A stretch of 49,964 nucleotides of DNA from Candidatus Hodarchaeota archaeon. Its GTDB lineage: Archaea; Asgardarchaeota; Lokiarchaeia; Sigyniarchaeales; SOKP01. Made by a program: the position numbers and the translations under genes. Shown in pieces: positions 1 through 49,964 of this stretch. The stretch is from assembly GCA_048887225.1 (NCBI GenBank), contig JBHLJY010000016.1, forward strand, positions 1-49,964, written 5' to 3'. How positions within the stretch are numbered: position 1 is the first letter of the stretch; the number at the start of each line of letters is the position of its first letter. The notes beneath the pieces were generated by a model. That model saw only the letters and a program-made list of their open reading frames with translations, was not told the DNA's origin and did no database searches.

Positions 1-999
1 GACAATGGGGAATTAATTCAAAGAGGATGGTCTCGAAAACCAATTCTAAATTACAATCGGGAAAAAATTAAAGCTGGACCACTTAGAATTAAAGAATGGG
101 ATTATTACGCAATTTTAAATCATGATGGTCATTATGGGATAACTATTACAGTTGCTGATTTAGGTTTTGCTGGTTTAATAGCTGTTGTATGGTTAGACTT
201 TAAAGAAAAAACATTCATATCCGACGATGTAATGGCATTGTTTACTAAAGGCAAGTTCAATTTGCCTAGGACCTCTGAGACGGGAGATATCGTTCTAAAT
301 ATAAAAGGGGTTACTCTTAATATTAAGAGGAAAAGTGATAAACGCCAACTGAATTTATATTTTCCACGTTTTAATAAAGGAGAAGGGATAAAGGCAGAAC
401 TAACTCTAAATCAAGATTCTAAAATGGATACTATGGTTATTGCGACACCTTGGAAAGAAAATCCAACTAGGTTTTATTACAATCAAAAAATCAATTGCAT
501 GCCGGCAAATGGAATCGTTCAGAAAGGTAAAAAAATTTACTACTTTAAGGGAAATAGCGATAAAAGCTATGGAGTGCTTGATTGGGGGAGAGGTGTGTGG
601 CCTCGCAAAAATAGATGGTATTGGGGTTCAGCATCAGGGAAATTAGATAATGGAATGCTTATTGGATGGAATATCGGGTATGGATTTAGTGATAGATCTT
701 ACGCCAGCGAAAATTTAATTTTTTATAATGGGATAGGACATAAACTCAACCAAGTCTTATTCCATTTTGACAAAAAGAATTATATGAACCCTTGGAGATT
801 TACTAGTAATGATGGGCGATTCGAGATGATAATGCAACCTATTGTAGATAGAAATTCAAAAGTAAATTTGTTATTAATAAAAAGTTTACAGCATCAAATC
901 TTTGGTTATTTTACTGGTTATCTCACGCTGGATGATGGAACTAAAATAAAAATAAATAATTTGTTGGGTTTTGCTGAGGAAGTTTATAATAAATGGTAA
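1..999 (+). CDS. DUF2804-family protein (5' partial)
   Basis: Frame is open from base 1 (DNGELIQRGWSRKP...RIKEWDYY) into the called ORF at 232. KEWDYY, LDWGRGVWP and WYW motifs are typical of DUF2804. Confidence 0.8.
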   Translation, partial: DNGELIQRGWSRKPILNYNREKIKAGPLRIKEWDYYAILNHDGHYGITITVADLGFAGLIAVVWLDFKEKTFISDDVMALFTKGKFNLPRTSETGDIVLNIKGVTLNIKRKSDKRQLNLYFPRFNKGEGIKAELTLNQDSKMDTMVIATPWKENPTRFYYNQKINCMPANGIVQKGKKIYYFKGNSDKSYGVLDWGRGVWPRKNRWYWGSASGKLDNGMLIGWNIGYGFSDRSYASENLIFYNGIGHKLNQVLFHFDKKNYMNPWRFTSNDGRFEMIMQPIVDRNSKVNLLLIKSLQHQIFGYFTGYLTLDDGTKIKINNLLGFAEEVYNKW

Positions 1000-1018
1000 T
1001 GCGATAAATTAAAAAGGA

Positions 1019-1126
1019 TTAATCAACCATACTGAAAGTGTAGTCGTTCGCTCCACAATCAGGGCATTTTTCAGGAATATCATCTAAATCAAATACAGCT
1101 CCGCATTTATCACACTTCCAATGCAA
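1019..1126 (-). CDS. 35-aa rubredoxin-like CPxCG zinc-finger microprotein
   Basis: Manual translation from TTG: MHWKCDKCGAVFDLDDIPEKCPDCGANDYTFSMVD*. Two CxxCG knuckles; purine-rich AAGGGA upstream. Confidence 0.75.
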   Translation of the reverse strand: MHWKCDKCGAVFDLDDIPEKCPDCGANDYTFSMVD

Positions 1127-1216
1127 ATGAATATCCCTTTTTAAATAGATAGTACCAATTATTGATTATAAACATAAAATAGATTTTTAATTAAAATTTT
1201 TTGCATAATGAAAAAA

Positions 1217-1759
1217 TTAGGATAAAATTGAAATAATTTCTTCAAATATTTCATCAAAATTCTTGCGTGTTAAATTGAATAGCATCAAATTGGGTAGATT
1301 TAATATAAAATCTTTGATTGGATGGGTTAATTTTAATCCTATAGTAGCTATAATTGAAATATTTGAACTAAATAAGTATTTTAGCCATTCTTGAAATTTA
1401 ACACTAAAAAGCTCCATTTTACCGATCTCATCTATACATATTAAATCAACTTTTAGATTGTTGATATTTGCTAATTTTGAGATGATATTTTCAAATTCCT
1501 CAATGAATACTTTATATTTACCAAGTTTAAACTTAGTGGGATAATTCCCAACTCTTGCTAATCTCGCTTTTTCCCCAGAAAAGATATCCTCTACGTCAAA
1601 TCCCATCCGAGTAGCATCTTTTTTTACTTCTGGAGTTAAAAAACCATGAATGATAAAATTTCTCTTACAATAATAATCAATTAATTTTGAAATTAAAGTT
1701 GATTTTCCACATCGAGGAGGTCCTGTTATAAGAATTTTTGATTTCATTATGAATAACAA
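1217..1759 (-). CDS. THEP1-type nucleoside triphosphatase (NTPase_1)
   Basis: ITGPPRCGKST P-loop, GFLTPEV, IDEIGKMEL. Confidence 0.9.
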   Translation of the reverse strand: MLFIMKSKILITGPPRCGKSTLISKLIDYYCKRNFIIHGFLTPEVKKDATRMGFDVEDIFSGEKARLARVGNYPTKFKLGKYKVFIEEFENIISKLANINNLKVDLICIDEIGKMELFSVKFQEWLKYLFSSNISIIATIGLKLTHPIKDFILNLPNLMLFNLTRKNFDEIFEEIISILS

Positions 1760-1851
1760 TTTAAATTTTTAAATCAACTTTTTTTCTAATAAAGAATTTA
1801 TAAAATCATTAATTTAATTCTTTTACATCAAATAATAGGAATTGAAAAAAA

Positions 1852-2799
1852 ATGAAGAGTTCAACATTCACTTATACAGATCAAGACGGAATCGAAGTTT
1901 TCGTCTATAAATGGGAACCAGATACCACTCCTAAAGCTGCTGTACAATTCAGTCATGGATTAGCAGAGCATGCAAAGAGATATGAACGAGTAGCTGAGAC
2001 ATTATGTAAGGAAGGCTATATTTGTTATGGAAATGACCATCATGGTCATGGAAGAACTGCTGGTGACGGAACCGAAACAACTTTAGAGGGAAATGCTGGA
2101 GTTTTTGGCCCTAATGGATGGAGAGGGATTGTTAATTCTATGCATGAATTAACAAAGATTATCAAGAAAGAAAATTCTAATATTCCTCTTTTTGTAATAG
2201 GACATTCTTGGGGTTCTTGGTTAGCCCAAGATTTTATGCAAGAATGGGGGGATGAATTAAATGGTGTCATATTAAGTGGTACAATGGGGAAAATACGAAA
2301 GTTAGTAATAAAAGCAGGAAAATTACTTATAAAGCACGAGATGAAAAAAGCGGATCTCAATACTCCTAGTGAGAAGTTGCATAAAATGAATGTTACTACC
2401 AATAATCATGATTGGGATAATGAAGAAGGAGCAACTGGATTTGAATGGCTCAGTAGAGATAAAGCAGAGGTTCAGAAATACATTGATGATCCTTGGTGTG
2501 GGTTTATTAGCCCCGCAAGGGTATGGCTAGAGTTTTTATATGGATTCGAAAAAATTTGGAGTAAAGAAAATGAAGTAAAAATTCCAAAGGATTTGCCTAT
2601 CTTTATCATTTCTGGAACATTAGATCCAATAAGTAATAAGACAAAAACAATTATGCCACTTTTAAAACGATATGAAGAATATGGTATTAAGGATGTTTCG
2701 TATAAATTCTATAAAGATGCCCGCCATGAAATCTTTAATGAGATTAACCGTGATGAAGTTTTTAGCGATGTTATCAAGTGGCTTGACTCTCATCTATAA
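1852..2799 (+). CDS. Alpha/beta hydrolase (lysophospholipase/monoglyceride lipase-like)
   Basis: HGLAEH, DHHGHG, GHSWG nucleophile elbow, [13 protein letters not shown]. Confidence 0.9.
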
Positions 2800-3920
2800 T
2801 ATAAATCTCTAAACTTTTCTAATAATTTTTTTTGTTCATCTGTGATTTTTTTGGGAATTTCTATATTTACAACAACATATTGGTCCCCTTTACCTTTGCC
2901 TCGTAGGTAGGTCGCTCCTCTATTTTTTATTCTAAACTCAGTTCCATGCTGTGTACCAGCAGGTATTGGTAGTTCTTTTTCGGTTATTTTCTTTTCCTTA
3001 TAATCTAGAGTCGGTACTTTTATTTTTCCTCCTAATATTGCTGTAATTATATCAATATCTGCCTTTGTATAAAGGTCATTTCCTTTTCTAATAAAATTAT
3101 TATTTCCAATAATTTTAATTCCCAAATAAAGATCTCCAGGAATAGCATTAGTTGAAGGTATGTGTCCTGCTCCTTGAACTTTTAGATGTATACCATTTTC
3201 AACTCCAGGAGGAATATTCACATGAATCTTTTTATTTTCGGGAATAGCTTTTTTACCGTTACATGTTTTACATTTTTTAGCAATAACTTTTCCTGTCCCA
3301 TAGCAATTATAACATTCTGTTTCTCGAATTATTGTTCCAAAACCAGAGCGAGTCATTTTTCGCATTCTTCCTGTACCTTGACATTCAGGACAATTTTTAA
3401 TACTTGAGGGATCTTCAGCGCCGGTACCTTCGCAATCAGAACAAGGGATATATCTCTCTCTATAGATATCTTTCTTTATACCGAACATTGCCTCATTGAA
3501 ATTAATTTCAATTCTATCTTCAATATCTTGACCGACTTCCCTTCGTGGTGACGTGCGTCTGGCTCTGCTACTCGTAAATCCACCAAAAAAATCATCAAAG
3601 CCCCCAAAACCACTACCACCAAAAATTGATTTAAATAATTCGTCTATTCCAGGGATACCACCACTGAAAAAATCACTCATATCAATATGTACGCCGCTAA
3701 ATCCAAAACGATCATAATTGCTTCTTTTCTCAGGATCGCTTAAAACTTCATAAGCCTCTTGGAGTTCAATAAATTTTTCTTTTGCTTTAGGATCAGTTTT
3801 ATTTACATCTGGATGAAATTTTCTGGCTAATCGACGATAAGCTAATTTAATATCGTTTTCAGTAGCGTCTTTACTAACCCCTAATACTTCGTAATAGTCT
3901 CGTTTATTCTTAGAACTCAT
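2790..3920 (-). CDS. dnaJ: Chaperone DnaJ
   Basis: J-domain with HPD, G/F-rich linker, four CxxCxGxG-type repeats. ATG at 3920 preferred over TTG at 3926. Confidence 0.97.
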
Positions 3921-4275
3921 TACCAATTAATCCCTTGTTTCAATAAAAAAAAATGTTAATCTAACTATTAAAATTTATATAGGAAATGTCAGAATATTCT
4001 GAACTATTTATATAACGTGATCAATCTTTTTTTGATTTAATAAATATATCTTTCTCTTTAATTTTTTGGTTTAGTATATTTTAATAAATAGTAGTTGGTA
4101 AAATAGCTTCTTTTATAGAAGCAATATTTTCCAGGAGTTTTTTTTTGTTTTTCTATTAACTTTTTGTCTTTCTTTAATGTATAAAATTCTTGATTACATT
4201 GTTGATAAAACACAGGGAGAAAAATTTAGTGGAATTTATTAATACTCGAGGAGCTTTTATACCTCTATTCATCAC

Positions 4276-4644
4276 CTATATTTTACCGTGTTTTTTTCTA
4301 TTACACTCCTGACATAATAATTGGATATTATTTACTGAACTTGAACCCCCTTTAATGAAAGGGATAATATGGTCGAATTCTAAGTTAGTTTGGCTTCCAC
4401 ATTTTACACATTGACCTCTATCTCTATTCCAAACTTCTGTTCTCACTTTATTACTAATATATCTTGAGTGCTTCTTCTGTTTTTCCTTTTCTACCCATTC
4501 CCTCCCAAAATGTTTTTCCGCCCATTCTCTTTGAGTCCCCCAATTCCAATAATCTGGTTTAAATTTTAGTTTTGATTTTGGTTTGGATTCTGGTTGTATA
4601 TATTTTTTATTATATTTCACTTTCAAATAATCGTCTATTCTCAT
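4276..4644 (-). CDS. HNH endonuclease
   Basis: VWNRDRGQCVKCG...LEFDHIIPFIKGG...NIQLLCQECNRKK. Confidence 0.9.
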   Translation of the reverse strand: MRIDDYLKVKYNKKYIQPESKPKSKLKFKPDYWNWGTQREWAEKHFGREWVEKEKQKKHSRYISNKVRTEVWNRDRGQCVKCGSQTNLEFDHIIPFIKGGSSSVNNIQLLCQECNRKKHGKI

Positions 4645-4954
4645 ATTACAAATCTAAATTTTGGTCTTTTTAAATGGAGGGAGTCATAATGAAAAAATGA
4701 AAAATTGAAATTTTTTTTTATATTATTGATGAAAAATAGTCAATCTCTTAGTTTTTAATAAGGAATGAGTTTTTATAATTATCAAGGATTAAAAAAAATC
4801 CAAGGGAAGAGGGTAAAAAATGAAAGAGGAAAAAACTGAAAATCAAAAGATAATAGATCGTCTCGATATAATTCATAATATATAATGAGATCAATTTTAA
4901 ATCTTTCATTTGAAATTTGAATTTTGTCGATATGTAAAATCAAAAAAAGAATAA

Positions 4955-5185
4955 TTAATCTTCTTTTTCTTCAAGTTTTTTTATTAAATCTACTATCTCT
5001 TTATCTTGTCGATCTGCCATTTTTATTAAGAGAGCTTTTATCAGATTAAATTCTGATTTTAACTTATCAATTTCTTTAGATAGATGATTTGTTTTAACTG
5101 AACCATTACTAATTAAAGTTAAAGGTTCTATATTTTCGAAATATTCCTCTGCAAAAGCATCTTCATTATCGAATAAATATAAGAA
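4955..5185 (-). pseudogene. Start-less 76-codon ORF remnant, possibly the C-terminus of an integrase-like protein
   Basis: Open frame FLYLFDNEDAFAEEYFENIEPLTLISNG...KLEEKED* with a coiled-coil-like end. Preceded by an in-frame stop, with no start codon near its 5' end. Confidence 0.3.
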
Positions 5186-5204
5186 TTAAAAAAATTTTGA
5201 AGAT

Positions 5205-7226
5205 CTAATCTTCTTCTTCATCCCAATCTACATCTACTACCTTTTTCTTTTCATCCTTTTCTTCGGCGGCTTCTTTTTTATATGAAGCACCACCAGCACC
5301 CGTTTCACCCATACCACTTGGAGGGATTCCTCCCATTCCTCCTGGAGGAACACCTCCCATACCACTAGCAGCACGTTGAGCTTGTTCAGCGGCTTGTTGA
5401 TAAACTTGGTCTTGAGCTTGAGTCTGGTAAATCCTCTGGGAAAAGCTGTACATTGATTTTTGTAGATTTTCTATTCCTAATTTGATTCTTTGGACATCTT
5501 CAGTTTTAATGTCTTCTTCTAACGATGTTATTGCGGTTTCAATTTCTTGCTTCTCATTTTCTTGAATTTTATCCTTATTTTCTTCCATTAGTTTTCGGAC
5601 TTGATAAATCATCGATTCTGCTTGATTTTTAGCTTCAACTTTTTCTCTTATCTTTTTATCTTCTTCTTCATATATTTCACCATCTCTAATTTTTTGTTGA
5701 ATCTCCTCTTCCGATAATCCTTTTGATCCCGTAACTGTGATACCTGTTTCTTTACCTGTACCTAAATCTTTTGCTGTAACATGTACGATTCCATCTGCGT
5801 CAATTGAAAATTTCACTTCAATTTGAGGCATCCCTCTTGGAGCAGGAGGAATACCTGTGAGATGAAACATACCCAACGAGATGTTATCTTTTGCCATAGC
5901 TCTTTCGCCTTGTAGAACATTGATAGTTACAGCAGGTTGATTATCAGCAGCTGTACTAAATATTTGTGATTTTTCTGTAGGTATTGTGGTATTTCTTTCA
6001 ATTAATTTGGTAAAAACGCCACCTAATGTTTCTACACCTAAAGATAATGGGGTAACATCCAACAGTAATAAATCCTCAACATCTCCAGCGATAACACCTC
6101 CTTGAATTGCAGCACCCATAGCTACACATTCCATAGGATCAACCGAAAGCTCTGGTTCTCTTGCAAAAAATTTTTTAAATCGCTCTTGAACGGATGGCAT
6201 TCTTGTCGGACCACCAACAAGAATGATTTTATCAATCTCTCTTACAGATAATTTTGCATCAGAAACGGCTCTTTGCATAATTGGATCTAATCTCCTTAAG
6301 GTAGGTTCAATTAATTGTTCTAATTTTGCTCTTGTAATTTCCATTTCTAAATGAACGGGATTTCCTTCCTTTTGGCTTAGATAAGGAAGATTAATTTGAG
6401 TTGATAAAGTAGTGGATAATTCAATTTTAGCTTTTTCGGCGCCGTCTTTAATTCTAATCATTGCCTTGGAATCACCTTTTAAATCTATTCCCTCCTTTTT
6501 TTTGAATTCTTCGCAAACCCATTCTATAATGGCATTATCCATATCAGTACCGCCCAGTTGTGTATCACCTGCCGTAGACATAACTTCTACAACGCCCTCA
6601 CCGTATTCCATAAGTGTTATATCAAAGGTTCCACCTCCCAAATCCAAAACACAGATTTTCATTAGTCTATCTCTAGTGTCTTTATCTAAACCATAAGCTA
6701 AACATGCTGCTGTAGGTTCATTAATCATTCGAACAACTTCGAGTCCTGCTATTTCACCAGCATTTTTTGTTGCTGTACGTTGAGCATCATTAAAATACGC
6801 TGGCACGGTTATAACCGCTTTTTTAACTGGTTCTCCAAGATAAGCAGAGGCATCGTTTTTTATTTTTTTTAATATCATTGCTGATATTTCTTCTGGGGAA
6901 AACTCTTTCCAATCCTTTCCTACCTTGAGTTTAGCTTTGTATGATGTTCCCATTTTTCTTTTGATAGCAGTGACCGTTCCATCAGGATTTGAAACTGCTT
7001 GACGGCGTGCTGGTTCACCAACGATTTTTCGACCATTTTCGTCAAATGCTACATAAGAAGGGAAAGCCTTTCCACCAAGAGTTCTACCTTCCGCTGCTGG
7101 GATGATTTCAGGTTTACCAGTTCCAGATAATACTGAACATGCCGAATTAGAAGTTCCAAGGTCAATTCCAATGATTTTTTCTTTTCTTTTTGGTTTTTCA
7201 TCATCAGCTTTTTTCTCTTCGCTCAT
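5205..7226 (-). CDS. dnaK: Chaperone DnaK (Hsp70)
   Basis: [37 protein letters not shown]. Confidence 0.98.
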
Positions 7227-7422
7227 ATTAAAAAATTACACCTAATCATTGGTTATATGGTAAATATATCTAATTGTTTTTCTATTATGAATATATTATA
7301 AATTAAATAATTTTAATTTTTTTATAATGATCTATATATCATTAAATTTTTTTGTAATTATTATTTTAATAATTCATAATATTTACGGAATGATTAACAA
7401 ATAAACATTGGGTTCTAATAGT

Positions 7423-8211
7423 ATGACAAGGAAAAAGGAAAAGAAAGATACAAAGCATGAAAAACAAAAAGAAAAAATAGATCAAAAAAATGACAAAAAA
7501 AAACCAGTAAAAGAGAGCCCAGATATTAATAAAGAAAAAATTGATGCTGAACCTGATCTTCTGGAAGAGAAAGAAGGTGCAGAACAAGTTCTTTTAGAAT
7601 ATTATTCTAAAGAGGATTTAGTTAAGAAAGTTAAAGATTATGAAAAGGAACTTGAAGATAAATATGAAAAAATAAAGTTATTAGACGAGTGGAAAAATAA
7701 ATATACTCATCTTCAAGCAGAATTCGAGAATGCACAAAAAAGATGGGAAAAAAATCGACAACATTTAAGAACCCAATATATAGCTTCAGTCTTGAAAAAC
7801 TTTTTACCTTTACACGATTCTTTTAAAAAGGCAATTAATAGCGATGCGGAGAACGATACGCTTACGCAATTTTATAACCAATTTCTAAACTTATTAAAAT
7901 CACAAGGAGTTGAGCCCATTAACGTAAATATTAACGATTTGTTTGATTATAGTGTCCATGAAGCACTATCTTCAATAGAAACTGATGAGGTCCCAGAAAA
8001 TAGCATAGTAGAGATCATTCAAGACGGTTGGAAGTTTGGTAAAGATATTTTAAGGTACGCAAAGGTTATAATATCAAAAAAACCTAAACCGCCTGAAACT
8101 GAGCAAGAGGCTAAACAAGAAGAAGAGCCTACAGCAGAAGCTAGTAATAATGAGCAAGAAAAAGCGGTGACAGAGAAATCAGAAGCTGCCGAAGAAAATA
8201 AAAGCGATTAA
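7423..8211 (+). CDS. grpE: Nucleotide exchange factor GrpE
   Basis: LQAEFEN, FDYSVHEAL, IIQDGW...LRYAKV. Divergent from dnaK. Confidence 0.92.
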   Translation: MTRKKEKKDTKHEKQKEKIDQKNDKKKPVKESPDINKEKIDAEPDLLEEKEGAEQVLLEYYSKEDLVKKVKDYEKELEDKYEKIKLLDEWKNKYTHLQAEFENAQKRWEKNRQHLRTQYIASVLKNFLPLHDSFKKAINSDAENDTLTQFYNQFLNLLKSQGVEPINVNINDLFDYSVHEALSSIETDEVPENSIVEIIQDGWKFGKDILRYAKVIISKKPKPPETEQEAKQEEEPTAEASNNEQEKAVTEKSEAAEENKSD

Positions 8212-8349
8212 ATTGTAGCTTCTAAAATATTTAATATTCTAATAATAGATAAACATAAAGAATAATTATTTTAAATTCTTATAAAAATGAATAAGTGAAA
8301 AATTTCTTATAAGTGAAAATTAAGAAAAATTAAAGGAGGAGACTCAGCA

Positions 8350-8601
8350 ATATCGGATGAACCTGTCTTTCCACCCATCCCAGCCATAACAGACGAATTT
8401 AAAAGAAAAAAGAGGATTATTGAGGCAAAATATACTGTACTAAAATGTAATGGCTGTAACGCCAAATATTCTCGACCTTTTAAACCGGGAGATTTTACTT
8501 TTAAGAAGTTAACTGATGAAGAATGTGAAAAATGCCATTTAAGAAAGTTGACTATTGTAGAAATTTACTCGAAATGGTTCGATCCTAAAAAAAAGAAGTA
8601 A
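8350..8601 (+). CDS. 83-aa archaeal Zn-ribbon protein, probable ATA start
   Basis: Manual translation (I/M)SDEPVFPP...TVLKCNGCNAKYSRPFKPGDFTFKKLTDEECEKCHLRKLTIVEIYSKWFDPKKKK*. SD AAGGAGG at 8333-8339; no ATG/GTG/TTG near the 5' end of the frame. Confidence 0.7.
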   Translation: MSDEPVFPPIPAITDEFKRKKRIIEAKYTVLKCNGCNAKYSRPFKPGDFTFKKLTDEECEKCHLRKLTIVEIYSKWFDPKKKK

Positions 8602-8630
8602 TTATTTGTTTTGTACCTATTTTATTAAAA

Positions 8631-9755
8631 TTATATTCTTGATTTTTCCATTCTTGCCAATTCTGCTTTTTTATCCATTATGGTCTTGTATGTTGCAGCA
8701 GTATTTAAAGGAGGGACAATTTCTTCCTCTTTTTTTCTAAGTGTTATGGCTTCATTAGGGCATGTAGGAACACACACCCCACACCCTATACAACGATCTC
8801 GATTAACCATAGATTTATCATTAATGATCTCTATAGCCACCATGTTGCATCTGTCTTCACAAACACCACATCCAACACATAATTCATGATCAACTTCCGC
8901 GTAATAATTAGTAGCAAAAAATTGAGCTGGTTGATCTAATCTTTTCTGATTCGACAGAACTTCACAACAACACCCACAACATAAGCACATGCAAAAAGGA
9001 CGCTGAGAATTTCCTGGTTGCAGAACTAAACCTGCTTCCTCTGCTTTCCTGATGATCTCAAGAGCCTTGTCTTTAGAAATTAACCGATTTAGCCCCTTCT
9101 CACTATAAGATAGAGCTCCCAATCTAAATGAAAAACATAGCTCACGCATATCCGTTTTTTTGCATGGTTCTGCAAGGATGTCTTTACCTTGTCGACATAT
9201 ACATTCATGCACTCCTATTGGTTCACCAATATTTTCGATCATGTTAATTAAATCATCATACGTGGCAATATTTTGTTCATAATCAATACTTTGCTCTATA
9301 GGGATTGTTCGCAATTGAGGGATTTTAGTTTTATTAAATTCCTCCTGCCAAAAAGCTTCTTCTAAATATTGCTTGAAATCTATGATAAATTCTTTTGTTA
9401 GGCGATTTAACTGGTATTCAAACATGCCTATTACAAGAGGAGCATTCGCGTAAAATTTTTCCTCGCCTGTTTCACTAGCTCTTTTCCCATAGTTGATAAG
9501 ACCTTTTTGGTACATCTCATCTAATTTATTTTCCAGCCCCTTAATTGTAATGCCGCTTTTTTTTATTCTTCTATAAATCTTTTTTAGGGGATCTGGCATA
9601 TAATTCAAACTCAATGCGAGTTTTGCCTCTTCAGGAGTGAAAAGATGTTTTAATACGCGTAATTCTACACCAGATTCAGTTGCAGGAAAACCAATCGGCA
9701 TCTTATCGAGATGATTGGCTAATTCTCGATACACATTAATATCTTCTTCTTTCAT
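8631..9755 (-). CDS. 4Fe-4S dicluster protein with N-terminal HTH-like region
   Basis: CICR, CLCCGCCC, and two CxxCxxCxxxC ferredoxin motifs at the C-terminus. Confidence 0.85.
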   Translation of the reverse strand: MKEEDINVYRELANHLDKMPIGFPATESGVELRVLKHLFTPEEAKLALSLNYMPDPLKKIYRRIKKSGITIKGLENKLDEMYQKGLINYGKRASETGEEKFYANAPLVIGMFEYQLNRLTKEFIIDFKQYLEEAFWQEEFNKTKIPQLRTIPIEQSIDYEQNIATYDDLINMIENIGEPIGVHECICRQGKDILAEPCKKTDMRELCFSFRLGALSYSEKGLNRLISKDKALEIIRKAEEAGLVLQPGNSQRPFCMCLCCGCCCEVLSNQKRLDQPAQFFATNYYAEVDHELCVGCGVCEDRCNMVAIEIINDKSMVNRDRCIGCGVCVPTCPNEAITLRKKEEEIVPPLNTAATYKTIMDKKAELARMEKSRI

Positions 9756-9812
9756 TATTTTCTTATCAAAAATAAGTTATGATTAATTATAATATAATCT
9801 CCCATTTTTTCA

Positions 9813-10214
9813 TTATCTTTTCAAATTATTTTTTACAAATTCTACTATTGTTTTTAATTCAGTACCAGGCCCATAGAATCCTGTTAAACCATGCTTTTCT
9901 AAGAAAGGTTTATCCTCATCTGGAATTATCCCTCCAACTGAAACTAAAACATCATCAATGCCCTTTTCCTTTAATTTTTCCATGATTACAGGGCAAATTA
10001 CATTATGTGCACCACTTAATATACTTAATATAACTGCGTCTGGATCCTCTTGAATAACTGTATTCACAATATCATCTGGAGTTTGATGTAAACCTGTATA
10101 AAGTACTTCCATACCTGCATCCCTTAAAGCTCTTGCGATAACTTTAGCACCTCTATCATGACCATCTAAACCAGGTTTGCATACTAACACTTTAATTCGT
10201 CTAACTTCTGCCAT
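9813..10214 (-). CDS. Acyl-CoA mutase small (cobalamin-binding) subunit
   Basis: KPGLDGHDRG (DxHxxG), SILSGAH, GGIIP. Confidence 0.95.
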   Translation of the reverse strand: MAEVRRIKVLVCKPGLDGHDRGAKVIARALRDAGMEVLYTGLHQTPDDIVNTVIQEDPDAVILSILSGAHNVICPVIMEKLKEKGIDDVLVSVGGIIPDEDKPFLEKHGLTGFYGPGTELKTIVEFVKNNLKR

Positions 10215-10227
10215 TATAACAGCCTCC

Positions 10228-11862
10228 TTAATAAATAGAATCTTCGTGATAAGTACCGAAAACTTCTTTTAATGTAGCAACAATTTCTCCGACAGATGCA
10301 TATTCTTTTACTGCATCTATAATAAAAGGCATTAAATTTCTATTTTCGTTAGCACTTTTTCTCAATTTTGCTAATTTCTTTTTAACTTGATTATTATCCC
10401 GTTCTTTTTTTACTTTCTTTAAATTCTCTATATGTTCTTTAACGATTTCATCATCTATTTTTAATAATGGAGTTGTGCATGGTTCCTTTATTTGATATTG
10501 ATTTACACCTACAATAATTCTCTGTTTGTTCTCAATTTCTCGCTGATATTTGTAAGAAGCCCTAGCAATTTCTTTCTGAAAAAAATTGGCTTTAATAGCT
10601 GGGATGACGCCTCCCAACTTCTCTATCTTTTCAAAGTATTTTTCAGATTCTTCTTCCATTTTATTTGTAAGCCATTCCACATAATAAGAGCCGGCCAGAG
10701 GATCAACTGTATCTGCGACATCTGATTCATGGGCAATGATTTGTTGAGTTCTTAAAGCAATTTTTACTGCTTTTTCTGTTGGAAGGCATAAAGCCTCGTC
10801 AAACGAATTAGTATGCAAAGATTGCGTACCCCCTAATACAGCAGCTAAAGCTTGTAAAGTAACTCTTACTATGTTGTTTTCGGGTTCTTGAGCAGTTAAC
10901 GATACTCCTGCGGTTTGAGTGTGAAATCGAAGGCGCATTGACTCTGGCTTTTTCGCACCGTATTTATTTTTCATCCTTTTTGCCCATATTCTCCTTGCTG
11001 CTCTATATTTACAAATCTCTTCAAAAAAGTTATTATGGGAATTAAAGAAAAATGATAATCTAGGGGCAAAGTCGTCCACATTTAATCCCCTCTCCATAGC
11101 AGCTTCGACGTATGCGAAACCGTCTGCCAGAGTAAATGCTAGCTCCTGAACTGCTGTTGATCCCGCTTCTCGGATATGATACCCGCTAATTGAAATTGGA
11201 TACCATTGAGGGACATATTTAGTACAATATTCTATTGTGTCAACTATTAAGCGCATAGATTGTTCTGGAGGAAATATCCACGATTTTTGGGCTGTATACT
11301 CTTTTAATATATCATTTTGTATAGTTCCTCTCAATTTGTCCGGAGTATGACCCTGTTTTTCGGCTACAACAATATACATTGCAAGTAGAATCGATGCGGG
11401 TGCGTTTATTGTCATTGAAGTGGAAATTTTTGATAAATCAATCCCATCGAATAAAATTTCCATATCCTTTAATGTATCAATAGAAACCCCTTCTTTGCCA
11501 ACTTCTCCTAAGGCTTTCTCATCAATTGCCTCAATTCCATAAAGGGTGTGCAAGCTAAAAGCTACGCTTAAACCAGTTTGACCATGATTTAAAAGAAATT
11601 TATACCGATTATTTGTTTGCTGTGCAGTCCCAAATCCAGAAAACTGCCTCATAGTCCAGAACTGTCCTCTATACATATTTTTATAAGCTCCACGAGTAAA
11701 GGGATATTGTCCAGGTTCTCCTAACTCATTAGCATAACTAAAATCTTTCATATTCGCGGGAGTATATAATCTTTCAATATCAATATCGGACAAATTAGTA
11801 AAATTCTTTTTCCTCTCGGATTTAGATACACCTTGAGCTTCTTGCTTTTCAATCTCAGTCAT
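10228..11862 (-). CDS. Acyl-CoA mutase large subunit (methylmalonyl-CoA mutase family, isobutyryl-CoA-mutase-like)
   Basis: YPFTRG, WTMRQFSGF, QNDILKEY, SISGYHIREAG, GGTQSLHTN. Confidence 0.95.
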   Translation of the reverse strand: MTEIEKQEAQGVSKSERKKNFTNLSDIDIERLYTPANMKDFSYANELGEPGQYPFTRGAYKNMYRGQFWTMRQFSGFGTAQQTNNRYKFLLNHGQTGLSVAFSLHTLYGIEAIDEKALGEVGKEGVSIDTLKDMEILFDGIDLSKISTSMTINAPASILLAMYIVVAEKQGHTPDKLRGTIQNDILKEYTAQKSWIFPPEQSMRLIVDTIEYCTKYVPQWYPISISGYHIREAGSTAVQELAFTLADGFAYVEAAMERGLNVDDFAPRLSFFFNSHNNFFEEICKYRAARRIWAKRMKNKYGAKKPESMRLRFHTQTAGVSLTAQEPENNIVRVTLQALAAVLGGTQSLHTNSFDEALCLPTEKAVKIALRTQQIIAHESDVADTVDPLAGSYYVEWLTNKMEEESEKYFEKIEKLGGVIPAIKANFFQKEIARASYKYQREIENKQRIIVGVNQYQIKEPCTTPLLKIDDEIVKEHIENLKKVKKERDNNQVKKKLAKLRKSANENRNLMPFIIDAVKEYASVGEIVATLKEVFGTYHEDSIY

Positions 11863-11958
11863 AAGAATAAACCCATTAATTAATTAAATGAATATTATGT
11901 TCTATCTCTATTATAGATTTTGATTCAAATGAAGGTGATATATCAATAAAGCAATTGA

Positions 11959-13092
11959 TCAAAATGCTTTATAAGCTTCTCTAATGGCTGAACAGCCACC
12001 ACATCTCACACAACCAGCTTTATTTTCAAGCGGATTTACTCCATATTCTTTCATTAATTTTGCCGCTTCATTATATATTTCTAGTAAGAGTTTATAGTTT
12101 GTAATTGGCAAATCCTTCATTCCTGGGATTGATCTTGCAGGTGTTATGAAAGGAATGACTCCTAATGAAATTAACTTTTCTAATTCTGAGATAAATGCAT
12201 CATTAGATTCTCCAAATCCTGTTAAAAGAAAAGATGATACCTGGTTTTTACCGAATATTTCAAGAGCATGCTTCCAATTCTTTTCGAATATCTCATATGG
12301 TATGTGGGCTTTTCCAGGAGTAATATCTTTTCGAATGTTTTCATCAAGTATTTCAAGATGAATACCAATTGTATCAGCTCCAGATTCTTTTAACTTGTTT
12401 ATATATGATAAATTATCTATTGGTTCAATTTGAACATGCAAAGGAAGTTTTGGATTATTATTTTTTATTCCTTTTAATAGTTCTATGTATCTTTTAGCTC
12501 CTTTATCTATACCCTCTTCGGTTCCACTAGTTAAAGTCATATGTGAGCATCTCCCCTCCTTTTTCGCTTGAACTATAACTTCATTCATTTGTTTGGAATT
12601 CTTTTCTAAAATTGTTGTGTCATATTTTAAACTTAATTCAATCCCACAGAACTTACATGCTTGTCCACAAGCCCAATATACGCATTTTTGATAGATAGTA
12701 CTAGCTAGACAATCGATTCCGTGCACTAATGCTACTTTTTTCATTGGAATTCCATCGGAAGTTTTGAATGTAGAATCGTAAAATTTGGGTTCTGGAACTA
12801 ACCTTAATTTACAATAAGAACTATTCTCTTTATTATTATAAATTTCAAAGAAATTTCCGATTTTTTCTTTTAAAAATAAATCAGTTTTTTTTGGGTTACT
12901 CCAAAGGGCAACATTAGCTAATGTTTCATTGTCCTCTAATATAAAATATCGCCCTCGAAGTGGTCCAGCTCCACCCTTTCGACCATAACTAATTCTTTGT
13001 TTTTTATAATATTCGAATAATTTCTCATCTAGATATAGTCCGTAACAGAGTAATTCGGTTTTCAATTTTAATGCTGTATGAATATCAATCAT
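11959..13092 (-). CDS. Radical SAM protein, MSMEG_0568-like
   Basis: GRKGGAGP N-terminal motif, QKCVYWACGQACKFCGI, C-terminal KAGCVRCGGCS. Confidence 0.8.
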   Translation of the reverse strand: MIDIHTALKLKTELLCYGLYLDEKLFEYYKKQRISYGRKGGAGPLRGRYFILEDNETLANVALWSNPKKTDLFLKEKIGNFFEIYNNKENSSYCKLRLVPEPKFYDSTFKTSDGIPMKKVALVHGIDCLASTIYQKCVYWACGQACKFCGIELSLKYDTTILEKNSKQMNEVIVQAKKEGRCSHMTLTSGTEEGIDKGAKRYIELLKGIKNNNPKLPLHVQIEPIDNLSYINKLKESGADTIGIHLEILDENIRKDITPGKAHIPYEIFEKNWKHALEIFGKNQVSSFLLTGFGESNDAFISELEKLISLGVIPFITPARSIPGMKDLPITNYKLLLEIYNEAAKLMKEYGVNPLENKAGCVRCGGCSAIREAYKAF

Positions 13093-13252
13093 GTTTTGAA
13101 TAAAGATTAAAAAATTTCTTATTTATTTTAACCTTAGAAGGCGTTTTTTAAAAAAATTTTTTAATTATCTTACATGAGAGTTTAATAATAAATTTATTAA
13201 ACTTTTTTACTAAGATTCATAATCATTGCATTAATAAAGAGAGAAGATAATT

Positions 13253-13879
13253 ATGGCGCACAGAAGACCTTGGAAATGCTACAGTAAATGGACTAGAAGA
13301 CCATTCCAATATAAAAGAAGTGCGAATCGTAGAAGGGAGTTTGCTCGTGGTGGAGCTCAGTCGAAAATCGTTCGCTATTGGGGGGGAAATAAAGAGATTC
13401 CGTGGGAAGAATGGGATTTGGTAGTAGGATTAAAAGTAGATAAACAAATTCAGATTTCTTCAAACGCATTAGAAGCAATCCGTATTACTATCAACGGTGT
13501 TCTTCAAAGAAAATTAGGAAGACTTAACTTCCGACTTCGAATACGTCCAAAACCATTTCAAAAAATCCGTGAAAATAGAATGCTAGCTTTTGCTGGTGCT
13601 GATCGCGTACAAAGTGGAATGCGTAATTCATTTGGAAGATCTACTGGAGTATGCGCTCGTGTGAGAGCAGGTCAAATAATTGCCGAAGTTGGGACTTATT
13701 TAAAGAATTTGCCACTTGTTAGGGATAGGATGCGAGTCGCTAGCATGAAGGTTCCTTGTACTTGCCAAATTGTAATATTGAAATATAAAAAACCCGAAGT
13801 CTTTAAAAGATCGGGTTTACCTTTATATGATGATAAAAAGCGTAGAGAAATTCCTTTATACGAATTAACTTTTGTATAA
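13253..13879 (+). CDS. rpl10e: 50S ribosomal protein uL16 (L10e)
   Basis: RRPWKCY, QISSNALEAIR, RENRMLAFAGADRVQSGMRNSFG. Confidence 0.96.
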   Translation: MAHRRPWKCYSKWTRRPFQYKRSANRRREFARGGAQSKIVRYWGGNKEIPWEEWDLVVGLKVDKQIQISSNALEAIRITINGVLQRKLGRLNFRLRIRPKPFQKIRENRMLAFAGADRVQSGMRNSFGRSTGVCARVRAGQIIAEVGTYLKNLPLVRDRMRVASMKVPCTCQIVILKYKKPEVFKRSGLPLYDDKKRREIPLYELTFV

Positions 13880-13958
13880 ACTTTTCTACTTTGCAAATTT
13901 TATATTTAATTTGTTTTAATATTAATTATAATTCAAAATTGTCAGAACCTTTTCAGAC

Positions 13959-15305
13959 TTGAAAAATCTAAAACCATTTTTTAATCCAAAAAGTATTTTA
14001 ATTGTTGGTGTATCAAGAAAAGCCTATACTTTTAGTTATACCATATTAAAAAATTTATTAGAGATCTTTTATAATAGAAAGATCTATTTGCTACATCCAA
14101 ATGCCAACGAAATACTTGGTGTTAAATCGTATCGCTCTCTGGAAGAGATTCCTGAGATTCCTGAATTGGCAGTTATAGTTTTAGGGAAAAAAGTTATCGA
14201 AATTGTAGAAAAATTGGGCATATTCGGAGTCAAATATATAACAATTCAAACTGAATTAAAGACAGGCATTGATGATACAGATTTTATCACAAAATTAAAT
14301 AAGATTTGCGAAAAATATGATATCACTTATTTAGGACCTTCTATGATAGGTATTATAAATTTTATTGATAATTTCACTACTTCGATTATTCCAGTTAGAC
14401 AATACATCATGCGAGAAAATAAAAATATAAAAGATGGCATTAGTTTTATTGCCCAATCTGGAGGATTAGCGGGCGCTTTAGGTTGGTGGAGACCGTCCCA
14501 GAAATTACCCATTTCAAAAGTTGTTCATTTAGGTAAAGGATTTCATATCAATGAGGCTGATTTGCTTAAATATTTACTAAATGATGATACTACGAAAGTT
14601 ATCTCCCTATTTTTAAGAGATATATCTAATGAATTAATTGATGCCGTTAAAAATGTTGCATCTTATAAACCTGTCCTTTTCTTTTACGTAGGGAAGGAAG
14701 AATTAAAAGAAAAAGAACTCAAAAAAGCAGGTGGGATACCTGTTTCAAATTATATTGAACTTTTTGAAATTGCTAAAATCTTTTTGTGGTGTCCAAAGCC
14801 ACAAGGTACTAATTTAGGAATAATTGGGCCATCTTCTGGAGCAATTCATTTAATTGTAAAAGAAATGCGAAAGCAGAAATTATCGCTGGCAAAACCTTCT
14901 CAAGAATCTCAAGAGATAATTTTAGATAAAATAGGTGGTTCTACTTGCGATTATGGAAATCCTGTGGATTATTGGCCACCTGATAAATTAATAGGCATAA
15001 AGATTTGTGGCATATATAATACATCTGCAAACACTTTATTAAAGGACGATAATGTAGATGGATTAATCCTTGCGTTAGAATTTTTTATCGAAATAGAATT
15101 TGATTTCAGTATTTTTGAAAAAATAAAGAAATCTTATCCTAATAAACCTATTATAACTATATTAATTCAAGCTGAAAGAGAGGGAGCAAAAAGAGTATTT
15201 AATTCTGCTTCTGATTTGAAAATTCCTGTATTTGAAAATGAAATAGAACGGGCAGTACGAGGATACAAGTTATTATATGACTATTATTCAAAAATAAAAA
15301 AATAA
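13959..15305 (+). CDS. CoA-binding, acetate-CoA ligase (ADP-forming) alpha-subunit-like protein
   Basis: FFNPKSILIVGVS, LGPSMIG, SFIAQSGG, NPVD. The phospho-His SHTG loop is absent. Confidence 0.8.
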   Translation: MKNLKPFFNPKSILIVGVSRKAYTFSYTILKNLLEIFYNRKIYLLHPNANEILGVKSYRSLEEIPEIPELAVIVLGKKVIEIVEKLGIFGVKYITIQTELKTGIDDTDFITKLNKICEKYDITYLGPSMIGIINFIDNFTTSIIPVRQYIMRENKNIKDGISFIAQSGGLAGALGWWRPSQKLPISKVVHLGKGFHINEADLLKYLLNDDTTKVISLFLRDISNELIDAVKNVASYKPVLFFYVGKEELKEKELKKAGGIPVSNYIELFEIAKIFLWCPKPQGTNLGIIGPSSGAIHLIVKEMRKQKLSLAKPSQESQEIILDKIGGSTCDYGNPVDYWPPDKLIGIKICGIYNTSANTLLKDDNVDGLILALEFFIEIEFDFSIFEKIKKSYPNKPIITILIQAEREGAKRVFNSASDLKIPVFENEIERAVRGYKLLYDYYSKIKK

Positions 15306-15307
15306 AA

Positions 15308-16573
15308 TTAGCTCAAGAAAATCTCTTTCAATTCTTCAGGAATTTCGGCATCTTCATCCATCAAAGAAAGTACATAGATTTTTTCTCCGCACTTACATTC
15401 TTTTCCTTCAAATAAGTAAAATTTAAATTGATTTTTCCAATTGCAAATTTGAATGCTAAGAAATTCTGCCACTTCACCACATAAACAATATATTGGCATA
15501 TTTACTGAATTTGGAATGATATCATCAAAGGTATTAGTAGTTGCAGTAAAATCACAATTATTTAACGTATCATTAATTTTATCTGCGAGTGTGCTTTTTA
15601 AACTAGGCAAGAATCCAGTAAGAACACCATTTTTACCAACTATTTCCGTCAAAACTATAAAATTTTTTTCTGGTTTTGTTGGCGTTTTTCTTTCAGGAGG
15701 AATTTGTCGTTCCTGTTGAAGGAGTATTTCAGGTATTGGAAATGGTTCCATCTCTGGGGGATATTCAAATGAGAAGAAATATTGTGAAGTTCCTCTAACA
15801 GTTCTTTGATTTATTAGTTTCAAATTTTCGTAGTCTCGACTATGAAGAATGAATTTTATTAATTGAAGCGGAACTTTCATATCTAAAAGTCTTGATCGAA
15901 TATTATCAAGAACATCACCAGTATAATCCTTTAAAATCATAATATCTTCACGATTTTCTGTGTAAAATGCAGTTTTGTTTTCTTCCTTAAAGTTATACCA
16001 TTTTCGTAATACGCTTCCTCTAATTAATTGGGGGATCATACAGAAGATACATAATAAGGGAATAAATACCCAAATTAATTCCGTTATGGTTCCAATGAAG
16101 AACAACGTTAATAACATCAATATTATGAACATGGGGAGTGTAGTTAATAGGCTTAATTTTCTTAAACGCTTATCAACAGGCTGTTTTATCCCTTGTTTAT
16201 TTAGGGCAGTGCCCTCCCCCTTTTTTTTTAATTGATAAATTATCTCAATAATTTGTTTATCTTCAAAATTTTTTTTTAATAATTTGTCTTCCTCTTTATC
16301 ACCCATAGTTATTGATTCTAAAAATGTTTGCATCTCATTCTTATATTGCTCAATAGAACGATCTTTATAAATGAAATCTAAAGTTTCCTCTGAGAAATAA
16401 TCTAAAAAGCGGGCAATAAAAAGTTTTTTTTCAATTTCTTGGATATCTCCTGGCTTAAGGCCTAATGCTTCTTGAAGCAATTGTCCTTGAGTTTTTTTAA
16501 CTGGCTTACTTTCTCTACTTGGCTCTTCTGGGGACTCCGCTTCTACATTTTTATATTTATCGTTTTCATTCAT
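15308..16573 (-). CDS. Hypothetical membrane protein (2 TM) with C-terminal Cys-rich (Zn-ribbon-like) domain
   Basis: Two adjacent hydrophobic segments near aa 140-185; CLCG...CKCG near the C-terminus. Confidence 0.7.
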   Translation of the reverse strand: MNENDKYKNVEAESPEEPSRESKPVKKTQGQLLQEALGLKPGDIQEIEKKLFIARFLDYFSEETLDFIYKDRSIEQYKNEMQTFLESITMGDKEEDKLLKKNFEDKQIIEIIYQLKKKGEGTALNKQGIKQPVDKRLRKLSLLTTLPMFIILMLLTLFFIGTITELIWVFIPLLCIFCMIPQLIRGSVLRKWYNFKEENKTAFYTENREDIMILKDYTGDVLDNIRSRLLDMKVPLQLIKFILHSRDYENLKLINQRTVRGTSQYFFSFEYPPEMEPFPIPEILLQQERQIPPERKTPTKPEKNFIVLTEIVGKNGVLTGFLPSLKSTLADKINDTLNNCDFTATTNTFDDIIPNSVNMPIYCLCGEVAEFLSIQICNWKNQFKFYLFEGKECKCGEKIYVLSLMDEDAEIPEELKEIFLS

Positions 16574-16704
16574 ATTTTATTCAAAATTTAAAAATTTATA
16601 TTTAAAATTATTTAATAAAGTAAATAACTCTTTTAATATAAAATAAATAGAATTTCGAATAATTTAGCTTAACAAAATCTAAAAAAATAAGACTCAAAAC
16701 AGAA

Positions 16705-16935
16705 TTAGGCAATATTTACAACAGATTTAATTTCCGGGACGAATTGTTTTATTGCTCTTTCAATTCCAAACTGTAGCGTTTGTTGCGCATGAGCACACCC
16801 CACACAATGTCCCATTAATTTCACTTTGACGATGCCATCATCAGTAATTTCAATAAGTTCAACATCGCCTCCATCCATTTGGAGTTGAGGCCTAATTTTA
16901 TCAAGAACCTGTTTAACTTTATCTTTATCTATCAA
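16705..16935 (-). CDS. NifU/Nfu C-terminal domain protein (Fe-S carrier)
   Basis: IRPQLQMDGGDVEL...GHCVGC...TLQFGIE. Confidence 0.93.
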   Translation of the reverse strand: MIDKDKVKQVLDKIRPQLQMDGGDVELIEITDDGIVKVKLMGHCVGCAHAQQTLQFGIERAIKQFVPEIKSVVNIA

Positions 16936-17092
16936 ACTTTTTCACAATTCTTATGATTATTATTTATAATAAATAAGATAAATATTTTAAAATTTTCAAT
17001 TATAAAACATAAAAGATTTTATTAGTAACTTTTGTATGAATAATAAAAATACAGAGAAAATCTATTCATAAAAATAATTAAGGTATAAATAA

Positions 17093-17461
17093 TTGAGTAC
17101 TCAAGAATTTATAATCCAATTAAATATTGCGCAAGATTTAATGTCCAAAAAAAAATATAAAGAAGCTTTTATATTACTTGAGAACTTAAAAGAGATTGAA
17201 AAAAATAGTGATATTGATTATAATTTAACACATAGACTGTATCAACTTTATTCTAATTGTCGCTCTTTATATAATCAAAAAATTATTCTAAAGCATATTA
17301 ATAAAATATCAAAGTTTTCTTCTTCAGTAACTTTCCGTGAGTTAAAAAACGAAATAGACGAAATTGACTTAGAAGAAGCCATCTTGGGACGTGAAGTTGA
17401 ATTGTTAATTCTAAGGGGCTTATTATCTTGTAGAATAGAAAAAGATAAGATAATATTCTGA
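17093..17461 (+). CDS. Hypothetical helical protein with C-terminal winged-helix-like segment
   Basis: 122-aa ORF; helical N-terminus; ends ELLILRGLLSCRIEKDKIIF. Confidence 0.6.
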   Translation: MSTQEFIIQLNIAQDLMSKKKYKEAFILLENLKEIEKNSDIDYNLTHRLYQLYSNCRSLYNQKIILKHINKISKFSSSVTFRELKNEIDEIDLEEAILGREVELLILRGLLSCRIEKDKIIF

Positions 17462-17517
17462 GCTCTTTAAATATCAATTAATTTCTTGAATTATTTGTTT
17501 ATAGAGGATCTATAAAG

Positions 17518-18177
17518 TTGAATGCAACATTGACCCCTGAGAAAATATATAATGATGTTATCACCAATAAATTGAGTAAAGAAGTAGCTACTGAACTATT
17601 AATTTCTTTAATTGAAAGTCCTGATAATAATATTAGAATTAAGTCAATAGAAGTTTTTCTAGCTCTATCATTAAATAGTGATAAAGTCTTTCGGATTGTT
17701 GAAAATTGTTTATTATCAGATGAAAATGCTTTAGTTAGGAGTGCGGCTGCTAAAGTTTTATTTGAAATTTTTCCAAAAAATATGAATTATTTACCTTTAA
17801 AGTGGGCAAGTCGCTACGAAAAATCTGCTATTGTCATAAATACATTTCTTAATTTATTTGATATTAACGATCCTCATTTTGATTTTCTTAAAGAAGAACT
17901 TTTAAGAAGGCTTGAGCAAATTTATCTGATAGTTCCAGAAGAAATCAACTTTTTTTTAACTTTAGATGTCTTATATGCTGAATATGCTAAAGATTTTGAA
18001 TTTAAAGCTGGATCCGCTTGGTTTAAAATAATGAGGCTTTTAAATAAATTTCCTAATACAAGTGGATTAATCCAACGAATGTATTATATTCGCCTCGGTG
18101 GAAAGAAATATCTGTCGCCACCTGATGAATCGTTTTCTTATTTAAAAAAACTTATTTTAAAAAAAAATGAGTTTTAA
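17518..18177 (+). CDS. HEAT-repeat protein
   Basis: NIRIKSIEVF, ENCLLSDENALVRSAAAKVL, PLKWA. Confidence 0.75.
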   Translation: MNATLTPEKIYNDVITNKLSKEVATELLISLIESPDNNIRIKSIEVFLALSLNSDKVFRIVENCLLSDENALVRSAAAKVLFEIFPKNMNYLPLKWASRYEKSAIVINTFLNLFDINDPHFDFLKEELLRRLEQIYLIVPEEINFFLTLDVLYAEYAKDFEFKAGSAWFKIMRLLNKFPNTSGLIQRMYYIRLGGKKYLSPPDESFSYLKKLILKKNEF

Positions 18178-18980
18178 ACTTTTATTGTGATTGGTTCCAC
18201 CAGCTTCTTTTTACCGAAGGTAGGAATACACCAATAATACATGCAATACTTTAGATTTTTATAATAAGGTCTGGCAAAATTGCAATGACCCAAATTCCCA
18301 GGGAAAAACAAACCATCTCCATCTGTAAGATCCCTACAAACAGATTGACCCTCCGTGCTTATAAGATATTGTGAGATAGCATATTTTTCGTCGTCTATAC
18401 ACATAAGGTATATTTCGGGATATTCAGGATGAACATGTGGATAAATTTCAACATCTCCATAGCAATTTCTTTCCAAATTAACGCTCGTTATAACACCTTG
18501 TCTTAACGATTCATTTGGTATATTTGTATAACCAGACATAAAATAACGATTTTTAATTGCTGTAAACACTTTTCTAAAAGTGCACATTTTATTTTCTGAA
18601 CCAAGTTCTCCTCTTGATATAAACTTATTGAGGTCAAAATTTTTAATTTCAAAAGTAGCGTCAATTTTGCCATCAATAGTGCTATAATATAGGCAAATTT
18701 TGCATTTCTCTTTCGATTTTACTTTAATTAATGCTTCTTTACTTGGAGGAATAAAAAATATGTCAAATTTATTTAATTCAAACGTAGAACCATTGTAATT
18801 TAATATAACATCTCCTAATAACAAACAACCATTAAGAATTTCTTTTTTATTAGTTTTTAATTTTAAATCAGACTCAAAATAAAGATATTTCATTAATGTA
18901 CGATTTAATTCTCTTTCAATAGGTCCATTTATAGGGTCCTCCAAAAAAAAAGAAAGCATTTTGGTCTTAGTTAAAACCAT
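18174..18980 (-). CDS. Bicupin, IolB/KduI-like isomerase
   Basis: FDIFFIPP, YPHVHPEYPEIY cupin metal motif, GHC. Confidence 0.55.
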   Translation of the reverse strand: MVLTKTKMLSFFLEDPINGPIERELNRTLMKYLYFESDLKLKTNKKEILNGCLLLGDVILNYNGSTFELNKFDIFFIPPSKEALIKVKSKEKCKICLYYSTIDGKIDATFEIKNFDLNKFISRGELGSENKMCTFRKVFTAIKNRYFMSGYTNIPNESLRQGVITSVNLERNCYGDVEIYPHVHPEYPEIYLMCIDDEKYAISQYLISTEGQSVCRDLTDGDGLFFPGNLGHCNFARPYYKNLKYCMYYWCIPTFGKKKLVEPITIKV

Positions 18981-19051
18981 TATTAAAGAAATGATTTATA
19001 ATTGATATTTATTTCAAAATAAGTAAAATTATAGAATTTAAATAAAACTAT

Positions 19052-20251
19052 TCAAAAAAGTTCAGCTGCAACTGGAGATTGTAACCTTATCCTTTTTTGA
19101 CTATTATCCTCTAAGATTGTGATTAAAGCTGAAATATCTTGTTTAGTTTCATAAGTAATTTCTTTTACCTCGCCACTCTTCCAAGATTTGAAACCGTTCA
19201 AATTCGGAGCTGTTTCAAACAATCCTTGTTGCAATCCAGAAAGCTGAACGGTAACACCATTAAGGCTATCTTTAGATATATTTTTTATTTTTATTTTATA
19301 TTTTTCTAAGTCAGAATCTATAGAAATTACTTTAAAGGTTTTTTGGAATTTAGATGATAACTCAAATATAGAAGGTGCTTCTGAGCCAGCTATACCAAAC
19401 AATTCAATTCCTTCTTTTTCCTCTAAAATTGAGTGTGCAACAATCGTAATAGGTAGTTCAAATCTAATAACATCACGGCTGGTTTTATAATTACCTAATA
19501 TTAATAAAGACCATTTAGTGTAATCTCCGTAACGAAATCCCCAGTACTCTTTTTCTGTTGGCTCCCAGAGATAATTGTGTGAAGGTTCAGCAATTTCAGG
19601 TATTTTTAACAGCATAAAACCTTTTTCAGTGTTAGATGTTTTTGAATCACCAGCAATCGCTGGAGGAAGCTCCTCCACTTTCCGACAATTTTGACCATAA
19701 GCCTCACAATAGCAAACAAGGTTAGCTTTTTGTAAAAGCCTAGCTTCAACTTGTTTAAGATCTTGAGATGAATAATTAATCTTAATAGTTTCACCAGGTC
19801 TAAAAACATCCTTAGTAAGACTGATATTTAAACCTGATATTGAAAATGAAATCGGATTTTGCGTAATATTTTTCATTCGAGATTCTCTTTCTCGAATTTC
19901 TATTTCATGATCTTTCTTTATTATTAAATCATCGTCAGGGTTTATTGGATTCATTTGTCTTAAAATCATTTGGATAACGTAATGTAAATTTCTAGTTTTA
20001 ATTGTAGGGACAACATTATTCTTTATAAGTAAAGCCCTATCTCTTATATATTCTCCAGCTTCAAAATTACCCTTAGAAAAAACTTCTGCTTTTGCGATTT
20101 GTAGCTCTTTAAGACATGGTGGTGATGTGATTAGTCTAATACCCGACCATAAAATAGATGTATCTTCTTCGAAATTAAATTTAGTTCTAATATTTAATTT
20201 ATCTCCAATAAAAACTAATCCTTGGTTTAAATCGCTTAGCTCTAATTTCAT
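19052..20251 (-). CDS. Arrestin/Vps26-fold-like protein with C-terminal beta-domain
   Basis: Arrestin-N-like FEAGEY...VPT...LHY. Arrestin-C-like NISLTKDVFRPGETIKI...LKIP...FELPITI. Confidence 0.6.
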   Translation of the reverse strand: MKLELSDLNQGLVFIGDKLNIRTKFNFEEDTSILWSGIRLITSPPCLKELQIAKAEVFSKGNFEAGEYIRDRALLIKNNVVPTIKTRNLHYVIQMILRQMNPINPDDDLIIKKDHEIEIRERESRMKNITQNPISFSISGLNISLTKDVFRPGETIKINYSSQDLKQVEARLLQKANLVCYCEAYGQNCRKVEELPPAIAGDSKTSNTEKGFMLLKIPEIAEPSHNYLWEPTEKEYWGFRYGDYTKWSLLILGNYKTSRDVIRFELPITIVAHSILEEKEGIELFGIAGSEAPSIFELSSKFQKTFKVISIDSDLEKYKIKIKNISKDSLNGVTVQLSGLQQGLFETAPNLNGFKSWKSGEVKEITYETKQDISALITILEDNSQKRIRLQSPVAAELF

Positions 20252-20438
20252 GTGCTAATTTCATTAATATGAACTTACAATATTAATATAAAAAAGATTT
20301 GAGTTTTATTAATTTTTTTTATTAATTCCTAAAATTCAAGGATTTATTTTATAAAGATTGGAAAAAAGTATAAGAGTTAACATTTTAAGAAATAATTTAT
20401 AATTACTATAAATAAAAAAATAAATAAGCAAAATAATA

Positions 20439-21158
20439 ATGAAAGAAAATCTGAGTCGTAAAATAAAAGCAATATTACTTGATCTAGATGGTACATTATT
20501 AGACCTTAATATTGATCCTTTTATTAAGGCGTATTTAAAGGGATTAGCTAAATGTGTAGCCCATATCGTTCCACCAAATAAATTTATTCCTCTTCTTATG
20601 AAAGCCTCTAAAAATATGGATGATAATAATGGGCAGATGACGAATGAGGAGGTTTTTGCGAATGCATTTTTCCCATTAATGGGGTATTCACGTGAAGAAA
20701 TCGAACCGTTATTTATGAAATTCTATGAGGATGAATTTCCAAAGCTACGACATTATTCTCGCCAAAAACCTGAAGCGCGTTCTCTTATGCAAATTCTTTT
20801 TGAACGGGATTATGACGTCGTGGTTGCTACTACGCCCCTCCTTCCGATGACTGCAGTCGAACAGAGGCTCGAATGGGCAGGTGTGGCTGATTTTCCTTAT
20901 AAATTAATTACTTCTTTTGAAATTATGCGAGCTACCAAACCAAATTTACTCTATTTTCAACAAATTTTGGATATTATTGGGCATAAAGCAGAGTCATGCT
21001 TAATGGTAGGTGATGAGAATAAGGATATGGTTGCTGCAAATCTAGGCATTTGGACATTCCTCATATATAGTTCTCATACCAAGTTAGATCCCTCAACGCC
21101 TGAACCGAATTATAGGGGTACTCTAGCTGATTTAAAAGCTTTGATTTTAGAATCTTAA
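20439..21158 (+). CDS. HAD-superfamily hydrolase
   Basis: DLDGTL, ATT, KPN, MVGD...D. Confidence 0.92.
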   Translation: MKENLSRKIKAILLDLDGTLLDLNIDPFIKAYLKGLAKCVAHIVPPNKFIPLLMKASKNMDDNNGQMTNEEVFANAFFPLMGYSREEIEPLFMKFYEDEFPKLRHYSRQKPEARSLMQILFERDYDVVVATTPLLPMTAVEQRLEWAGVADFPYKLITSFEIMRATKPNLLYFQQILDIIGHKAESCLMVGDENKDMVAANLGIWTFLIYSSHTKLDPSTPEPNYRGTLADLKALILES

Positions 21159-21219
21159 AAAAAGGAATTTAAAAATTTTAAAATTTACAATTGGATTTTG
21201 ACTTTCAATATTATCCCAA

Positions 21220-23619
21220 TTATTGACTAATTTTTTCTTCGGCTATTTTTATTAACTCGTTAAAAATTTCTAAATAATGCATGCTAATAATGTCTTGGTA
21301 TTGAGTTGCAAATTGTGTGATTTCTCGCATAATAGAAATCGTTTGTATAGGATCCGTAGTAGACTTTAACATCTCATGAAAATTCATAAGTCTCTGACGT
21401 GTTTCACGAATAATTTTCTCCTTTATATCTATGGGAAAGAATTTTGCAACAATGTCGTCAGAATTTTTAAATATTCTGATATCTCCTTTCCAATGCAAGA
21501 GTTTCTTCCGATAACGTGCTTCAAACGCATCTGTGAATTTCTCTACTCGTTTGTGAATGATTGGTAGGTCTTTTTCGGACAAAAGCGCAGAGGTACAAAA
21601 TTGGCCGTGATATAATATAACTTTTTTATCTTCTTGATCAATCGTTCGAAGTAATTGTTTACTCCCTGTAGCTTCTTTTACAAAACTTGTTATTGCAGAA
21701 ATCATACCAGAAATTAATTCGGGGTCTTGATATTCTACCCCAAACATATACCCATAGAGACTTAGACCTTCTTTCGAAATAACAAACAGATTTCGCAATG
21801 ATTTCTCCCAATTTCTCTGTCGGAGTATTTTTCGTGTGGTTAAAGCAATTGGAGTTGATAAAATAGCTAATGCTACGATTATACCAATAAGTATCAAAGT
21901 CTCTAAGGTCAACCCTTCAGTCTCTTTCGAGTCCCCATCTGAACTTTCGCTTGACACAGCAGAAGTACGAACTTCAATTTGAGTTGAAAGATAAGCCACC
22001 TCTTTTCCATTAGACCAAAATATGTCTATGCTATATATTCCAATATCCAAATCTGTACTTAACAATATTTCCGAACTATTCATTATTCCATCCAGAGATG
22101 AGAGTTCAGATTCATTATAAACTACTGCTCCAGAGGGATTTTTTAATATTATTTGCCCCGACCCTCCCGAGATAGGCTCATTGTTTGAATTCTTAATTTC
22201 AGCATCGATCCGAATTGTCTGCCCTAAATTAAAAGACAATCCTTCCTCAAAAGTATTGTTAGATTTAATTTTCGTGCTTATGCTATTGCAGTAGTTTGGT
22301 GAAGTGTATATTCCCGTGTAATTTCCTTTTTCAAAACCAAAACCAAATAATTGAAATAATCCATAATAAGATACATTATATATTTTTAAAGGTCCAAAAT
22401 ATATATCGGATACATCGATACCATTTGGATCATAAAATCGAACAAAATCCCAGTCATATTCAAATAAAAAGAATAGTTCGAAACCAAATGCCCCTATGTC
22501 TTTATAAAAATATGAAATGGTCCACTCTATTTTGTTTTGGCTGGTGTCGTATTTTCCAGTAGCGTTAATCAAATATACATAATATTCCTCAATGGATACC
22601 TCAAGAATAGGTATTGTTTGGTTGGTAATGACAGTAACGTTTACTGTAAAAGTCGGAGGAGCGTTAAAGTAATATCTTAAAAATCCTTCGTATCCTCGCT
22701 CCATTCCCATCCCCCCGATAATTTTTCGGTATATTGGAATAATGGGGTTGTTGTCAATTATGAATATGAGACCGACTTTCGAAGGATGAATCAATTTAGC
22801 ATATGTGAAATTGCATAACATATCTTGGGTAGTATCGTTTTTAATAATGTTCCAATCGCTTCCATTATATACCCTCGTCTTTCCTTTATTATTGGCTGGT
22901 GTGGTATAGTTTTCTGCCTTCCACCAATCTGTTCTTCTAACTCCAATACCTCCAGAAGATATCATATTAAAAACTAAATTATATTTATGATTTGCTTCTA
23001 AAGCGTGTGAAAAGAAATAAAAAGTATACCATTCATCAACATTTTTTCTATTTTCCCATCTCTCATCAAAATCTAGTTCTTCTTGAAAATCTTCGTCATA
23101 GATATACATTTGGAGATAATAAAATCCAAACATTAATGGAATAGAATAGTTCAAATAAATGTTTAGCTCTTGTATAGTCATAAAATCGGGTGCGGTAAAT
23201 TCTTGTGCGATTCTAAAGGATCTTGTAACATTGATTTGTCTGTTTATATTGTCAGCAATCGTCATTTGATCCGTTCCGTTTATTAACCTGAAAGCCCTAA
23301 TATCCATATAGTTTAGGTCATATATATATTCCCCATTGGTAAAATTTGGAGCCACAAGGCAGGTAGTGGAATTGTCATTAAACCATGTCTTCCATGTTGA
23401 ATTTCTCGAAATTCCCATAATAGAAACATCTCCAACATAGGATCCATTGTAATTATGGACTTGGGCGTTTGAAATTAGAGGTTCTTTATAAACATAGTTT
23501 TCTGATCGTGTTTTATTTGTTTCTATATCTTTTTCTGGAAGTAGGATAGGGAGATATATCAAAGAAAAAATCATTAAAAATAATAAAATTAAACTTTTTG
23601 TTTCTCTTGGCATTTTCAA
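21220..23619 (-). CDS. Large surface protein with membrane anchor and cytoplasmic longin/roadblock-like domain
   Basis: N-terminal signal/TM; ectodomain rich in N-x-S/T sequons; TM near aa 575-597; then LFVISKEGLSLY...DPELISGMISAITSFVKE. Confidence 0.75.
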   Translation of the reverse strand: MKMPRETKSLILLFLMIFSLIYLPILLPEKDIETNKTRSENYVYKEPLISNAQVHNYNGSYVGDVSIMGISRNSTWKTWFNDNSTTCLVAPNFTNGEYIYDLNYMDIRAFRLINGTDQMTIADNINRQINVTRSFRIAQEFTAPDFMTIQELNIYLNYSIPLMFGFYYLQMYIYDEDFQEELDFDERWENRKNVDEWYTFYFFSHALEANHKYNLVFNMISSGGIGVRRTDWWKAENYTTPANNKGKTRVYNGSDWNIIKNDTTQDMLCNFTYAKLIHPSKVGLIFIIDNNPIIPIYRKIIGGMGMERGYEGFLRYYFNAPPTFTVNVTVITNQTIPILEVSIEEYYVYLINATGKYDTSQNKIEWTISYFYKDIGAFGFELFFLFEYDWDFVRFYDPNGIDVSDIYFGPLKIYNVSYYGLFQLFGFGFEKGNYTGIYTSPNYCNSISTKIKSNNTFEEGLSFNLGQTIRIDAEIKNSNNEPISGGSGQIILKNPSGAVVYNESELSSLDGIMNSSEILLSTDLDIGIYSIDIFWSNGKEVAYLSTQIEVRTSAVSSESSDGDSKETEGLTLETLILIGIIVALAILSTPIALTTRKILRQRNWEKSLRNLFVISKEGLSLYGYMFGVEYQDPELISGMISAITSFVKEATGSKQLLRTIDQEDKKVILYHGQFCTSALLSEKDLPIIHKRVEKFTDAFEARYRKKLLHWKGDIRIFKNSDDIVAKFFPIDIKEKIIRETRQRLMNFHEMLKSTTDPIQTISIMREITQFATQYQDIISMHYLEIFNELIKIAEEKISQ

Positions 23620-23969
23620 TACCTAAAGTAGGATTAATTGATGTCTATTAAGCAAAAATAATTCTTATTTTTATTAAAAAAGAGTAAATATATCTATAAA
23701 TAATTATTTTTTTTATTTCTTCTCGTATTTCAATAGATCTTATTTCCTCTGCTTAAGCAGGTATTGAAAATTATCGTAAGTTCCCTCGCTTACTTCAATA
23801 TCTTGTAAGTTGGAATTATCGAAATGATTTAGCTCATTGTAATTGATTATATGATGATTTTTTAACCACAATTTAGTGCCAAATAATTTAATTAAATATA
23901 GTAATGAACCGGCTTGAGAAGTCAACTCGTTCTCTTTATGAATAATATAAAAAAATGAATAAAAGAATT

Positions 23970-24878
23970 TCAATCTGCATGAGCGCTTATTATTAAATCA
24001 GCGAAAAGCTTCATATCATTTAATAGCATATTAAGTTTATCCTGTGAGCCAACATCAATCTCTCCAGATTTCATCACAAGGACAGATATAATATATTTGA
24101 GTATATGCAGTTCTATTTCTTTCCCTTCGTTATTACGGCCTTTGAAATCAGCAGAATCACTCATAAATATGTTTTCACGAACCGTATTACATGCGTTTAT
24201 AAAATCTCTTAAATCACCTCTTAAAGTTAATCCACTACTAACACCTGGAACGTTATGTACAATAACATTTCCAGAAATATCTGCGATGATAATTTTTGCA
24301 TTTATCTCTTCAAGTTGTTTTTCTGCTTTTTCAACATGACCTTTTAATTCAGCGTAGGAAGTCATCAATATATCTCTAAATATTTTTGCTAATTTGTCTT
24401 GCTCATAAATACTTGTAAGCATATGTTGAAAATCATAATCTTTAAATAAGTCTAAAAAAATATCTTTAGCCTTTTTTACGTTTGTATCTAATAATTCCTT
24501 TTGATAATCTTCTGTATCGTATTTATGAAGAAACAAAAATATTTTTGGTTTTTCGTTATTCTTTCGATAAATATCTAATAATCCTACAAAATATTCTTTT
24601 GCTTGTTCATAGGAATTTGGATCATGCAAATCAACAATAGGAATTAAAATATCAGTCCCTCTGAACACGTCTGGCTTATCCATATATTCTTTCCGATATT
24701 GATCTTGACCGCCAAAATCGAAAATTCCTACTTGTAGCCCTAAAAATGGATGCCTCCTTGTTTCGTAAAGAATTGTTGGACTTAAAGATTTAGTTTCTTC
24801 AGGGCTTTTTTCGGCAAAAGCCACAGAATAAAGCGAAGTTTTACCACATCCAGCTAAACCTACTAAACTAATTTTCAT
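23970..24878 (-). CDS. Small GTPase (Rag/Gtr- or Arf-like) with C-terminal roadblock-like domain
   Basis: G1 GLAGCGKTS, G2 PT, G3 DFGGQ, G4 HKYD, G5 TSI; extra ~120-aa C-terminal domain (IIIADISGNVI...). Confidence 0.88.
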   Translation of the reverse strand: MKISLVGLAGCGKTSLYSVAFAEKSPEETKSLSPTILYETRRHPFLGLQVGIFDFGGQDQYRKEYMDKPDVFRGTDILIPIVDLHDPNSYEQAKEYFVGLLDIYRKNNEKPKIFLFLHKYDTEDYQKELLDTNVKKAKDIFLDLFKDYDFQHMLTSIYEQDKLAKIFRDILMTSYAELKGHVEKAEKQLEEINAKIIIADISGNVIVHNVPGVSSGLTLRGDLRDFINACNTVRENIFMSDSADFKGRNNEGKEIELHILKYIISVLVMKSGEIDVGSQDKLNMLLNDMKLFADLIISAHAD

Positions 24879-24952
24879 ATTTTTTTCCCATTAATAAATT
24901 CTTAATTTGTTTTATATAATATTTAATTTAACTTTATTAATTAAAATAGATC

Positions 24953-26428
24953 TTAATTTTTAGGTGCGTATTTTAAAGTTTTTGAGAATATTTTTCCAAA
25001 TCTCTCTGTATTAGCTTCGACTAACACGGATCCTTCTACTTTTTCTAAAGGATAGCTTATTTCTATGGATTCAAACGGAAATAATTCTCTTATCGTTGTA
25101 ACCCATGGTCTAGTTTCAAATACTTCGTCTATATTAGCGATGCGTACGCGAATATTATCTAAAGTGAAGCCTGCTGTATTAGTTAATGTTAATTCTAATT
25201 TTTTATCATTTTCATTTAACTCTTTAGCAACTGATATAGCCCGTCTAGCACCTATTAGTGTTTTGGCTTCTTCATCTACTGGTTTGGTTTCAATTTTAGG
25301 TTCTTCCTCAGTTGGTGCGTCTCGAACTATAAAAACTTTTCTTTTCTGTACGGTATATTGACTAACTTTTTTAAGTTTAGCTAAAAACAGTACAGCATTC
25401 AAATTTATTGCATTATAAGGCTCGATTGTTATATATCCTTTTTTAGCAGCATCTTCGATAATTTCAGCTCCAATACCTGTTCGAGCAAAAACTGTATTTT
25501 TATTAGGACCCGATCCGACAGAACCAACTGCTATATCTGCATTTTCAGCAGTTAAATCTGTACAGAAATTACAACTTGAGGATTTATATTTATGTAATTC
25601 TCTAATTGTATAAGATTTTATCGGCTCTTTTTTATCTTCATAATACAATTGAAATTTTCCTTTATGTATGTTCATTTTTACGACTTTAGATAAATCTATT
25701 CCATCTTTCTCAAACATAGGGTATAAAGTCTCTGGAGAAAAGCTATCCATGCAAAATAATCCAATAGTTATTACATTACTTCTAAGAAACCATCTTAGCA
25801 TACCAGCTGGTGAATCCATCATTTTTTTAACAGCATCAATATTACAGGGTGTTCCAACAAATGCTATTGACCTATAATCAGACCTAATTGCGTCCATTAA
25901 TGCATCAACTGTTTGACTATGACAATAAATGGAACCAGAAGACTTTATCGCTCCATCTTTTGAGGTAATTATTTGTGCTACGGGATGCCATAATTTATTA
26001 ATATCGCGCATAGTAACAATTGCTGCGTCTATGAGATGCTCATCAAATAAATAGCATAATAAAGAAGTAACTGTTCCGCCATCTTGACCACCGATTACCT
26101 CAGGGATTTCAGTATTAGCGACATAACCAGATTTAAACTCTCCCATAAGCTGGACGGGATCAGTTATCGTACGGGGGCATTGATTATAACAGATTCCGCA
26201 ACCAGTACATTTACCTATGAGCTTGGGCTGAGAGAGAAGCTCATCCCATTCAAGCACCGGACACACTGCTGCACACGTTCCGCATTCCGTACAGATTCCA
26301 GCACGAATAATCTCTTTCATAAGCATGCCATATGAATCCTTCTTCCCTTCCAATTTCTTTTGAATGAAATCAAACGAAAATTTATATTTTTCACCAGCCT
26401 CTTCATGATTCGCATCTTGTTCTGTCAT
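24953..26428 (-). CDS. FrhB/FdhB-family F420-binding beta subunit with ferredoxin N-terminus and extra C-terminal domain
   Basis: 2x CxxCxxCxxxCP, GQDGGTVT, VGTPC, IGLFCM, CNFCTD, ADIAVGSVG. Confidence 0.9.
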   Translation of the reverse strand: MTEQDANHEEAGEKYKFSFDFIQKKLEGKKDSYGMLMKEIIRAGICTECGTCAAVCPVLEWDELLSQPKLIGKCTGCGICYNQCPRTITDPVQLMGEFKSGYVANTEIPEVIGGQDGGTVTSLLCYLFDEHLIDAAIVTMRDINKLWHPVAQIITSKDGAIKSSGSIYCHSQTVDALMDAIRSDYRSIAFVGTPCNIDAVKKMMDSPAGMLRWFLRSNVITIGLFCMDSFSPETLYPMFEKDGIDLSKVVKMNIHKGKFQLYYEDKKEPIKSYTIRELHKYKSSSCNFCTDLTAENADIAVGSVGSGPNKNTVFARTGIGAEIIEDAAKKGYITIEPYNAINLNAVLFLAKLKKVSQYTVQKRKVFIVRDAPTEEEPKIETKPVDEEAKTLIGARRAISVAKELNENDKKLELTLTNTAGFTLDNIRVRIANIDEVFETRPWVTTIRELFPFESIEISYPLEKVEGSVLVEANTERFGKIFSKTLKYAPKN

Positions 26429-26570
26429 TTTATATGCATTAAAATCTATAATAGTTTTAGATTAATTAATTGCTTATTGGTTAGTTTAATGGAGTAAAAA
26501 AAAAAAAGATTATTAAATTACTAAAAAAGAGAATTTATTTTTTGGATTGTAATTTATAAGACATAAAACT

Positions 26571-28151
26571 TTAATCAGGTTCTTCTTCACCAAGGCGTTT
26601 TTCAATTTTTTTGATCGCCTTTGTGGAAGATATTCTTACAATTCTGTGAAAATCGTTAACCTGTTTTAATAATGCATTAATGGCAGTTTTTCCACCAAAA
26701 TCTTCTAATATTTTAATTAAACTCAATTTTACTTTAGGATTTTCGTCTAAATTATTTTTTAAATGATCTATTAATCGTTCTGAACGCATAACGAAAAATC
26801 TTTCAGATTCAGAACGCTTACTTTCTATACTTAGATTTATAAGGTAAATATTATAAAGAGCGTCGGATGCGACTTTTTTGAGTAGCCAATAATTATTTTT
26901 ATCCTCTATAATGGATATAAGCGGATCCATAGCATCTTTATTACCGATTTTTCCTAACGCAATAGCCGCATTTTTTCGCACATCTAAATTTCTTTTGTTT
27001 AATAACTCAATTAGTGGATTTATGAATAAATCATAACCTAATTCTCCAAATAGATACGCAACACTTTCCAATAATATCTCATTTTTAGTATTTATTATTG
27101 AATATAAGTAGTCAAAATCAGCATCTTTATTCATTAAATATATTTTCTTAATTGCGTCAAGTATATACCATTTCATGTCTAAATCGATGTATTCAAAATG
27201 GAGGTCTTCAATATTTAAAATATTCAATAACTTAGGAACCGTGGATAAATCTCCAATTTCACCTAAAGATTTGATTGATGCTTTACTGACTTCATCGTAA
27301 ATGTTATCTAAATTTTCTAATAACGCATCTCGACCATCCTTAATTTGTAATTCTCCTATTAATTTAATCGCGTTGGTTTTTATAATAAAATCCTCGCTAT
27401 GTACAAAATCTATTAACTCATTATTTATCTCACGACCGATTGCCTTTAATATGATTAAAGCACTATTTAAAAAATCGTCTTTTAAAAAAGTAATGATTAC
27501 TTCCAATAACATTTTTTTATATTGAATTAATTCTGATAGAATTTCTGGATATGTTATTTTGTAAGATTTTGAATCTTTGGGAAAAAGATTAACTGTTGAT
27601 AACTGATGACCAATTAATTTTATTGCCTCAATCTTGTGTTTTTCAGAATAACTATCTTTCTTCAACGATTCTAATAAAAATTTTATTAATTTTTCTGGTT
27701 TCAGTTTTATTAATTGATGTACAACACATTCTTTAATTGATTGATATTTGCTATCCAATTCTTTAATAAAAAGATTAATCTCAGGCTCCGAAAATCGCAC
27801 GTTTGCAATTGTTTTTAATGCTGCAATACTAACTTGGTTATCAGTTGATTCTTGCTCTAATATCCATTTTAAAGGTTTTAGAACTTTATCAATGCCTAAA
27901 AAAGATAATGAATTCGCTGCTTCACATTTCAAATCTATATTGTCATCGGATATCAATATATTTTCTAAAACTTCAAAACATTCTTCTTTTAATATAGTAG
28001 AATTATGAGTAATCAACCCTAAATATTTAATTGCGTTTTTTCTTTTTTTCACATCTTTATCTTTTTCTATTATTTCAAATAACATATTAATTGAATTCTC
28101 AATTCCGAATTCATCACGTTTATGAAATATTTCTTGGGGATTTTTAAACAT
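26571..28151 (-). CDS. HEAT-repeat protein
   Basis: Repeated VRKNAAIALGKIG / KASIKSLGEIG units. Confidence 0.88.
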   Translation of the reverse strand: MFKNPQEIFHKRDEFGIENSINMLFEIIEKDKDVKKRKNAIKYLGLITHNSTILKEECFEVLENILISDDNIDLKCEAANSLSFLGIDKVLKPLKWILEQESTDNQVSIAALKTIANVRFSEPEINLFIKELDSKYQSIKECVVHQLIKLKPEKLIKFLLESLKKDSYSEKHKIEAIKLIGHQLSTVNLFPKDSKSYKITYPEILSELIQYKKMLLEVIITFLKDDFLNSALIILKAIGREINNELIDFVHSEDFIIKTNAIKLIGELQIKDGRDALLENLDNIYDEVSKASIKSLGEIGDLSTVPKLLNILNIEDLHFEYIDLDMKWYILDAIKKIYLMNKDADFDYLYSIINTKNEILLESVAYLFGELGYDLFINPLIELLNKRNLDVRKNAAIALGKIGNKDAMDPLISIIEDKNNYWLLKKVASDALYNIYLINLSIESKRSESERFFVMRSERLIDHLKNNLDENPKVKLSLIKILEDFGGKTAINALLKQVNDFHRIVRISSTKAIKKIEKRLGEEEPD

Positions 28152-28230
28152 TATTGTAAATTATTAACTTTTTTAATAAAAACATAAATTTCTTTAATTA
28201 TTATCATATAAAATCATTTTCATTATAAAG

Positions 28231-28317
28231 ATTATCGAGTTGGATCATTTAATTTGGAGGGATTATCGATTGAGATCATTTGACCTGTAAAAATTATCGA
28301 GCATGATCATTTAATTT
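28231..28317. repeat. Three phased direct repeats (31-bp period) of ATTATCGA-N4-GATCATTT, candidate operator array
   Basis: Copies start at 28231, 28262 and 28293, in the divergent intergenic region upstream of hdrA. Confidence 0.8.
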
Positions 28318-28601
28318 AAATATGTCAAAATACCTAAAAAATGTTTAGAAAAAGCCTATTATTAATGAAAATAAGTTTAACAATAAGTTATTACAGTTAA
28401 TTTTACAATCAATGAGAATTGGAATACGATAATTGAATTAAATTTCATTAAACGCTTATAATGATACAAATGATTAATTATAAGATAAATAGTTATTACT
28501 AATGATTAATTATTAGATATAAATATTTACTAAGTAAAGAATTATTTAATTTATAAAACAAAGGAATTAACAACTTTTTTGAGGTGGATGTGGAAAAAAA
28601 G

Positions 28602-30572
28602 ATGGAAAAAAATCACACGCAACGGTTTGAAACTAAAAATAACGATAAATTAAAAATAGGATACTATGCTTGCCATTGAGGAATAAACATTAGAGGAAAA
28701 GTTGATTGCGATCAATTAGTAAAATTTGCTGAAAGCCTTGATGATGTTGTTATTGCTAAAACCAATGCTTTTCTATGAACCGAGGCAGCTCAAAATGAAA
28801 TTATTGAGGATATCAAAGAAAAAAATTTAAATAGAATTGTTGCTTCGGCTTGAACACCACGTACACATGAGCCAATATACAGAGAATCAATAGCAAAAAC
28901 TGATTTAAGTCCTTATTATTTTCAAATGGTTAATGTAAGGGAACATTGTAGTTGGGTTACAGAAAGCAACGAAGATGCTTTAGAAAAAGCAAAAATCTTG
29001 GTTAAAAGTGGTATTGAAAGAGCTAAACGCTTAGAAGTTATTCCTATAAGAACGGTTCCAATAACTAAAGCGACTTTGGTAGTTGGAGGAGGAATAGCTG
29101 GCATGAATGCTGCTCTTGACCTTGCAAATCAAGGAATTAAAGTTTACTTAGTAGAGCAAAAAACGACAGTTGGAGGAAGAATGGCTCAATTAGATAGAAC
29201 CTTCCCAACCGACGATTGTGCAATTTGAATTTGTGGTCCAAAAATGTTAGAGGTAAGCCGAAACGAAAACATTGAAATCTTAAGCTATAGCGAAGTAAAG
29301 AAAGTTGAAGGCTATGTTGGGAATTATAATGTAACAGTTGAAAAAAAACCTCGATATATTACAGATGATTGTAATGGTTGCGGAGCTTGTACAGAAGTGT
29401 GTCCAACATATACCGCAAATTATTTCGATGAATATTTAGGGGCACGAAAGGCAATTGATATATCATTTGGCCAAGCAGTACCATTTTTGTACGATATCGA
29501 CCGAAGTACTTGTGTAGAGTGTTTTTCATGTGTTGATGCATGTGAGTTAGATGCTATTGATTTCAGTCAAGAGCCAAAAGAAGTTAATTTTGAGGTTGGA
29601 ACAATTATTATAGCAACTGGTTGGGACATATATGAACCTTTTGGAGAATATGGATATGGTGAATATGAGAACGTAGTTACACAAGCTCAATTAGAGAGAA
29701 TGCTTGCTCCGAATGGACCATTAGGTGGACACGTAAGGAGAATCTCAGATAATAAGAAACTAAAAGAAATTTTATTTATTCAGTGTGTAGGAAGTCGAGA
29801 CACTGAAAGAACGTATTGTAGTGGCGTTTGCTGTATGTTGGCTCTTAAAAATGCGAAATTACTTAAAGAGGAATACCCGGACGCAAATATAACAATTTGC
29901 TATATAGACATTAGAATAAACGAAAAAGGATTTGAAGAGTATTATCAACGTGCTAAAGATTCTGATATTCGATTGATTCGTGGAAAGGTTGGTGAAATTT
30001 TTGAAGATCCTGAGACTAAAAATGTTAATATTCGAGTTTATTCATCTTTAACTGATGAGATTATTAAAATTGACGCTGATTTAATAGTCTTATCTACCGC
30101 AGCGCTACCTTCGAAAGGAACTGAACAAATTGCTAAAATATTGAATTTAGATGTTGATAGAAATGGCTTTCTCACGGAATCTCACTTTGGTTTAATGCCA
30201 CAGGAAACAAAATCAAAAGGTATTTTTATAGCGGGTTTCGCTCAAGGACCAAAAAATATTTCATATTCCGTATCTCAAGCCAGAGCGGCAGCTAGTAAAG
30301 TGGCTGAATTAACTGCTCCTGGAGAAGCAGATCTTGAACTTATCATCGCTGAAGTTGACAAGGATTTTTGCATATCATGCAGAAGATGCGAAAGAGAATG
30401 CCCTAAAGAAGCAATAAAAATTGTTGATGAAGAGGGAGCTGTAGTAGATGAAATTAACTGCGATGGATGCGGAATATGCGCAAGTTGTTGTCCTACAGAA
30501 GCAATAGACATTCGATATTTTCGCGATGACCAATTATATGCTGAAATTTCAGGTATTTTGGAAGGAGGTTAA
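28602..30572 (+). CDS. hdrA: Heterodisulfide reductase subunit A, selenoprotein with 4 Sec (UGA)
   Basis: One continuous frame with TGA at 28677, 28776, 28851 and 29226 (ACHUGINI, FLUT, SAUTPRTHE, TDDCAIUICGPKM). Each aligns to Cys in the paralog at 35058. SD GAGGTG at 28581; alternative GTG start at 28590. Confidence 0.93.
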
Positions 30573-30576
30573 ATAG

Positions 30577-31038
30577 ATGAATTATAAATATAAAATTGTT
30601 ATGTTTGCATGCTTAAAGTGAGGTTATGGTGCTGCAGATTTAGCTGGCGTTTCTCGTATGAAATACACACCTTCAGTAAAAATCATCAAACTAAGGTGTA
30701 CTGGTAGAATTGATACAAAACACATCTTATACACCATCAAATCTGGAGCTGATGGTGTAATGGTTGTTGGATGACGCCCAAATGAGTGTCAATTTAAAAA
30801 TGGTAATTTTACAGCTCAAAAGCATGTGGATTTTGCAAATAGAATATTAGAATCTCGAGGTTTTGGCAGTCAAAGGGTCAACATGTATTGGCTAAGTAGT
30901 GCTGAATCTGAGAAATTAGTTAGAAGTGTTGAAGATGCTTATGAGAAAATTCGAAGAGCTGGTCCTAATCCAATTAATACTATAGATATTAAAACTAAGA
31001 GAAAAGTTAAAGAAAGCTTAACTACTCCCGTTGAATGA
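30577..31038 (+). CDS. mvhD: MvhD/VhuD [2Fe-2S] subunit, selenoprotein with 2 Sec
   Basis: ATG at 30577 after GGAGG. TGA at 30619 (ACLKUGYGAADLAG) and 30772 (VVGURPNEC) correspond to CNWCSYAGADLAG and SGCHIGDC of the Cys paralog at 38158. Confidence 0.93.
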
Positions 31039-31069
31039 GTCTTGTAAGTAAATCTTAGTTGCAAGATGA
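31035..31069 (+). promoter_or_regulatory. Eukaryote-like SECIS element
   Basis: AUGA (31035-38), stem GUCUUGUAA/UUGCAAGAU (9 bp), loop GUAAAUCUUAG containing AAA, then GA (31068-69). Directly 3' of two UGA-containing genes. Confidence 0.85.
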
Positions 31070-31140
31070 CAAGCCGTGCGATGGAGGGGGTTTTAAAACG
31101 AATATAATAAAAATTTAATATTGTAAAAATCGAAGGAAAT

Positions 31141-32643
31141 ATGGTTCAAATTTCAAAGGATTATAATTTTGATGGTATAACTCCAAAAGATCTGTTAGAG
31201 GCTACTTCATTAGCTACGGAAAATTTCCAAGTCAGAGCATTTTTAGAAGCTAAAGATGATATTATCAGACATGAAAAATTTAGCGAAAAAGAGTTTTATG
31301 ACATTTTGGATGCAATGATCGATGCTGAAACAGAACGTAAAATGATATTGGAAGAATTAATAGGTCAGGAACCATTATTTTTAAGAGAAATTATAAATAT
31401 AATTAAAAAATTTCCACCTGAAAACGTTATTAGAGATATAATTTACCTAAAAGAACAAGGTTACGTTGAAGAACTCGTTGAGATTAAAACTAAAAAAGTA
31501 ATTAAAAAGATTAAAGGCGAGGAAAAAGAAGTTGAAGAAAAGGAATATTTCTATAGATATCAAGTAAAAGACCAAAGTGATGACTTCAAGGAGAATTTTT
31601 TTGAACCTGTTTCGCTTGTTTTTGATAATGGTGTTTGTTGTAACTGTGGATGGTGTTCCTCAATATGTCCTTTAGATGCTATTACAGTTACAGCAGATTC
31701 TTTAGAAATTGACGATAATATATGTATTAAATGTGGGTTATGTTTTTCTGTTTGCCCGAGATCTTTTTCGATTGAACAAGCTTATAAGGCAATTAAAAAT
31801 TTAGATAAATCTCTTAAATTTTCTGAGAAAATTTTACATTATAAAAATACATATTCGGGCACTACAACTAACGAAGAAATTAAAAAAGTTCGACAAGACG
31901 GAGGAATAGTTACATCTCTACTAGAATATTTATTAAAGAATAAATTAGTTGATGCTATTATAGCAGTACAACATTCCAAGGATTTATGGAAACCAGAACC
32001 GGTAATTGTAGAGGATGTAAAAGATTTATACTCCACGAGTGGAACAAAATATGCTAATTCCCCTTCATTAGTGATTATTGATAAAGCAAAAAAGTATGAT
32101 AGTATAGCAATTGTAGGTGTTCCATGCATGATGAAGGCTATTGAGAAAGGTTCATTATTTCCAAGTGGGTTACCATTTTTTAAAAACATCAAATATAAAA
32201 TTGGACTTTTTTGCATGGAATCTTTTTCTTATGATAATATTATTAATTTGGTTAAAGACAAATTTAACAAAGACATTAATGATTTAATTAAAATGAATAT
32301 TGATAAGGGTAAATTTATAATAACTTTGAAAAGTGGAGAAGAATTGAATGTCCCTCTATCTGAAATTCAATCGTACGCTCGCGATACATGTCATTATTGT
32401 GAAGATTTAACCTCTGATTATGCTGACATATCAGTTGGTTCAATTGGTTCACAAGCTGGTTGGTCGTCCGTGATTACAAGGACAAAAAAAGGGGAAGAGA
32501 TTTACAAAGGAGCAATTAAGGATGATTTAATTGAATCAAAGAGCTTAAAAGATGTTAAACCGGGGCAATTTTTAGTAGAAAAGATTGGCGGGATTAAAAG
32601 AAATAAATGTAAACCATTTGAATTAAAAAAGAAATTAATCTAA
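31141..32643 (+). CDS. FrhB-family F420-binding subunit with N-terminal helical/wHTH-like domain and ferredoxin
   Basis: 2x CxxCxxCxxxCP, RQDGGIVT, SGTKY, VGVPC, IGLFCME, CHYCED, ADISVGSIG. Confidence 0.9.
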   Translation: MVQISKDYNFDGITPKDLLEATSLATENFQVRAFLEAKDDIIRHEKFSEKEFYDILDAMIDAETERKMILEELIGQEPLFLREIINIIKKFPPENVIRDIIYLKEQGYVEELVEIKTKKVIKKIKGEEKEVEEKEYFYRYQVKDQSDDFKENFFEPVSLVFDNGVCCNCGWCSSICPLDAITVTADSLEIDDNICIKCGLCFSVCPRSFSIEQAYKAIKNLDKSLKFSEKILHYKNTYSGTTTNEEIKKVRQDGGIVTSLLEYLLKNKLVDAIIAVQHSKDLWKPEPVIVEDVKDLYSTSGTKYANSPSLVIIDKAKKYDSIAIVGVPCMMKAIEKGSLFPSGLPFFKNIKYKIGLFCMESFSYDNIINLVKDKFNKDINDLIKMNIDKGKFIITLKSGEELNVPLSEIQSYARDTCHYCEDLTSDYADISVGSIGSQAGWSSVITRTKKGEEIYKGAIKDDLIESKSLKDVKPGQFLVEKIGGIKRNKCKPFELKKKLI

Positions 32644-32657
32644 GCTGAATTAATATT

Positions 32658-33770
32658 ATGACTCCAAAAAAATTCCAAGATTTAATTGATGAGGTTCATA
32701 ATAAAGGAATTTGTCAGGAATGTGGTGGATGCGTAAGTTTCTGTAGTTCAGCCGAATATGATGTGATCAAATTTGTAGATGGATATTCGTATCCAGTATT
32801 CATTCAAAAAGATAAATGTCTTGAGTGTGGAATTTGCTATTGTATTTGTCCGCAAACTCATATTTTAGATGAGTCTTTAAATCAAACATATAAATTTTCA
32901 GATTATTCTTCTATGCCTCTTGGCTTTTTTGAGGAAATTTGTTCTTGCCAAGCTACAGATAAAGAATTTCTAAAATATGGTACAGATGGAGGTGTAGTAA
33001 ATTCAATTATAAATTATTTGTTAGAAAAAAAAATTGTTGACGGAGCAATAGTATCTAAAGTTGAGGGGCCATTTTCCAGAGAAGCTATGTTTGCTGATAA
33101 AAAAAATGAGTTACTTAAGGCCTCAGGTACTAAATTGGAGATATCTTCACATTTAGACGAAATTCAGAAATTCTGTACTTATACTCATTCAATTCCGAAA
33201 TTAAATCATTATAAATTCAAAAAACTAGTTGTTGTAGGTACTCCATGTCAGCTTTATACAATCAGATGTATGCAAAATTTGGGAGTCACACCTTCACAAA
33301 ATATTGAAATTTGTCTTGGGTTGTTTTGTTATGAGAATTTTCAATTTGATAAAATTCAAGTGAAGAAATTTGAAAAAGATTTTGCTATCGAATTCGAAAA
33401 TATCGAAAAGATAAATATCAGAGAAGATTTAATCTTAAAATTGAGAGATGATGGTTCTGGAGAAAGAATAGTTCACATTCCATTTAATCACTTAACTGAT
33501 TATATACGTCCTGCTTGTAAAGCTTGCAATGACTTTACCAATATCTATGCAGATATTTCCTTTGGAGGTCTTGGTTCACAAGAGAAATATACTACTGTAA
33601 TCCCACGAACTGAAAAAGGAAATGAAATTCTAAAAAAAGCAAAAAGTGATGGAATAATTCGTTGTTTGGATTTAAATGAGACAAGTAAAAATAATATAGA
33701 AAAACTAGTATCTCAATATTCTCAAATGAAAATAAATCGAAAAAAAAATTTCATGAATGAATTAAAGTAG
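32658..33770 (+). CDS. FrhB-family F420-binding subunit
   Basis: CQECGGC, TDGGVV, VGTPCQ, LGLFCYENF, CKACND, ADISFGGLG. Confidence 0.9.
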   Translation: MTPKKFQDLIDEVHNKGICQECGGCVSFCSSAEYDVIKFVDGYSYPVFIQKDKCLECGICYCICPQTHILDESLNQTYKFSDYSSMPLGFFEEICSCQATDKEFLKYGTDGGVVNSIINYLLEKKIVDGAIVSKVEGPFSREAMFADKKNELLKASGTKLEISSHLDEIQKFCTYTHSIPKLNHYKFKKLVVVGTPCQLYTIRCMQNLGVTPSQNIEICLGLFCYENFQFDKIQVKKFEKDFAIEFENIEKINIREDLILKLRDDGSGERIVHIPFNHLTDYIRPACKACNDFTNIYADISFGGLGSQEKYTTVIPRTEKGNEILKKAKSDGIIRCLDLNETSKNNIEKLVSQYSQMKINRKKNFMNELK

Positions 33771-33774
33771 CGAA

Positions 33775-35058
33775 GTGAAAATTACGACAGAAATTAAAAG
33801 GAACTCTAAATTAGAAGAAAAAACCGTTGATGATATTGAATTTTATTTAAACAAGAGTTACCATCCTACTTTAAGAAATTTGTTAAAAAGATGTTATCAG
33901 TGTGGTCGATGTAGTGGTGTTTGCCAATTATCAAAAGTCCAAAAGTTTACACCTAGTAGAATTATTCAAATGGTATTAGAAGGCTTTGAAGATAAAATTA
34001 TAGAAAGTGGAGTATTATGGGATTGTTTGACCTGCAACACATGCCTTCAACATTGTCCAGAAAATATTAATTTTGCGGATATTGTGAGAAATGCAAAATA
34101 TAGGATGAGAAATTCAGCTAATCAAAATCCTGATGAATATATTGCTCATAAAGGTATTTATACTACGATATCCGAGATAATGAGTCAATCTAATATCAAT
34201 CCAGAAAGAAATCTTGATTGGATCCCAAAAGAATGTAAAATTTCGAAAAAAGGAAATATTTTATATTATGTGGGATGTTTACCCTTTTTTAATTACGAAT
34301 TTGAGGATTTAACTAACATTGCAACTAGTACGTTAAAAATAATATGTCAAGTTGAAAAAGAACCAATAGTAGTTTTAAAAGAAGAGAATTGTTGCGGACA
34401 TGACCTATATTGGGGTCAGGGAAAACTTAAGACGTTCATAAAGTTAGCAAAAAAAAATATAGATATGTTCAAAGACGCTGGAATCTCTAAAATTATAACT
34501 GCATGTGCTGAGTGTTATCGAACATTTAAAGTGGATTATCCAGATATATTTGAGGATTTTAGTGAAAAGTTCGAGGTTCAGCATATTATAGAATATGTAT
34601 ATGAAAAATGGAAGCAAAATAAAATCGATTTTATAACTCCAAAAGAAAGTGATGAAAGAATTACCTTCACTTATCATGATCCTTGTAGACTGAGCAGATT
34701 TTTACCTAAGGATAACAAAATAATGGAAAAAGTCAGAGAAATCTTTAAAGAATTTAGAGAATTAGGTTATGATTTTAATGAAATGGAACATAATAAAGAA
34801 AATTCATTATGTTGCGGCGTTAATTCTTGGATGAATTGTAATGAAAAATCAAAAGCACTACGATATAAACGCATGTTAGAAGCTAAAGCTGCTGGTAATA
34901 TCATGGTAACATCTTGTCCAAAATGTAATATACATTTGAGTTGTATTCAAAACGATTTTGAAGATCTTTCTTCAATAAAGATTTTAGATTTCTCTGAATT
35001 TTTAATTGATCATGTAGAATTAAAGTCATCAGATAAAATTGAGGAGGTTGAGAAATAA
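33775..35058 (+). CDS. HdrD-like (HdrC-type ferredoxin + CCG domains) Fe-S oxidoreductase
   Basis: CYQCGRCSGVC, CLTCNTCLQHCP, YVGC, CCG, TACAEC, YHDPC, CCG, TSCPKC. Confidence 0.88.
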   Translation: MKITTEIKRNSKLEEKTVDDIEFYLNKSYHPTLRNLLKRCYQCGRCSGVCQLSKVQKFTPSRIIQMVLEGFEDKIIESGVLWDCLTCNTCLQHCPENINFADIVRNAKYRMRNSANQNPDEYIAHKGIYTTISEIMSQSNINPERNLDWIPKECKISKKGNILYYVGCLPFFNYEFEDLTNIATSTLKIICQVEKEPIVVLKEENCCGHDLYWGQGKLKTFIKLAKKNIDMFKDAGISKIITACAECYRTFKVDYPDIFEDFSEKFEVQHIIEYVYEKWKQNKIDFITPKESDERITFTYHDPCRLSRFLPKDNKIMEKVREIFKEFRELGYDFNEMEHNKENSLCCGVNSWMNCNEKSKALRYKRMLEAKAAGNIMVTSCPKCNIHLSCIQNDFEDLSSIKILDFSEFLIDHVELKSSDKIEEVEK

Positions 35059-38000
35059 TGGAAGGCTCAGTTCTAGTTATCGGAGGGGGTATTGCTGGAA
35101 TACAAGCATCTCTTGATTTAACTGAATTAGGATTCAAAGTTTATTTAGTAGAAAGAAATCCTTCAATTGGAGGAAGGATGGCACAGTTAGATAAAACTTT
35201 TCCAACAAATGACTGTTCACTTTGTATTCTTGCACCTAAAATGGTGGAAATTTTTCGGAATCCTAACATTGAACTCTTAACTTATCACGAAGTTAAAAAA
35301 GTTGCTGGAGAACTTGGAGATTTTTCTGTTACAATTCTTAAGAAACCACGATACATTGATGAAACAAAATGTAAAGGTTGTGGTGACTGCGCTGCTAAAT
35401 GCCCTAAAATAGAAGTTCCAAATCTTTTCGATATGAATTTAGGTAAAAGAAAGTCTGTGTATATTCCATTTCCTCAAGCGGTTCCGCCCATTTATTTAAT
35501 TGATCCTGAGTTATGTTTAAAAATAACTAAAGGAGTATGCGGGGTATGCGAAAAAGTTTGCGCTGCTGAAGCTATTGATTATGAACAAAAACCTCAAGAA
35601 ATTAATTTAAAAGTAGGAGCAATTGTTGTTGCAACTGGTTTTGATATGCCAGCAGAAAAATTAAATTCAAGATGGGGTTATCATTATAAAAATGTTATTA
35701 GTGCTCTTGAATATGAGAGAATTTTATGCGCATCTGGACCGTTTGGGGGTCATGTATTAAGACCAAGCGATGAGAAAGAACCTGAAATAATTGCGTTTAT
35801 TCAATGTGCCGGCTCAAGGGATTTACATGAGCAAATACCTTATTGTTCAAGCGTATGTTGTATGTATACTGCTAAAGAATCAATTATCACTAAAGAACAT
35901 TCTGAAAGATCAAAATGCTTTGTATTTCGACATGATATTAGAGCTTTCGGTAAAAATTTCTATGAATTTACTCAAAGAGCTCAAGAAGAATACGGAGTAA
36001 AATATTTTCAAACCAAAATTAGTAAAATTGAAGAAGATCCTGAAACTAATGACCTAATTATTCACTATGAAGATTTAAAAAATGGAGGTTTCAATGATTT
36101 CAGAGCTAATTTAGTGATTTTAGCCACGCCATTGGTTCCTTCTGATGGGGCTAAGGAATTATCCGAGATTTTAAATATAGAACAAGATGAATATGAATTT
36201 TTCAAAGAAAAATCATATTTTAACAAATCTTCATCCTCGAGAGAAGGTGTGTTCTTATGCGGTTTCTGTCAAGGTCCAATGGATATACCTGAGACTGTAG
36301 CAGATGCAAGTGGAGTGGCAGGCCAAGTAGCTGCTTTATTAACCACTACAAAATTTAGTCAAGTAAAAGAAAAAGCATTAGAAGTACCAGAAAAAGAAGT
36401 AAAAATTACAGATGAACCAAGAATTGGTGTTTTAATTTGCCACTGTGGTATCAATATTGGCAAGTATGTCGAAGTCCCCAACATAGCCGAATATGTACGA
36501 ACATTACCTAATGTTGTACATTGTGAAGATAATTTATATTCATGTAGTTCCGATTCCCAGGCAAGAATTAAAGAATTAATTAAAGAGCATAATTTGAATA
36601 GATTTATTGTAGCATCGTGTACACCAAGAACTCATGAAGCACTATTCCAAGAAACATGTGAAGAATCAGGTTTAAATAAATATCTCTTTGAGATGGTAAA
36701 TATTCGTGACCAATGTTCATGGGTTCATATGACCGAATATGAGGCAGCCACTCAGAAAGCTAAAGATTTAATTAGAATGGCTGTTGCAAAATCAAGATTA
36801 TTAAAGCCTCTTAAAGAAGAATTATTACAAATAACTCCTACTGCATTAATTATTGGTGGTGGAATTTCAGGAATGAGCGCAGCTTTAAACATTGCTAATC
36901 AAGGATTTAAAACCTTCATTGTTGAGAAGGAGAAATTTCTAGGTGGAAACTTAAATTACTTAAATGTCTTATATCCTATTGAAGAAAGTGCTTCAGATTT
37001 CCTTAATGAAACTATTACAAGGGTAAAGAATAATAAAAATATTCAGATTTTCTTGGGTTCAAAAATAAAAGAAATAAAAGGATATGTTGGAAATTATTTA
37101 GTCTCTATTATTGATTCAAATAACGAAACTCACGAACTAAGTATAGGAACAATTATTGTTGCTACAGGAGGGCAGGAATACAAACCTAAGGATATTTTTC
37201 AATATGGTAATGGAAATAAGAATGTTATAACTCAATTAGAATTAGAAAAAATATTAAAAGAAAAAGGAAAATCTTGGCTTGATGGAATAAATCGTATTAC
37301 AACAATTTTATGTGTTAATGCAAGACAAAATGAAGGAATAACATATTGCTCTAATATTTGTTGTGGAAATTCTATAAAAAACTTAGGGCTTCTAAAAAAG
37401 TTAAAACCTGAACTTGAACTAGTTGTTCTTTACAGAGATCTTCAAATGGCAAAAAAAAAGTATGAACAATACTATCGCGAACATAGAAAAAATGCTATAT
37501 TTTTAAGGTATGATCTAGATAAAATGCCAATTATAGAACAAAATAGTAAAAATCCCGAAAAATATAGAATAAAAGTATTTGATACAAATTTACAAGATTA
37601 TATAGAATTAGATACTGATTTAATTATTTTATCAACTCCAATGATTCCTGCTGATAATTTAGAAGAATTAGCAAAAATGCTTAAAGTTCCTTTAGATAAA
37701 AACGGATTTTTCTTAGAAGCCCATGTCAAATTGAGACCGTTGGATTTTGCGACTGATGGTATTTTCTTATGCGGATGTGCTCAATGGCCAAAAAACGTGC
37801 AAGATTCGATTTCCCAGGCAAATGGTGCAGCAGGAAGAGCTAGTAGGTTTTTAAGCGCTAAAGAGATTACAACTTCAGGAATAGTCGCAGAGGTAAATCC
37901 AATAGATTGTATCGGATGTGGGAAATGCGAATCTGTCTGTCCATACAACGCTATTGAACTTTTAGAATCAGTAAAAGATTTTGAAGAAGTAAGTTTAGTA

Positions 38001-38141
38001 GTAAAAAAATCCTTTGTTAATTCTGCATTATGTAAAGGTTGCGGAACTTGTGCAGCTACTTGCCCTAATGGGGCAATATCGATAATGCAGTATGATTTTG
38101 ACCAAATATCTGCTATGATTGAATCATATTTACTTAAATAA
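35058..38141 (+). CDS. hdrA: Large HdrA-family flavoprotein with two FAD modules, all-Cys
   Basis: Two GGGxxG motifs, GGRMAQLDKTFPTNDC, internal CHCGINI/ASCTPRTHE module, C-terminal ferredoxin. Confidence 0.92.
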   Translation: MEGSVLVIGGGIAGIQASLDLTELGFKVYLVERNPSIGGRMAQLDKTFPTNDCSLCILAPKMVEIFRNPNIELLTYHEVKKVAGELGDFSVTILKKPRYIDETKCKGCGDCAAKCPKIEVPNLFDMNLGKRKSVYIPFPQAVPPIYLIDPELCLKITKGVCGVCEKVCAAEAIDYEQKPQEINLKVGAIVVATGFDMPAEKLNSRWGYHYKNVISALEYERILCASGPFGGHVLRPSDEKEPEIIAFIQCAGSRDLHEQIPYCSSVCCMYTAKESIITKEHSERSKCFVFRHDIRAFGKNFYEFTQRAQEEYGVKYFQTKISKIEEDPETNDLIIHYEDLKNGGFNDFRANLVILATPLVPSDGAKELSEILNIEQDEYEFFKEKSYFNKSSSSREGVFLCGFCQGPMDIPETVADASGVAGQVAALLTTTKFSQVKEKALEVPEKEVKITDEPRIGVLICHCGINIGKYVEVPNIAEYVRTLPNVVHCEDNLYSCSSDSQARIKELIKEHNLNRFIVASCTPRTHEALFQETCEESGLNKYLFEMVNIRDQCSWVHMTEYEAATQKAKDLIRMAVAKSRLLKPLKEELLQITPTALIIGGGISGMSAALNIANQGFKTFIVEKEKFLGGNLNYLNVLYPIEESASDFLNETITRVKNNKNIQIFLGSKIKEIKGYVGNYLVSIIDSNNETHELSIGTIIVATGGQEYKPKDIFQYGNGNKNVITQLELEKILKEKGKSWLDGINRITTILCVNARQNEGITYCSNICCGNSIKNLGLLKKLKPELELVVLYRDLQMAKKKYEQYYREHRKNAIFLRYDLDKMPIIEQNSKNPEKYRIKVFDTNLQDYIELDTDLIILSTPMIPADNLEELAKMLKVPLDKNGFFLEAHVKLRPLDFATDGIFLCGCAQWPKNVQDSISQANGAAGRASRFLSAKEITTSGIVAEVNPIDCIGCGKCESVCPYNAIELLESVKDFEEVSLVVKKSFVNSALCKGCGTCAATCPNGAISIMQYDFDQISAMIESYLLK

Positions 38142-38157
38142 AAAATAGGAATACATT

Positions 38158-38595
38158 ATGCCAAAAGCGAAAACGAAAAAACTAAAGAAAGAATTTAACC
38201 CAGAAATTTTAGTTTTTTGTTGTAATTGGTGTTCTTATGCTGGAGCCGATTTAGCGGGAGTATCTCGATTTCAATATCCTCCTAATATGAGAATTGTTCG
38301 TGTAATGTGTTCTGGGAGAGTCGATCCCTCATTTATTTTGAAAGCGCTTAAAGATGGAGCAGATGGTGTTCTCATTAGTGGATGCCATATAGGTGATTGC
38401 CATTATATTTCTGGAAATGAATATGCTAAAGAAAGATTTGAGCGATTACATAAAATTATTATTAAACAATTAGGAATTGATGAAAAGCGCGTAAGACTTG
38501 AATGGGTAAGTGCTTCTGAAGGCAAACGATTTGCTGATCTAATTACAGAATTCACAAATGATATAAAAGAATTAGGGCCTTTAAGAGCCATTTAA
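38158..38595 (+). CDS. mvhD: MvhD [2Fe-2S] subunit, Cys form
   Basis: CCNWCSYAGADLAG, MCSGRVD, GCHIGDCHY, WVSASEG. Confidence 0.95.
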   Translation: MPKAKTKKLKKEFNPEILVFCCNWCSYAGADLAGVSRFQYPPNMRIVRVMCSGRVDPSFILKALKDGADGVLISGCHIGDCHYISGNEYAKERFERLHKIIIKQLGIDEKRVRLEWVSASEGKRFADLITEFTNDIKELGPLRAI

Positions 38596-39004
38596 ATTAT
38601 ATCGATAAATTTTACTAAATCCTAAAATTTCACTTTTTTTCTAATTTTATTTATTGATGTAATAAAAGGATCATTAAAAAAAATTCTCTTTCTGATCTCG
38701 ATAATTCTAGTATGTTTCATGATCGATATCAATCACATTTACTTAAAATAGTATCGACTTCGCGAGGAATGCTAGAAATAGATAAGAATAAGAATTAATT
38801 ATGTCTGATCCCGATCACAAATAATGGTTAAATAACGAATATGCAAAAATTGCACTTAAATTTATGTTTGATATTGATAAAAATATTTATATACTAAAGT
38901 GTATTTAATTATTGATTAACAAAAAAACTATTTCCAATTTGATTGTATTGATTTTTGCCATTTTTTACATATTTATCTAAATCCTTTTAAGAGGGGGAAG
39001 TTTA

Positions 39005-41767
39005 ATGGAAGGATCTGTATTGGTAATTGGAGGAGGTATAGCCGGGATACAAGCATCCTTGGATCTGACGGATTTAGGATTTAAAGTTTACTTAGTAGAG
39101 AGAAATCCATCAATAGGTGGTCGTATGGCTCAATTTGATAGATTATTCCCTGCTACCGACTGCAGTTTATGTGTTCTCACTCCAAAAATGGTTTCTATAT
39201 ATAGGAATCCAAATATTGAATTGTTTACTCTAACGGAAGTTAAAAAAGTATTAGGAGAACCAGGGAATTTTATAGTTACTGTGATTAAGAAGCCAAGATA
39301 TATTGATGAGACAAAATGCAGAGGATGTGGGGATTGTGCTGCTAAATGCCCGAAGGTGGAAGCTCCAAATATTTTTGATATGAATTTAGGGAAAAGAAAA
39401 TCTATATATCTTCCATTTCCACAAGCAACTCCTCCAGTATATTTAATTGATCCTGAGTTGTGTTTATATCTAAACAGAGATGTATGTGGAGTATGTCAAA
39501 AAGTCTGCAAAGCTGGAGCTATAGATTATGAACAAATACCCCAAGAAATAGAATTAAAAGTTGGAGCTATTGTAGTTGCTACAGGATTCGAGATGCTTGG
39601 GGAGGAATTGCCATCAAGATGGGGTTATAAGTATGAAAATGTTGTTAATGGATTAGAATATGAAAGAATTTTATGTCCCACTGGTCCCTTTGGAGGTCAA
39701 ATTTTACGACCAAGTGATATACAAATACCTGAAAAGATAGCTTTTATTCAATGTGCTGGTTCTGGATATTTAGAAAAAAGCGTACCGTATTGTTCAAGAG
39801 TTTGTTGTATGTATACAGCAAAAAATGCAATTCTTACAAAAGAAAGGTATGAAGATATTCAAATTTCTATATTTAGACATAATATTAGAGTGTTTGGAAA
39901 AAACTTTTATGAATATACTAAATCAGCTCAAGAGGATTACAATATAAGATATCAAAATGCAACAATTAAATATATTAACGAAGATCCAGAAACTAAAGAC
40001 ATAATTATTAAATATGAAGATTTAAAAACAGGAGAGAGAAATAAAGAATTTCGGGCTAATTTAGTAGTATTGGCTGCTCCATTGGTTCCAGCTAAAAGTA
40101 CTGAAGAATTAGCAAAAATATTAGGTATTAAATTAGATTTTAATAAATTTTTTAAAGAAGCATCTTATTTTAATAAATCCTTATCTACAAGAAAAGGAAT
40201 ATACTTATGTGGATTTTGCCAAGGACCAATGAATATATCGGAGACTGTGGTGAATGCAAGCGCAGTGGCAGCTCAAGTTGCTATATTATTGAGTTCTGCT
40301 AAATTTACTCAAGTTAAAGAGAGAGAAAGTGATATCCTACCAAAGAAAGAAATTATAAAGATTACTCCTCGGGCACTAATCATTGGTGGTGGAGTTTCTG
40401 GGATGACAGCAGCACTAAATATTAATAATCAAGGCTTCGAAACGATAATTGTGGAAAAAGAAGAAGAACTAGGTGGTAATTTAAAATATATTAACATTCT
40501 ATATCCAATACGCCAAAAGGCTGAAGCCTTTCTAAATAACCTTCTAAAAAAAATTGAAATGAATGAACGCATTCATGTATATTTTAACTCAAAAATTAAA
40601 AATGTTTCAGGCTCAATTGGTAATTATGATATAACTATAGTAGATTCAAATAAAAATATTCAAAATTTCAAAGTTGGAACAATTATAATCGCAACTGGAA
40701 GTCAGGAATTTAAACCACGTGGAATATTTCAATATAATCCAAATAATAAAAGTATTTTGACTCAATTAGAATTGGAGCAGCGTCTTAAAAATAACGACAC
40801 ATCATGGCTTGACAATTTAAAACATATCACAATAATTATGTGTGTTTATGCGAGATACAAGTTCGGGTTACGTTATTGTTCTAATGTATGTTGCAGTAAT
40901 ACTATTAAAAATATTGATATTTTAAAAGAATTAAAGCCAGAACTTGAAATCGTAGTCCTCTTTAGAGATCTTCACATGGCTAAAAAGGAGTGCGAAGAAA
41001 TGTGCAGAGAAAGAAAAAAAATTGCTAATTATCTAAGATACAATGTAGAAAATATTCCAGAAATTACGAAAATTAAAAACAATCCAGAGAAATACGCTAT
41101 TATATTACAGAACGATTTAAAACCAAATGAATATATAAATTTTGAAACAGATCTTATAATTTTATCAACTCCAATGATTCCATCTGAGGGTTTACAAGAA
41201 TTAGCAAATATATTAAGTGTTCCGTTAGATGAAAATGGATTTTTTATAGAAGCTCACACAAAATTACGACCATTAGATTTTGCAGCACATGGGATTTTCA
41301 TATGTGGTTGTGCTCAATGGCCAAAAAATGTTCAAGATTCAATAGCAGAAGCAAATGGCGCAGCAGGAAGAGCAAGTAGATTCTTAAGTATCAAAGAGAT
41401 ATCAACAACAAAATTGGAATTTCTTTCATTTATGCTTTCTATCGAGTGCTTCTTTAAAGACATGGTCATTAATATTGAAAAGTGTAATGGTTGCGGAAGA
41501 TGCGTAGAAGTTTGTTCTTTTAAAGCAATCAATCTTGTTGATATGAAGAAAGATTTTGAAGATATAAGTCTGCCCATTAAAAAGGCATTTATAAATCCTG
41601 CGATATGTAAAGGGTGTGGGAGGTGTGCAGCAACGTGTAGGTTAAAAGCAATAGACGCAAGACATTACGACTTTAAACAAATTTCTTCAATAATAGATCC
41701 ATATTTTTTAGAAAGAAAAATGTCAAAGGAAGAAAACGAAGAACAACCTTTATTTTCCGTTTTGTAA
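39005..41767 (+). CDS. hdrA: HdrA-family paralog lacking the internal CHC/CTPRTHE module
   Basis: N-terminus nearly identical to the 35058 ORF; two GGGxxG motifs; shorter central region. Confidence 0.9.
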   Translation: MEGSVLVIGGGIAGIQASLDLTDLGFKVYLVERNPSIGGRMAQFDRLFPATDCSLCVLTPKMVSIYRNPNIELFTLTEVKKVLGEPGNFIVTVIKKPRYIDETKCRGCGDCAAKCPKVEAPNIFDMNLGKRKSIYLPFPQATPPVYLIDPELCLYLNRDVCGVCQKVCKAGAIDYEQIPQEIELKVGAIVVATGFEMLGEELPSRWGYKYENVVNGLEYERILCPTGPFGGQILRPSDIQIPEKIAFIQCAGSGYLEKSVPYCSRVCCMYTAKNAILTKERYEDIQISIFRHNIRVFGKNFYEYTKSAQEDYNIRYQNATIKYINEDPETKDIIIKYEDLKTGERNKEFRANLVVLAAPLVPAKSTEELAKILGIKLDFNKFFKEASYFNKSLSTRKGIYLCGFCQGPMNISETVVNASAVAAQVAILLSSAKFTQVKERESDILPKKEIIKITPRALIIGGGVSGMTAALNINNQGFETIIVEKEEELGGNLKYINILYPIRQKAEAFLNNLLKKIEMNERIHVYFNSKIKNVSGSIGNYDITIVDSNKNIQNFKVGTIIIATGSQEFKPRGIFQYNPNNKSILTQLELEQRLKNNDTSWLDNLKHITIIMCVYARYKFGLRYCSNVCCSNTIKNIDILKELKPELEIVVLFRDLHMAKKECEEMCRERKKIANYLRYNVENIPEITKIKNNPEKYAIILQNDLKPNEYINFETDLIILSTPMIPSEGLQELANILSVPLDENGFFIEAHTKLRPLDFAAHGIFICGCAQWPKNVQDSIAEANGAAGRASRFLSIKEISTTKLEFLSFMLSIECFFKDMVINIEKCNGCGRCVEVCSFKAINLVDMKKDFEDISLPIKKAFINPAICKGCGRCAATCRLKAIDARHYDFKQISSIIDPYFLERKMSKEENEEQPLFSVL

Positions 41768-41890
41768 ATCAAAATTTGGGGAGGGATTCATTTACATTTT
41801 TTCATTAATTTGTTTTTCCATTTTAATGTCGGTGCTAGCGATATGAAAATGGAAGAAAATAAGGAATTCGAAACAAGAAATTTGATACCT

Positions 41891-42124
41891 TTAAGTTTTT
41901 AAAATTTTCAATGCTTTATCAATTGTTAAATTTTTTAATTTATACGCTTTTTCATAATGTTCCGAACAGAACCACTCAGCATAGGGTGGATGTCCTACCA
42001 TTCCTTCTCTTTCCATAGTTTCGTCCCATTCAATATCAGAAGAACGCTTTTTAAAATATATTAAGCCACCATCATCCTTATCCATAAAATTTTTATCGCA
42101 TATAGCGCATATTGGAGGTCTCAA
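41891..42124 (-). CDS. Small Cys/His hypothetical protein
   Basis: PPICAIC...GHP...WFCSEH; 16 nt downstream of the GH31 gene. Confidence 0.7.
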   Translation of the reverse strand: MRPPICAICDKNFMDKDDGGLIYFKKRSSDIEWDETMEREGMVGHPPYAEWFCSEHYEKAYKLKNLTIDKALKILKT

Positions 42125-42140
42125 AAAATCATCTCTTGTT

Positions 42141-44117
42141 TTATTCTATATTTTTTATTTGTTCAAACAACTCTGAAAATTTTGAATTTATCCTAAAAAA
42201 TATTGGGGGTTGACCTATAGGTGCATTTACTTTTCTCCACCCTTTTTTATATTTTTCTCCAGACCAAATATGAATCCAAATATCGTCTGGAAAATATACC
42301 TTCCATTTATTTTTATTCGGTTTAATGACCGGAGCAATAAGTAAATCGCTTCCTAATAAAAATTGATATTTAATATGATGAACTTCAGAGTCATTTTCAT
42401 AATGTAAATACAAAGCCCTTATTAGTGGATAACCATTATTTTTATATTCATTAGAAAGATGCTTAAAATAAGGTTTTAGATGTACATAAATTTTACTCAT
42501 CTTTGCAAAATGTTCAAGGCATTCATCATCAGAATCAAATTGCCAGTTCAAATCAGGATTAACACCCTCATGAGATCTCATAACAGGACTGAAAACTTCC
42601 AATTCAGCCCAACGCATAAATAGTTCTTTATCGCGCCTAATTTCTTTAAAAGTGTGAAAACCGCCGATATCTGTATGGAAATATCCTATACCACATATGC
42701 CTAATGAGATTCCAGCAGGTATTACCGATGCTAATCCATCATCTATACTCCAATTTACGAGTTGATCTCCTGCCCAAACTAATGTTGTATACTTGGAGAT
42801 TCCAGAATAGCCTGCTCGAGTAAAAAACACAATTTCTCCTATTTTATTAGCTTCTTTAATAGCTTCATATATGGTTTTTGCCCAAATCACAGGATATTTA
42901 TTATGGAAAAGCTCTAGATCTTCTCCAGAAGATAAAACCGCATCAATAGGGAGATATTCACCATAATCTGCCATCCAACCATCTAAACCGATATTGATCA
43001 TATTTCTTTTTATTAATAATTTCAACCAATCAATCGCTTTGCTATTTGATAAATCAATCATAGTTGCTTTTTGACTATCAGTTCGAACATCATAATCATT
43101 TCCTTCTTGATCTTTTATGCAAAAACCTTTTTTTGAAGCCACCTTAAATTGTTCACTATCCATAGCTAAGAATGAATTAATATATCCAAGAAATCTGATT
43201 CCCTTTTGTTTCAATTTTTTTATGAAGGATGGTAAATCTGGATAAATTTTATTATCATATTCCCAATTCCACAATAAACGCTTGCCTGAAGGCATCATGC
43301 GGATCCCTTGCCAATCTTGGCACCATACACCAGCAATTTTAACACCTTTTTCGCCTGCTTGATTTATTTTTTGTTCTACAATATCAGTTCCGCCTTGTAT
43401 TCCTAGCCAAACTCCATCATACACCCAATCAGGCAATTCTGGTTGCCGACCTAAGTAATCAGATAATTTATTTACTACTTCAAGAGCAGTATCAAATTTA
43501 CCAATTATAATTCTTTCAGGTATACACCATATATATAACTCATGAAAATCTTCATTGTCAAAGTTAAATTTTGAATAACTTGTTGCTAATACATGACAAT
43601 AATAATTATTTGAAGATACAAATGTAGGCTGAGGATAATATGTAGTATACCAATCCCCTGTTATAGGTGGCGAACCCCTTCCAATTCCTTGTTCTTCTAC
43701 CCACAAGGGAACTTCTTTTCCCCTTAAATTCAATTCTGAATATTGTTCCCCACATCCATATATTGCTTCATCATATTGAGCTGGGATTTTTATCCAAAAT
43801 CGATTTATTTGTTTATTTGAGCACTCTGGTTTTATAATTAAAAAGCTACCTGAATCAACTAGAGAAACGTTCAATTCCGCTTCTGAAGAGAAAAATCTGA
43901 GTGATATTTTATTTTCAGATTTAGATATTATTTCATAATTTTCTAAATTGAATTCATTTTTTAATTTCTCTTTAATTCTAAAATGACCATAATTGCTTTT
44001 ATAGCGAGCTGTGCCAATCCCTATCTTAAAACATGGTTGATTTGAAACATGATGTAAAATTAAATAATCTTTATAAAAGAAGTTAAAACCGTCTGATAAA
44101 ATTTCAATTCGAATCAT
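42141..44117 (-). CDS. yihQ: GH31 alpha-glycosidase, sulfoquinovosidase (YihQ)-like
   Basis: GCGEQYS, YYPQPTFVSS, LGIQGG, QDWQG...GKRLLWNW, GWMADYGEYLP (nucleophile), WAGDQ (acid/base), MRSHEG. Confidence 0.8.
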   Translation of the reverse strand: MIRIEILSDGFNFFYKDYLILHHVSNQPCFKIGIGTARYKSNYGHFRIKEKLKNEFNLENYEIISKSENKISLRFFSSEAELNVSLVDSGSFLIIKPECSNKQINRFWIKIPAQYDEAIYGCGEQYSELNLRGKEVPLWVEEQGIGRGSPPITGDWYTTYYPQPTFVSSNNYYCHVLATSYSKFNFDNEDFHELYIWCIPERIIIGKFDTALEVVNKLSDYLGRQPELPDWVYDGVWLGIQGGTDIVEQKINQAGEKGVKIAGVWCQDWQGIRMMPSGKRLLWNWEYDNKIYPDLPSFIKKLKQKGIRFLGYINSFLAMDSEQFKVASKKGFCIKDQEGNDYDVRTDSQKATMIDLSNSKAIDWLKLLIKRNMINIGLDGWMADYGEYLPIDAVLSSGEDLELFHNKYPVIWAKTIYEAIKEANKIGEIVFFTRAGYSGISKYTTLVWAGDQLVNWSIDDGLASVIPAGISLGICGIGYFHTDIGGFHTFKEIRRDKELFMRWAELEVFSPVMRSHEGVNPDLNWQFDSDDECLEHFAKMSKIYVHLKPYFKHLSNEYKNNGYPLIRALYLHYENDSEVHHIKYQFLLGSDLLIAPVIKPNKNKWKVYFPDDIWIHIWSGEKYKKGWRKVNAPIGQPPIFFRINSKFSELFEQIKNIE

Positions 44118-44167
44118 CTTCTAACAAATATTATAGATAATCAAATTATATGTTATTAATATATTAT

Positions 44168-45289
44168 TTACCCATTTTTTTTAAAAAATGGAATAATTTC
44201 ATCAGAAATTATCTGTGATACATCCCAATAGGTAAAAGGAGCATTTTTACTCGAAGCACTGTTCCAAATCTCGAAAATAAAGTATTGTGCCCCTGCATCA
44301 ATGTAATTTTGAATTTTTTTAATGATCTCTTCTTTAGTTCCTATCAAGGTATTTTCACGTATCATTTTATCTGGAATCTGGTCATTAATTGTAGATAATT
44401 TATTAATATCAAATTTTCCAACATCTTCCCGGTCAATTTGAAGTAAGCTCATCTCATCGCAGTTATAACCTGTTGCTTCACAATATAATTCGTCAAATTC
44501 GTCTTTCCAAAATCCAAGTTTCTTAATTAAAGAAGGCTGGAACACCCAAGTCATTTTAAGAGCATTAATCTGTTCACTTATTCTCTTTTCGTCATTGTTC
44601 AAATATATGCGGTGGAATACAGCAAAAGTGAATTTATCTATCTCACGACCTTCTTTTTTGATAACTTCAGCAATTTCATTTCGACCTTCCTTAAATACAT
44701 CAGTAATAACACCCAAGGGCATCCAACCATCTGCTATTTCAGCGGTCATTTCCCGAGTTTTTGGACTATTTGCCGCAACCCATACGGGTATTTCTGAAAT
44801 CGGTTTCGGAAGTAATACAGCCTTTTTCGTTTGGTAATACTTACCATTAAACGTTACTCTCTTACCTTTTTTCCAAAATAATTTCATTAATTGGATAGAT
44901 TCCCTCATCTTTCCAAGAGCATGATCGTATGGGATATTGTATGCCTTTAAATTCATCCCTTCACCAGCTCCTATTCCTAAAATAAAATTGCCCCCATTCA
45001 TATGATTAATCGTCGTAGCCATTTGGCCTAAAACAGCAGGGTGATATCTGTGTGGATCAGTTACAGCAGATCCGAAGGTTTTCCCTTTAGTTAATTCTAT
45101 AAATGAGCCGAACATAGGCCATAAGGTTAGAAAATCATCGATTGTACCTCCTGGAATACCACTCAAATGATCAGGCAGCCAGATTGAATCCCAATTTTCC
45201 CGATTAGCAGCTATAATTTTTTTTCTAACAAATTCATAAGAATTGGAATAAAACAATTGAGTTCCAAATTTAATTTCATTATTTAGCAT
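44168..45289 (-). CDS. LLM-class (luciferase-like) oxidoreductase, probably F420-dependent
   Basis: WLPDH, VTDPHRYHPAVLGQ, LGIGAGEGMN, ADGW. Confidence 0.85.
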   Translation of the reverse strand: MLNNEIKFGTQLFYSNSYEFVRKKIIAANRENWDSIWLPDHLSGIPGGTIDDFLTLWPMFGSFIELTKGKTFGSAVTDPHRYHPAVLGQMATTINHMNGGNFILGIGAGEGMNLKAYNIPYDHALGKMRESIQLMKLFWKKGKRVTFNGKYYQTKKAVLLPKPISEIPVWVAANSPKTREMTAEIADGWMPLGVITDVFKEGRNEIAEVIKKEGREIDKFTFAVFHRIYLNNDEKRISEQINALKMTWVFQPSLIKKLGFWKDEFDELYCEATGYNCDEMSLLQIDREDVGKFDINKLSTINDQIPDKMIRENTLIGTKEEIIKKIQNYIDAGAQYFIFEIWNSASSKNAPFTYWDVSQIISDEIIPFFKKNG

Positions 45290-46358
45290 GTTCTTCGAAC
45301 ATTTCCCTGTTTAATTCAACACCTAATCCTGGTTTTTCAATAGCGTTTACAAAACCTTTTTCAACTTGTATAGGTTCTTCGAGAAGTTGATATTCATCAG
45401 GAATAAATGGAAATTCGCACCAATCACACCTTGTTGACATAATAAAATGAAGATTGGCTGCTAGAATGTGCCCAAATCCAAAGATATGAGGAATACAGCG
45501 AACTCCTTTAACTTCTGCCATCGCATCGATTTTTTTTAATTGTAGAAAACCTCCACTACGAGTTACATCGGGTTGAATGATATCAAAGCATCCTCGAGAA
45601 AGAATATCTTCAAAGCGAAATATACCCATATCGTTTTCACCTCCAGCAATTTCGACAGGAGATTTTTCTCTTATTTTAGCTAATCCATTGAGATTATCCG
45701 TAGGGATTGGTTCCTCTAACCAAGTAATATTATGTTTAGCACAAATATTAGCGATTTGAAGTGCCTCATTGACAGATTGATATGCTGAATTAGCGTCAAC
45801 CATGATATCTATATCGGGAAAAGCGTCCCTTATAGCTTCCATTAACGCATCATCTTTATTCGGACCATTTCCGATTCTCAATTTCACTGCTTTAAAACCT
45901 CCCAAATCCAAAGCAGCTTGAACTGCACCCACAGCCGCCTTAGCAGAATATCCCCTAGGCATAGATGCATAACATCGGATTCTTCTTTTCCTCCCTCCTA
46001 ATAATTTATAAATCGGTTGCTTAGTAGCTTTACCAATTATGTCCCAACAAGCAATCATAATTGCGGAGGTTGATTGTGGTATGCCAAACATAATTCGATT
46101 GCTATTTTGATAAAGTGTATGATAGATCTCTTCAACCATAAAAGGATCCTTCTTTAAAACAAGGCTCTTTAAAGCCTCATCGATGAACTGTTTTTGAGCT
46201 AAATTGCTTAAATTCCAATGAGATAAAGCCCAACCATCTATTCCATCATCAGTTATAATATTTGTGTATAATCCAGTTGCTTTAAATCGTGGCATAGAGC
46301 CAATTTTAATTTTAAAATCAAGCTCTAATAAATAAGTTTTAAGATCTATTATCTTCAT
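45279..46358 (-). CDS. Mandelate racemase/enolase-superfamily acid-sugar dehydratase
   Basis: WDIIGK...PIYKLLGG, KxR (KLRIG), metal ligands VDAN/WLEEP/GGEN, QPD, PH. Confidence 0.88.
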   Translation of the reverse strand: MKIIDLKTYLLELDFKIKIGSMPRFKATGLYTNIITDDGIDGWALSHWNLSNLAQKQFIDEALKSLVLKKDPFMVEEIYHTLYQNSNRIMFGIPQSTSAIMIACWDIIGKATKQPIYKLLGGRKRRIRCYASMPRGYSAKAAVGAVQAALDLGGFKAVKLRIGNGPNKDDALMEAIRDAFPDIDIMVDANSAYQSVNEALQIANICAKHNITWLEEPIPTDNLNGLAKIREKSPVEIAGGENDMGIFRFEDILSRGCFDIIQPDVTRSGGFLQLKKIDAMAEVKGVRCIPHIFGFGHILAANLHFIMSTRCDWCEFPFIPDEYQLLEEPIQVEKGFVNAIEKPGLGVELNREMFEEHAK

Positions 46359-46481
46359 AGAACATCTGAACTAAAAGGTTTTAATTAATAATTTTTATTA
46401 TATAGTTAATTTTTTGGATAAGAATTATTTAATTCTTTTGATTATTTCAAATTCTGAAATTACTTCACGAACTGATATTTA

Positions 46482-47492
46482 ATGACTGAATCAATAAAAA
46501 GAGATCCCTTTGAAGGCTTGTATGAGGTTTATTTGCTTTTTTTTGAAGAAACTAAAGGAAATTTTCCGTTTTTTATTTATCCCGATGAAACTATAAAAAA
46601 TAACACAGAAAAGATGCGGCCCATAAATATCCATACTATATGGTGGATGGACATGAAAGATCAAGCAGTAATGGACCATGTAGACCTCGAATATGGTGAT
46701 AAGATGTATATTGCTCGGAAATTCTTGACACTATCAAAAAGGAAAAAAAAAGGAGTGAAATTTGATAATTATACACCTGAAACAATAATCATTATATTAA
46801 CCATACCAAATGATCTATATATTTTTGGAGGAGCCCTCCTTAATCAACTAACAATAAATATTATTAAGAATTTTGAAGGAAAATTATACCACGTAATTGA
46901 ATCCGAAATTGCTAAAGAAAAAATCATAAAAACGCCTGAAATAAAAAAAATTATAGATAAAGGAGATGTTATTAAAGAAAGAATGAAAGATATTGTATTA
47001 GTTACTTGTAAGCACTATTTCTCTTCAGTTATTAAGAAAAATAACCTCAAATCAATAAAACAACAAAAGGCTCTCTCTTATCTTTCTCTGAAGGGAATTG
47101 ATTTTTCTTACTTAGCTAAATGTGTGGATAATGAAGAGTTTTCAAATATTAGATTATTTGATATTAAAATGAAGTCAGAAAATAGATCCGTTCTTAGAAC
47201 ACCATTAACAATTTCAAACGTAAAAATAAATGAAGGTAGTAATGAATTAGAAATAATTGTTCGAAATAAGACTGAAAAAGAACTTAATAATGTTTTAGTG
47301 AAAATAACTCAATTAAAGGAATTCTACGAAAGTGAAATTATGGGTCATAAAATAGATCAATGGTTTCCAGAAGAAGAATTGTTATTTATATCACCAATTC
47401 TACCAAATATCAATGATTATAATTTGTTTATAAAAGATGATGATAATCACTTGCTTTCGAAAAAAATCAATTTTACCATGCCAAAATTTTAA
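46482..47492 (+). CDS. Hypothetical protein, uDENN/longin-like N-terminus plus C-terminal beta-domain (paralog 1)
   Basis: VYLLFFEETKGNFPFFIYP; C-terminal WFPEEELLFISP shared with the next gene. Confidence 0.7.
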   Translation: MTESIKRDPFEGLYEVYLLFFEETKGNFPFFIYPDETIKNNTEKMRPINIHTIWWMDMKDQAVMDHVDLEYGDKMYIARKFLTLSKRKKKGVKFDNYTPETIIIILTIPNDLYIFGGALLNQLTINIIKNFEGKLYHVIESEIAKEKIIKTPEIKKIIDKGDVIKERMKDIVLVTCKHYFSSVIKKNNLKSIKQQKALSYLSLKGIDFSYLAKCVDNEEFSNIRLFDIKMKSENRSVLRTPLTISNVKINEGSNELEIIVRNKTEKELNNVLVKITQLKEFYESEIMGHKIDQWFPEEELLFISPILPNINDYNLFIKDDDNHLLSKKINFTMPKF

Positions 47493-47593
47493 AATCACTG
47501 TCCAATTTTTAATAGCTTTGTAGTTTTAGTCTTTTATAATTTCGAATTTTTGTTTTATAGTTAATTTTTTAGGAGAAGTAATATTATTTTCTC

Positions 47594-48664
47594 TTGCTTA
47601 AAATGGCTAATCCCAGAAACGATGATTCATTGGAAACTAAATCATTGGAAGAAATTCTACAAGAAGAATTATGTGTAGTTTATGTTCTATATTTCGACGA
47701 AGCTAGTGGTCATGTTCCGCTCCTCATTTTTCCAATAGAAGAAAAACAACTAAAACAGAATAAACGCTTCATGCGTCCTATTAAATATCATCCTGTTTGG
47801 TTTCTTTCCGTTGAAGAACAGGAACCACTTGATCACATTGATCTTGAATTTAAAGGCTATACTTTTTTTGGCAAAAAATTTTTAACTAAATCTATGAGAA
47901 AAAAAAGACGGGCCGGCCTTGAGGAAGAGACTCCTGAAACGGTTGTTGTAATTGTATCTCTGTCAAATGATATAGCGATATATGGGGATCAACTAATACA
48001 TTTAATGACAGACGAAATTCGATCTAAATTCGATGATAAATTATTTAGAATTATAGAGTATGAAGTCGTTAAAGACCAAGTTATCAAAACCCCTAATGTA
48101 AAGAAAATAATTGAAGAGGGCATAAAAATAAAAGAAGATCTTAATAATTTGATACATAACATTACTGAAAATTATTTTTCCAAATCATTAAGGCAAACAG
48201 ATACAGTTTCAATAAAACAGCAAAAAGCTCTTTCATACCTGGCTTTAAAAGGGATTGATGTGTCATCTATAGGTGGTATACAAAAACGTGATACTTTTTC
48301 AAATATTAAATTATTTGAACCATCAAAAGAAACAACAAATGAATTAGCCCTAAAAGCATCTTTTATTTTTTCTAATGTTTCACTAATTGAAGATAGTCAA
48401 GAATTAGAAATTACAGTGCGAAATAATACAGGAAGAGAAGTAAAAGATGTTATTATAAACATTACCCATGTAAAAGAATTTTTTGAAAAAGAACTAATGG
48501 AGCAAGAAATTGATTTATGGTTTCCTGAGGAAGAATTATTATTTATTTCACCTATTATTCCTGGTATTAGCGAGTATCTTTTCTTCATCACGAAGAAAGA
48601 AAATAAAGAGAAATTACTTTCAAAAAAAATTGATTTAAAAGTATTTAATAAATCTAAAATTTAA
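47594..48664 (+). CDS. Hypothetical protein, uDENN/longin-like N-terminus plus C-terminal beta-domain (paralog 2)
   Basis: VYVLYFDEASGHVPLLIFP; tandem paralog of 46482 (MRPI, DHxDLE, SIKQQKALSYL). Confidence 0.7.
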   Translation: MLKMANPRNDDSLETKSLEEILQEELCVVYVLYFDEASGHVPLLIFPIEEKQLKQNKRFMRPIKYHPVWFLSVEEQEPLDHIDLEFKGYTFFGKKFLTKSMRKKRRAGLEEETPETVVVIVSLSNDIAIYGDQLIHLMTDEIRSKFDDKLFRIIEYEVVKDQVIKTPNVKKIIEEGIKIKEDLNNLIHNITENYFSKSLRQTDTVSIKQQKALSYLALKGIDVSSIGGIQKRDTFSNIKLFEPSKETTNELALKASFIFSNVSLIEDSQELEITVRNNTGREVKDVIINITHVKEFFEKELMEQEIDLWFPEEELLFISPIIPGISEYLFFITKKENKEKLLSKKIDLKVFNKSKI

Positions 48665-48682
48665 TAAATTTGGTAAAAAAAA

Positions 48683-49177
48683 ATGTCAAGCTCATTTGTT
48701 AATGAAGACGAAATTATTATCAGAAATTATAGAACATCTGACTATGAAGCAACCTTAGAAATATTACAACAACTTCATAATAAATTTGATATTGGTTTAA
48801 AAGAAAAGCAATGGAAGGAATCTTCTGGTTTACGACAGTTCAAACCAAATCTGAAACGTATAACGCTCATAGCTGAGTTGAAGTCTACTGGAGAAGTTGT
48901 AAGTATGGGGATGCTTGAAGCGGTAAAGAATAATTTAGGCCAATATATTGGTTATCTGGATAATTGGAGTACAAAAGAAGATTATATTGGTAAAGGTGTT
49001 GGTAAAATTCTGGCGGATAGAGCCATTCAAATACTAAAATCATGGGGCTGTACTTCAGTAAGAATTAATATGGGCTATAATGTAAGTGAAAAAGTAATCA
49101 ATGTGATTTGTAAAGGTCAAGGTTTTAAACCCATTCTTATTGTTTTAGAAAAAAGATTTGACGAAAATAACGAATAA
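48683..49177 (+). CDS. GNAT-family acetyltransferase
   Basis: IIRNY...D, DYIGKGVGKIL acetyl-CoA motif. Confidence 0.8.
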   Translation: MSSSFVNEDEIIIRNYRTSDYEATLEILQQLHNKFDIGLKEKQWKESSGLRQFKPNLKRITLIAELKSTGEVVSMGMLEAVKNNLGQYIGYLDNWSTKEDYIGKGVGKILADRAIQILKSWGCTSVRINMGYNVSEKVINVICKGQGFKPILIVLEKRFDENNE

Positions 49178-49355
49178 TAAATAAAATTCTTTTTTTTTGA
49201 ATTAAAGATTGCTTTTTATTTTTAAAGAGATTTATTCAATCGTAAAACTTTTTTACTGATAAAAATCAAAATAAATATTTTTAATCTTTAATTCTTCAAA
49301 ACTATAAAATTAAAATTATAAAAAAATAAAACAAAAAAATAGGTTGAATTTTGAT

Positions 49356-49964
49356 ATGATTGGCATAAAAGCTTATGGTTGTTATTTACCAAGGTATTTA
49401 TTGCCTCGTGAAACAGTTGCTAAAGCTTGGGATTTTCCATCTATGCCAGGTACTAAAGCTATGGCTAGTGTTGACGAAGACAGTATTACAATGGGAATAG
49501 AAGCCGGATTGGACTGTTTAAATGGGATAGACCCTAAAACAATTGATGGCCTTTTCTATGCAACAACAACTCAAGTTTATACTGAAAAAAATTCGGCATC
49601 GTTTATAGCAACTATTTTAGATTTTAAAGAAGATATTACAGCTATAGATTTCACAGATTCATTAAAAGCCGGGACTACAGCTATAATGAGAGCTGTAGAC
49701 ACAATAAAAGCTAATAATGACACTAAAAGTATTCTTGTTATTGCAGCTGATACTAGAGAACCAGAACCAGGGACATTTTGGGAATATGGATTATCTGATG
49801 GTGCAGCAGCCTTACTTATTGCTGAAGAAGATTCATTACCAATCTCGATTGAAGATTACTATTCAGTTTCAGCAAATGTAACGGGTCCTTGGAAAAGAAC
49901 TGGAGATAAATTTATAAGCACTTTCCAAGACAAAATGGATAATAAATTTTATTTTAAGAGTTTA
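49356..49964 (+). CDS. HMG-CoA-synthase/thiolase-like protein (3' partial)
   Basis: Manual translation MIGIKAYGCYLPRY...DEDSITMGIEA...EKNSAS...DFTDSLKAGT...DGAAALLI; the frame runs off the window. Confidence 0.85.
   Translation, partial: MIGIKAYGCYLPRYLLPRETVAKAWDFPSMPGTKAMASVDEDSITMGIEAGLDCLNGIDPKTIDGLFYATTTQVYTEKNSASFIATILDFKEDITAIDFTDSLKAGTTAIMRAVDTIKANNDTKSILVIAADTREPEPGTFWEYGLSDGAAALLIAEEDSLPISIEDYYSVSANVTGPWKRTGDKFISTFQDKMDNKFYFKSL

Follow-up and report, generated by a model that had tools for sequence, protein, structure and literature searches.

A predicted four-selenocysteine HdrA in an Asgard archaeon, with a shared lokiSECIS and possible selenium ligands at the HA3 cluster

Selenocysteine-containing HdrA proteins of archaea

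Previous studies have described HdrA selenoproteins in the Asgard archaea. In Lokiarchaeota, HdrA contains up to four selenocysteine (Sec) residues at five positions, and the canonical site near residue 200 is invariably among them (Mariotti et al. 2016; PMC4989117). The Sec-type hdrA is always followed by vhuD, and one shared SECIS would act on as many as six UGAs spread across about 2 kb (PMC4989117). The Sec positions were described as conserved cysteines outside cluster coordination, a statement made before HdrA structures (PMC4989117). In a 2024 survey, 58% of the Asgard genomes that use Sec encoded HdrA selenoproteins (PMC11227280).

Here, we analysed a candidate of this type in the window, which is the whole stretch of 49,964 nucleotides from a Candidatus Hodarchaeota archaeon. 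Since the hdrA-vhuD-SECIS layout was published in 2016 and catalogued in 2024, this locus is a further instance of it rather than a new arrangement. The first-pass annotation of the window, which proposed a hidden HdrA with four Sec residues, included neither the published multi-Sec HdrA of Lokiarchaeota (PMC4989117) nor the single SECIS downstream of vhuD. Our joint reading, to which we give a probability of roughly 85%, is that the locus holds a genuine recoded hdrA with a shared lokiSECIS, that its Sec residues lie at the HA3 cluster and the FAD junction, and that its product functions with FrhB- and HdrD-type partners. Relative to the literature consulted, a single element is added, and by a small step: the proposed mapping of the three N-terminal Sec residues to HA3 ligands, which is absent from PMC4989117 and PMC11227280; the remaining Sec residues map to a cysteine junction by the bifurcating FAD.

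The hdrA frame, its UGA codons and their decoding

Translation of the forward strand gave a single frame of 656 codons from 28602 to 30572 that ends in TAA, in agreement with the first-pass annotation. Table 11 ORF calling splits this frame into 28926-29228 (100 aa) and 29244-30572 (442 aa), and no exact match to these fragments was found in the protein collection. The start is uncertain by at most six codons, since translation could begin at the ATG at 28602 or at an in-frame GTG at 28584 or 28590. The product matched solved HdrA chains over its full length, with 9SFI_A (E 2e-202, residues 18-654) and 5ODC_A (E 7e-200) followed by 8RVU_a (E 3e-192) and 7BKB_A (E 2e-164). The Pfam models Pyr_redox_2, NAD_binding_8 and FAD_oxidored matched residues 158-208, and 4Fe-4S ferredoxin motifs were recognised with Pfam as two pairs. 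The FAD-binding glycine motif VVGGGIAG is present, with GGGIAG near residues 161-166. The top NCBIfam model was HdrA2 (NF040770) at 775 bits, below its cut-off of 1100, followed by NF041778 (609 bits, cut-off 1400) and NF041891 (603 bits, cut-off 1300). Because no NCBIfam equivalog cut-off for methanogen HdrA or HdrA2 was reached, the protein is called a member of the HdrA family, a name that implies neither a substrate nor CoM-S-S-CoB reductase activity. Judged by its sequence, the gene is a genuine, full-length HdrA-type flavoprotein gene, and its product is predicted to be electron-bifurcating.

The four in-frame UGA codons were present at the residues given by the first-pass annotation, and alignment with PDB 5ODC chain A placed all of them on invariant Cys columns. 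Codon 26 (28677-28679, motif C-H-U-G) aligns with Cys13 of 5ODC and was TGA in 78 of the 78 orthologs having the column, as well as in each of the genome's five Sec-type paralogs. Codon 59 (28776-28778) aligns with Cys46 and was TGA in 50 orthologs, TGT in 19 and TGC in 10; this alternation of TGA (50) with TGT/TGC (29) is a classic Sec/Cys exchange. Codon 84 (28851-28853, motif A-U-T-P-R-T-H-E) aligns with Cys71 and was TGA in 79 of 80 orthologs, with TGT in one. Codon 209 (29226-29228, motif D-C-A-I-U) aligns with Cys197 and was TGA in 80/80. This last column is X (Sec197) in the Methanococcus maripaludis HdrA chain 9SFI_A and Cys205 in M. marburgensis, and by this alignment the predicted Sec209 is the canonical Sec position of methanococcal HdrA. 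The Cys paralog at 35058 does have CHC, YSC, ASCTPRTHE and DCSLC opposite the UGAs, as previously noted, with the refinement that it is a fused protein of 1027 aa in which DCSLC belongs to the first TrxR-like module and the other three motifs to the second. Across the seven full-length HdrA paralogs of the genome, 26 of the 656 columns are invariant Cys/Sec, and the chance of four random codons all falling on such columns is about (26/656)^4, or roughly 2e-6.

Conservation was followed in 80 ortholog loci from genome contigs, at 75-97% identity, which together with the window copy make 81; the codon counts given above include this copy. The contig titles are mostly those of Promethearchaeota or Promethearchaeia MAGs, with a few other Asgard names or "uncultured archaeon". 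The anticipated TGA/TGY conservation was borne out, as the TGAs were either kept or exchanged with TGT/TGC throughout the 81 orthologs. Reading codons 26/59/84/209 in order, the pattern was UUUU in 50 loci and UCUU in 27, and the neighbouring Cys24 and Cys206 were never TGA. Whole-genome searches of relatives gave the same picture.

A gene that appears only as fragments in standard ORF calls could be a pseudogene, a product of assembly or sequencing error, or a locus from which only the 442-aa C-terminal ORF (29244-30572) is made. We consider the probability of this explanation to be negligible. The TGAs fall on invariant Cys columns only and are shared among the 81 orthologs at the identities given above. 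Substitutions upstream of each TGA are of the coding type, with third positions dominating in every inter-TGA segment (0.45-0.54 differences per codon vs 0.08-0.15 at second positions), and this pattern matches that of the segment beyond the last TGA. Contigs from two other sediment metagenome studies, about 98% and about 96% identical, cover all four codons, and none of the differences listed for them touches a TGA; counted from the coordinates, 16 of the 19 differences listed for the 98% contig affect third positions. The possibility of sequencing errors raised in the first-pass annotation was thereby answered. In addition, the 442-aa product would lack both the GGGIAG motif for FAD binding and the Fe-S domain at the N-terminus. 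Within the reach of sequence data, the explanation by decay or artefact is refuted. A genome-wide reassignment of TGA was likewise ruled out, since TGA closes 203 of the 1435 long open frames in the genome and is therefore a normal stop elsewhere.

The Sec machinery, on which the first-pass annotation made its proposal depend, was found in the genome, which is 98% complete. SepSecS (397 bits) and EFsec (248.6 bits, over its cut-off) were both identified, as was a PSTK-like kinase that matched the model over its full length with E 2e-45, although its 155.7 bits fall short of the 290.5 set as equivalog cut-off. The selD gene has one in-frame TGA, as expected for a Sec-containing SelD. A scan of the EFsec neighbourhood for a UCA anticodon loop closed by a 6-bp stem located tRNA-Sec(UCA) at C4:44554-44709, between EFsec and SepSecS. 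Its acceptor stem measures 9 bp, its anticodon stem 6 bp and its T stem 4 bp; the variable arm is long, the discriminator is G, and the gene is interrupted twice. Relatives have an intron-less tRNA-Sec of 89 nt, a copy with the D-loop intron only or a copy with both introns; this comparison fixes the exon boundaries, and the intron-less copies confirm the gene. ARAGORN, run both with introns allowed and without, detected no tRNA-Sec in either the window or the genome, and the Rfam tRNA-Sec model gave only sub-threshold matches that were ordinary tRNAs.

The vhuD/mvhD selenoprotein gene (30577-31038, forward strand) begins 4 nt past the hdrA stop and has UGA-Sec codons at 15 (30619-30621) and 66 (30772-30774). 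M. maripaludis VhuD (9SFI_K) has X at both of these columns, and Sec15 falls on Cys16 of the M. marburgensis MvhD in the alignment. Of 20 relatives' loci, 19 contained vhuD, the remaining locus being cut at a contig end. A single lokiSECIS at 31029-31075 (forward strand) was recognised by direct reading, stem covariation and a covariance model. It is composed of an AUGA core (31035-31038), a perfect 9-bp stem (31039-31047 with 31059-31067), an apical loop of 11 nt that begins GUAAA (31048-31058) and a GA at 31068-31069. The terminal UGA of vhuD (31036-31038) sits within the SECIS core. SECIS-like elements were identified by script in 18 of 20 relatives' loci, and the ATGA, the AAA of the loop and the A of the 3' GA/AA are invariant in their alignment. 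All nine stem pairs change on both sides and 93% of cells are paired; this covariation was equalled in 0 of 500 shuffles, and slide controls were also far below it. A covariance model (R1) built from the relatives' elements gave one match in the window (58.8 bits, E 2e-11) and nine genome-wide, six of which adjoin TGA-containing genes found independently. The nine lie after each of the five Sec-type hdrA units, after the TGA-containing selD and at three small TGA-containing ORFs. At gathering thresholds, Rfam found nothing in the window, and no SECIS family fits lokiSECIS.

These data support the reading as a four-Sec HdrA with high confidence. As in Mariotti et al. (2016), the four hdrA UGAs would be read as selenocysteine. 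hdrA would be co-transcribed with the two-Sec vhuD, and the one eukaryote-like lokiSECIS would recruit EFsec and Sec-tRNA(Sec) to six UGAs across the two cistrons, at upstream distances of 263 to 2358 nt; a seventh, inside the SECIS core, would terminate vhuD. A known oddity is thus repeated here, in that one eukaryote-like SECIS apparently serves six UGAs in two cistrons at up to 2.4 kb. No RNA runs carrying the hdrA locus were listed. Another explanation is that the UGAs are decoded, at least sometimes, as something other than Sec, either as Cys under selenium scarcity or through read-through by a near-cognate tRNA. Cys is tolerated at all four positions, given that Cys-only paralogs exist and that codon 59 is TGT/TGC in 29 orthologs. 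However, the genome maintains the complete Sec machinery along with a covarying SECIS, and 78 to 80 orthologs retain TGA at codons 26, 84 and 209 even though one base change would give Cys, which argues for selection for Sec itself. We therefore regard other decoding as very improbable.

Proposed placement of the selenocysteines around HA3 and the flavin

The 26 invariant Cys/Sec columns comprise 24, 26, 59 and 84 in the N-terminal domain, the 206/209 pair, 395, 406, 410 and 411 in the TrxR domain and sixteen ferredoxin-motif Cys columns (257-267, 304-314, 590-600 and 620-630). We take HdrA to contain six [4Fe-4S] clusters, as reportedly found by Wagner 2017 and in line with the labels in PMC13580544, which extend to HA6 (HA3-HA6). 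The 26 columns then equal six clusters of four ligands each plus the 206/209 pair. The alignment of the N-terminal domain shows only four invariant Cys/Sec. The Cys116 column is Asp in 9SFI_A, and residue 116 is therefore no general cluster ligand.

An AlphaFold model of residues 15-135 (pLDDT 94.5) superimposed on 5ODC_A with a TM of 0.95 and an rmsd of 1.0 A. Cys24, Sec26, Sec59 and Sec84 follow directly after strands 1, 2 and 3 of the N-terminal alpha/beta domain in this model. The C-terminal ends of the strands are the usual cofactor edge of such a fold. Together, the invariant-Cys count and the fold model suggest that these four residues cluster at one site. HA3 is an isolated, mobile shuttle cluster that travels with the N-terminal domain (PMC13580544), and it therefore needs ligands from that domain. 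The most economical assignment of the HA3 [4Fe-4S] ligands, which we favour by a modest margin of confidence on the conserved-Cys count and the fold topology, would be Cys24, Sec26, Sec59 and Sec84, or three selenolates and one thiolate. The proposal of the first-pass annotation that the N-terminal [4Fe-4S] cluster is mostly Se-ligated is thus plausible by the bookkeeping of cysteines and the fold topology. To our knowledge, no natural Fe-S site with more selenium ligands than the proposed HA3 has been described.

The 2025/2026 cryo-EM papers contain no explicit list of HA3 ligands. One study names Cys197 of the partner subunit as a ligand of the N-terminal cluster (PMC9012536), and another counts this residue among the "additional" cysteines that bind no cluster (PMC13580544), so that the two conflict on its role. 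If the partner's equivalent of Cys197 does bind HA3 (PMC9012536), three or four of the ligands would be Se. "Mostly Se-ligated" would hold under either version, unless there is a non-Cys ligand such as the invariant His89. This histidine (P-R-T-H-E-P) could replace one Sec as a ligand.

Another possible explanation is that the Sec residues are redox-active or catalytic selenols, acting as a selenol/thiol relay or as binders of the ligand located between the FAD and the mobile-arm clusters, and that HA3 is coordinated by other residues. Mariotti et al. (2016) took this view, which the 2026 cryo-EM papers extend. It draws on the statement that the Sec positions are uninvolved in cluster coordination (PMC4989117) and on the pair equivalent to 206/209 together with MvhD Cys16, which are described as "additional" and either bind density or form a Se-S bond (PMC13580544, PMC13518236). 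Sec26 and Sec209 also co-occur in all five Sec-type paralogs, as would be seen for a functional pair. However, the 2016 statement is older than the HdrA structures that show Fe-S clusters outside the four ferredoxin motifs, HA3 moves with a domain that has four invariant Cys/Sec only, and no alternative set of ligands is visible for positions 59 and 84. A catalytic, non-ligand role for the Sec residues as a whole is thus rather unlikely in our estimate, while it is fully viable for Sec209 and partly viable for Sec26.

Homology between the HdrA N-terminal domain and VhuD/MvhD, by which Sec26, Sec59 and Sec84 would correspond to MvhD Cys16, Cys4x and Cys67, was tested and gained no support (BLASTP E 4.7, hhalign probability 1%). 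Foldseek placed MvhD/ElpC chains only among alpha/beta folds that are unrelated (E about 3e-3, TM about 0.45). Since this homology is not established, it was not used as evidence.

Elsewhere in the HdrA family, TGA was found at codons 307, 310 or 623 of other orthologs, within CxxCxxCxxxC motifs, and one paralog (C12:40445) has TGA-TGA at the 410/411 pair and another TGA at 626. On these codons, the lineage is also predicted to place Sec at unambiguous cluster ligand positions (307, 310 and 623; 410/411 and 626 in the paralog).

On the flavin side, M. marburgensis has the "additional" pair Cys202/Cys205, which equals 206/209 in the Asgard HdrA and is located between the bifurcating FAD and the clusters of the mobile arm (PMC13580544). 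In that structure, the pair and MvhD Cys16 hold density of undefined nature (PMC13580544), and a possible Se-S link has been reported at Sec197 of M. maripaludis (PMC13518236). Cys206 and Sec209 would form the equivalent conserved CxxC/U pair, flanked by the clusters of the mobile arm and by the partner protomer's bifurcating FAD, with VhuD Sec15 as the probable third residue of the junction. The placement of the HA3 Sec residues, Sec209 and VhuD Sec15 would concentrate selenium at the junction where the route of electrons to the flavin is left unsettled by the published structures. With three Se and one S at HA3, plus Sec209 and VhuD Sec15/Sec66, six Se would meet at one junction in a widespread Asgard HdrA orthogroup, for which we see slightly better than even odds.

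If these placements are true, the Se-for-S substitutions would mark residues that are important for electron gating in flavin-based bifurcation and would provide a natural Se-labelled probe of electron passage between the mobile arm and the bifurcating flavin. A HA3 cluster with 3Se+1S would also correct the 2016 statement that the Sec residues are no cluster ligands.

Gene neighbourhood and comparison with known Hdr systems

A frhB/fdhB-like gene for an Fe-S flavoprotein follows at 31141-32643 on the forward strand (Pfam FrhB_FdhB_N/C; NCBIfam PRK09325, 274 bits), and its product is probably the electron-input subunit. By tblastn, a homolog was present in 75 of the 80 ortholog loci, directly after vhuD among the matches listed. 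Next come a second frhB-like gene, a HdrD-like CCG protein, the fused double HdrA of the Cys type, a Cys-type mvhD and a third HdrA-like gene. The HdrD-like protein (33775-35058, same strand as the cluster) is itself a fusion of two CCG domains and a ferredoxin domain by its domain and NCBIfam matches, and it could serve any of the three HdrA genes in the cluster. No hydrogenase subunits were noticed among the ORFs scanned in the cluster. The probable partners of the enzyme are the conserved FrhB-like subunit and the HdrD-like (CCG-domain) protein, not a hydrogenase.

Gene callers break this hdrA and five Sec-type relatives in the genome into fragments. Unless UGA recoding is handled, Asgard Hdr-based energy metabolism will therefore be under-annotated.

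The closest described systems are the HdrA-VhuD pairs of Lokiarchaeota (PMC4989117, PMC11227280), with which the locus shares a multi-Sec HdrA, an HdrA stop of TAA/TAG and a two-Sec vhuD immediately downstream on the same strand. The element itself shares with the published lokiSECIS (PMC4989117) the AUGA...GA core, the 9-bp stem, the 11-nt loop with conserved adenines and its place as a single element after vhuD that overlaps the CDS end. The apical loop in the window begins GUAAA and the published one AAAAA, and there is otherwise no essential difference. With M. maripaludis HdrA and VhuD, the proteins share a full-length match at about E 1e-200, Sec at the 209/197 column and Sec at both VhuD columns. 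Methanococcal HdrA, in contrast, has one Sec, Cys at the three N-terminal positions and an archaeal-type SECIS, while the Asgard HdrA has four predicted Sec residues. The methanococcal protein is also linked to a [NiFeSe] hydrogenase and methanogenesis, neither of which was seen in the window cluster. The Cys-type HdrA proteins of Methanothermococcus thermolithotrophicus and Methanothermobacter marburgensis (5ODC, 8RVU, 9SW2-6; PMC13580544, PMC12350162) have the same four-domain architecture and the same Cys columns, but these are all Cys, without recoding. Lastly, the cluster can be compared with the F420-dependent Elp-Hdr complex (ElpABC + HdrABC; PMC12350162). No ElpA/FdhA-like gene was seen in the window cluster, and the fused HdrD-like CCG protein stands in place of HdrB and HdrC. 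Nevertheless, Elp-Hdr is a hydrogenase-free combination of HdrA, an MvhD-like protein and a subunit of the FdhB/FrhB family that resembles the hdrA-vhuD-frhB-like gene order, and by this analogy we infer a likeness between the two systems.

Selenocysteine positions in related HdrA proteins

Some orthologs of the four-Sec HdrA have additional TGAs within canonical CxxCxxCxxxC ferredoxin motifs, at positions 307, 310 and 623 (numbering of the four-Sec gene). The additional TGA is codon 310 in ortholog L042 and codon 307 in ortholog L049, and further cases were found among orthologs L055-L134. Because these TGAs fall in such motifs, the sequences argue that the lineage uses Sec at unambiguous [4Fe-4S] ligand positions.

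An hdrA paralog with five in-frame TGAs was found elsewhere in the same genome (C12:40340-42382, minus strand; locus L152). The TGAs lie at the equivalents of 26 and 209, at 410/411, where a tandem TGA-TGA stands in place of the TrxR-domain cluster's CC pair, and at 626, within the last ferredoxin motif. A SECIS match (C12:40273-40319) lies immediately behind the paralog, and a scripted search of the locus found no vhuD behind it. Lokiarchaeota HdrA was described as having "up to four" Sec and as "always followed by vhuD" (Mariotti 2016; PMC4989117). The paralog, in contrast, would have one Sec more and breaks the vhuD rule.

SECIS elements and the tRNA-Sec gene

The UGA that terminates vhuD also forms part of the AUGA core of the SECIS; three codons further on, within the SECIS stem, there is a UAA in the same frame (window 31036-31047). 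The same overlap was reported for Loki VhuU.1. The selD gene (matched region C2:204406-205188) has one in-frame TGA. About 240 nt downstream of this region our SECIS model has another match (C2:205425-205471). Its stem-loop geometry is of the hdrA/vhuD type, whereas the SPS-type SECIS was described as distinct (Mariotti 2016; PMC4989117).

Three more lokiSECIS matches in the genome (C18:47768-47814, C14:30216-30262 and C21:2355-2401; loci L149-L151) are preceded by small ORFs with in-frame TGA. One ORF of this set encodes 85 aa with the motif C-K-P-U, a second encodes about 90 aa with G-G-G-U-G-C and an N-terminal hydrophobic stretch, and the third encodes 98 aa with tandem TGAs in H-A-D-U-U.

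The tRNA-Sec(UCA) gene (C4:44554-44709, plus strand; L001:1134-1289) was undetected by both ARAGORN and the Rfam model. It is interrupted by two introns, one in the D-loop and one in the T-loop, whereas the published Loki tRNA-Sec has the T-loop intron only. Among relatives, L145 and L148 have an 89-nt tRNA-Sec without introns, L143, L144 and L146 have the D-loop intron alone, and others carry both.

The fused Cys-type HdrA

The window also encodes a 1027-aa Cys-type HdrA fusion (35058-38141, plus strand). The first TrxR module of the fusion contains the DCSLC pair and lacks the N-terminal Fe-S domain. ANME HdrA3/4 have been described with this same complementary pattern, a "built-in heterodimer" (PMC9012536).

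Follow-up and report, generated by a model that had tools for sequence, protein, structure and literature searches.

A SECIS element shared by an hdrA-vhuD gene pair was described in Lokiarchaeota by Mariotti et al. 2016 (Mol Biol Evol 33:2441, PMC4989117), who reported one lokiSECIS after VhuD for up to six UGAs, over a distance of about 2 kb and on a presumed polycistronic mRNA. The arrangement was extended across Asgard archaea by Huang et al. 2024 (ISME J, PMC11227280), in whose terms the pair is hdrA-frhD and the element a type I eSECIS-like structure. Both the shared-SECIS hdrA-mvhD arrangement and its reading were thus already published in 2016. In Methanococcales and Methanopyrus the VhuD SECIS is likewise located 3' of vhuD, a gene carrying, as here, two UGAs with about 50 codons between them; Mariotti et al. 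(PMC4989117) report AUGA and GA/AA motifs on either side of the methanogen VhuD element and a separate SECIS for methanococcal hdrA.

The locus analysed here, in a window of 49,964 nucleotides (the whole stretch of DNA), was the same as Lokiarchaeota HdrA-VhuD (PMC4989117) in gene order, strand and very short intergenic gap, in the number of selenocysteines (Sec; up to four in HdrA, including the canonical one, and two in VhuD), in the UAA stop of hdrA, and in having an element only behind VhuD, built from AUGA, a 9-bp stem, an 11-nt loop ending in AG, and GA; nothing essential was different. A three-helix junction around the element, a conserved frhB-like gene 3' of it and orthologs with seven UGAs are absent from the text of PMC4989117 and PMC11227280. 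The use of the UGA in the AUGA core as the stop codon of mvhD is also absent from the text of both papers, PMC4989117 giving such a stop for VhuU.1 only.

The hdrA-mvhD pair and its in-frame UGA codons

The two genes and the features within them were as follows (coordinates refer to the window).

28602-30572, + strand: hdrA, heterodisulfide-reductase subunit A type flavo-FeS protein (translation; Pfam/NCBIfam HdrA-type matches)
28677-28679, + strand: UGA 1, HdrA residue 26, aligned to a Cys of PDB 9sfi_A
28776-28778, + strand: UGA 2, HdrA residue 59, aligned to a Cys of 9sfi_A
28851-28853, + strand: UGA 3, HdrA residue 84, aligned to a Cys of 9sfi_A; kept as UGA in orthologs
29226-29228, + strand: UGA 4, HdrA residue 209, at the canonical site of Sec in HdrA, aligned to X (Sec197) of 9sfi_A
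30564-30569, + strand: GGAGGT, Shine-Dalgarno-like motif for mvhD within the hdrA 3' end, 7 nt before the ATG at 30577 (read from the sequence)
30577-31038, + strand: mvhD/vhuD, FlpD family, 153 aa (Pfam FlpD, 145 bits; NCBIfam VhuD; 9sfi_K, 129 bits)
30619-30621, + strand: UGA 5, MvhD residue 15, aligned to X (Sec) of PDB 9sfi_K; UGA in 72/72 orthologs
30772-30774, + strand: UGA 6, MvhD residue 66, aligned to X (Sec) of 9sfi_K; UGA in 72/72 orthologs

With UGA read as Sec, HdrA comprises 656 aa from the ATG at 28602 to the TAA at 30570-30572 (alternative GTG starts are present at 28584 and 28590) and matched 9sfi_A with 677 bits over residues 18-654; Sec197 of this M. maripaludis structure is described in PMC13518236. 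Translation bore out the six in-frame UGAs over two cistrons proposed in the first-pass annotation, four in hdrA (TGA at 28677, 28776, 28851 and 29226, that is, residues 26, 59, 84 and 209) and two in mvhD. All six aligned to Cys or Sec of solved Hdr-Vhu structures. The UGAs were confined to Cys/Sec-aligned columns and were conserved, in frames otherwise intact, over 72 species-level genomes, and each of the 72 complete ortholog pairs contained 5-7 UGAs. The column of UGA 1 held UGA in most of the 72 orthologs and that of UGA 2 in about two-thirds. Judged by sequence, the six internal UGAs are almost certainly selenocysteine codons.

The spacing between hdrA and mvhD, which lie on the same strand, was 4 nt (30573-30576), as first annotated, and the two genes were invariably adjacent in about 100 loci. 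This short gap, together with the GGAGGT motif inside hdrA, indicates coupled translation. The hdrA stop codon was TAA in 58 and TAG in 14 of the 72 orthologs and TGA in none, whereas TGA ends 14% of long ORFs in this genome. Under recoding of the pair by one element, hdrA would have to stop with UAA or UAG, because a UGA at that position would be recoded too. In the mvhD frame a seventh UGA (31036-31038) coincides with the UGA of the AUGA core of the element, and a TAA (31045-31047) is found 9 nt later. The core UGA is the probable stop of mvhD; translation running on to the TAA would instead give a protein of 156 aa, longer by the residues U-V-L.

Anatomy and uniqueness of the SECIS element

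The element and its surroundings consisted of the following features.

31026-31029, + strand: UCCC, 5' strand of lower helix P1 (RNAalifold on 19 orthologs)
31035-31069, + strand: lokiSECIS with AUGA, 9-bp stem, 11-nt loop and GA (R1 and R2 matches; covariation)
31074-31084, + strand: short third arm P3, CCG-UGCGA-UGG (RNAalifold; pairing and covariation)
31087-31094, + strand: GGGG, 3' strand of P1, followed by a U-run (RNAalifold on 19 orthologs)
31141-32643, + strand: FrhB/FdhB-like gene, downstream on the same strand (Pfam)

AUGA (31035-31038) is followed by a stem of 31039-31047 with 31059-31067, containing two G-U pairs and no mismatch, and by GA (31068-31069). The hairpin had been annotated with this AUGA, 9-bp stem and GA and with an 'AAA loop'; the former parts held, but the apical loop (31048-31058) is the 11-nt GUAAAUCUUAG, in which AAA occupies positions 3-5 and AG the end. 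Huang et al. 2024 (PMC11227280) include loops starting with G[U/G]AAA, as this one does, among the variants of the structure. The distance from UGA 1 to the AUGA was measured at 2358 nt, in agreement with the earlier figure of about 2.36 kb, and UGA 6 is 263 nt 5' of the element. As a lokiSECIS or type I eSECIS-like structure the element is typical: besides AUGA, GA, the 9-bp stem and the 11-nt loop with an A-rich start and AG end, it lies where a gene with in-frame UGAs ends, overlapping the mvhD stop, was recognized by R2 and showed compensatory stem changes. The pair likewise corresponds to the shared HdrA-VhuD type in gene adjacency, UGAs at Cys/Sec positions, a single SECIS behind vhuD and a non-UGA hdrA stop.

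Two covariance models (R1 and R2) were run with filters off. R1 scored the element at 51.6 bits against 14 for the next-best match in the window. R2, an independent model whose training set consisted solely of elements belonging to ten other genes in this genome, gave 42.3 bits (E 1e-7) against 15, and the element was its sole match in the 50-kb window. Neither model found a second SECIS within the two genes or 5' of them. The GAA_A pattern that Huang et al. give for archaea had no matches on the + strand of 28301-31200, a difference from the canonical archaeal GAA_A-bulge SECIS, which combines a lower stem, a GAA...A bulge and a short, G+C-rich upper stem. Folding of the 70 nt after each UGA produced no significant bacterial-type hairpin (z -1.5 to +1.5). 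A relaxed AUGA/GUGA...GA/AA scan returned six matches, within chance (4.2 +/- 3.1 expected), three of them the real SECIS again with other stem and loop lengths. The claim that the only clear SECIS is the one after mvhD was therefore upheld by R1, R2, the relaxed and GAA_A patterns and folding, within the reach of covariance models and patterns, which detect only shapes resembling known SECIS elements, so that an unrelated signal inside hdrA would escape them. Candidates at 28412-28441 and 29992-30028 were rejected, as they had 7-bp A/U stems with a mismatch and their numbers were within chance; the latter does not fold (z +2.3). In the 3.27-Mb genome the strict SECIS motif occurred in 10 copies, every one just 3' of a UGA-containing ORF, compared with none in each of six simulated genomes.

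The element had also been called eukaryote-type, which is a matter of resemblance only. It resembles the eukaryotic SECIS (Rfam SECIS_1, RF00031; SELENOP) in its AUGA...GA core, expected kink-turn and unpaired apical A's, as well as in its position 3' of coding sequence, its presumed kilobase range and the several UGAs that it would serve. However, no SECIS family matched at gathering score when all Rfam families were searched against the whole window, nor did any, the eukaryotic SECIS model included, at E<=10 over 28300-31300, and the element here has a shorter upper stem and an extra 3' arm. Four Rfam matches (E 2.4-5.8) were on the opposite strand and far under their gathering scores. SELENOP, moreover, is one ORF with two SECIS elements, whereas hdrA-mvhD is two ORFs with one element.

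In RNAalifold predictions from 19 orthologs the SECIS is set within a P1/P2/P3 three-helix junction, while the published form is a two-helix, eukaryote-like hairpin. P1 was paired in 82% of cells with little covariation, and P3 in 91%, its third pair covarying; hairpins equivalent to P3 but unlike it in sequence lie 3' of the remaining SECIS elements in the genome. A thermodynamic test for a three-way junction separated real from shuffled sequences weakly (50/73 real flanks versus 32-42 shuffled), so that the support for P1 and P3 comes from conservation and modest covariation. A T-run follows the G-run in most aligned orthologs, and the U-run after P1 may be a weak archaeal termination signal. 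The FrhB/FdhB-like gene, 71 nt downstream of the SECIS, is the first of six further redox genes extending to 41767, and the order hdrA-mvhD-SECIS-frhB-like was conserved in 28/28 loci. Since a conserved same-strand gene starts this close downstream, the label '3' UTR' is not established for the SECIS.

Orthologous and paralogous loci and the selenocysteine machinery

Exactly one strong match, just after mvhD, was found in 77 of 80 orthologous loci, and in the remaining three the contigs stop before that point (77/77 of those that reach it). The covariation expected among orthologs was seen, with compensatory changes in 5/9 stem pairs over 19 loci and in 9/9 over 72 distinct sequences. The stem was paired in 94% of cells, versus 45-58% when slid; none of 500 shuffles reached the observed covariation score, and AUGA was invariant across 27 aligned elements. 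No further elements in the 5' region or coding sequences were detected in the window and 21 related loci with filters off, or in 80 more loci with default filters. In three orthologs R1 gave weak matches (10-12.6 bits, E 2.6-9.3), similarly placed within hdrA, which were regarded as noise.

Within this genome the element was present after mvhD in 4/4 UGA-containing hdrA-mvhD pairs and 0/7 UGA-free pairs, and in relatives it was present in 0/20 UGA-free pairs, giving 27 UGA-free pairs without an element altogether. No pair with UGAs in hdrA but not in mvhD, which would isolate cross-cistron action, occurred among 27 pairs. A stand-alone hdrA with five UGAs (contig C12) had its own element directly behind it, recovered by R1 although absent from the R1 training set; hdrA does use a lokiSECIS-like signal, as this element at the 3' end of a stand-alone Sec-hdrA indicates. 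Direct observations are thus the anatomy of the locus, the presence of one element only, the covariation of its stem and its strict association with genes that contain UGAs.

Sec machinery is encoded in the genome: matches were obtained for SepSecS with 397 bits, for a SelB-type factor (contig C4, 38949-39836) with 249 bits and for a PSTK-like protein with 156 bits, and SelD itself contains Sec. Searches for tRNA-Sec in the assembly and in nine other genomes of the genus were negative; they comprised the covariance model RF01852, applied to the genome and to 15 relatives, aragorn, run allowing introns and with thresholds lowered, scans for G+C islands and for anticodon-loop patterns, and BLAST and nhmmer queried with the tRNA-Sec of three related genomes. 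Detection of tRNAs was generally poor in this genome, with only 29 tRNA matches. A 184-nt tRNA-like match beside SepSecS is an intron-bearing tRNA (Ile according to aragorn) and not tRNA-Sec.

Proposed recoding by a single element and the alternatives

The locus very probably represents an HdrA-MvhD (VhuD) selenoprotein pair of an uncultured member of the Promethearchaeota (Asgard archaea of Lokiarchaeia type) encoded on one mRNA, whose six UGAs would be read as Sec by way of the single lokiSECIS behind mvhD; the reading of a single shared SECIS in the first-pass annotation is to that extent supported, as far as sequence can show. In this mechanism hdrA and mvhD would be translated from one mRNA, and the lokiSECIS, a kink-turn-type AUGA/GA element with an A-containing 11-nt loop, would direct Sec insertion at the six UGAs. 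The Sec-specific elongation factor, with Sec-tRNA bound, would presumably be recruited via the element, with or without an adaptor protein, and handed to ribosomes that have paused 0.26-2.36 kb upstream, at a UGA of one or the other cistron. Translation of mvhD would stop at the seventh UGA, that of the AUGA core, since a ribosome arriving there has already unwound the element. Co-transcription, Sec insertion, processivity, action across cistrons and a factor binding the element are what we infer from these data.

An element behind mvhD might instead serve mvhD only, the hdrA UGAs using another signal inside hdrA or in the 5' leader. In M. jannaschii fdhA, a SECIS is found in the 5'-UTR. Such a division is made conceivable by the conjectural nature of action across a stop and restart and by the restriction of the searches to SECIS-like shapes, but it is unlikely: no conserved or stable structure followed any hdrA UGA, the 5' and coding regions of the window and of both sets of further loci gave no match, and the stand-alone Sec-hdrA is directly followed by a lokiSECIS-like element. 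RNAz on HdrA alignments by Mariotti et al. (PMC4989117) also gave nothing else. Separate transcription of hdrA and mvhD, leaving an hdrA mRNA devoid of the element, is improbable to a still greater degree in view of the 4-nt gap, the ribosome-binding motif inside hdrA and the adjacency in about 100 loci; nothing specific speaks for it, beyond the fact that archaeal promoters can sit within coding sequence.

The UGAs could also be something other than Sec codons, decoded by near-cognate tRNAs as Cys, Trp or another residue, or belong to decaying pseudogenes. The missing tRNA-Sec would fit this explanation, which is nevertheless very unlikely given the restriction of UGAs to Cys/Sec columns in intact frames across 72 species-level genomes, the ordinary use of TGA as a stop elsewhere in the genome, the presence of the Sec-machinery proteins listed above, and the strict co-occurrence of the SECIS with UGA-containing genes. 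A chance stem-loop or mere terminator would agree with the folding energy, which by itself was unremarkable (z about -1.2 to -1.7), but is effectively refuted by the ten strict genome copies against none in six simulated genomes, the R2 E-value of 1e-7, the stem covariation and the absence of the element from UGA-free paralogs.

Recoding of both cistrons by the one lokiSECIS can be combined with the predicted junction in a further, decidedly tentative reading: it may be a three-helix junction that acts as the unit, with P1 enclosing the SECIS arm and P3, placed between cistrons of a longer hdrA-mvhD-frhB-... operon instead of in a 3' UTR proper and recoding the two upstream cistrons, the core UGA being the stop of the second. 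P3 could then dock an Asgard SECIS-binding factor replacing SBP2, the protein that binds the kink-turn core of the eukaryotic SECIS and which was not detectable in Lokiarchaeota according to Mariotti et al. (PMC4989117).

The window contributes a further clean instance, confirmed by comparison on a broad scale (the element in 77/77 orthologous loci and in none of 27 UGA-free pairs), together with some details of anatomy. With a single RNA element apparently giving a new meaning to as many as six or seven stop codons in two ORFs, more than 2 kb away, the arrangement counts among the more striking examples of recoding, and its occurrence in the archaeal lineage closest to eukaryotes bears on the origin of the eukaryotic SECIS system, a significance to be credited to the 2016 and 2024 papers.

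The UGA-containing hdrA-mvhD pair

The complete 49,964-base contig (C16) belongs to an assembly of 3.27 Mb in 49 contigs (G+C 30%), the nearest relatives of which were MAGs named Promethearchaeota or Promethearchaeia, that is, Loki-type Asgard archaea. Two adjacent genes on it were identified by Pfam and NCBIfam as hdrA and mvhD (vhuD), encoding 656 and 153 aa, respectively, when TGA was translated as selenocysteine (Sec).

28602 to 30572 (+): hdrA, from ATG 28602 to TAA 30570-30572
28677, 28776, 28851 and 29226 (+): in-frame UGAs of hdrA
30577 (+): ATG of mvhD/vhuD
30619 and 30772 (+): in-frame UGAs of mvhD
31035 to 31069 (+): lokiSECIS, with AUGA 31035-31038, a 9-bp stem, an 11-nt loop (GUAAAUCUUAG) and GA 31068-31069

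These six UGAs, the 4-nt spacing between the genes and a sole SECIS-like hairpin after mvhD had been noted in the first-pass annotation, and were confirmed by sequence, translation and searches. The GGAGGT serving mvhD sits within the 3' end of hdrA. In an alignment to the Sec-containing Hdr-Vhu complex (PDB 9sfi), HdrA residue 209 fell opposite the X that represents Sec197 (described in PMC13518236), residues 26, 59 and 84 fell opposite Cys, and both MvhD UGAs fell opposite X positions. Among 72 complete ortholog pairs, five UGAs were found in 21, six in 47 and seven in 4, always with two in mvhD. The seven-UGA pairs (4 of 72, in loci L068-L147) go one beyond the maximum of six given by Mariotti et al. 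2016; five UGAs in hdrA plus two in mvhD behind one SECIS were also seen in loci L047 (genome G009) and L053 (genome G033). The hdrA stop was TAA or TAG in 72/72 pairs, while TGA ends 14% of long ORFs in the genome, a difference that is only suggestive of avoidance of TGA stops in these non-independent orthologs.

A single covarying lokiSECIS behind mvhD

The geometry of the element is identical to the lokiSECIS defined by Mariotti et al. 2016 (9-bp stem, 11-nt loop, AUGA 5', GA 3', final loop G after A), and its stem contains two G-U pairs and no mismatch. A covariance model from 27 elements (R1), run with filters off, gave a single match in the window (31031-31073, 51.6 bits; next-best elsewhere 14 bits). 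As R1 was trained partly on the element of the window itself, a second model (R2) was built solely from ten elements that follow other genes of the genome; it recovered 31031-31073 (42.3 bits, E 1e-7) and had no match inside hdrA or mvhD. Neither model produced a further SECIS element. In 28301-31200, matches to the archaeal GAA_A pattern and to a relaxed AUGA/GUGA pattern did not exceed chance, and the 70 nt 3' of each UGA folded no more strongly than shuffled sequence. Rfam SECIS families had zero matches to the element or region, as existing SECIS tools likewise failed to match lokiSECIS in Mariotti et al. 2016 (PMC4989117).

The strict motif occurred in 10 copies in the genome versus 0 in six simulated genomes, and each of the 11 lokiSECIS-like matches to a relaxed motif directly followed an ORF containing in-frame UGAs (four hdrA-mvhD pairs, Sec-SelD and several small proteins). 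The element was present in 4/4 UGA-containing hdrA-mvhD pairs of the genome and absent from 7/7 UGA-free pairs, as well as from 20/20 UGA-free pairs in relatives. It lay 0-30 nt after mvhD in 18 of 20 loci from related genomes, and 77 of a second set of 80 loci held exactly one strong match, each behind mvhD (in the remaining three the contigs end before this position). Covariation of the hairpin, the lack of which would have refuted the reading in the first-pass annotation, was present: compensatory changes occurred in 5/9 pairs among 19 orthologs (95% of cells paired, versus 37-56% with the partner strand slid) and in 9/9 pairs among 72 distinct sequences, the latter after fitting of the alignment to the model, a step that favours pairing.

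Structural and genomic surroundings of the element

On its predicted fold the element lies in a three-helix junction, for which the thermodynamic control is weak. A U-run follows the 3' strand of P1.

31026-31029 with 31087-31090 (+): P1, UCCC with GGGG, enclosing the SECIS arm and P3
31074-31084 (+): P3, CCG-UGCGA-UGG, a short conserved 3' hairpin
31141-41767 (+): genes for two FrhB/FdhB-like proteins, an HdrB/C-like CCG protein, HdrA-like proteins of 1027 aa and 920 aa, and a Cys-type MvhD
L168:676-718 and L168:741-2792 (-), on contig C12 at about 40275-42391: SECIS-like element and stand-alone hdrA, from the R1 genome search

Every other lokiSECIS element in the genome has counterparts of P1 and P3 that differ in sequence; the texts of Mariotti et al. 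2016 and Huang et al. 2024 do not mention a third arm. The six redox genes downstream are closely spaced and contain no in-frame UGAs. Since the first downstream gene is syntenic (a same-strand frhB-like gene about 110-160 nt after mvhD in 28/28 loci), the SECIS may be intercistronic, and the term '3' UTR' is unproven.

No mvhD follows the stand-alone hdrA paralog, which contains five in-frame UGAs, including one adjacent pair. Immediately 3' is its own SECIS-like three-helix junction, the core of which is AUGC...AA, not AUGA...GA, and which was the sole match of the R1 genome search outside the training set. The location of the signal thus goes with the 3' end of whichever UGA-containing cistron comes last.

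Proposed recoding and Sec machinery

The single-SECIS interpretation of the first-pass annotation is supported at the level of sequence, the model, pattern and folding searches having found no separate element in either gene. In the best-supported reading, one bicistronic (or longer) mRNA would carry a single 3' element that directs the incorporation of Sec at six UGAs, which lie between 263 and 2358 nt 5' of it. The layout of the locus, the uniqueness and covariation of the element and its co-occurrence with UGA-containing genes are demonstrated here; we infer that both genes share a transcript, that Sec is incorporated, that the element acts beyond the hdrA stop codon and that a factor binds it. 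The AUGA core supplies the terminal in-frame UGA of mvhD (31036-31038), with a TAA 9 nt further on; this UGA would serve as stop because the arriving ribosome has already unwound the element. The same overlap occurs in 9 of 19 aligned elements, counting the one in the window; Mariotti et al. 2016 (PMC4989117) report it for VhuU.1 only.

Sec machinery in the genome includes SepSecS (397 bits), a SelB-type factor (249 bits, over the family cut-off), a PSTK-like protein (156 bits, under the equivalog cut-off) and a SelD that itself contains Sec. tRNA-Sec (RF01852) was found in neither this genome nor nine others of its genus, and was detected at 51-67 bits in five genomes of the same order that belong to other families. 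tRNA detection was weak throughout the genome (29 matches in total). SECIS elements accompany about a dozen of its genes; the undetected tRNA-Sec may be unassembled, intron-bearing or atypical. Near the SepSecS and SelB-type genes lies a 184-nt tRNA-like gene (contig C4, 46936-47119, -), in which an anticodon-arm-like segment is duplicated and a long stretch is inserted; aragorn called it as tRNA-Ile(UAU) with an intron.

The arrangement of one SECIS behind the hdrA-mvhD pair is a genuine and well-supported finding, and one already in the literature. Mariotti et al. 2016 (PMC4989117) made the same points on the hdrA-VhuD lokiSECIS, likened it to SelP and gave a reason for hdrA avoiding UGA stops. 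Huang et al. 2024 (PMC11227280) carried it further across Asgard archaea, naming the pair hdrA-frhD and the element a type I eSECIS-like structure, and a 2026 review added no experimental test of the arrangement. The window makes small additions to this picture, namely the three-helix junction, the core-UGA stop of mvhD, the downstream frhB-like gene and the seven-UGA orthologs.

Follow-up and report, generated by a model that had tools for sequence, protein, structure and literature searches.

Homologues of FrhB/FdhB and MvhD can take the place of a hydrogenase and drive F420H2-dependent bifurcation, as in Elp-Hdr (2025, PMC12350162; PDB 8rvu) and, as another example, in HdrA2B2C2 of Methanosarcina (PMC8498797). 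The eight-gene cluster analyzed here lies on a contig of a Lokiarchaeial genome (the window is this whole contig, ~50 kb), and its building blocks are all published already: multi-selenocysteine (Sec) HdrA-VhuD pairs, fused HdrAs, and HdrA-MvhD-FrhB modules. Like Elp-Hdr, it has a putative F420H2-oxidising subunit of the FrhB/FdhB family instead of a hydrogenase, an MvhD-type [2Fe-2S] adaptor, a bifurcating flavoprotein HdrA, and a CCG-type disulfide reductase, and ElpB is among the fold matches of its FrhB1. It differs in that ElpA (a truncated FdhA) is missing, two FrhB genes bear N-terminal ferredoxin domains (one with an added winged helix), HdrB and HdrC are fused into one HdrD-like protein, additional fused double HdrAs are present, HdrA and MvhD contain multiple Sec residues, and the host is a non-methanogen.

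In ANME archaea, hdrA genes cluster with those for FrhB/FdhB homologues and HdrD-like proteins, the HdrAs being tandem or fused, and these clusters have been proposed to serve F420H2-dependent bifurcation (Chadwick et al. 2022, PMC9012536). The likenesses are the lack of a hydrogenase, FrhB-only input modules (in ANME-1), an HdrD-like protein adjoining HdrA, and two-unit HdrA fusions of >1000 aa with the N-terminal cluster domain and Cys197 on opposite halves. The Loki fusion, however, has its halves in the opposite order, with Cys197 on the first; the Loki cluster also contains a canonical multi-Sec HdrA, and lineage and metabolism differ, Mcr being absent from Loki-type archaea (10.1101/826495). 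Korarchaeia with a Wood-Ljungdahl pathway have co-located frhB-hdrA-mvhD genes, proposed to encode a reduced-ferredoxin:F420 oxidoreductase (PMC10667645). As that report's section on the module presents it, this is likewise a hydrogenase-free HdrA-MvhD-FrhB set, and its archaeal host is again a non-methanogen that has an H4MPT C1 pathway; yet the set comprises three genes only, lacks HdrD and a fused HdrA, and is not reported there to include selenoproteins. Double-HdrA fusions of Loki- and Thorarchaeota have been catalogued (Padalko et al. 2024, PMC11237513), in entries that resolve neither internal asymmetry nor operon context.

The first two genes have the closest precedent, since Lokiarchaeota encode multi-Sec HdrA-VhuD pairs that share one lokiSECIS (Mariotti et al. 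2016, PMC4989117; survey in Huang et al. 2024, PMC11227280). In the portions of these papers that treat the pairs, hdrA has UGA codons at conserved Cys sites, including the canonical one near 200, and a stop other than UGA; vhuD, with two UGA codons, lies directly 3′; and a single AUGA/9-bp stem/11-nt loop/GA element stands behind vhuD. The pair in the window shows no essential difference from that account and is a further member, while the same portions do not describe FrhB, HdrD, and fused-HdrA genes downstream.

Organization and conservation of the cluster

The eight-gene redox cluster was confirmed, with every gene in the place and order that the initial annotation had given. Along the + strand, these are hdrA(Sec), mvhD/vhuD(Sec), a SECIS element, frhB1, frhB2, hdrD-like, hdrAA1, mvhD(Cys), and hdrAA2. 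The first seven genes are separated by 4, 102 (the SECIS inside), 14, 4, -1, and 16 nt, and a gap of 409 nt lies between mvhD(Cys) and the last gene, hdrAA2. Domain content was determined for each of the eight proteins, and the cofactor motifs are intact in all of them. No match to the NiFe large subunit (PF00374) or to molybdopterin oxidoreductases (PF00384) was found on the contig, and a Pfam scan of the other non-overlapping open reading frames of at least 100 aa revealed no hydrogenase or molybdopterin enzyme in the window, in line with the original claim that it holds no catalytic subunit of a hydrogenase or formate dehydrogenase.

A synteny check across relatives, drawn from the host's family and several genera, found the seven genes from hdrA to mvhD(Cys) collinear in 15 of 16 loci; the arrangement is thus far beyond chance. 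Linkage of hdrAA2 is looser, as it was found in 10 of the 15 syntenic loci and at variable distance. In a genome survey that used FrhB2 as a marker of the operon, the protein was present in 22 of 29 genomes of the host family (f1) versus none of 121 genomes from 24 other families of the phylum. These sequence comparisons are best explained by an operon-like gene group that has been conserved within a single Lokiarchaeial (Promethearchaeota) family.

A third FrhB gene, frhB3 (24953–26428, − strand; 491 aa), recognized by Pfam and NCBIfam models, lies on the opposite strand as first noted, between genes for a RagA-like GTPase and a HEAT-repeat protein; its 150-aa C-terminal extension has no Pfam match. 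It is a conserved divergent neighbour, FrhB3 and the HEAT-repeat gene being found upstream in all seven relatives checked and RagA in six of them. The HEAT-repeat gene and hdrA diverge from a promoter region with three boxes that resemble operators, TATCGA-N4-GATCAT, set in 31-nt phase (28233–28310, + strand; direct-repeat family D1). These three exact copies are the only ones in the 3.27-Mb genome; hdrA is also preceded by conserved boxes at two loci from the same genus, and none were seen in other genera.

Subunits and a proposed mechanism

The gene frhB1 (31141–32643; 500 aa) encodes an N-terminal winged helix (pLDDT 85, Z 8–9.4), a 2x[4Fe-4S] ferredoxin domain, and an FrhB F420-oxidoreductase core with a Pfam FrhB_FdhB_N/C match. 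By Pfam, NCBIfam, and Cys pattern, frhB2 (32658–33770; 370 aa) encodes a 2x[4Fe-4S] domain and an FrhB core. The hdrD-like gene (33775–35058) encodes one protein that joins an HdrC-like and an HdrB-like part (two Pfam CCG domains plus Fer4; HdrC and HdrB matches in the PDB), with two CX2CX2CX3C motifs (residues 40–50 and 84–94) and two complete CCG motifs (168–247 and 304–384).

Both genes after it that had been annotated as ordinary Cys-type HdrAs turned out to be fusions of two HdrA flavoprotein units. NCBIfam HdrA models match hdrAA1 (35058–38141; 1027 aa) in three stretches, and half-by-half alignment reveals an asymmetric fusion: the first half is an FAD unit with a Cys197 equivalent and an inserted ferredoxin domain, the middle is an HdrA N-terminal cluster domain, and the second half is an FAD unit without either the Cys197 equivalent or the inserted domain, followed by a C-terminal ferredoxin domain. 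More than 120 clusters share at least 78% identity with hdrAA1, those with a named source being mostly Promethearchaeota/Lokiarchaeota. The second fusion, hdrAA2 (39005–41767; 920 aa), has no internal N-terminal cluster domain. Between the two lies mvhD(Cys) (38158–38595; Pfam FlpD, 5.5e-57), an all-Cys partner of fused HdrAs.

By analogy with Elp-Hdr, we lean towards reading the cluster as an F420(H2)-linked, hydrogenase-independent, flavin-based bifurcating or confurcating Hdr system, one that most likely couples F420 to ferredoxin and a disulfide without a hydrogenase. Following the homologous solved complexes, FrhB1 and FrhB2 would exchange hydride with F420/F420H2 at their FAD and hand single electrons on to MvhD, the [2Fe-2S] adaptor, via their three [4Fe-4S] clusters. 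The downhill electron would then use the HdrA cluster beside the FAD and, in HdrD, the HdrC-like part on its way to the CCG motifs, whose two non-cubane cluster sites would reduce a disulfide, while the uphill electron would reach ferredoxin through the ferredoxin-like domains. Overall, the reaction would be 2 F420H2 + Fd(ox) + RS-SR' <-> 2 F420 + Fd(red) + RSH + R'SH, possibly reversed. In the cell, such a system would connect the pool of F420, served by Mtd of the H4MPT C1 pathway and by LLM-type oxidoreductases, with that of ferredoxin, with no need for H2. In the solved complexes, an ElpA/FdhA-type scaffold joins ElpB/FdhB to MvhD; none is present in the cluster, so the FrhB-MvhD contact is only putative.

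It is possible, though on balance rather unlikely, that the same parts form two or three separate enzymes. HdrA(Sec)-MvhD(Sec)-FrhB1, perhaps joined by FrhB2, would then act as a reduced-ferredoxin:F420 oxidoreductase that needs no thiol, in line with the proposal for the three Korarchaeial genes (PMC10667645); HdrD-HdrAA1-MvhD(Cys) would be a bifurcating disulfide reductase in its own right, fed by a different donor; and HdrAA2 would work elsewhere. Paralogous loci of the same genome do split the modules, which is why the eight genes may build more than one enzyme: a minimal module of hdrA(Sec), mvhD(Sec), and an frhB1-like gene occurs by itself, flanked by ribosomal-protein and seryl-tRNA synthetase genes (C1), hdrD-hdrAA-mvhD form one co-directional unit at a locus with frhB genes and a Sec hdrA on other strands (C12), and a fused HdrAA-MvhD is paired with an HdrC-like gene (C5). 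The variably placed hdrAA2 also has its own A/T block, AAATATTTATATAC (38881–38894, + strand), ~110 nt upstream. This block resembles an archaeal TATA box, occurs once in the window, and is the only well-conserved stretch in an alignment of the gap from seven loci; it may act as a promoter for hdrAA2. Yet the gaps of 4 and -1 nt joining frhB2, hdrD, and hdrAA1, together with the seven-gene order, argue that at least FrhB2-HdrD-HdrAA1-MvhD are translated together and function jointly.

F420 and the FrhB-family proteins

The three FrhB-family proteins are the sole recognizable substrate-handling modules of the cluster, and the F420-linked system that we favour depends on their specificity, which is plausible from family placement and co-occurrence. 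FrhB1 scores 274.5 bits against NCBIfam NF006807, above the cut-off of 269, and matches FrhB of the PDB with an E value of 3.6e-55. Its fold matches are 8riu_B, 8rja_E, FrhB, Fsr, and ElpB; the best, 8riu and 8rja, contain FrhB-like subunits shown to reduce F420 (PMC11493965). F420 use by the host is plausible as well: the genome has cofC, cofD, two cofE, and cofH above cut-off, a weak cofG-like match adjoining cofH, and the F420-dependent Mtd, so a lack of F420 biosynthesis, which would have spoken against the initial annotation, does not apply.

That these subunits act without F420, either as Fe-S flavoprotein connectors to a ferredoxin or NAD(P)H carrier, on the model of the HCAR/BciB branch, or by docking on a hydrogenase or formate dehydrogenase encoded elsewhere, appears improbable. 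The family does include ferredoxin-dependent members (HCAR match, 1.4e-6), and FrhB2 and FrhB3 fall under the NCBIfam FrhB cut-off. Nevertheless, the FrhBs of the cluster are much nearer to F420-reactive FrhB, Fsr, and F420-reducing CODH/Fmd subunits (E values of 1e-55 to 1e-40) than to ferredoxin-dependent HCAR (1e-6), the fold ranking agrees, and the genome encodes Mtd along with the genes for F420 biosynthesis. FrhB-family genes and cofH also share a phyletic pattern: families f1 and f4 have both, and neither was found in 11 genomes of family f2. As for docking, three places elsewhere in the genome match the NiFe large subunit, and four matches to the molybdopterin family are spread over three places, yet the MvhA/MvhG of the genome, which lies away from the cluster, is already adjoined by its own HdrA-MvhD fusion. 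On the side of the disulfide, ComA was searched for in the genome and not found, and Loki-type archaea lack Mcr.

Selenocysteine- and cysteine-type subunits

The gene hdrA(Sec) (28602–30572; 656 aa) has canonical length, four Sec codons (UGA 26, 59, 84, and 209), and a TAA stop. Its product matches the NCBIfam HdrA/HdrA2 models and the solved HdrA 9sfi_A (2e-202), in which the four UGA positions align to Cys or to Sec (X). UGA 26, 84, and 209 occur in every orthologue covering those sites, and position 59 is U or C. Starting 4 nt past hdrA, mvhD(Sec) (30577–31038; Pfam FlpD, 1e-42; NCBIfam VhuD) has two Sec codons (UGA 15 and 66), and U15 and U66 are invariant in 15 orthologues. Sequence and fold identify a Loki-type, eukaryote-like SECIS (31035–31069, + strand; AUGA, 9-bp stem, 11-nt loop, GA) that agrees with the description in PMC4989117 and whose AUGA contains the UGA stop codon of mvhD(Sec). 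The same architecture lies 3′ of mvhD in 14 of 15 relatives' loci. Fourteen elements, that of the window among them, have an 11-nt loop. Their stem pair 6 is G-C in six, A-U in seven, and G-U in one, and loop A3–A5 is invariant; this covariation across aligned elements supports the architecture. A single SECIS behind mvhD would serve all six UGA codons of the pair. The genome also encodes SepSecS and a SelD whose gene contains UGA; a search of the assembly for tRNA-Sec found none.

The bifurcating complex first proposed for this non-methanogen has thus kept its FrhB inputs, its cof genes, and its independence of hydrogenase, and has lost its paired Sec and Cys isoforms, that is, its selenium-dependent and -independent modules. 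Both types do share one cluster, and Methanococcus maripaludis, as the relevant part of PMC11097638 describes it, holds Sec and Cys homologues of hydrogenase/Hdr-associated proteins as isoenzyme sets in one genome and uses the Cys isoforms under selenium depletion; yet it is highly improbable that the Loki Cys set likewise replaces the Sec set when selenium is scarce, since a 656-aa HdrA faces double fusions with a different domain set and 43–46% identity over one half only, the MvhDs are 34% identical, and genes 1 to 7 look co-transcribed, the opposite of alternative expression. Cys and Sec proteins are also co-located and co-conserved, unlike the Methanococcus sets, and do not qualify as isoforms.

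The Cys genes are instead distinct partner subunits, asymmetric fused HdrA dimers with their own MvhD, rather than selenium-free spares. MvhD(Cys) falls in the clade that follows fused HdrAs, with 55–63% identity to the MvhDs behind other fusions of the same genome, and canonical all-Cys HdrA-MvhD pairs at C12 are only 44–45% identical to HdrA(Sec). Moreover, every orthologous locus, across about a dozen genera, retains both types with their Sec or Cys state unchanged; conserved side by side in this way, the Sec and Cys forms of HdrA and MvhD behave as old, non-equivalent paralogues.

Gene content and conservation of the cluster

The window is an entire contig (49,964 bp) of a 3.27-Mb genome that is 98% complete and has a G+C content of about 30%. 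A gene for a Gtr1/RagA-type GTPase, together with close homologs whose source names are Promethearchaeota or Lokiarchaeota, assigns it to the Loki-type Asgard archaea. When UGA is read as selenocysteine (Sec), positions 28602 to 41767 of the forward strand encode eight genes: hdrA (656 amino acids [aa]; UGA at codons 26, 59, 84, and 209; stop codon TAA), mvhD/vhuD (153 aa; UGA at codons 15 and 66; stop codon UGA), frhB1 (500 aa), frhB2 (370 aa), an hdrD-like gene (427 aa), the HdrA-like hdrAA1 (1027 aa), an all-Cys mvhD (145 aa), and a second HdrA-like gene, hdrAA2 (920 aa). A further gene, frhB3 (491 aa), lies upstream of hdrA on the reverse strand. The first seven genes are separated by gaps of 4, 102, 14, 4, −1, and 16 nucleotides (nt), and hdrAA2 is preceded by 409 nt. 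The initial annotation described this order and called the cluster hydrogenase free, and on both points it was correct: the contig has no match to the NiFe large subunit (PF00374) or to molybdopterin-family enzymes (PF00384), and Pfam scans of the window's other sizeable, non-overlapping open reading frames revealed no hydrogenase or formate dehydrogenase subunit. Those frames encode chaperones, methylmalonyl coenzyme A (methylmalonyl-CoA) mutase, a GH31 glycosidase, and a luciferase-like (LLM) oxidoreductase.

Synteny, suggested as a check in the initial annotation, extends across the family. Within the limits of each locus, 15 of 16 loci from relatives of the same family retain the order hdrA(Sec)-mvhD(Sec)-frhB1-frhB2-hdrD-hdrAA1-mvhD(Cys), with protein identities of 56 to 98%. 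An ortholog of FrhB2, which we used as the operon marker, occurs in 22 of 29 genomes of this family and in none of 121 genomes from 24 other families in a phylum-wide sample. Behind the seven genes, hdrAA2 follows in ten of the syntenic loci; across the relatives, its distance is variable or the gene is undetected within the fetched stretch. The 409-nt gap before hdrAA2 (38596 to 39004) contains one conserved A/T block, at 38881 to 38894, that resembles an archaeal TATA box and therefore suggests that hdrAA2 is transcribed separately. At the other end, the divergent HEAT/hdrA promoter carries three TATCGA-N4-GATCAT boxes in exact 31-nt phase (28233 to 28310), with no further exact copy in the genome. 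The boxes are kept in two loci of the same genus and are absent from other genera; thus, they look like a genus-specific operator array for a putative regulator. Counts from a scan for sigma-70 promoters and terminators equaled those of shuffled sequences, the model being bacterial and the host an archaeon.

Beside the operon, a block on the reverse strand (23970 to 28151) comprises a RagA/Gtr1-type GTPase gene, frhB3, and a HEAT-repeat gene. Of the seven relatives checked, all have the latter two upstream and six have the RagA gene. The adjacency of a RagA-like GTPase to an F420-type oxidoreductase may reflect no more than synteny at the family level.

Every element of the operon has already been published: multi-Sec HdrA-VhuD pairs in 2016 and 2024, fused HdrAs in 2022 and 2024, HdrA-MvhD-FrhB modules in ANME and Korarchaeia between 2015 and 2023, and the biochemistry of F420-dependent Hdr in 2017 and 2025. 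Our literature search found no publication on this particular conserved seven- or eight-gene operon, which is useful as a defined target and is no surprise. Within a whole Lokiarchaeial family, no hydrogenase-free Hdr unit is more complete: it has a predicted F420 module, adaptor, bifurcating flavoproteins, and disulfide reductase with intact catalytic motifs. It is therefore a compact, defined system to express, assay, and solve structurally. Its relevance lies partly in the many Hdr genes of Loki-type Asgard archaea that have no known substrate; how these organisms keep ferredoxin, F420, and H2 in balance is a central question for syntrophy models of the origin of eukaryotes.

Architecture of the subunits and the proposed link to F420

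Half-by-half alignment and matches to NCBIfam models in three stretches divide HdrAA1 into four parts. The first is an HdrA flavoprotein unit that has the Cys197 equivalent, an inserted ferredoxin domain, and a CxGSRD...YCSxxCC cluster motif and lacks the N-terminal domain. It is followed in mid-chain by an HdrA N-terminal cluster domain, then by a second flavoprotein unit without Cys197 or the inserted domain, and at the C terminus by a ferredoxin domain. Judged by its sequence, HdrAA1 is an asymmetric HdrA dimer made intramolecular. The fused HdrAs of ANME (HdrA3/4 type; Chadwick et al., PMC9012536) likewise carry Cys197 and the N-terminal domain on opposite halves, yet these halves stand in reversed order in HdrAA1. 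HdrAA2 has the layout of HdrAA1 minus the middle cluster domain and so differs from the ANME proteins in having no N-terminal domain at all. Double-HdrA fusions in Loki- and Thorarchaeota have been described by Padalko et al. (2024, PMC11237513).

The HdrD-like protein is a fusion of HdrC and HdrB. While canonical MvhAGD-HdrABC has these as separate subunits, the single protein of the window keeps the motifs that define their chemistry. Since both HdrC-type CX2CX2CX3C ferredoxin motifs and both CCG motifs are complete, it is predicted to be catalytically competent. A search of the genome for ComA, of coenzyme M synthesis, found none, but the search was weak, a Methanosarcina control giving no match either.

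Each of the three FrhB proteins contains FrhB_FdhB_N and FrhB_FdhB_C domains, the four Cys of its core [4Fe-4S] cluster, and all eight Cys that make up a 2x[4Fe-4S] domain. FrhB1 scores 274.5 bits against the NCBIfam FrhB model NF006807 (cutoff, 269). In both sequence and fold rankings, its nearest neighbors are FrhB, Fsr, and the F420-reducing FrhB-like subunits of the Ethanoperedens CODH/Fmd complexes (8riu and 8rja), and the ferredoxin-dependent HCAR is far from it. The structural paper on Fsr and FrhB reports no density for bound F420 and gives the site only as a charged cleft. The N-terminal extension of FrhB1 and the C-terminal extension of FrhB3 (about 150 aa; 24956 to 25411, reverse strand) have no Pfam match. 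The former (31141 to 31590), which is common to paralogs on contigs C12 and C1, is predicted to form a helical and winged-helix domain at approximately residues 63 to 146 (pLDDT, 85); the winged helix resembles Fur/ArsR/MarR-type domains (Z scores of 8 to 9.4) in a generic way that points to no specific family.

At the gene level, the genome has what the F420H2-fed enzyme proposed in the initial annotation would need for its cofactor. It encodes cofH (above the cutoff), an adjoining cofG-like gene (a weak match; E value of 1.5e-13 to the cofH model), cofC, cofD, two cofE genes (one of a long FbiB-like form), and F420-dependent Mtd, in agreement with published predictions for Lokiarchaeota. No Mer scored above the TIGR03555 cutoff in this genome. 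The LLM oxidoreductase of the window (44168 to 45289, reverse strand), one of four such paralogs in the genome, has F420-dependent Mer/LLM families as its top NCBIfam matches, all under the cutoff. FrhB-family genes and cofH are both present in the window's own family (f1) and in f4. In 11 genomes of family f2, two of them single-contig assemblies, searches found no FrhB-family gene at E ≤ 1e-30 and no cofH at E ≤ 1e-60. F420-linked metabolism may separate the Lokiarchaeial families f1 and f2, a comparison that provides few independent contrasts. Given that FrhB and the FO synthase were not found in this sister family, closed genomes included, conclusions from one family may not transfer to another.

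Comparison with solved complexes and alternative assemblies

The best-supported model, considering the observed parts, motifs, synteny, and cofactor-pathway genes, is that the cluster would encode an F420(H2)-linked, flavin-based bifurcating or confurcating Hdr, whose subunit contacts, direction, and substrates we infer. The nearest experimentally solved analog is the F420H2-dependent Elp-Hdr complex (PMC12350162), where homologs of FrhB/FdhB and MvhD stand in for a hydrogenase. In both systems, an FrhB/FdhB-family subunit is encoded together with an MvhD homolog and HdrA. The window differs in having no gene for the scaffold ElpA, a truncated FdhA. ElpA lacks the molybdopterin-binding region (PMC12350162) and may therefore escape a PF00384 search; this difference rests more firmly on the Pfam domains of the cluster genes, none of which is an ElpA. 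The cluster also has two frhB genes, one of them with the winged-helix N-terminal domain, a fused HdrD rather than separate HdrB and HdrC, and the extra asymmetric HdrAA proteins. The winged helix of FrhB1 might be a docking piece that takes the place of the ElpA/FdhA scaffold, or it might be a DNA-binding domain.

The genome is rich in paralogs of these subunits: five Sec HdrAs, four all-Cys canonical HdrAs, at least five fused HdrAAs, eleven copies of MvhD, and about nine FrhB genes. Contig C1 has a minimal module of hdrA(Sec)-mvhD(Sec)-frhB1-like. A rearranged paralogous redox island (C12:28000-47900; L045) comprises hdrD-hdrAA-mvhD, an FrhB1-like gene, an FrhB fused to a TrmB-type domain, an Lrp/AsnC regulator, and an FrhB2-like gene. 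Next comes an hdrA with five in-frame UGA codons and no mvhD behind it. An 849-aa HdrA-MvhD fusion, which has a DUF7347 at its N terminus, lies beyond this hdrA and directly precedes MvhG and MvhA.

The main rival explanation concerns assembly, as the products could form two or three enzymes instead of one. The split paralogous modules elsewhere in the genome favor this scenario, while the 4-nt and −1-nt junctions that join frhB2, hdrD, and hdrAA1 speak against it. At the opposite extreme, all seven or eight proteins could belong to one selenium-dependent supercomplex, in which a canonical HdrA dimer would have an N-terminal [4Fe-4S] cluster bound by up to four Sec and an asymmetric fused HdrAA would share with that dimer the FrhB input and a single HdrD output. 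We consider this arrangement unlikely. If true, it would be a two-flavin (double-bifurcation) machine and, for C1 and fermentative metabolism in a major Lokiarchaeial family, the main site where F420, ferredoxin, and a putative thiol cofactor are coupled independently of H2.

Alternatively, the cluster could recruit an Mvh-type hydrogenase in trans. In canonical MvhAGD-HdrABC, MvhA and MvhG accompany HdrA-MvhD, and no such subunits stand alongside the genes of the window. The MvhG and MvhA on contig C12 have their own adjacent HdrA-MvhD fusion, which makes their recruitment by this cluster less likely.

Sec and Cys proteins and the shared SECIS element

The Sec and Cys genes of the cluster had been taken for paired isoforms, a reading that would make the latter a selenium-independent backup. 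Our results do not bear this out. The fused HdrAAs are 43 to 46% identical to the Sec HdrA over one half only, and the all-Cys MvhD shares 34% identity with the Sec MvhD compared with 55 to 63% with the MvhDs located behind the other fused HdrAs of the genome. The Sec MvhD is always Sec and the Cys MvhD always Cys in every orthologous locus. The proteins differ in length and domain set, have identities of 34 to 46%, and fall into separate conserved clades. In selenium-regulated pairs of the Methanococcus type, by contrast, the Cys member has the same architecture and is a close homolog that can stand in for the Sec member, a description that does not fit the Cys genes here. Since architecture differs, identity is low, and the Sec or Cys state is conserved per locus, the backup reading is unsupported, and annotations should treat these genes as distinct subunits rather than isoforms.

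The selenoprotein pair itself is of a known kind. All four UGA codons of hdrA align to Cys, or Sec, of a solved HdrA (9sfi_A) and to Cys of the paralogs; the residue printed as X in 9sfi_A, aligned to codon 209, is read as the Sec of that chain. Among orthologs, positions 26, 84, and 209 are invariably Sec and position 59 varies between Sec and Cys; U15 and U66 of MvhD never vary. [quoted passage not shown] The UGA within AUGA is the stop codon of mvhD. The same element is present in 14 of 15 loci from relatives. Across the 14 elements with an 11-nt loop, including that of the window, stem pair 6 covaries (G-C in six, A-U in seven, G-U in one), and loop positions 3 to 5 are always A. Neither Rfam at gathering thresholds, which also did not match this Loki-type SECIS, nor ARAGORN returned any match in the window.

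Mariotti et al. (2016, PMC4989117) described the lokiSECIS in pairs of a multi-Sec HdrA, whose stop codon in their account is never UGA, and a two-Sec VhuD with one common SECIS behind vhuD; the arrangement was surveyed by Huang et al. (2024, PMC11227280). Matching the former exactly in UGA placement, vhuD position, hdrA stop codon, and single SECIS, the hdrA-mvhD pair is identifiable as a Loki-type multi-Sec HdrA-VhuD with a shared SECIS. A pseudogene or an alternative genetic code was rejected as an explanation for the UGA codons because they are confined to Cys positions, a SECIS accompanies them, and the stop codon of mvhD is itself UGA.

The genome encodes SepSecS (E value of 6.5e-119) and a SelD with an in-frame TGA. 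No tRNA-Sec was found in it by ARAGORN or by Rfam RF01852 above threshold, the RF01852 matches being ordinary tRNAs (Arg, His, Gly, and Ser). The tRNA went undetected even though the genome has, besides SepSecS and this selD, five hdrA and four mvhD genes with Sec codons; the tRNA gene may be missing from the assembly or may diverge too far for the models to recognize it.

The Sec positions of HdrA comprise three sites in the N-terminal domain and the equivalent of Cys197, the residue that ligates the cluster of that domain (Chadwick et al. 2022, PMC9012536). Therefore, the four Sec residues probably encircle a single [4Fe-4S] cluster.

Follow-up and report, generated by a model that had tools for sequence, protein, structure and literature searches.

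Evidence for a two-selenocysteine vhuD gene coupled to a selenocysteine-containing hdrA and followed by a single Loki-type SECIS element in an Asgard archaeon

The window analysed here, a contig of 49,964 nucleotides from an Asgard archaeal genome, contains a region between positions 30577 and 31038 for which a table 11 listing of open reading frames (ORFs) gives just a 70-aa ORF that starts at GTG (30826-31038), as an initial annotation of this DNA had remarked. A full-length FlpD/MvhD-family frame is also present at 30577-31038, and it requires reading through both internal UGAs. The question raised by this locus is whether the short fragment is all that it encodes or whether, as that annotation proposed, it encodes an MvhD/VhuD protein with two selenocysteines (Sec, U) that is directly coupled to a Sec-containing HdrA encoded immediately upstream. 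The answer matters for annotation as the standard code shrinks vhuD to a 70-aa fragment, and correct vhuD calls are needed to reconstruct the energy metabolism of Asgard archaea, to which Hdr-type electron bifurcation modules are central. The features of the gene are as follows.

30577..31038, forward strand: vhuD/mvhD (FlpD family), 153 residues plus stop, with two Sec codons
30564..30568, forward strand: GGAGG Shine-Dalgarno-like motif within the hdrA 3' end, 8 nt before the vhuD ATG
30619..30621, forward strand: Sec15, a UGA in the motif C-L-K-U; TGA in 52/52 sequences
30772..30774, forward strand: Sec66, a UGA in the motif G-U-R-P-N-E-C; TGA in 52/52 sequences
30826..31038, forward strand: the 70-aa GTG ORF, which is the C-terminal part of vhuD and no separate gene

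The layout that had been claimed for this gene is borne out by the sequence. The hdrA stop codon TAA (30570-30572) is followed by four bases (30573-30576) and then by the vhuD ATG at 30577, the GGAGG motif is located inside the 3' end of hdrA, and translation with TGA read as U places the two UGAs at residues 15 and 66. The frame ends at a terminal TGA at 31036-31038.

The product obtained when both TGAs are read matches the Pfam family FlpD (PF02662, described by Pfam as "methyl-viologen-reducing hydrogenase, delta subunit") with an E-value of 1e-42 and 145.4 bits against a cut-off of 22.3, with residues 7-128 covering profile positions 1-122 of 123. Its top match among solved structures is chain K of 9sfi (E 1.5e-36), deposited as F420-non-reducing hydrogenase subunit delta, which we take to be the Methanococcus maripaludis VhuD of PMC13518236. 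This chain has X, a non-standard residue, at precisely the positions opposite U15 and U66, so that alignment to Methanococcus VhuD puts both Sec residues on its two X positions. Both of these positions are Cys in 5odc_D and 9sw2_D, which are chains of Cys-type MvhD. Alignment to the Cys residues of these two chains and of a paralog in the window assigns the five conserved FlpD Cys positions (C-x-x-C, C-[ST]-G and G-C-x-x-x-C) to C12, U15, C41, U66 and C71. The paralog is located as follows.

38158..38595, forward strand: Cys-type MvhD paralog, 34% identical to VhuD, with Cys at both Sec positions

In this paralog the residues opposite the two UGAs are the Cys of NWC and of GCH, in agreement with the earlier claim that the UGAs replace Cys residues of the paralog. 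Genes of both types are found repeatedly in this genome (3.27 Mb in 49 contigs, 98% complete, with the window being contig C16). There are at least seven Cys-type MvhD genes, on contigs C16, C30, C12 and C5, and four two-TGA vhuD paralogs in all, each of which is then followed by a Loki-type SECIS element (lokiSECIS). The three two-TGA paralogs that lie outside of the window are listed here.

C1:307488-307871, reverse strand: two-TGA vhuD paralog followed by a lokiSECIS
C1:229485-229865, reverse strand: two-TGA vhuD paralog followed by a lokiSECIS
C8:59804-60187, reverse strand: two-TGA vhuD paralog followed by a lokiSECIS

A scan of species-representative genomes yielded 52 related loci, 51 of which were compared with the window codon by codon. 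Where records name a taxon, the relatives are mostly labelled Promethearchaeota or Promethearchaeia, with a few labelled Hermod-, Thor- or Odinarchaeota. The closest relative (JBHLQY010000015.1; 98% protein identity and matching gene order) is labelled Candidatus Thorarchaeota, which is probably an inconsistency in record labelling as the other named relatives are mostly Promethearchaeota (Lokiarchaeia). Alignment of these Asgard homologs indicates that both vhuD codons are TGA in the window and in all 51 relatives, thus in 52 of 52 sequences. The same set is almost saturated at synonymous sites (pS ~0.67), and retention of both TGAs against this background indicates that they are not there by chance. 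For residues 1-83, which precede the 70-aa ORF, comparisons against the window give a median pS of 0.67, a median pN of 0.11 and a pN/pS of 0.17, while residues 84-130 give a pN/pS of 0.18. Because these two ratios are so close, the whole vhuD frame is under equal purifying selection.

The upstream partner gene also contains in-frame UGAs, which number four.

28602..30572, forward strand: hdrA with four in-frame UGAs; Pfam FAD and 4Fe-4S domains; stop codon TAA
28677-28679, forward strand: hdrA UGA codon, translated with TGA=U, context CHU-G
28776-28778, forward strand: hdrA UGA codon, translated with TGA=U, context FLU
28851-28853, forward strand: hdrA UGA codon, translated with TGA=U, context AU-TPR
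29226-29228, forward strand: hdrA UGA codon, translated with TGA=U, context CAIU-ICG

Three to four of these positions recur among relatives. The hdrA stop codon is TAA or TAG in 53/53 sequences, and the gap between hdrA and vhuD measures 4-6 nt in 46 of the 53. Within the Cys-rich N-terminal domain of HdrA (28602-29000), UGA occupies three of five conserved Cys positions; two of these UGAs, which take the place of the first motif's second Cys and of the last motif's first Cys, stand in motifs that look analogous to the Sec motifs of vhuD. If this domain binds a four-ligand cluster, then at least two of the ligands would be Sec. Upstream of hdrA, a 430-nt AT-rich spacer that separates it from a divergent HEAT-repeat gene contains three direct repeats of ~25 nt at a spacing of ~31 bp (window positions 28231-28317), which are possible binding sites of a regulator upstream of the selenoprotein operon.

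A signal for decoding these UGAs is found at the very end of vhuD, where a pattern search, covariation and a covariance model identify the following Loki-type SECIS element.

31024..31091, forward strand: Loki-type SECIS, whole element
31024-31028 with 31087-31091, forward strand: lower helix
31035-31038, forward strand: AUGA, the UGA part of which is the vhuD stop codon
31039-31047 with 31059-31067, forward strand: 9-bp upper stem, 9/9 pairs
31048-31058, forward strand: 11-nt loop, GUAAAUCUUAG
31068-31069, forward strand: GA
31074-31077 with 31081-31084, forward strand: mini-hairpin of 4 bp

The arrangement of AUGA, a 9-bp stem, an 11-nt loop (12 nt in one case) and GA or AA is present after vhuD in 51/51 relatives with enough downstream sequence. 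The upper stem recovered by RNAalifold shows compensatory changes, one of its pairs being UA in 34 sequences versus CG in 12. When the three-helix model was tested on a MAFFT alignment that had not been fitted to any structure, 89.5% of the model's cells were paired versus 40-57% in controls in which the 3' partners were slid by 1-3 columns, and 63 cells had changed on both sides versus 13-18 in the slid controls. None of 500 shuffles matched either the percentage paired or the covariation score. A covariance model of the element has a single match in the window (31010-31105, 89 bits; the window's own sequence is included in the model), and a search for a second SECIS in the window, including the hdrA region, gave a best other match with an E-value of only 0.47. 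Since the window holds one SECIS, this element would therefore serve the UGAs located 261, 414, 1807, 2182, 2257 and 2358 nt upstream of it. The window has no matches to Rfam families at gathering thresholds, lokiSECIS included, and the z-score of -1.3 for a single-sequence fold of the vhuD 3' region is uninformative on its own.

The mini-hairpin, a GC-rich helix of 4-5 bp with a loop of 3-7 nt, follows the 3' GA-C and precedes the lower helix. It covaries in the alignment that was not fitted to structure (U-G, U-A and C-G at one pair), and of the 11 SECIS candidates in this genome, 10 show it when folded under constraint. The lokiSECIS thus appears to be a three-way junction formed by way of the mini-hairpin. 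The sections of Mariotti 2016 (PMC4989117) and Huang 2024 (PMC11227280) drawn on here describe a stem, a loop, an internal loop and a lower stem without a mini-hairpin, and the conserved mini-hairpin seems to go beyond the lokiSECIS descriptions in those sections. Genome-wide there are some ten to eleven lokiSECIS-like elements, one of which follows a selD that contains a TGA (C2:205431).

The remaining components needed to make and insert Sec were sought across the genome, and several of them are located on contig C4.

C4:38949-39836, reverse strand: SelB/EFSec, 248.6 bits, above the curated cut-off
C4:44554-44706, forward strand: tRNA-Sec, between selB and SepSecS, with UCA anticodon and 9/4 fold
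C4 ~44569-44598, forward strand: 30-nt insert in the D arm of tRNA-Sec
C4 44659-44688, forward strand: 30-nt insert in the T loop of tRNA-Sec
C4:44777-46066, forward strand: SepSecS, 490.3 bits, above the cut-off

The SepSecS model is specific, with M. jannaschii being the sole match among 14 control genomes. SelD scores 180.2 bits and has one in-frame TGA, and a PSTK-like gene has a full-length match (E 2e-45, 155.7 bits) that scores under the NCBIfam curated cut-off. The tRNA-Sec was located by BLAST with the tRNA-Sec of relatives from the same order, and removal of both inserts in silico allows ARAGORN to call a 93-nt tRNA-SeC(tca) whose acceptor stem has 9 bp and whose T stem has 4 bp. ARAGORN did not find this tRNA in the unmodified genome, either with or without introns, nor was it found with two regular-expression and GC-island heuristics; ARAGORN found no tRNA in the window. 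In this genome, all hits of the Rfam model RF01852 were ordinary tRNAs that scored below the cut-off, and in eight genomes of the same genus the model gave no tRNA-Sec over the cut-off, perhaps from the same insert-related cause. In the sections of Mariotti 2016 (PMC4989117) used here, the tRNA-Sec has a T-loop intron only, and the second intron in the D arm seems to go beyond what those sections describe. Consequently, tRNA-Sec, a PSTK-like gene, SepSecS, EFSec/SelB and SelD are all present and this genome has the Sec trait.

These observations can now be weighed against other ways of explaining the two internal UGAs. That vhuD is a pseudogene or an assembly error, with a product limited to the 70-aa ORF at 30826-31038 or with no product whatsoever, is what table 11 would suggest as it leaves that ORF alone. 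The 70-aa piece, however, has none of the five Cys/Sec positions of the FlpD fold. Both TGAs are moreover shared by 52 of 52 sequences, which originate from many studies, and selection before position 30826 equals in strength that after it. We rejected a pseudogene on account of the shared TGAs and the purifying selection before 30826, and consider an artefact of this kind to be very unlikely. Decoding of the UGAs as a residue other than Sec would yield either Trp, by a code-4-like reassignment that follows public gene calls, or Cys. Database homologs do have W at both positions (~275 relatives in public protein collections are stored in this form) and some gene callers chose code 4; many of the stored relatives also have a recurrent C-terminal E-W-[IVF]-L or longer tail. 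However, no fewer than five other genes of the window end in TGA, which lies inside no other long ORF. Since TGA is a normal stop elsewhere in the window, there is no genome-wide reassignment, and that candidate was rejected. The UGA positions furthermore align to Cys or to a structural X only, never to Trp, and a SECIS along with the full Sec machinery is present. We therefore hold a non-Sec residue to be very unlikely, and the stored W residues are best read as a gene-calling artefact that arises when a TGA=Trp code is applied to short contigs. The E-W-[IVF]-L tail results from translation of the 5' arm of the SECIS.

This same tail bears on the third UGA of the gene, at 31036-31038, which could be decoded as Sec as well to give a 156-aa product that ends in U-V-L with a UAA stop codon at 31045-31047. 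Such a product finds some encouragement in the 40 of 51 relatives that have this UGA in frame, usually followed by two codons and UAA, and in the recurrence of the tail in public protein calls. The UGA and the UAA are, however, both structural parts of the SECIS, the former belonging to the AUGA core and the latter ending the 5' arm of the stem. Eleven relatives have the UGA out of frame after an earlier vhuD TAA or TAG, and their RNA motif is equally conserved. Because the motif is kept both in and out of frame, its conservation belongs to the RNA and not to a U-x-L peptide. Additionally, six of the in-frame relatives do not have the UAA, so that read-through adds from 3 to 27 residues past the two-codon tail, and Mariotti 2016 (PMC4989117) argued that a UGA has to lie at a minimum distance from the SECIS. 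A third Sec is thus improbable, and UGA 31036-31038 is best read as the vhuD stop codon.

With the two internal UGAs as Sec codons and the third as a stop codon, the initial proposal of a two-Sec MvhD/VhuD translationally coupled to a Sec-containing HdrA is supported by the family match, the conservation of the UGAs and of the hdrA-vhuD arrangement in all 52 sequences, the X positions, the lokiSECIS and the Sec machinery. We are highly confident that vhuD of this Lokiarchaeal (Promethearchaeota) genome, whose product belongs to the [2Fe-2S]-binding adaptors with FlpD fold, is a genuine two-Sec gene coupled to hdrA, with six UGAs read as Sec by way of one lokiSECIS and with a FrhB-type electron input as the likely partner. 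In the mechanism that we propose, hdrA and vhuD are most likely co-transcribed and translationally coupled. The coupling is suggested because of the 4-nt gap and the Shine-Dalgarno motif inside hdrA, and we infer one transcript with hdrA, vhuD and the SECIS because of the same gap and the presence of no other SECIS in the window. The six UGAs, four in hdrA and two in vhuD, would be decoded as Sec by Sec-tRNA(Sec) and the archaeal SelB/EFSec, with the single kink-turn-type lokiSECIS that begins at the vhuD stop codon acting as the presumed decoding signal. Translation would terminate at the UGA in the AUGA core, as a ribosome positioned on this UGA would have unfolded the SECIS.

The genes that follow vhuD provide an indication of what the encoded protein may be connected to.

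31141..32643, forward strand: FrhB/FdhB-family protein (Pfam PF04432, PF04422); ortholog directly 3' of vhuD in 50/51 relatives
32658..33770, forward strand: second FrhB/FdhB-family protein (Pfam search), present in most relatives
33775..35058, forward strand: HdrB/HdrC-like protein with CCG domain and 4Fe-4S dicluster (PF02754), conserved in 45 relatives

Some 50 relatives retain the order hdrA-vhuD-frhB-(frhB)-hdrBC-like. A Pfam search of the window returned no hydrogenase genes, and the arrangement in which VhuD is a subunit encoded beside MvhA/VhuA and MvhG/VhuG does not occur in the window. Since the window has no hydrogenase gene, the Vhu/Mvh name denotes homology and not a shown association with hydrogenase. 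Genes for [NiFe] large subunits are present on other contigs (C12 and C35), one of them adjoining a Cys-type MvhD, and [NiFe]-hydrogenases encoded elsewhere in the genome could also dock on VhuD. In methanogens, VhuD/MvhD is a [2Fe-2S] adaptor that connects a hydrogenase or FdhAB with the bifurcating FAD of HdrA (PMC13518236, PMC6019823). By homology to these proteins, VhuD would dock on HdrA and pass electrons one at a time from an input module on to the bifurcating FAD. Synteny suggests that this input may be a FrhB-type module, dependent on F420 or a similar cofactor, rather than H2. A FrhB-type input is likely because there is no nearby hydrogenase and the conserved neighbouring genes encode two FrhB/FdhB-like proteins as well as an HdrBC-like CCG protein, with the FrhB/FdhB-family protein at 31141-32643 being the likely electron-input partner. 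VhuD thus most likely joins a FrhB-type input module to the multi-Sec HdrA in a putative hydrogenase-independent Hdr-like complex.

What the Sec residues may contribute to such a complex depends on how the [2Fe-2S] cluster is bound. The initial annotation suggested that the Cys residues replaced by the two Sec are both [2Fe-2S] ligands. The Sec-type VhuD lacks the first Cys of the CC doublet found in Cys-type MvhD, and has five conserved Cys/Sec positions. Because there are only five, a four-ligand cluster needs at least one Sec, and this counting argument points to U66 as probably the predicted Sec ligand. The cluster ligands of MvhD/VhuD are not named in the sections of PMC13518236, PMC6019823 and preprint 10.64898/2026.04.10.717634 on which we draw. 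The relevant section of that preprint describes a conserved Cys near the cluster of methanogenic MvhD that forms a disulfide and equals Sec19 in BamF, and it does not call this Cys a ligand. By position, this near-cluster Cys/Sec19 probably corresponds to U15. We infer from the comparisons above that Sec is inserted, along which path the electrons move and what the Sec residues do, and it is a tentative suggestion, one that we would not favour outright, that the VhuD cluster uses at least one selenolate, probably U66, with U15 redox-active beside the cluster, which would make VhuD a natural selenium-ligated Fe-S protein. If true, the Sec residues of the widespread Asgard VhuD would tune the cluster potential or aid the conversion between one-electron and two-electron transfer, with no classical catalytic nucleophile.

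For completeness, we compare this locus with systems that have been described. The Geobacter metallireducens class II benzoyl-CoA reductase contains BamF, which, according to the portions of the literature considered here, resembles VhuD in being an MvhD-homologous [2Fe-2S] adaptor beside an HdrA-like subunit, and is itself likened to VhuD by description. The HdrA-like partner of BamF is the bifurcating subunit, and Sec19 of BamF occupies the near-cluster Cys position. In contrast to VhuD, BamF as described in those portions is bacterial, over 100 aa longer and has one Sec mentioned. Cys-type MvhD, as in Methanothermococcus thermolithotrophicus (5odc_D) and the paralog at 38158-38595, shares the FlpD fold and the five Cys positions with VhuD, but has Cys at both Sec positions as well as the extra Cys of the CC doublet and needs no SECIS. 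The VhuD of M. maripaludis (9sfi_K, PMC13518236) is closer, with the same family and length and two X positions that align to Sec, and it serves as the [2Fe-2S] adaptor that connects an electron-input module with HdrA, as proposed for the window VhuD. M. maripaludis differs in that its SECIS is of the archaeal type, the partner is the Vhu [NiFeSe] hydrogenase or FdhAB and the acceptor is CoM-S-S-CoB, whereas the window VhuD has FrhB-like and HdrBC-like neighbours in a non-methanogen host.

The hdrA-vhuD pair with its shared decoding signal is already known, as it constitutes a further copy of a system that was described in 2016. In the papers drawn on here, Sec insertion in Asgard archaea is based on comparative genomics. 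Mariotti et al. 2016 (PMC4989117) reported from Lokiarchaeota a VhuD of ~150 aa with two Sec and an HdrA with up to four Sec, with VhuD always directly 3' of HdrA after a very short gap and the hdrA stop always UAA or UAG. They also described one lokiSECIS (AUGA, 9-bp stem, 11-nt loop and GA) after VhuD for up to six UGAs over ~2 kb, a SECIS that overlaps coding sequence and, ~6 kb away from EFSec, a tRNA-Sec whose T loop is interrupted by an intron. Huang et al. 2024 (PMC11227280) reported 227 Sec-utilizing Asgard genomes in which hdrA and frhD/vhuD are always adjacent and have one SECIS in common. The Lokiarchaeota pairs are like the window in having a two-Sec VhuD on the same strand after a multi-Sec HdrA, a short gap, a UAA or UAG stop in hdrA and a single SECIS after vhuD with an 11-nt A-rich loop that ends in G; likewise, in both the tRNA-Sec has a T-loop intron and is located on the strand opposite to EFSec, at a distance of ~6 kb. 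The differences are not essential. In the lineage of the window the vhuD stop codon is usually the UGA of the AUGA core, an overlap that PMC4989117 reports for VhuU.1, and the D arm of the tRNA-Sec of this genome contains a second intron of ~30 nt. As was pointed out in 2016, the locus is a two-cistron arrangement of six UGAs and one SECIS that links archaeal and eukaryotic Sec decoding.

Follow-up and report, generated by a model that had tools for sequence, protein, structure and literature searches.

A probable orphan sulfoquinovosidase gene in a putatively contracted sugar island of an Asgard archaeon

Results

The window analyzed here is a 49,964-nucleotide stretch of contig JBHLJY010000016.1 from a Candidatus Hodarchaeota archaeon, in which four minus-strand ORFs form a block at positions 41891-46358. 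In transcriptional order, these encode an enolase-superfamily protein of the mandelate racemase subgroup (45279..46358; 359 aa; MR_MLE_N and MR_MLE_C), a luciferase-like (LLM) oxidoreductase of predicted F420 type (44168..45289; 373 aa; PF00296, Bac_luciferase), a YihQ-family GH31 sulfoquinovosidase (42141..44117; 658 aa; NCBIfam PRK10426, three GH31 domains) and a small Cys/His protein (41891..42124; 77 aa; TTG start, CxxC ... CxxH). Direct reading of the junctions revealed that the first two ORFs overlap by 11 nt (45279-45289), and that gaps of 50 nt (44118-44167) and 16 nt (42125-42140) precede the GH31 and small-protein genes, respectively. The tight layout described in the initial annotation therefore matches the ORF list, and the families it had assigned to the three larger genes were borne out by Pfam and NCBIfam. 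The overlap, which is the tightest same-strand junction after the enolase-superfamily gene among Asgard loci, and the other tight junctions suggest co-transcription, and random deletion fits them less easily.

Plus-strand genes flank the block on both sides. The adjacent FrhB-Hdr cluster noted in the initial annotation is present, with FrhB, HdrD-like, HdrA and MvhD genes recognized by Pfam, but it lies on the opposite strand and converges on the block. Its HdrA-like gene (39005..41767) is a synteny breakpoint without a conserved link to the sugar genes, and the genes past GH31 are different ones in congener G048 and in G043, including, for example, an MTTB-family methyltransferase. On the other side, a divergent core block (46482..49964; families F2, F3 and F4 and Pfam matches) holds genes for two family-less paralogues and a GNAT acetyltransferase as well as the 5' part of a thiolase-like/DUF35-type gene; it is context and lies outside the sugar gene set.

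The GH31 protein scored 844.5 bits against PRK10426, the NCBIfam model for E. coli YihQ (cut-off 553), aligned over its full length with E. coli YihQ (PDB ID: 5aed; E 1.7e-205) and matched 8r56 with an E-value of 5.7e-212. Its three-domain architecture is that of the solved GH31 subfamily 13 sulfoquinovosidases, E. coli YihQ included (5aed/5aee/5oht, 8r56, 6pnr, 5ohs/5ohy), and the alignment to 5aed indicates that it keeps the catalytic Asp pair (D405 and D472, nucleophile and acid/base; E. coli YihQ numbering), both Gln residues (Q262 and Q288) and the sulfonate-binding Arg and Trp (R301 and W304), with the motif segments reading LGIQGG, QDW and KRLLW. The published sulfoquinovosidase motif is Q/E-RWY, of which Y508 is the fifth residue (PMC12780224). 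The Q, Q, R and W residues cited in the initial annotation are present. Tyr508, which it did not list, is replaced by Phe followed by His (DIGGFH versus DIGGYT in E. coli YihQ); this Phe-His pair is common to most of the Asgard clade to which the protein belongs. Visual inspection of the translation revealed no obvious N-terminal signal sequence. Taken together, these comparisons identify the gene as a genuine, intact YihQ-family sulfoquinovosidase gene.

In the GH31 phylogeny, the window gene is nested within an Asgard clade of genes from transaldolase-isomerase-GH31 operons. The usual Asgard setting of this clade consists of a TAL_FSA transaldolase, an SftI-like isomerase (236 bits against NCBIfam NF048012, the model that bears the SftI name), the GH31 and the small protein. 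The window GH31 belongs to an R-W-F-H clade, whereas those of G048 and G049 (52% identity) belong to a Gln-variant clade, a contrast indicating that the history of the locus is not a simple pair of deletions. Homologues of the small protein with 56-71% identity are encoded directly after GH31, or a few kb away, in L014, L015, L016, L017, L053, L075, L194-L198 and L201. Pfam and NCBIfam searches gave no match for this protein, and its Atlas matches were unnamed clusters only, mostly from Promethearchaeota. By this distribution, its gene is a partner found time and again downstream of sulfoquinovosidase genes in Asgard archaea.

F420 LLM subfamilies provided the ten best NCBIfam matches of the LLM protein, and the majority overall, all of them below cut-off. 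Its predicted structure (pLDDT 89) returned F420 enzymes as 17 of the 17 best Foldseek matches. The best solved relatives of the protein are Adf (1rhc), FGD2, FGD1 and Mer. With Adf, FGD1 (3b4y/3c8n, 5lxe), FGD2/fHMAD (9fp4) and Mer (8qpl, 1z69) it shares the TIM barrel, at a target-normalised TM of 0.75-0.85. Unlike these enzymes, it is only about 20% identical to any of them, is approximately 40 residues longer and falls below every curated subfamily cut-off. The PDH and GAGEGMN motifs and the F420 likeness reported initially hold up, and conserved His41 and Glu110, the latter within GAGExxN, are shared with Adf and FGD. The weakly aligned counterpart of the phosphate-binding K197 in Rhodococcus FGD is a Val. 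Orthologues at 55-75% identity derive exclusively from Asgard sources. CofD and CofH, both scoring above their cut-offs, are encoded elsewhere in the genome. Fold prediction and sequence assign the protein to an F420-type, Asgard-restricted family.

Outside the window, the neighborhoods of LLM orthologues are heterogeneous and unrelated to sulfosugars. The LLM gene adjoins glycoside hydrolase genes in several unrelated arrangements (GH2 at four loci, GH57 at nine and GH31 at one), which leaves room for a sugar-related role. A second conserved context is glycosidase-free and comprises P-type ATPases, GNAT, LLM paralogues, DUF362 and an AMP-binding enzyme.

The enolase-superfamily protein matched best the NCBIfam models for archaeal arabinonate dehydratase, at 173 bits, and for gluconate/galactonate dehydratase, at 141 bits, neither score coming near its cut-off. 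The closest solved relative is 4ggb/4hpn. Residues K159, R161, D188, E215, E241, D264 and H291 are invariant across 58 orthologues, providing a complete metal-ligand set and His-Asp dyad. By these criteria the protein resembles acid-sugar dehydratases or lactone cycloisomerases, with the expected dehydratase residue set complete. Its gene occurs in 79 of the 161 genomes of the class, almost always beside the same divergent block, with families F2, F3 and F4 flanking it at 45-55 loci. Downstream, the content varies (GH2, GH4, GH3, sulfatase, MFS, SNF2 helicase, M24 peptidase and others). The enolase-superfamily gene serves as a fixed syntenic anchor bordering the variable carbohydrate island that is found downstream of it in Loki-type Asgard genomes.

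The initial annotation had read the block as an F420-dependent sulfo-Entner-Doudoroff operon. Among the loci of approximately 158 full-length GH31 genes, drawn from contigs of both genomes and metagenomes, the LLM gene lies within about four genes of GH31 in the window only, and the enolase-superfamily gene is near GH31 at only two others. Where present at other GH31 loci, the isomerase is mostly directly upstream or a few genes away, the spot taken by the LLM gene here. Among the 161 genomes, GH31 is present in 51 and the SftI-like isomerase in 45, and the two coincide in 40, so that the isomerase accompanies GH31 in 40 of 51 cases. LLM orthologues (33 genomes) are instead depleted in genomes with GH31 (4/51 versus 29/110 without it), and they coexist with the enolase-superfamily gene in 14 genomes and occur without it in 19. 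The latter gene lacks GH31 in 46 of its 79 genomes, and all three genes are found together only in G000, G048 and G049, which make up one genus. The proposed operon fails because this adjacency is not conserved, a finding that the initial annotation had itself named as a refutation, and the F420 pathway is best described as unsupported rather than disproved.

Gene order and strand of the block are preserved across about 30 kb in the congeners G048 and G049. In both, the enolase-superfamily gene is followed after 7 kb by the LLM gene and, after about 20 kb containing GNAT, MFS_2, MBL, GH2 and six further MFS_2 genes, by transaldolase, isomerase and GH31, all on a single strand. In another genus, the enolase-superfamily gene lies 14-21 kb from a transaldolase-isomerase-GH31-small protein operon on one contig, and on contig L187 a complete sulfo-TAL set immediately adjoins the divergent core block.

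The window genome (3.27 Mb, 49 contigs, 98.3% complete) holds no recognisable dedicated sulfoquinovose route in its assembly. A close operon-type isomerase was not found in the 49 contigs, the assembly on which this absence rests, and neither were a KDPG-type aldolase (PF01081) or anything homologous to the 292-aa gene in the L187 cluster. The block has no linked gene for an aldolase, a lactonase or a C3-sulfonate enzyme. An SftI-family paralogue (C3:137338-138750) matches the NCBIfam sulfoquinovose isomerase model with 94 bits. The sole transaldolase is the housekeeping FSA/TalC, whose gene shares a pentose-phosphate operon with that of transketolase. The genome further encodes TauE-family exporters, many GPH/MFS_2 transporters and a second DHDPS-family protein adjoining a TrmB-like sugar regulator. 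Contig C40 ends within a Mem_trans transporter gene that resembles the one in the L187 sulfo-TAL cluster.

Discussion

Sulfo-TAL (sulfo-SFT) in Bacillus/Priestia and gut Firmicutes relies on the transaldolase SftT/SqvA, the isomerase SftI/SqvD and the sulfoquinovosidase SftG. The Asgard operons containing relatives of the window GH31 are organized similarly, whereas the window genome lacks the operon-type isomerase and transaldolase and retains the glycosidase and its small partner. Compared with known sulfoquinovosidases, the window enzyme thus differs in its archaeal host and in the absence from this genome of all known downstream sulfoglycolysis genes. To our knowledge, sulfo-SMO alone among described systems has a sulfoquinovosidase gene clustered with an LLM-family gene; in Agrobacterium tumefaciens, the partner is the FMNH2-dependent monooxygenase SmoC, a relative of SsuD. 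The window LLM, in contrast, scores 41 bits against SsuD-type models (cut-off 518) and matches F420 subfamilies far better, its Asgard host is of anaerobe type, and its gene has neither a flavin reductase nor a 6-oxo-glucose reductase gene linked to it.

The sulfo-Entner-Doudoroff pathway of Pseudomonas putida SQ1 uses an NAD+-dependent SDR sulfoquinovose dehydrogenase, a lactonase, an IlvD/Edd-type sulfogluconate dehydratase, a KDSG aldolase and a sulfolactaldehyde dehydrogenase. A lineage-restricted F420 patchwork would follow the same chemistry (C1 oxidation, dehydration, cleavage), with the LLM protein oxidizing sulfoquinovose, the enolase-superfamily protein dehydrating sulfogluconate or its lactone and the unlinked DHDPS-family aldolase cleaving the product. 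Such a pathway, which would have arisen after loss of the isomerase and transaldolase, is improbable. It would account for the operon-like packing, and it draws on the Adf/FGD-like features of the LLM protein, CofD and CofH, the dyad, metal ligands and top named matches (aldonate dehydratases, lactone cycloisomerase) of the enolase-superfamily protein, the TrmB-adjacent DHDPS-family gene, the TauE-family exporters and the lack of another recognisable route in the assembly. Unlike in P. putida SQ1, however, the block contains none of the established enzyme families and no linked aldehyde dehydrogenase, lactonase or aldolase, and the pathway is opposed by the unique adjacency, by the phyletic patterns of its two candidate enzymes, by the unrelated neighborhoods of LLM orthologues, by the Val at the K197 position and by the missing PF01081 aldolase. 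Just as improbable is a general role for the LLM protein, in which it would be an F420-dependent dehydrogenase that acts on sugars or aglycones from whichever glycosidase is encoded next to it, without specificity for sulfoquinovose. Its motif, the adjoining GH57 genes, the GH2 gene that follows it on contig L268 and its proximity to GH2 and MFS_2 in G048, G049 and L002 would suit such a role, but the relative orientation of LLM and GH57 varies, one conserved context lacks glycosidases altogether and the partner gene is inconsistent across contexts.

Persistence of a sulfo-TAL-type route, with the isomerase and transaldolase either unassembled or replaced by the C3 paralogue and FSA/TalC, is unlikely, even though the assembly comprises 49 contigs, one of which truncates the Mem_trans gene. 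The region also assembles poorly: in sister genome G050, contigs break inside the small-protein and enolase-superfamily genes, leaving the island between two contig ends. Against persistence of the route stand the completeness of the genome, the LLM gene occupying the usual isomerase position, the pentose-phosphate context of FSA/TalC and the C3 paralogue itself, which shares 25% identity with the operon isomerase and is present in 104 of 161 genomes regardless of GH31. The G050 breaks coincide exactly with both block edges, as a chimeric join of two regions in a population-variable island might produce, but frames run clean across all junctions, gene order is the same as in the congeners and there is no composition step, making an assembly artefact highly improbable.

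We consider it probable (roughly 0.6) that the window contains a contracted variable sugar island in which the sulfoquinovosidase gene is an orphan, accompanied by that of its small Cys/His partner, and that the packing is a one-off outcome of gene loss. The comparison with about 150 related loci speaks against a conserved new sulfosugar pathway. The ancestral setting of GH31 would have been a transaldolase, an SftI-like isomerase and GH31, with or without the small protein, in sulfo-TAL-type sulfoglycolysis. We infer from the synteny that intervening island genes, among them those for the isomerase and a sulfo-type transaldolase, were lost in this small genome, which would have packed the enolase-superfamily, LLM, GH31 and small-protein genes into an operon-like block. 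Sulfoquinovosyl glycosides such as sulfoquinovosyl glycerol, possibly imported by the GPH/MFS_2 transporters, could then be hydrolysed in the cytoplasm by GH31; the aglycone would be usable, and sulfoquinovose would probably be released or handled by enzymes unrecognisable here. That GH31 and its partner remain intact though their usual partners are gone makes some use for the product likely, and counts against this reading. The LLM and enolase-superfamily proteins would act on substrates of their own, independently of sulfoquinovose. On contig L268, the LLM gene occupies the position of the enolase-superfamily gene and is followed 73 nt on by GH2, which shows that deletion in this island can also end differently.

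A compact four-gene block with a predicted sulfoquinovosidase

The block on the minus strand comprises an enolase-superfamily gene of the MR type with both Pfam domains (45279-46358), a luciferase-like (LLM) oxidoreductase gene (44168-45289; PF00296), a GH31 gene (42141-44117; NCBIfam PRK10426) and a gene with a TTG start for a small Cys/His protein of 77 aa (41891-42124), which matches no Pfam or NCBIfam family and falls only into unnamed clusters of the Atlas. The ORF list reproduced these four frames as the initial annotation had placed them, overlap and gaps included, and the families it had assigned to the enolase, LLM and GH31 proteins were confirmed by Pfam and NCBIfam. The enolase and LLM genes overlap by 11 nt, with the LLM ATG lying within the ...CAT GCT AAA TAA end of the enolase gene; an AT-rich 50 nt separates the LLM stop from the GH31 start, and 16 nt separate the GH31 stop from the TTG. 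The best matches of the enolase, LLM and GH31 proteins all come from Promethearchaeota (Loki-type Asgard) genomes.

The GH31 protein scores 844.5 bits against PRK10426, the model of E. coli YihQ (cut-off 553), over residues 3-657, and can be aligned over its full length with E. coli YihQ (5aed; E 1.7e-205), as well as with 8r56, 6pnr and 5ohs. Its WMADYG and WAGDQ motifs correspond to D405 (nucleophile) and D472 (acid/base) of 5aed, with both Asp residues kept. Sulfonate recognition in sulfoquinovosidases relies on a Q/E-RWY motif (PMC12780224), and the Q, Q, R and W residues that had been attributed to this motif from the sequence proved identical in the 5aed alignment, where CQDW and KRLLW match Q288, R301 and W304, and Q262 is likewise conserved. 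The Tyr of the motif is not kept, the residue opposite Tyr508 being Phe (DIGGFH). Among 76 aligned family members, the window's GH31 and eleven further Arg-keeping Asgard sequences have Phe-His in place of Tyr-Thr; of the 36 members of the window's Asgard clade that retain the Arg, 35 have this pair once metagenome sequences are included. Because most of the Phe-His genes of this clade are located in sulfosugar (sulfo-TAL-type) operons, we read the substitution as a probable clade variant of a working pocket and not as a loss of function. The gene adds an archaeal representative to an established enzyme family and is predicted to encode one more Asgard sulfoquinovosidase.

The GH31 gene travels with an isomerase

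The comparison covered species-representative genomes, with 5 LLM, 80 GH31 and 80 enolase loci in which ORFs were called and clustered, and a metagenome scan that supplied 80 further GH31 loci with 9-kb flanks. Asgard GH31 genes are typically preceded by genes for a 222-aa TAL_FSA transaldolase and for a 438-aa protein whose sole NCBIfam match is the sulfoquinovose isomerase SftI (236 bits), and are often followed by a gene homologous to that of the small Cys/His protein. The comparison shows that the true Asgard partners of the GH31 sulfoquinovosidase are the transaldolase and the isomerase. The isomerase gene is found upstream in most of the nearest relatives of the window's GH31 (72-73% and 68% identity), and none of the 80 metagenome loci has an LLM or enolase gene within its 9-kb flanks. 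Among approximately 158 GH31 genes, an LLM gene lies nearby in the window only. The enolase gene is near GH31 in two other genome loci, directly followed by a GH31 gene split across two frames in one (L118) and 5 kb from it on the opposite strand in the other (L112).

A FastTree phylogeny of 159 GH31 sequences places the window's gene inside the Asgard clade, where it is the only gene marked by an LLM gene within about four genes, and likewise the only one so marked by an enolase gene. Within its immediate subgroup, the deepest-branching gene, at locus L187, has the canonical Tyr-Thr and belongs to a cluster reading transaldolase, 292-aa protein, Mem_trans transporter, isomerase, GH31 and MFS_2. 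This cluster lies directly beside the core block, the conserved set of genes divergent from the enolase gene that also flanks the window's enolase gene.

The phyletic distribution across 161 genomes of the class, in which related genomes are not independent and counts are hence not probabilities, agrees with the neighbourhoods. GH31 is encoded in 51 genomes and the operon-type isomerase in 45, with 40 encoding both. LLM orthologues occur in 33 genomes, 29 of them without GH31, so that only 4 of the 51 GH31 genomes carry one; the enolase gene is present in 79 genomes (33 with GH31, 46 without), and 14 combine LLM and enolase genes. All three are found jointly only in G000, G048 and G049, which constitute one genus. 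The GH31 gene clearly accompanies the isomerase gene rather than the LLM gene, and the dehydratase-LLM-GH31 adjacency that the initial annotation proposed as an operon is not conserved. At the GH31 loci of genomes lacking the isomerase (G043/L008, G046, G047, G013-G015 and L184), no dehydrogenase or dehydratase recurs; the neighbours there are GH3, MFS_2, an MTTB methyltransferase, a phosphatase-like protein, an AMP-binding enzyme and unknowns.

The LLM protein resembles F420-dependent enzymes

In NCBIfam, F420-type LLM subfamilies supply the ten best matches of the LLM protein and the majority of the others listed, none reaching its cut-off. The best model is that of Mer (PRK02271; 106 bits, cut-off 276), no listed model attains its cut-off, and the scores of FMN-type sulfonate monooxygenase models are far below those of the F420-type ones. 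Among solved structures, its best relatives are Adf, an F420-dependent alcohol dehydrogenase, FGD2, FGD1 and Mer. All 25 family members compared share H41 and E110, which fall on the PDH and GxGE motifs of 1rhc and 5lxe, and GAGEGMN corresponds to GAGEAMN of Adf; the PDH and GAGEGMN motifs previously likened to those of F420 enzymes do match the catalytic His and Glu of Adf and FGD. A structural model built from the 25 family members (pLDDT 89.2) has a TIM-barrel fold, and F420 enzymes account for all of the 17 best Foldseek matches, at approximately 20% identity, so the predicted fold appears closest to the F420-binding LLM members. CofD and CofH of the same genome score above their cut-offs (307 bits against 257 and 445 against 374, respectively). 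Of the phosphate-pocket residues of FGD, K197 (Rhodococcus FGD) is opposite a Val in a weak alignment, and the other two lie beyond the part that can be aligned by sequence.

Homologues at 55-75% identity come almost only from Asgard sources and carry generic or automatic names, which shows the protein to be a member of an Asgard-only family. No consistent partner gene emerged from the examined LLM loci, which present at least four unrelated neighbourhoods. In genus g11 (L172, L277, L280-L284 and L286), orthologues sit in a conserved block with two 955-aa P-type ATPases, a GNAT protein, one or two LLM paralogues, a DUF362 protein and an AMP-binding enzyme; in another conserved arrangement, the gene lies between GH57 and DHQ synthase II, with an Snf7/ESCRT-III gene near. 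In the window's own genus (G048; about 13164-16012 of L094), the LLM gene is divergent from genes for a 763-aa molybdopterin oxidoreductase, a 4Fe-4S subunit and an MFS protein, all of which are missing from the window. The window's genome encodes four LLM paralogues (C21:32002-32835, C9:12939-13922, C6:94921-95835 and window 44168-45289), none of which is a canonical Mer by TIGR03555 (best 152 bits, cut-off 349).

The enolase gene marks the edge of a fast-changing sugar island

The enolase-superfamily protein has both domains, and its K159-x-R161, D188, E215, E241, D264 and H291 do not vary among 58 orthologues; the last five of these residues provide the three carboxylate metal ligands and the His-Asp base of the acid-sugar dehydratase type. 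The named models that it matches best, archaeal arabinonate dehydratase (AraD; 173 bits, cut-off 650) and gluconate/galactonate dehydratase (141 bits, cut-off 750), are not equivalog matches, its best solved relative is 4ggb/4hpn, and it looks like an acid-sugar dehydratase or lactone cycloisomerase.

The same divergent neighbours accompany the enolase gene in 45-55 loci: two paralogous unknowns, a GNAT protein, a thiolase-like/DUF35 protein and a thiolase. The two unknowns (46482-47492 and 47594-48664), which the initial annotation had flagged as longin/uDENN-like, are adjacent, have no Pfam family and lie beside the enolase gene in approximately 55 loci. The 3' side of the gene is highly variable, featuring GH2, GH4, GH3, a sulfatase, MFS, an SNF2 helicase with a SWIM protein, an M24 peptidase, a PLP enzyme and others, and the comparison shows the enolase gene to be a syntenic landmark at a fast-changing sugar island. 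A 228-aa protein without a family is encoded tightly 3' of it on the same strand (gaps of 0-16 nt) at six loci (L127, L134-L137 and L139), and an M24 peptidase of the creatinase/prolidase type follows it at gaps of 20-50 nt at four (L114, L116, L122 and L138). These followers may be more telling than the window about the real substrate of the enolase protein.

In the congeners G048 and G049, the core block and enolase gene are followed, after 7 kb (methyltransferase, Bax1-I-like, enoyl-CoA hydratase, MFS, FeS protein and molybdopterin oxidoreductase), by the LLM gene and, after a further 20 kb or so (GNAT, MFS_2, MBL, GH2, several others and six tandem MFS_2), by transaldolase, isomerase and GH31 genes, all in one direction. 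The six tandem MFS_2 (GPH) paralogues lie directly upstream of the transaldolase-isomerase-GH31 operon (G048:C3, about 526-582 kb, L167-L169; G049:C275, L174). In another genus, the enolase gene lies 14-21 kb from a transaldolase-isomerase-GH31-small protein operon on the same contig and strand, with the LLM gene absent, and at L268 an LLM gene directly follows the core block, in the usual place of the enolase gene, and precedes GH2. Since these island residents share their order among relatives, the order in the window is the same order with the intervening genes missing. The history of the island is not a plain double deletion, since the GH31 of both congeners, 52% identical to that of the window, belongs to a sister clade with Gln at the position of the sulfonate-binding Arg.

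A probable orphan sulfoquinovosidase in a contracted island

The genome (3.27 Mb in 49 contigs, the window being the entire contig C16; estimated 98.3% complete) is 1-2 Mb smaller than most of its relatives. No SftI-type isomerase gene lies beside GH31, the gene upstream being that of the LLM protein, and the assembly holds no close homologue of the operon-type isomerase. Its only TAL_FSA gene, located in a transketolase operon, encodes a housekeeping FSA/TalC (311 bits, cut-off 246) that shares 40% identity with the operon-type transaldolase, and no dedicated sulfofructose transaldolase is present. Homologues of the 292-aa protein of the L187 cluster and KDPG-type aldolases (PF01081) are likewise absent from the genome; a second DHDPS-family protein, whose gene neighbours those of a TrmB-like regulator and an FGGY kinase, and one weak match to the aldehyde-dehydrogenase family are both unlinked to the block. 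Many GPH/MFS_2 transporters and TauE-family exporters are encoded. A 470-aa distant relative of SftI (C3:137338-138750; L264:4339-5751), scoring 94 bits and 25% identical to the operon isomerase, was rejected as a specific replacement, being present in 104 of the 161 genomes irrespective of GH31. The assembly therefore contains no complete, recognisable route downstream of the glycosidase.

We favour, with a probability of about 0.6, an orphan but intact sulfoquinovosidase that persists with its small partner in a contracted island. The GH31 enzyme would cleave imported sulfoquinovosyl glycosides, leaving an aglycone that could be used. A sulfo-TAL route that is hidden or relies on substitutes for the usual isomerase and transaldolase is rather unlikely: a housekeeping FSA/TalC and a distant SftI relative are encoded, but the former sits in a transketolase operon and the latter is indifferent to GH31. 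It is doubtful that the LLM protein is a general sugar-active enzyme; FGD1 and FGD2 are among its solved relatives, and its gene keeps no constant company. An assembly artefact is very improbable. The four frames and their junctions are intact, and in G050, the closest sister (92% and 86% DNA identity to the flanks), contigs end inside the small-protein gene (C15 end, 37886) and inside the enolase gene (C12 end, 40046), at the edges of the block; the island between them is unassembled, and the arrangement is there neither confirmed nor contradicted. These breaks hint at strain-level variation in the island region.

The F420-dependent sulfo-Entner-Doudoroff operon of the initial annotation draws on tight junctions, the 11-nt overlap being the tightest same-strand junction 3' of the enolase gene among the Asgard loci, and on LLM and enolase proteins whose general type would suit such a route. 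All the comparative tests, however, speak against a dedicated role, and we consider this route improbable. We give equally little credence to a variant confined to this lineage, in which loss of the isomerase and transaldolase would have been followed by recruitment of the co-transcribed LLM and enolase enzymes to oxidise and dehydrate sulfoquinovose, with F420H2 passing to Hdr/FrhB. If such a route exists, it would be the first sulfoglycolysis to depend on F420, and the first in archaea to have a chemistry of its own. On present evidence, the enzyme combination is a juxtaposition rather than a system, and the locus offers a cautionary case in which a tight, plausible "operon" of a metagenome-assembled genome dissolves across approximately 150 related loci.

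Sulfoquinovose is among the most abundant organosulfur compounds, and to our knowledge its breakdown has so far been characterised in bacteria only. The initial annotation knew of no described pathway with such an enzyme combination, and it is indeed undescribed: our literature search found no paper tying sulfoquinovose degradation to F420 or to Asgard archaea. A paper on the Asgard glycoproteome mentions sulfoquinovose for Sulfolobus only.

A Gln-variant branch of YihQ-like GH31 proteins

In a large branch of the YihQ-like GH31 proteins (35 of the 76 aligned sequences), Gln replaces the sulfonate-binding Arg301 (FGKQLxWNW). Its loci include L015, L019, L020, L022, L025, L047 and L112, together with many bacterial ones (L018-L082), and many of the Asgard Gln-variant genes lie directly 3' of an SftI-like isomerase gene.
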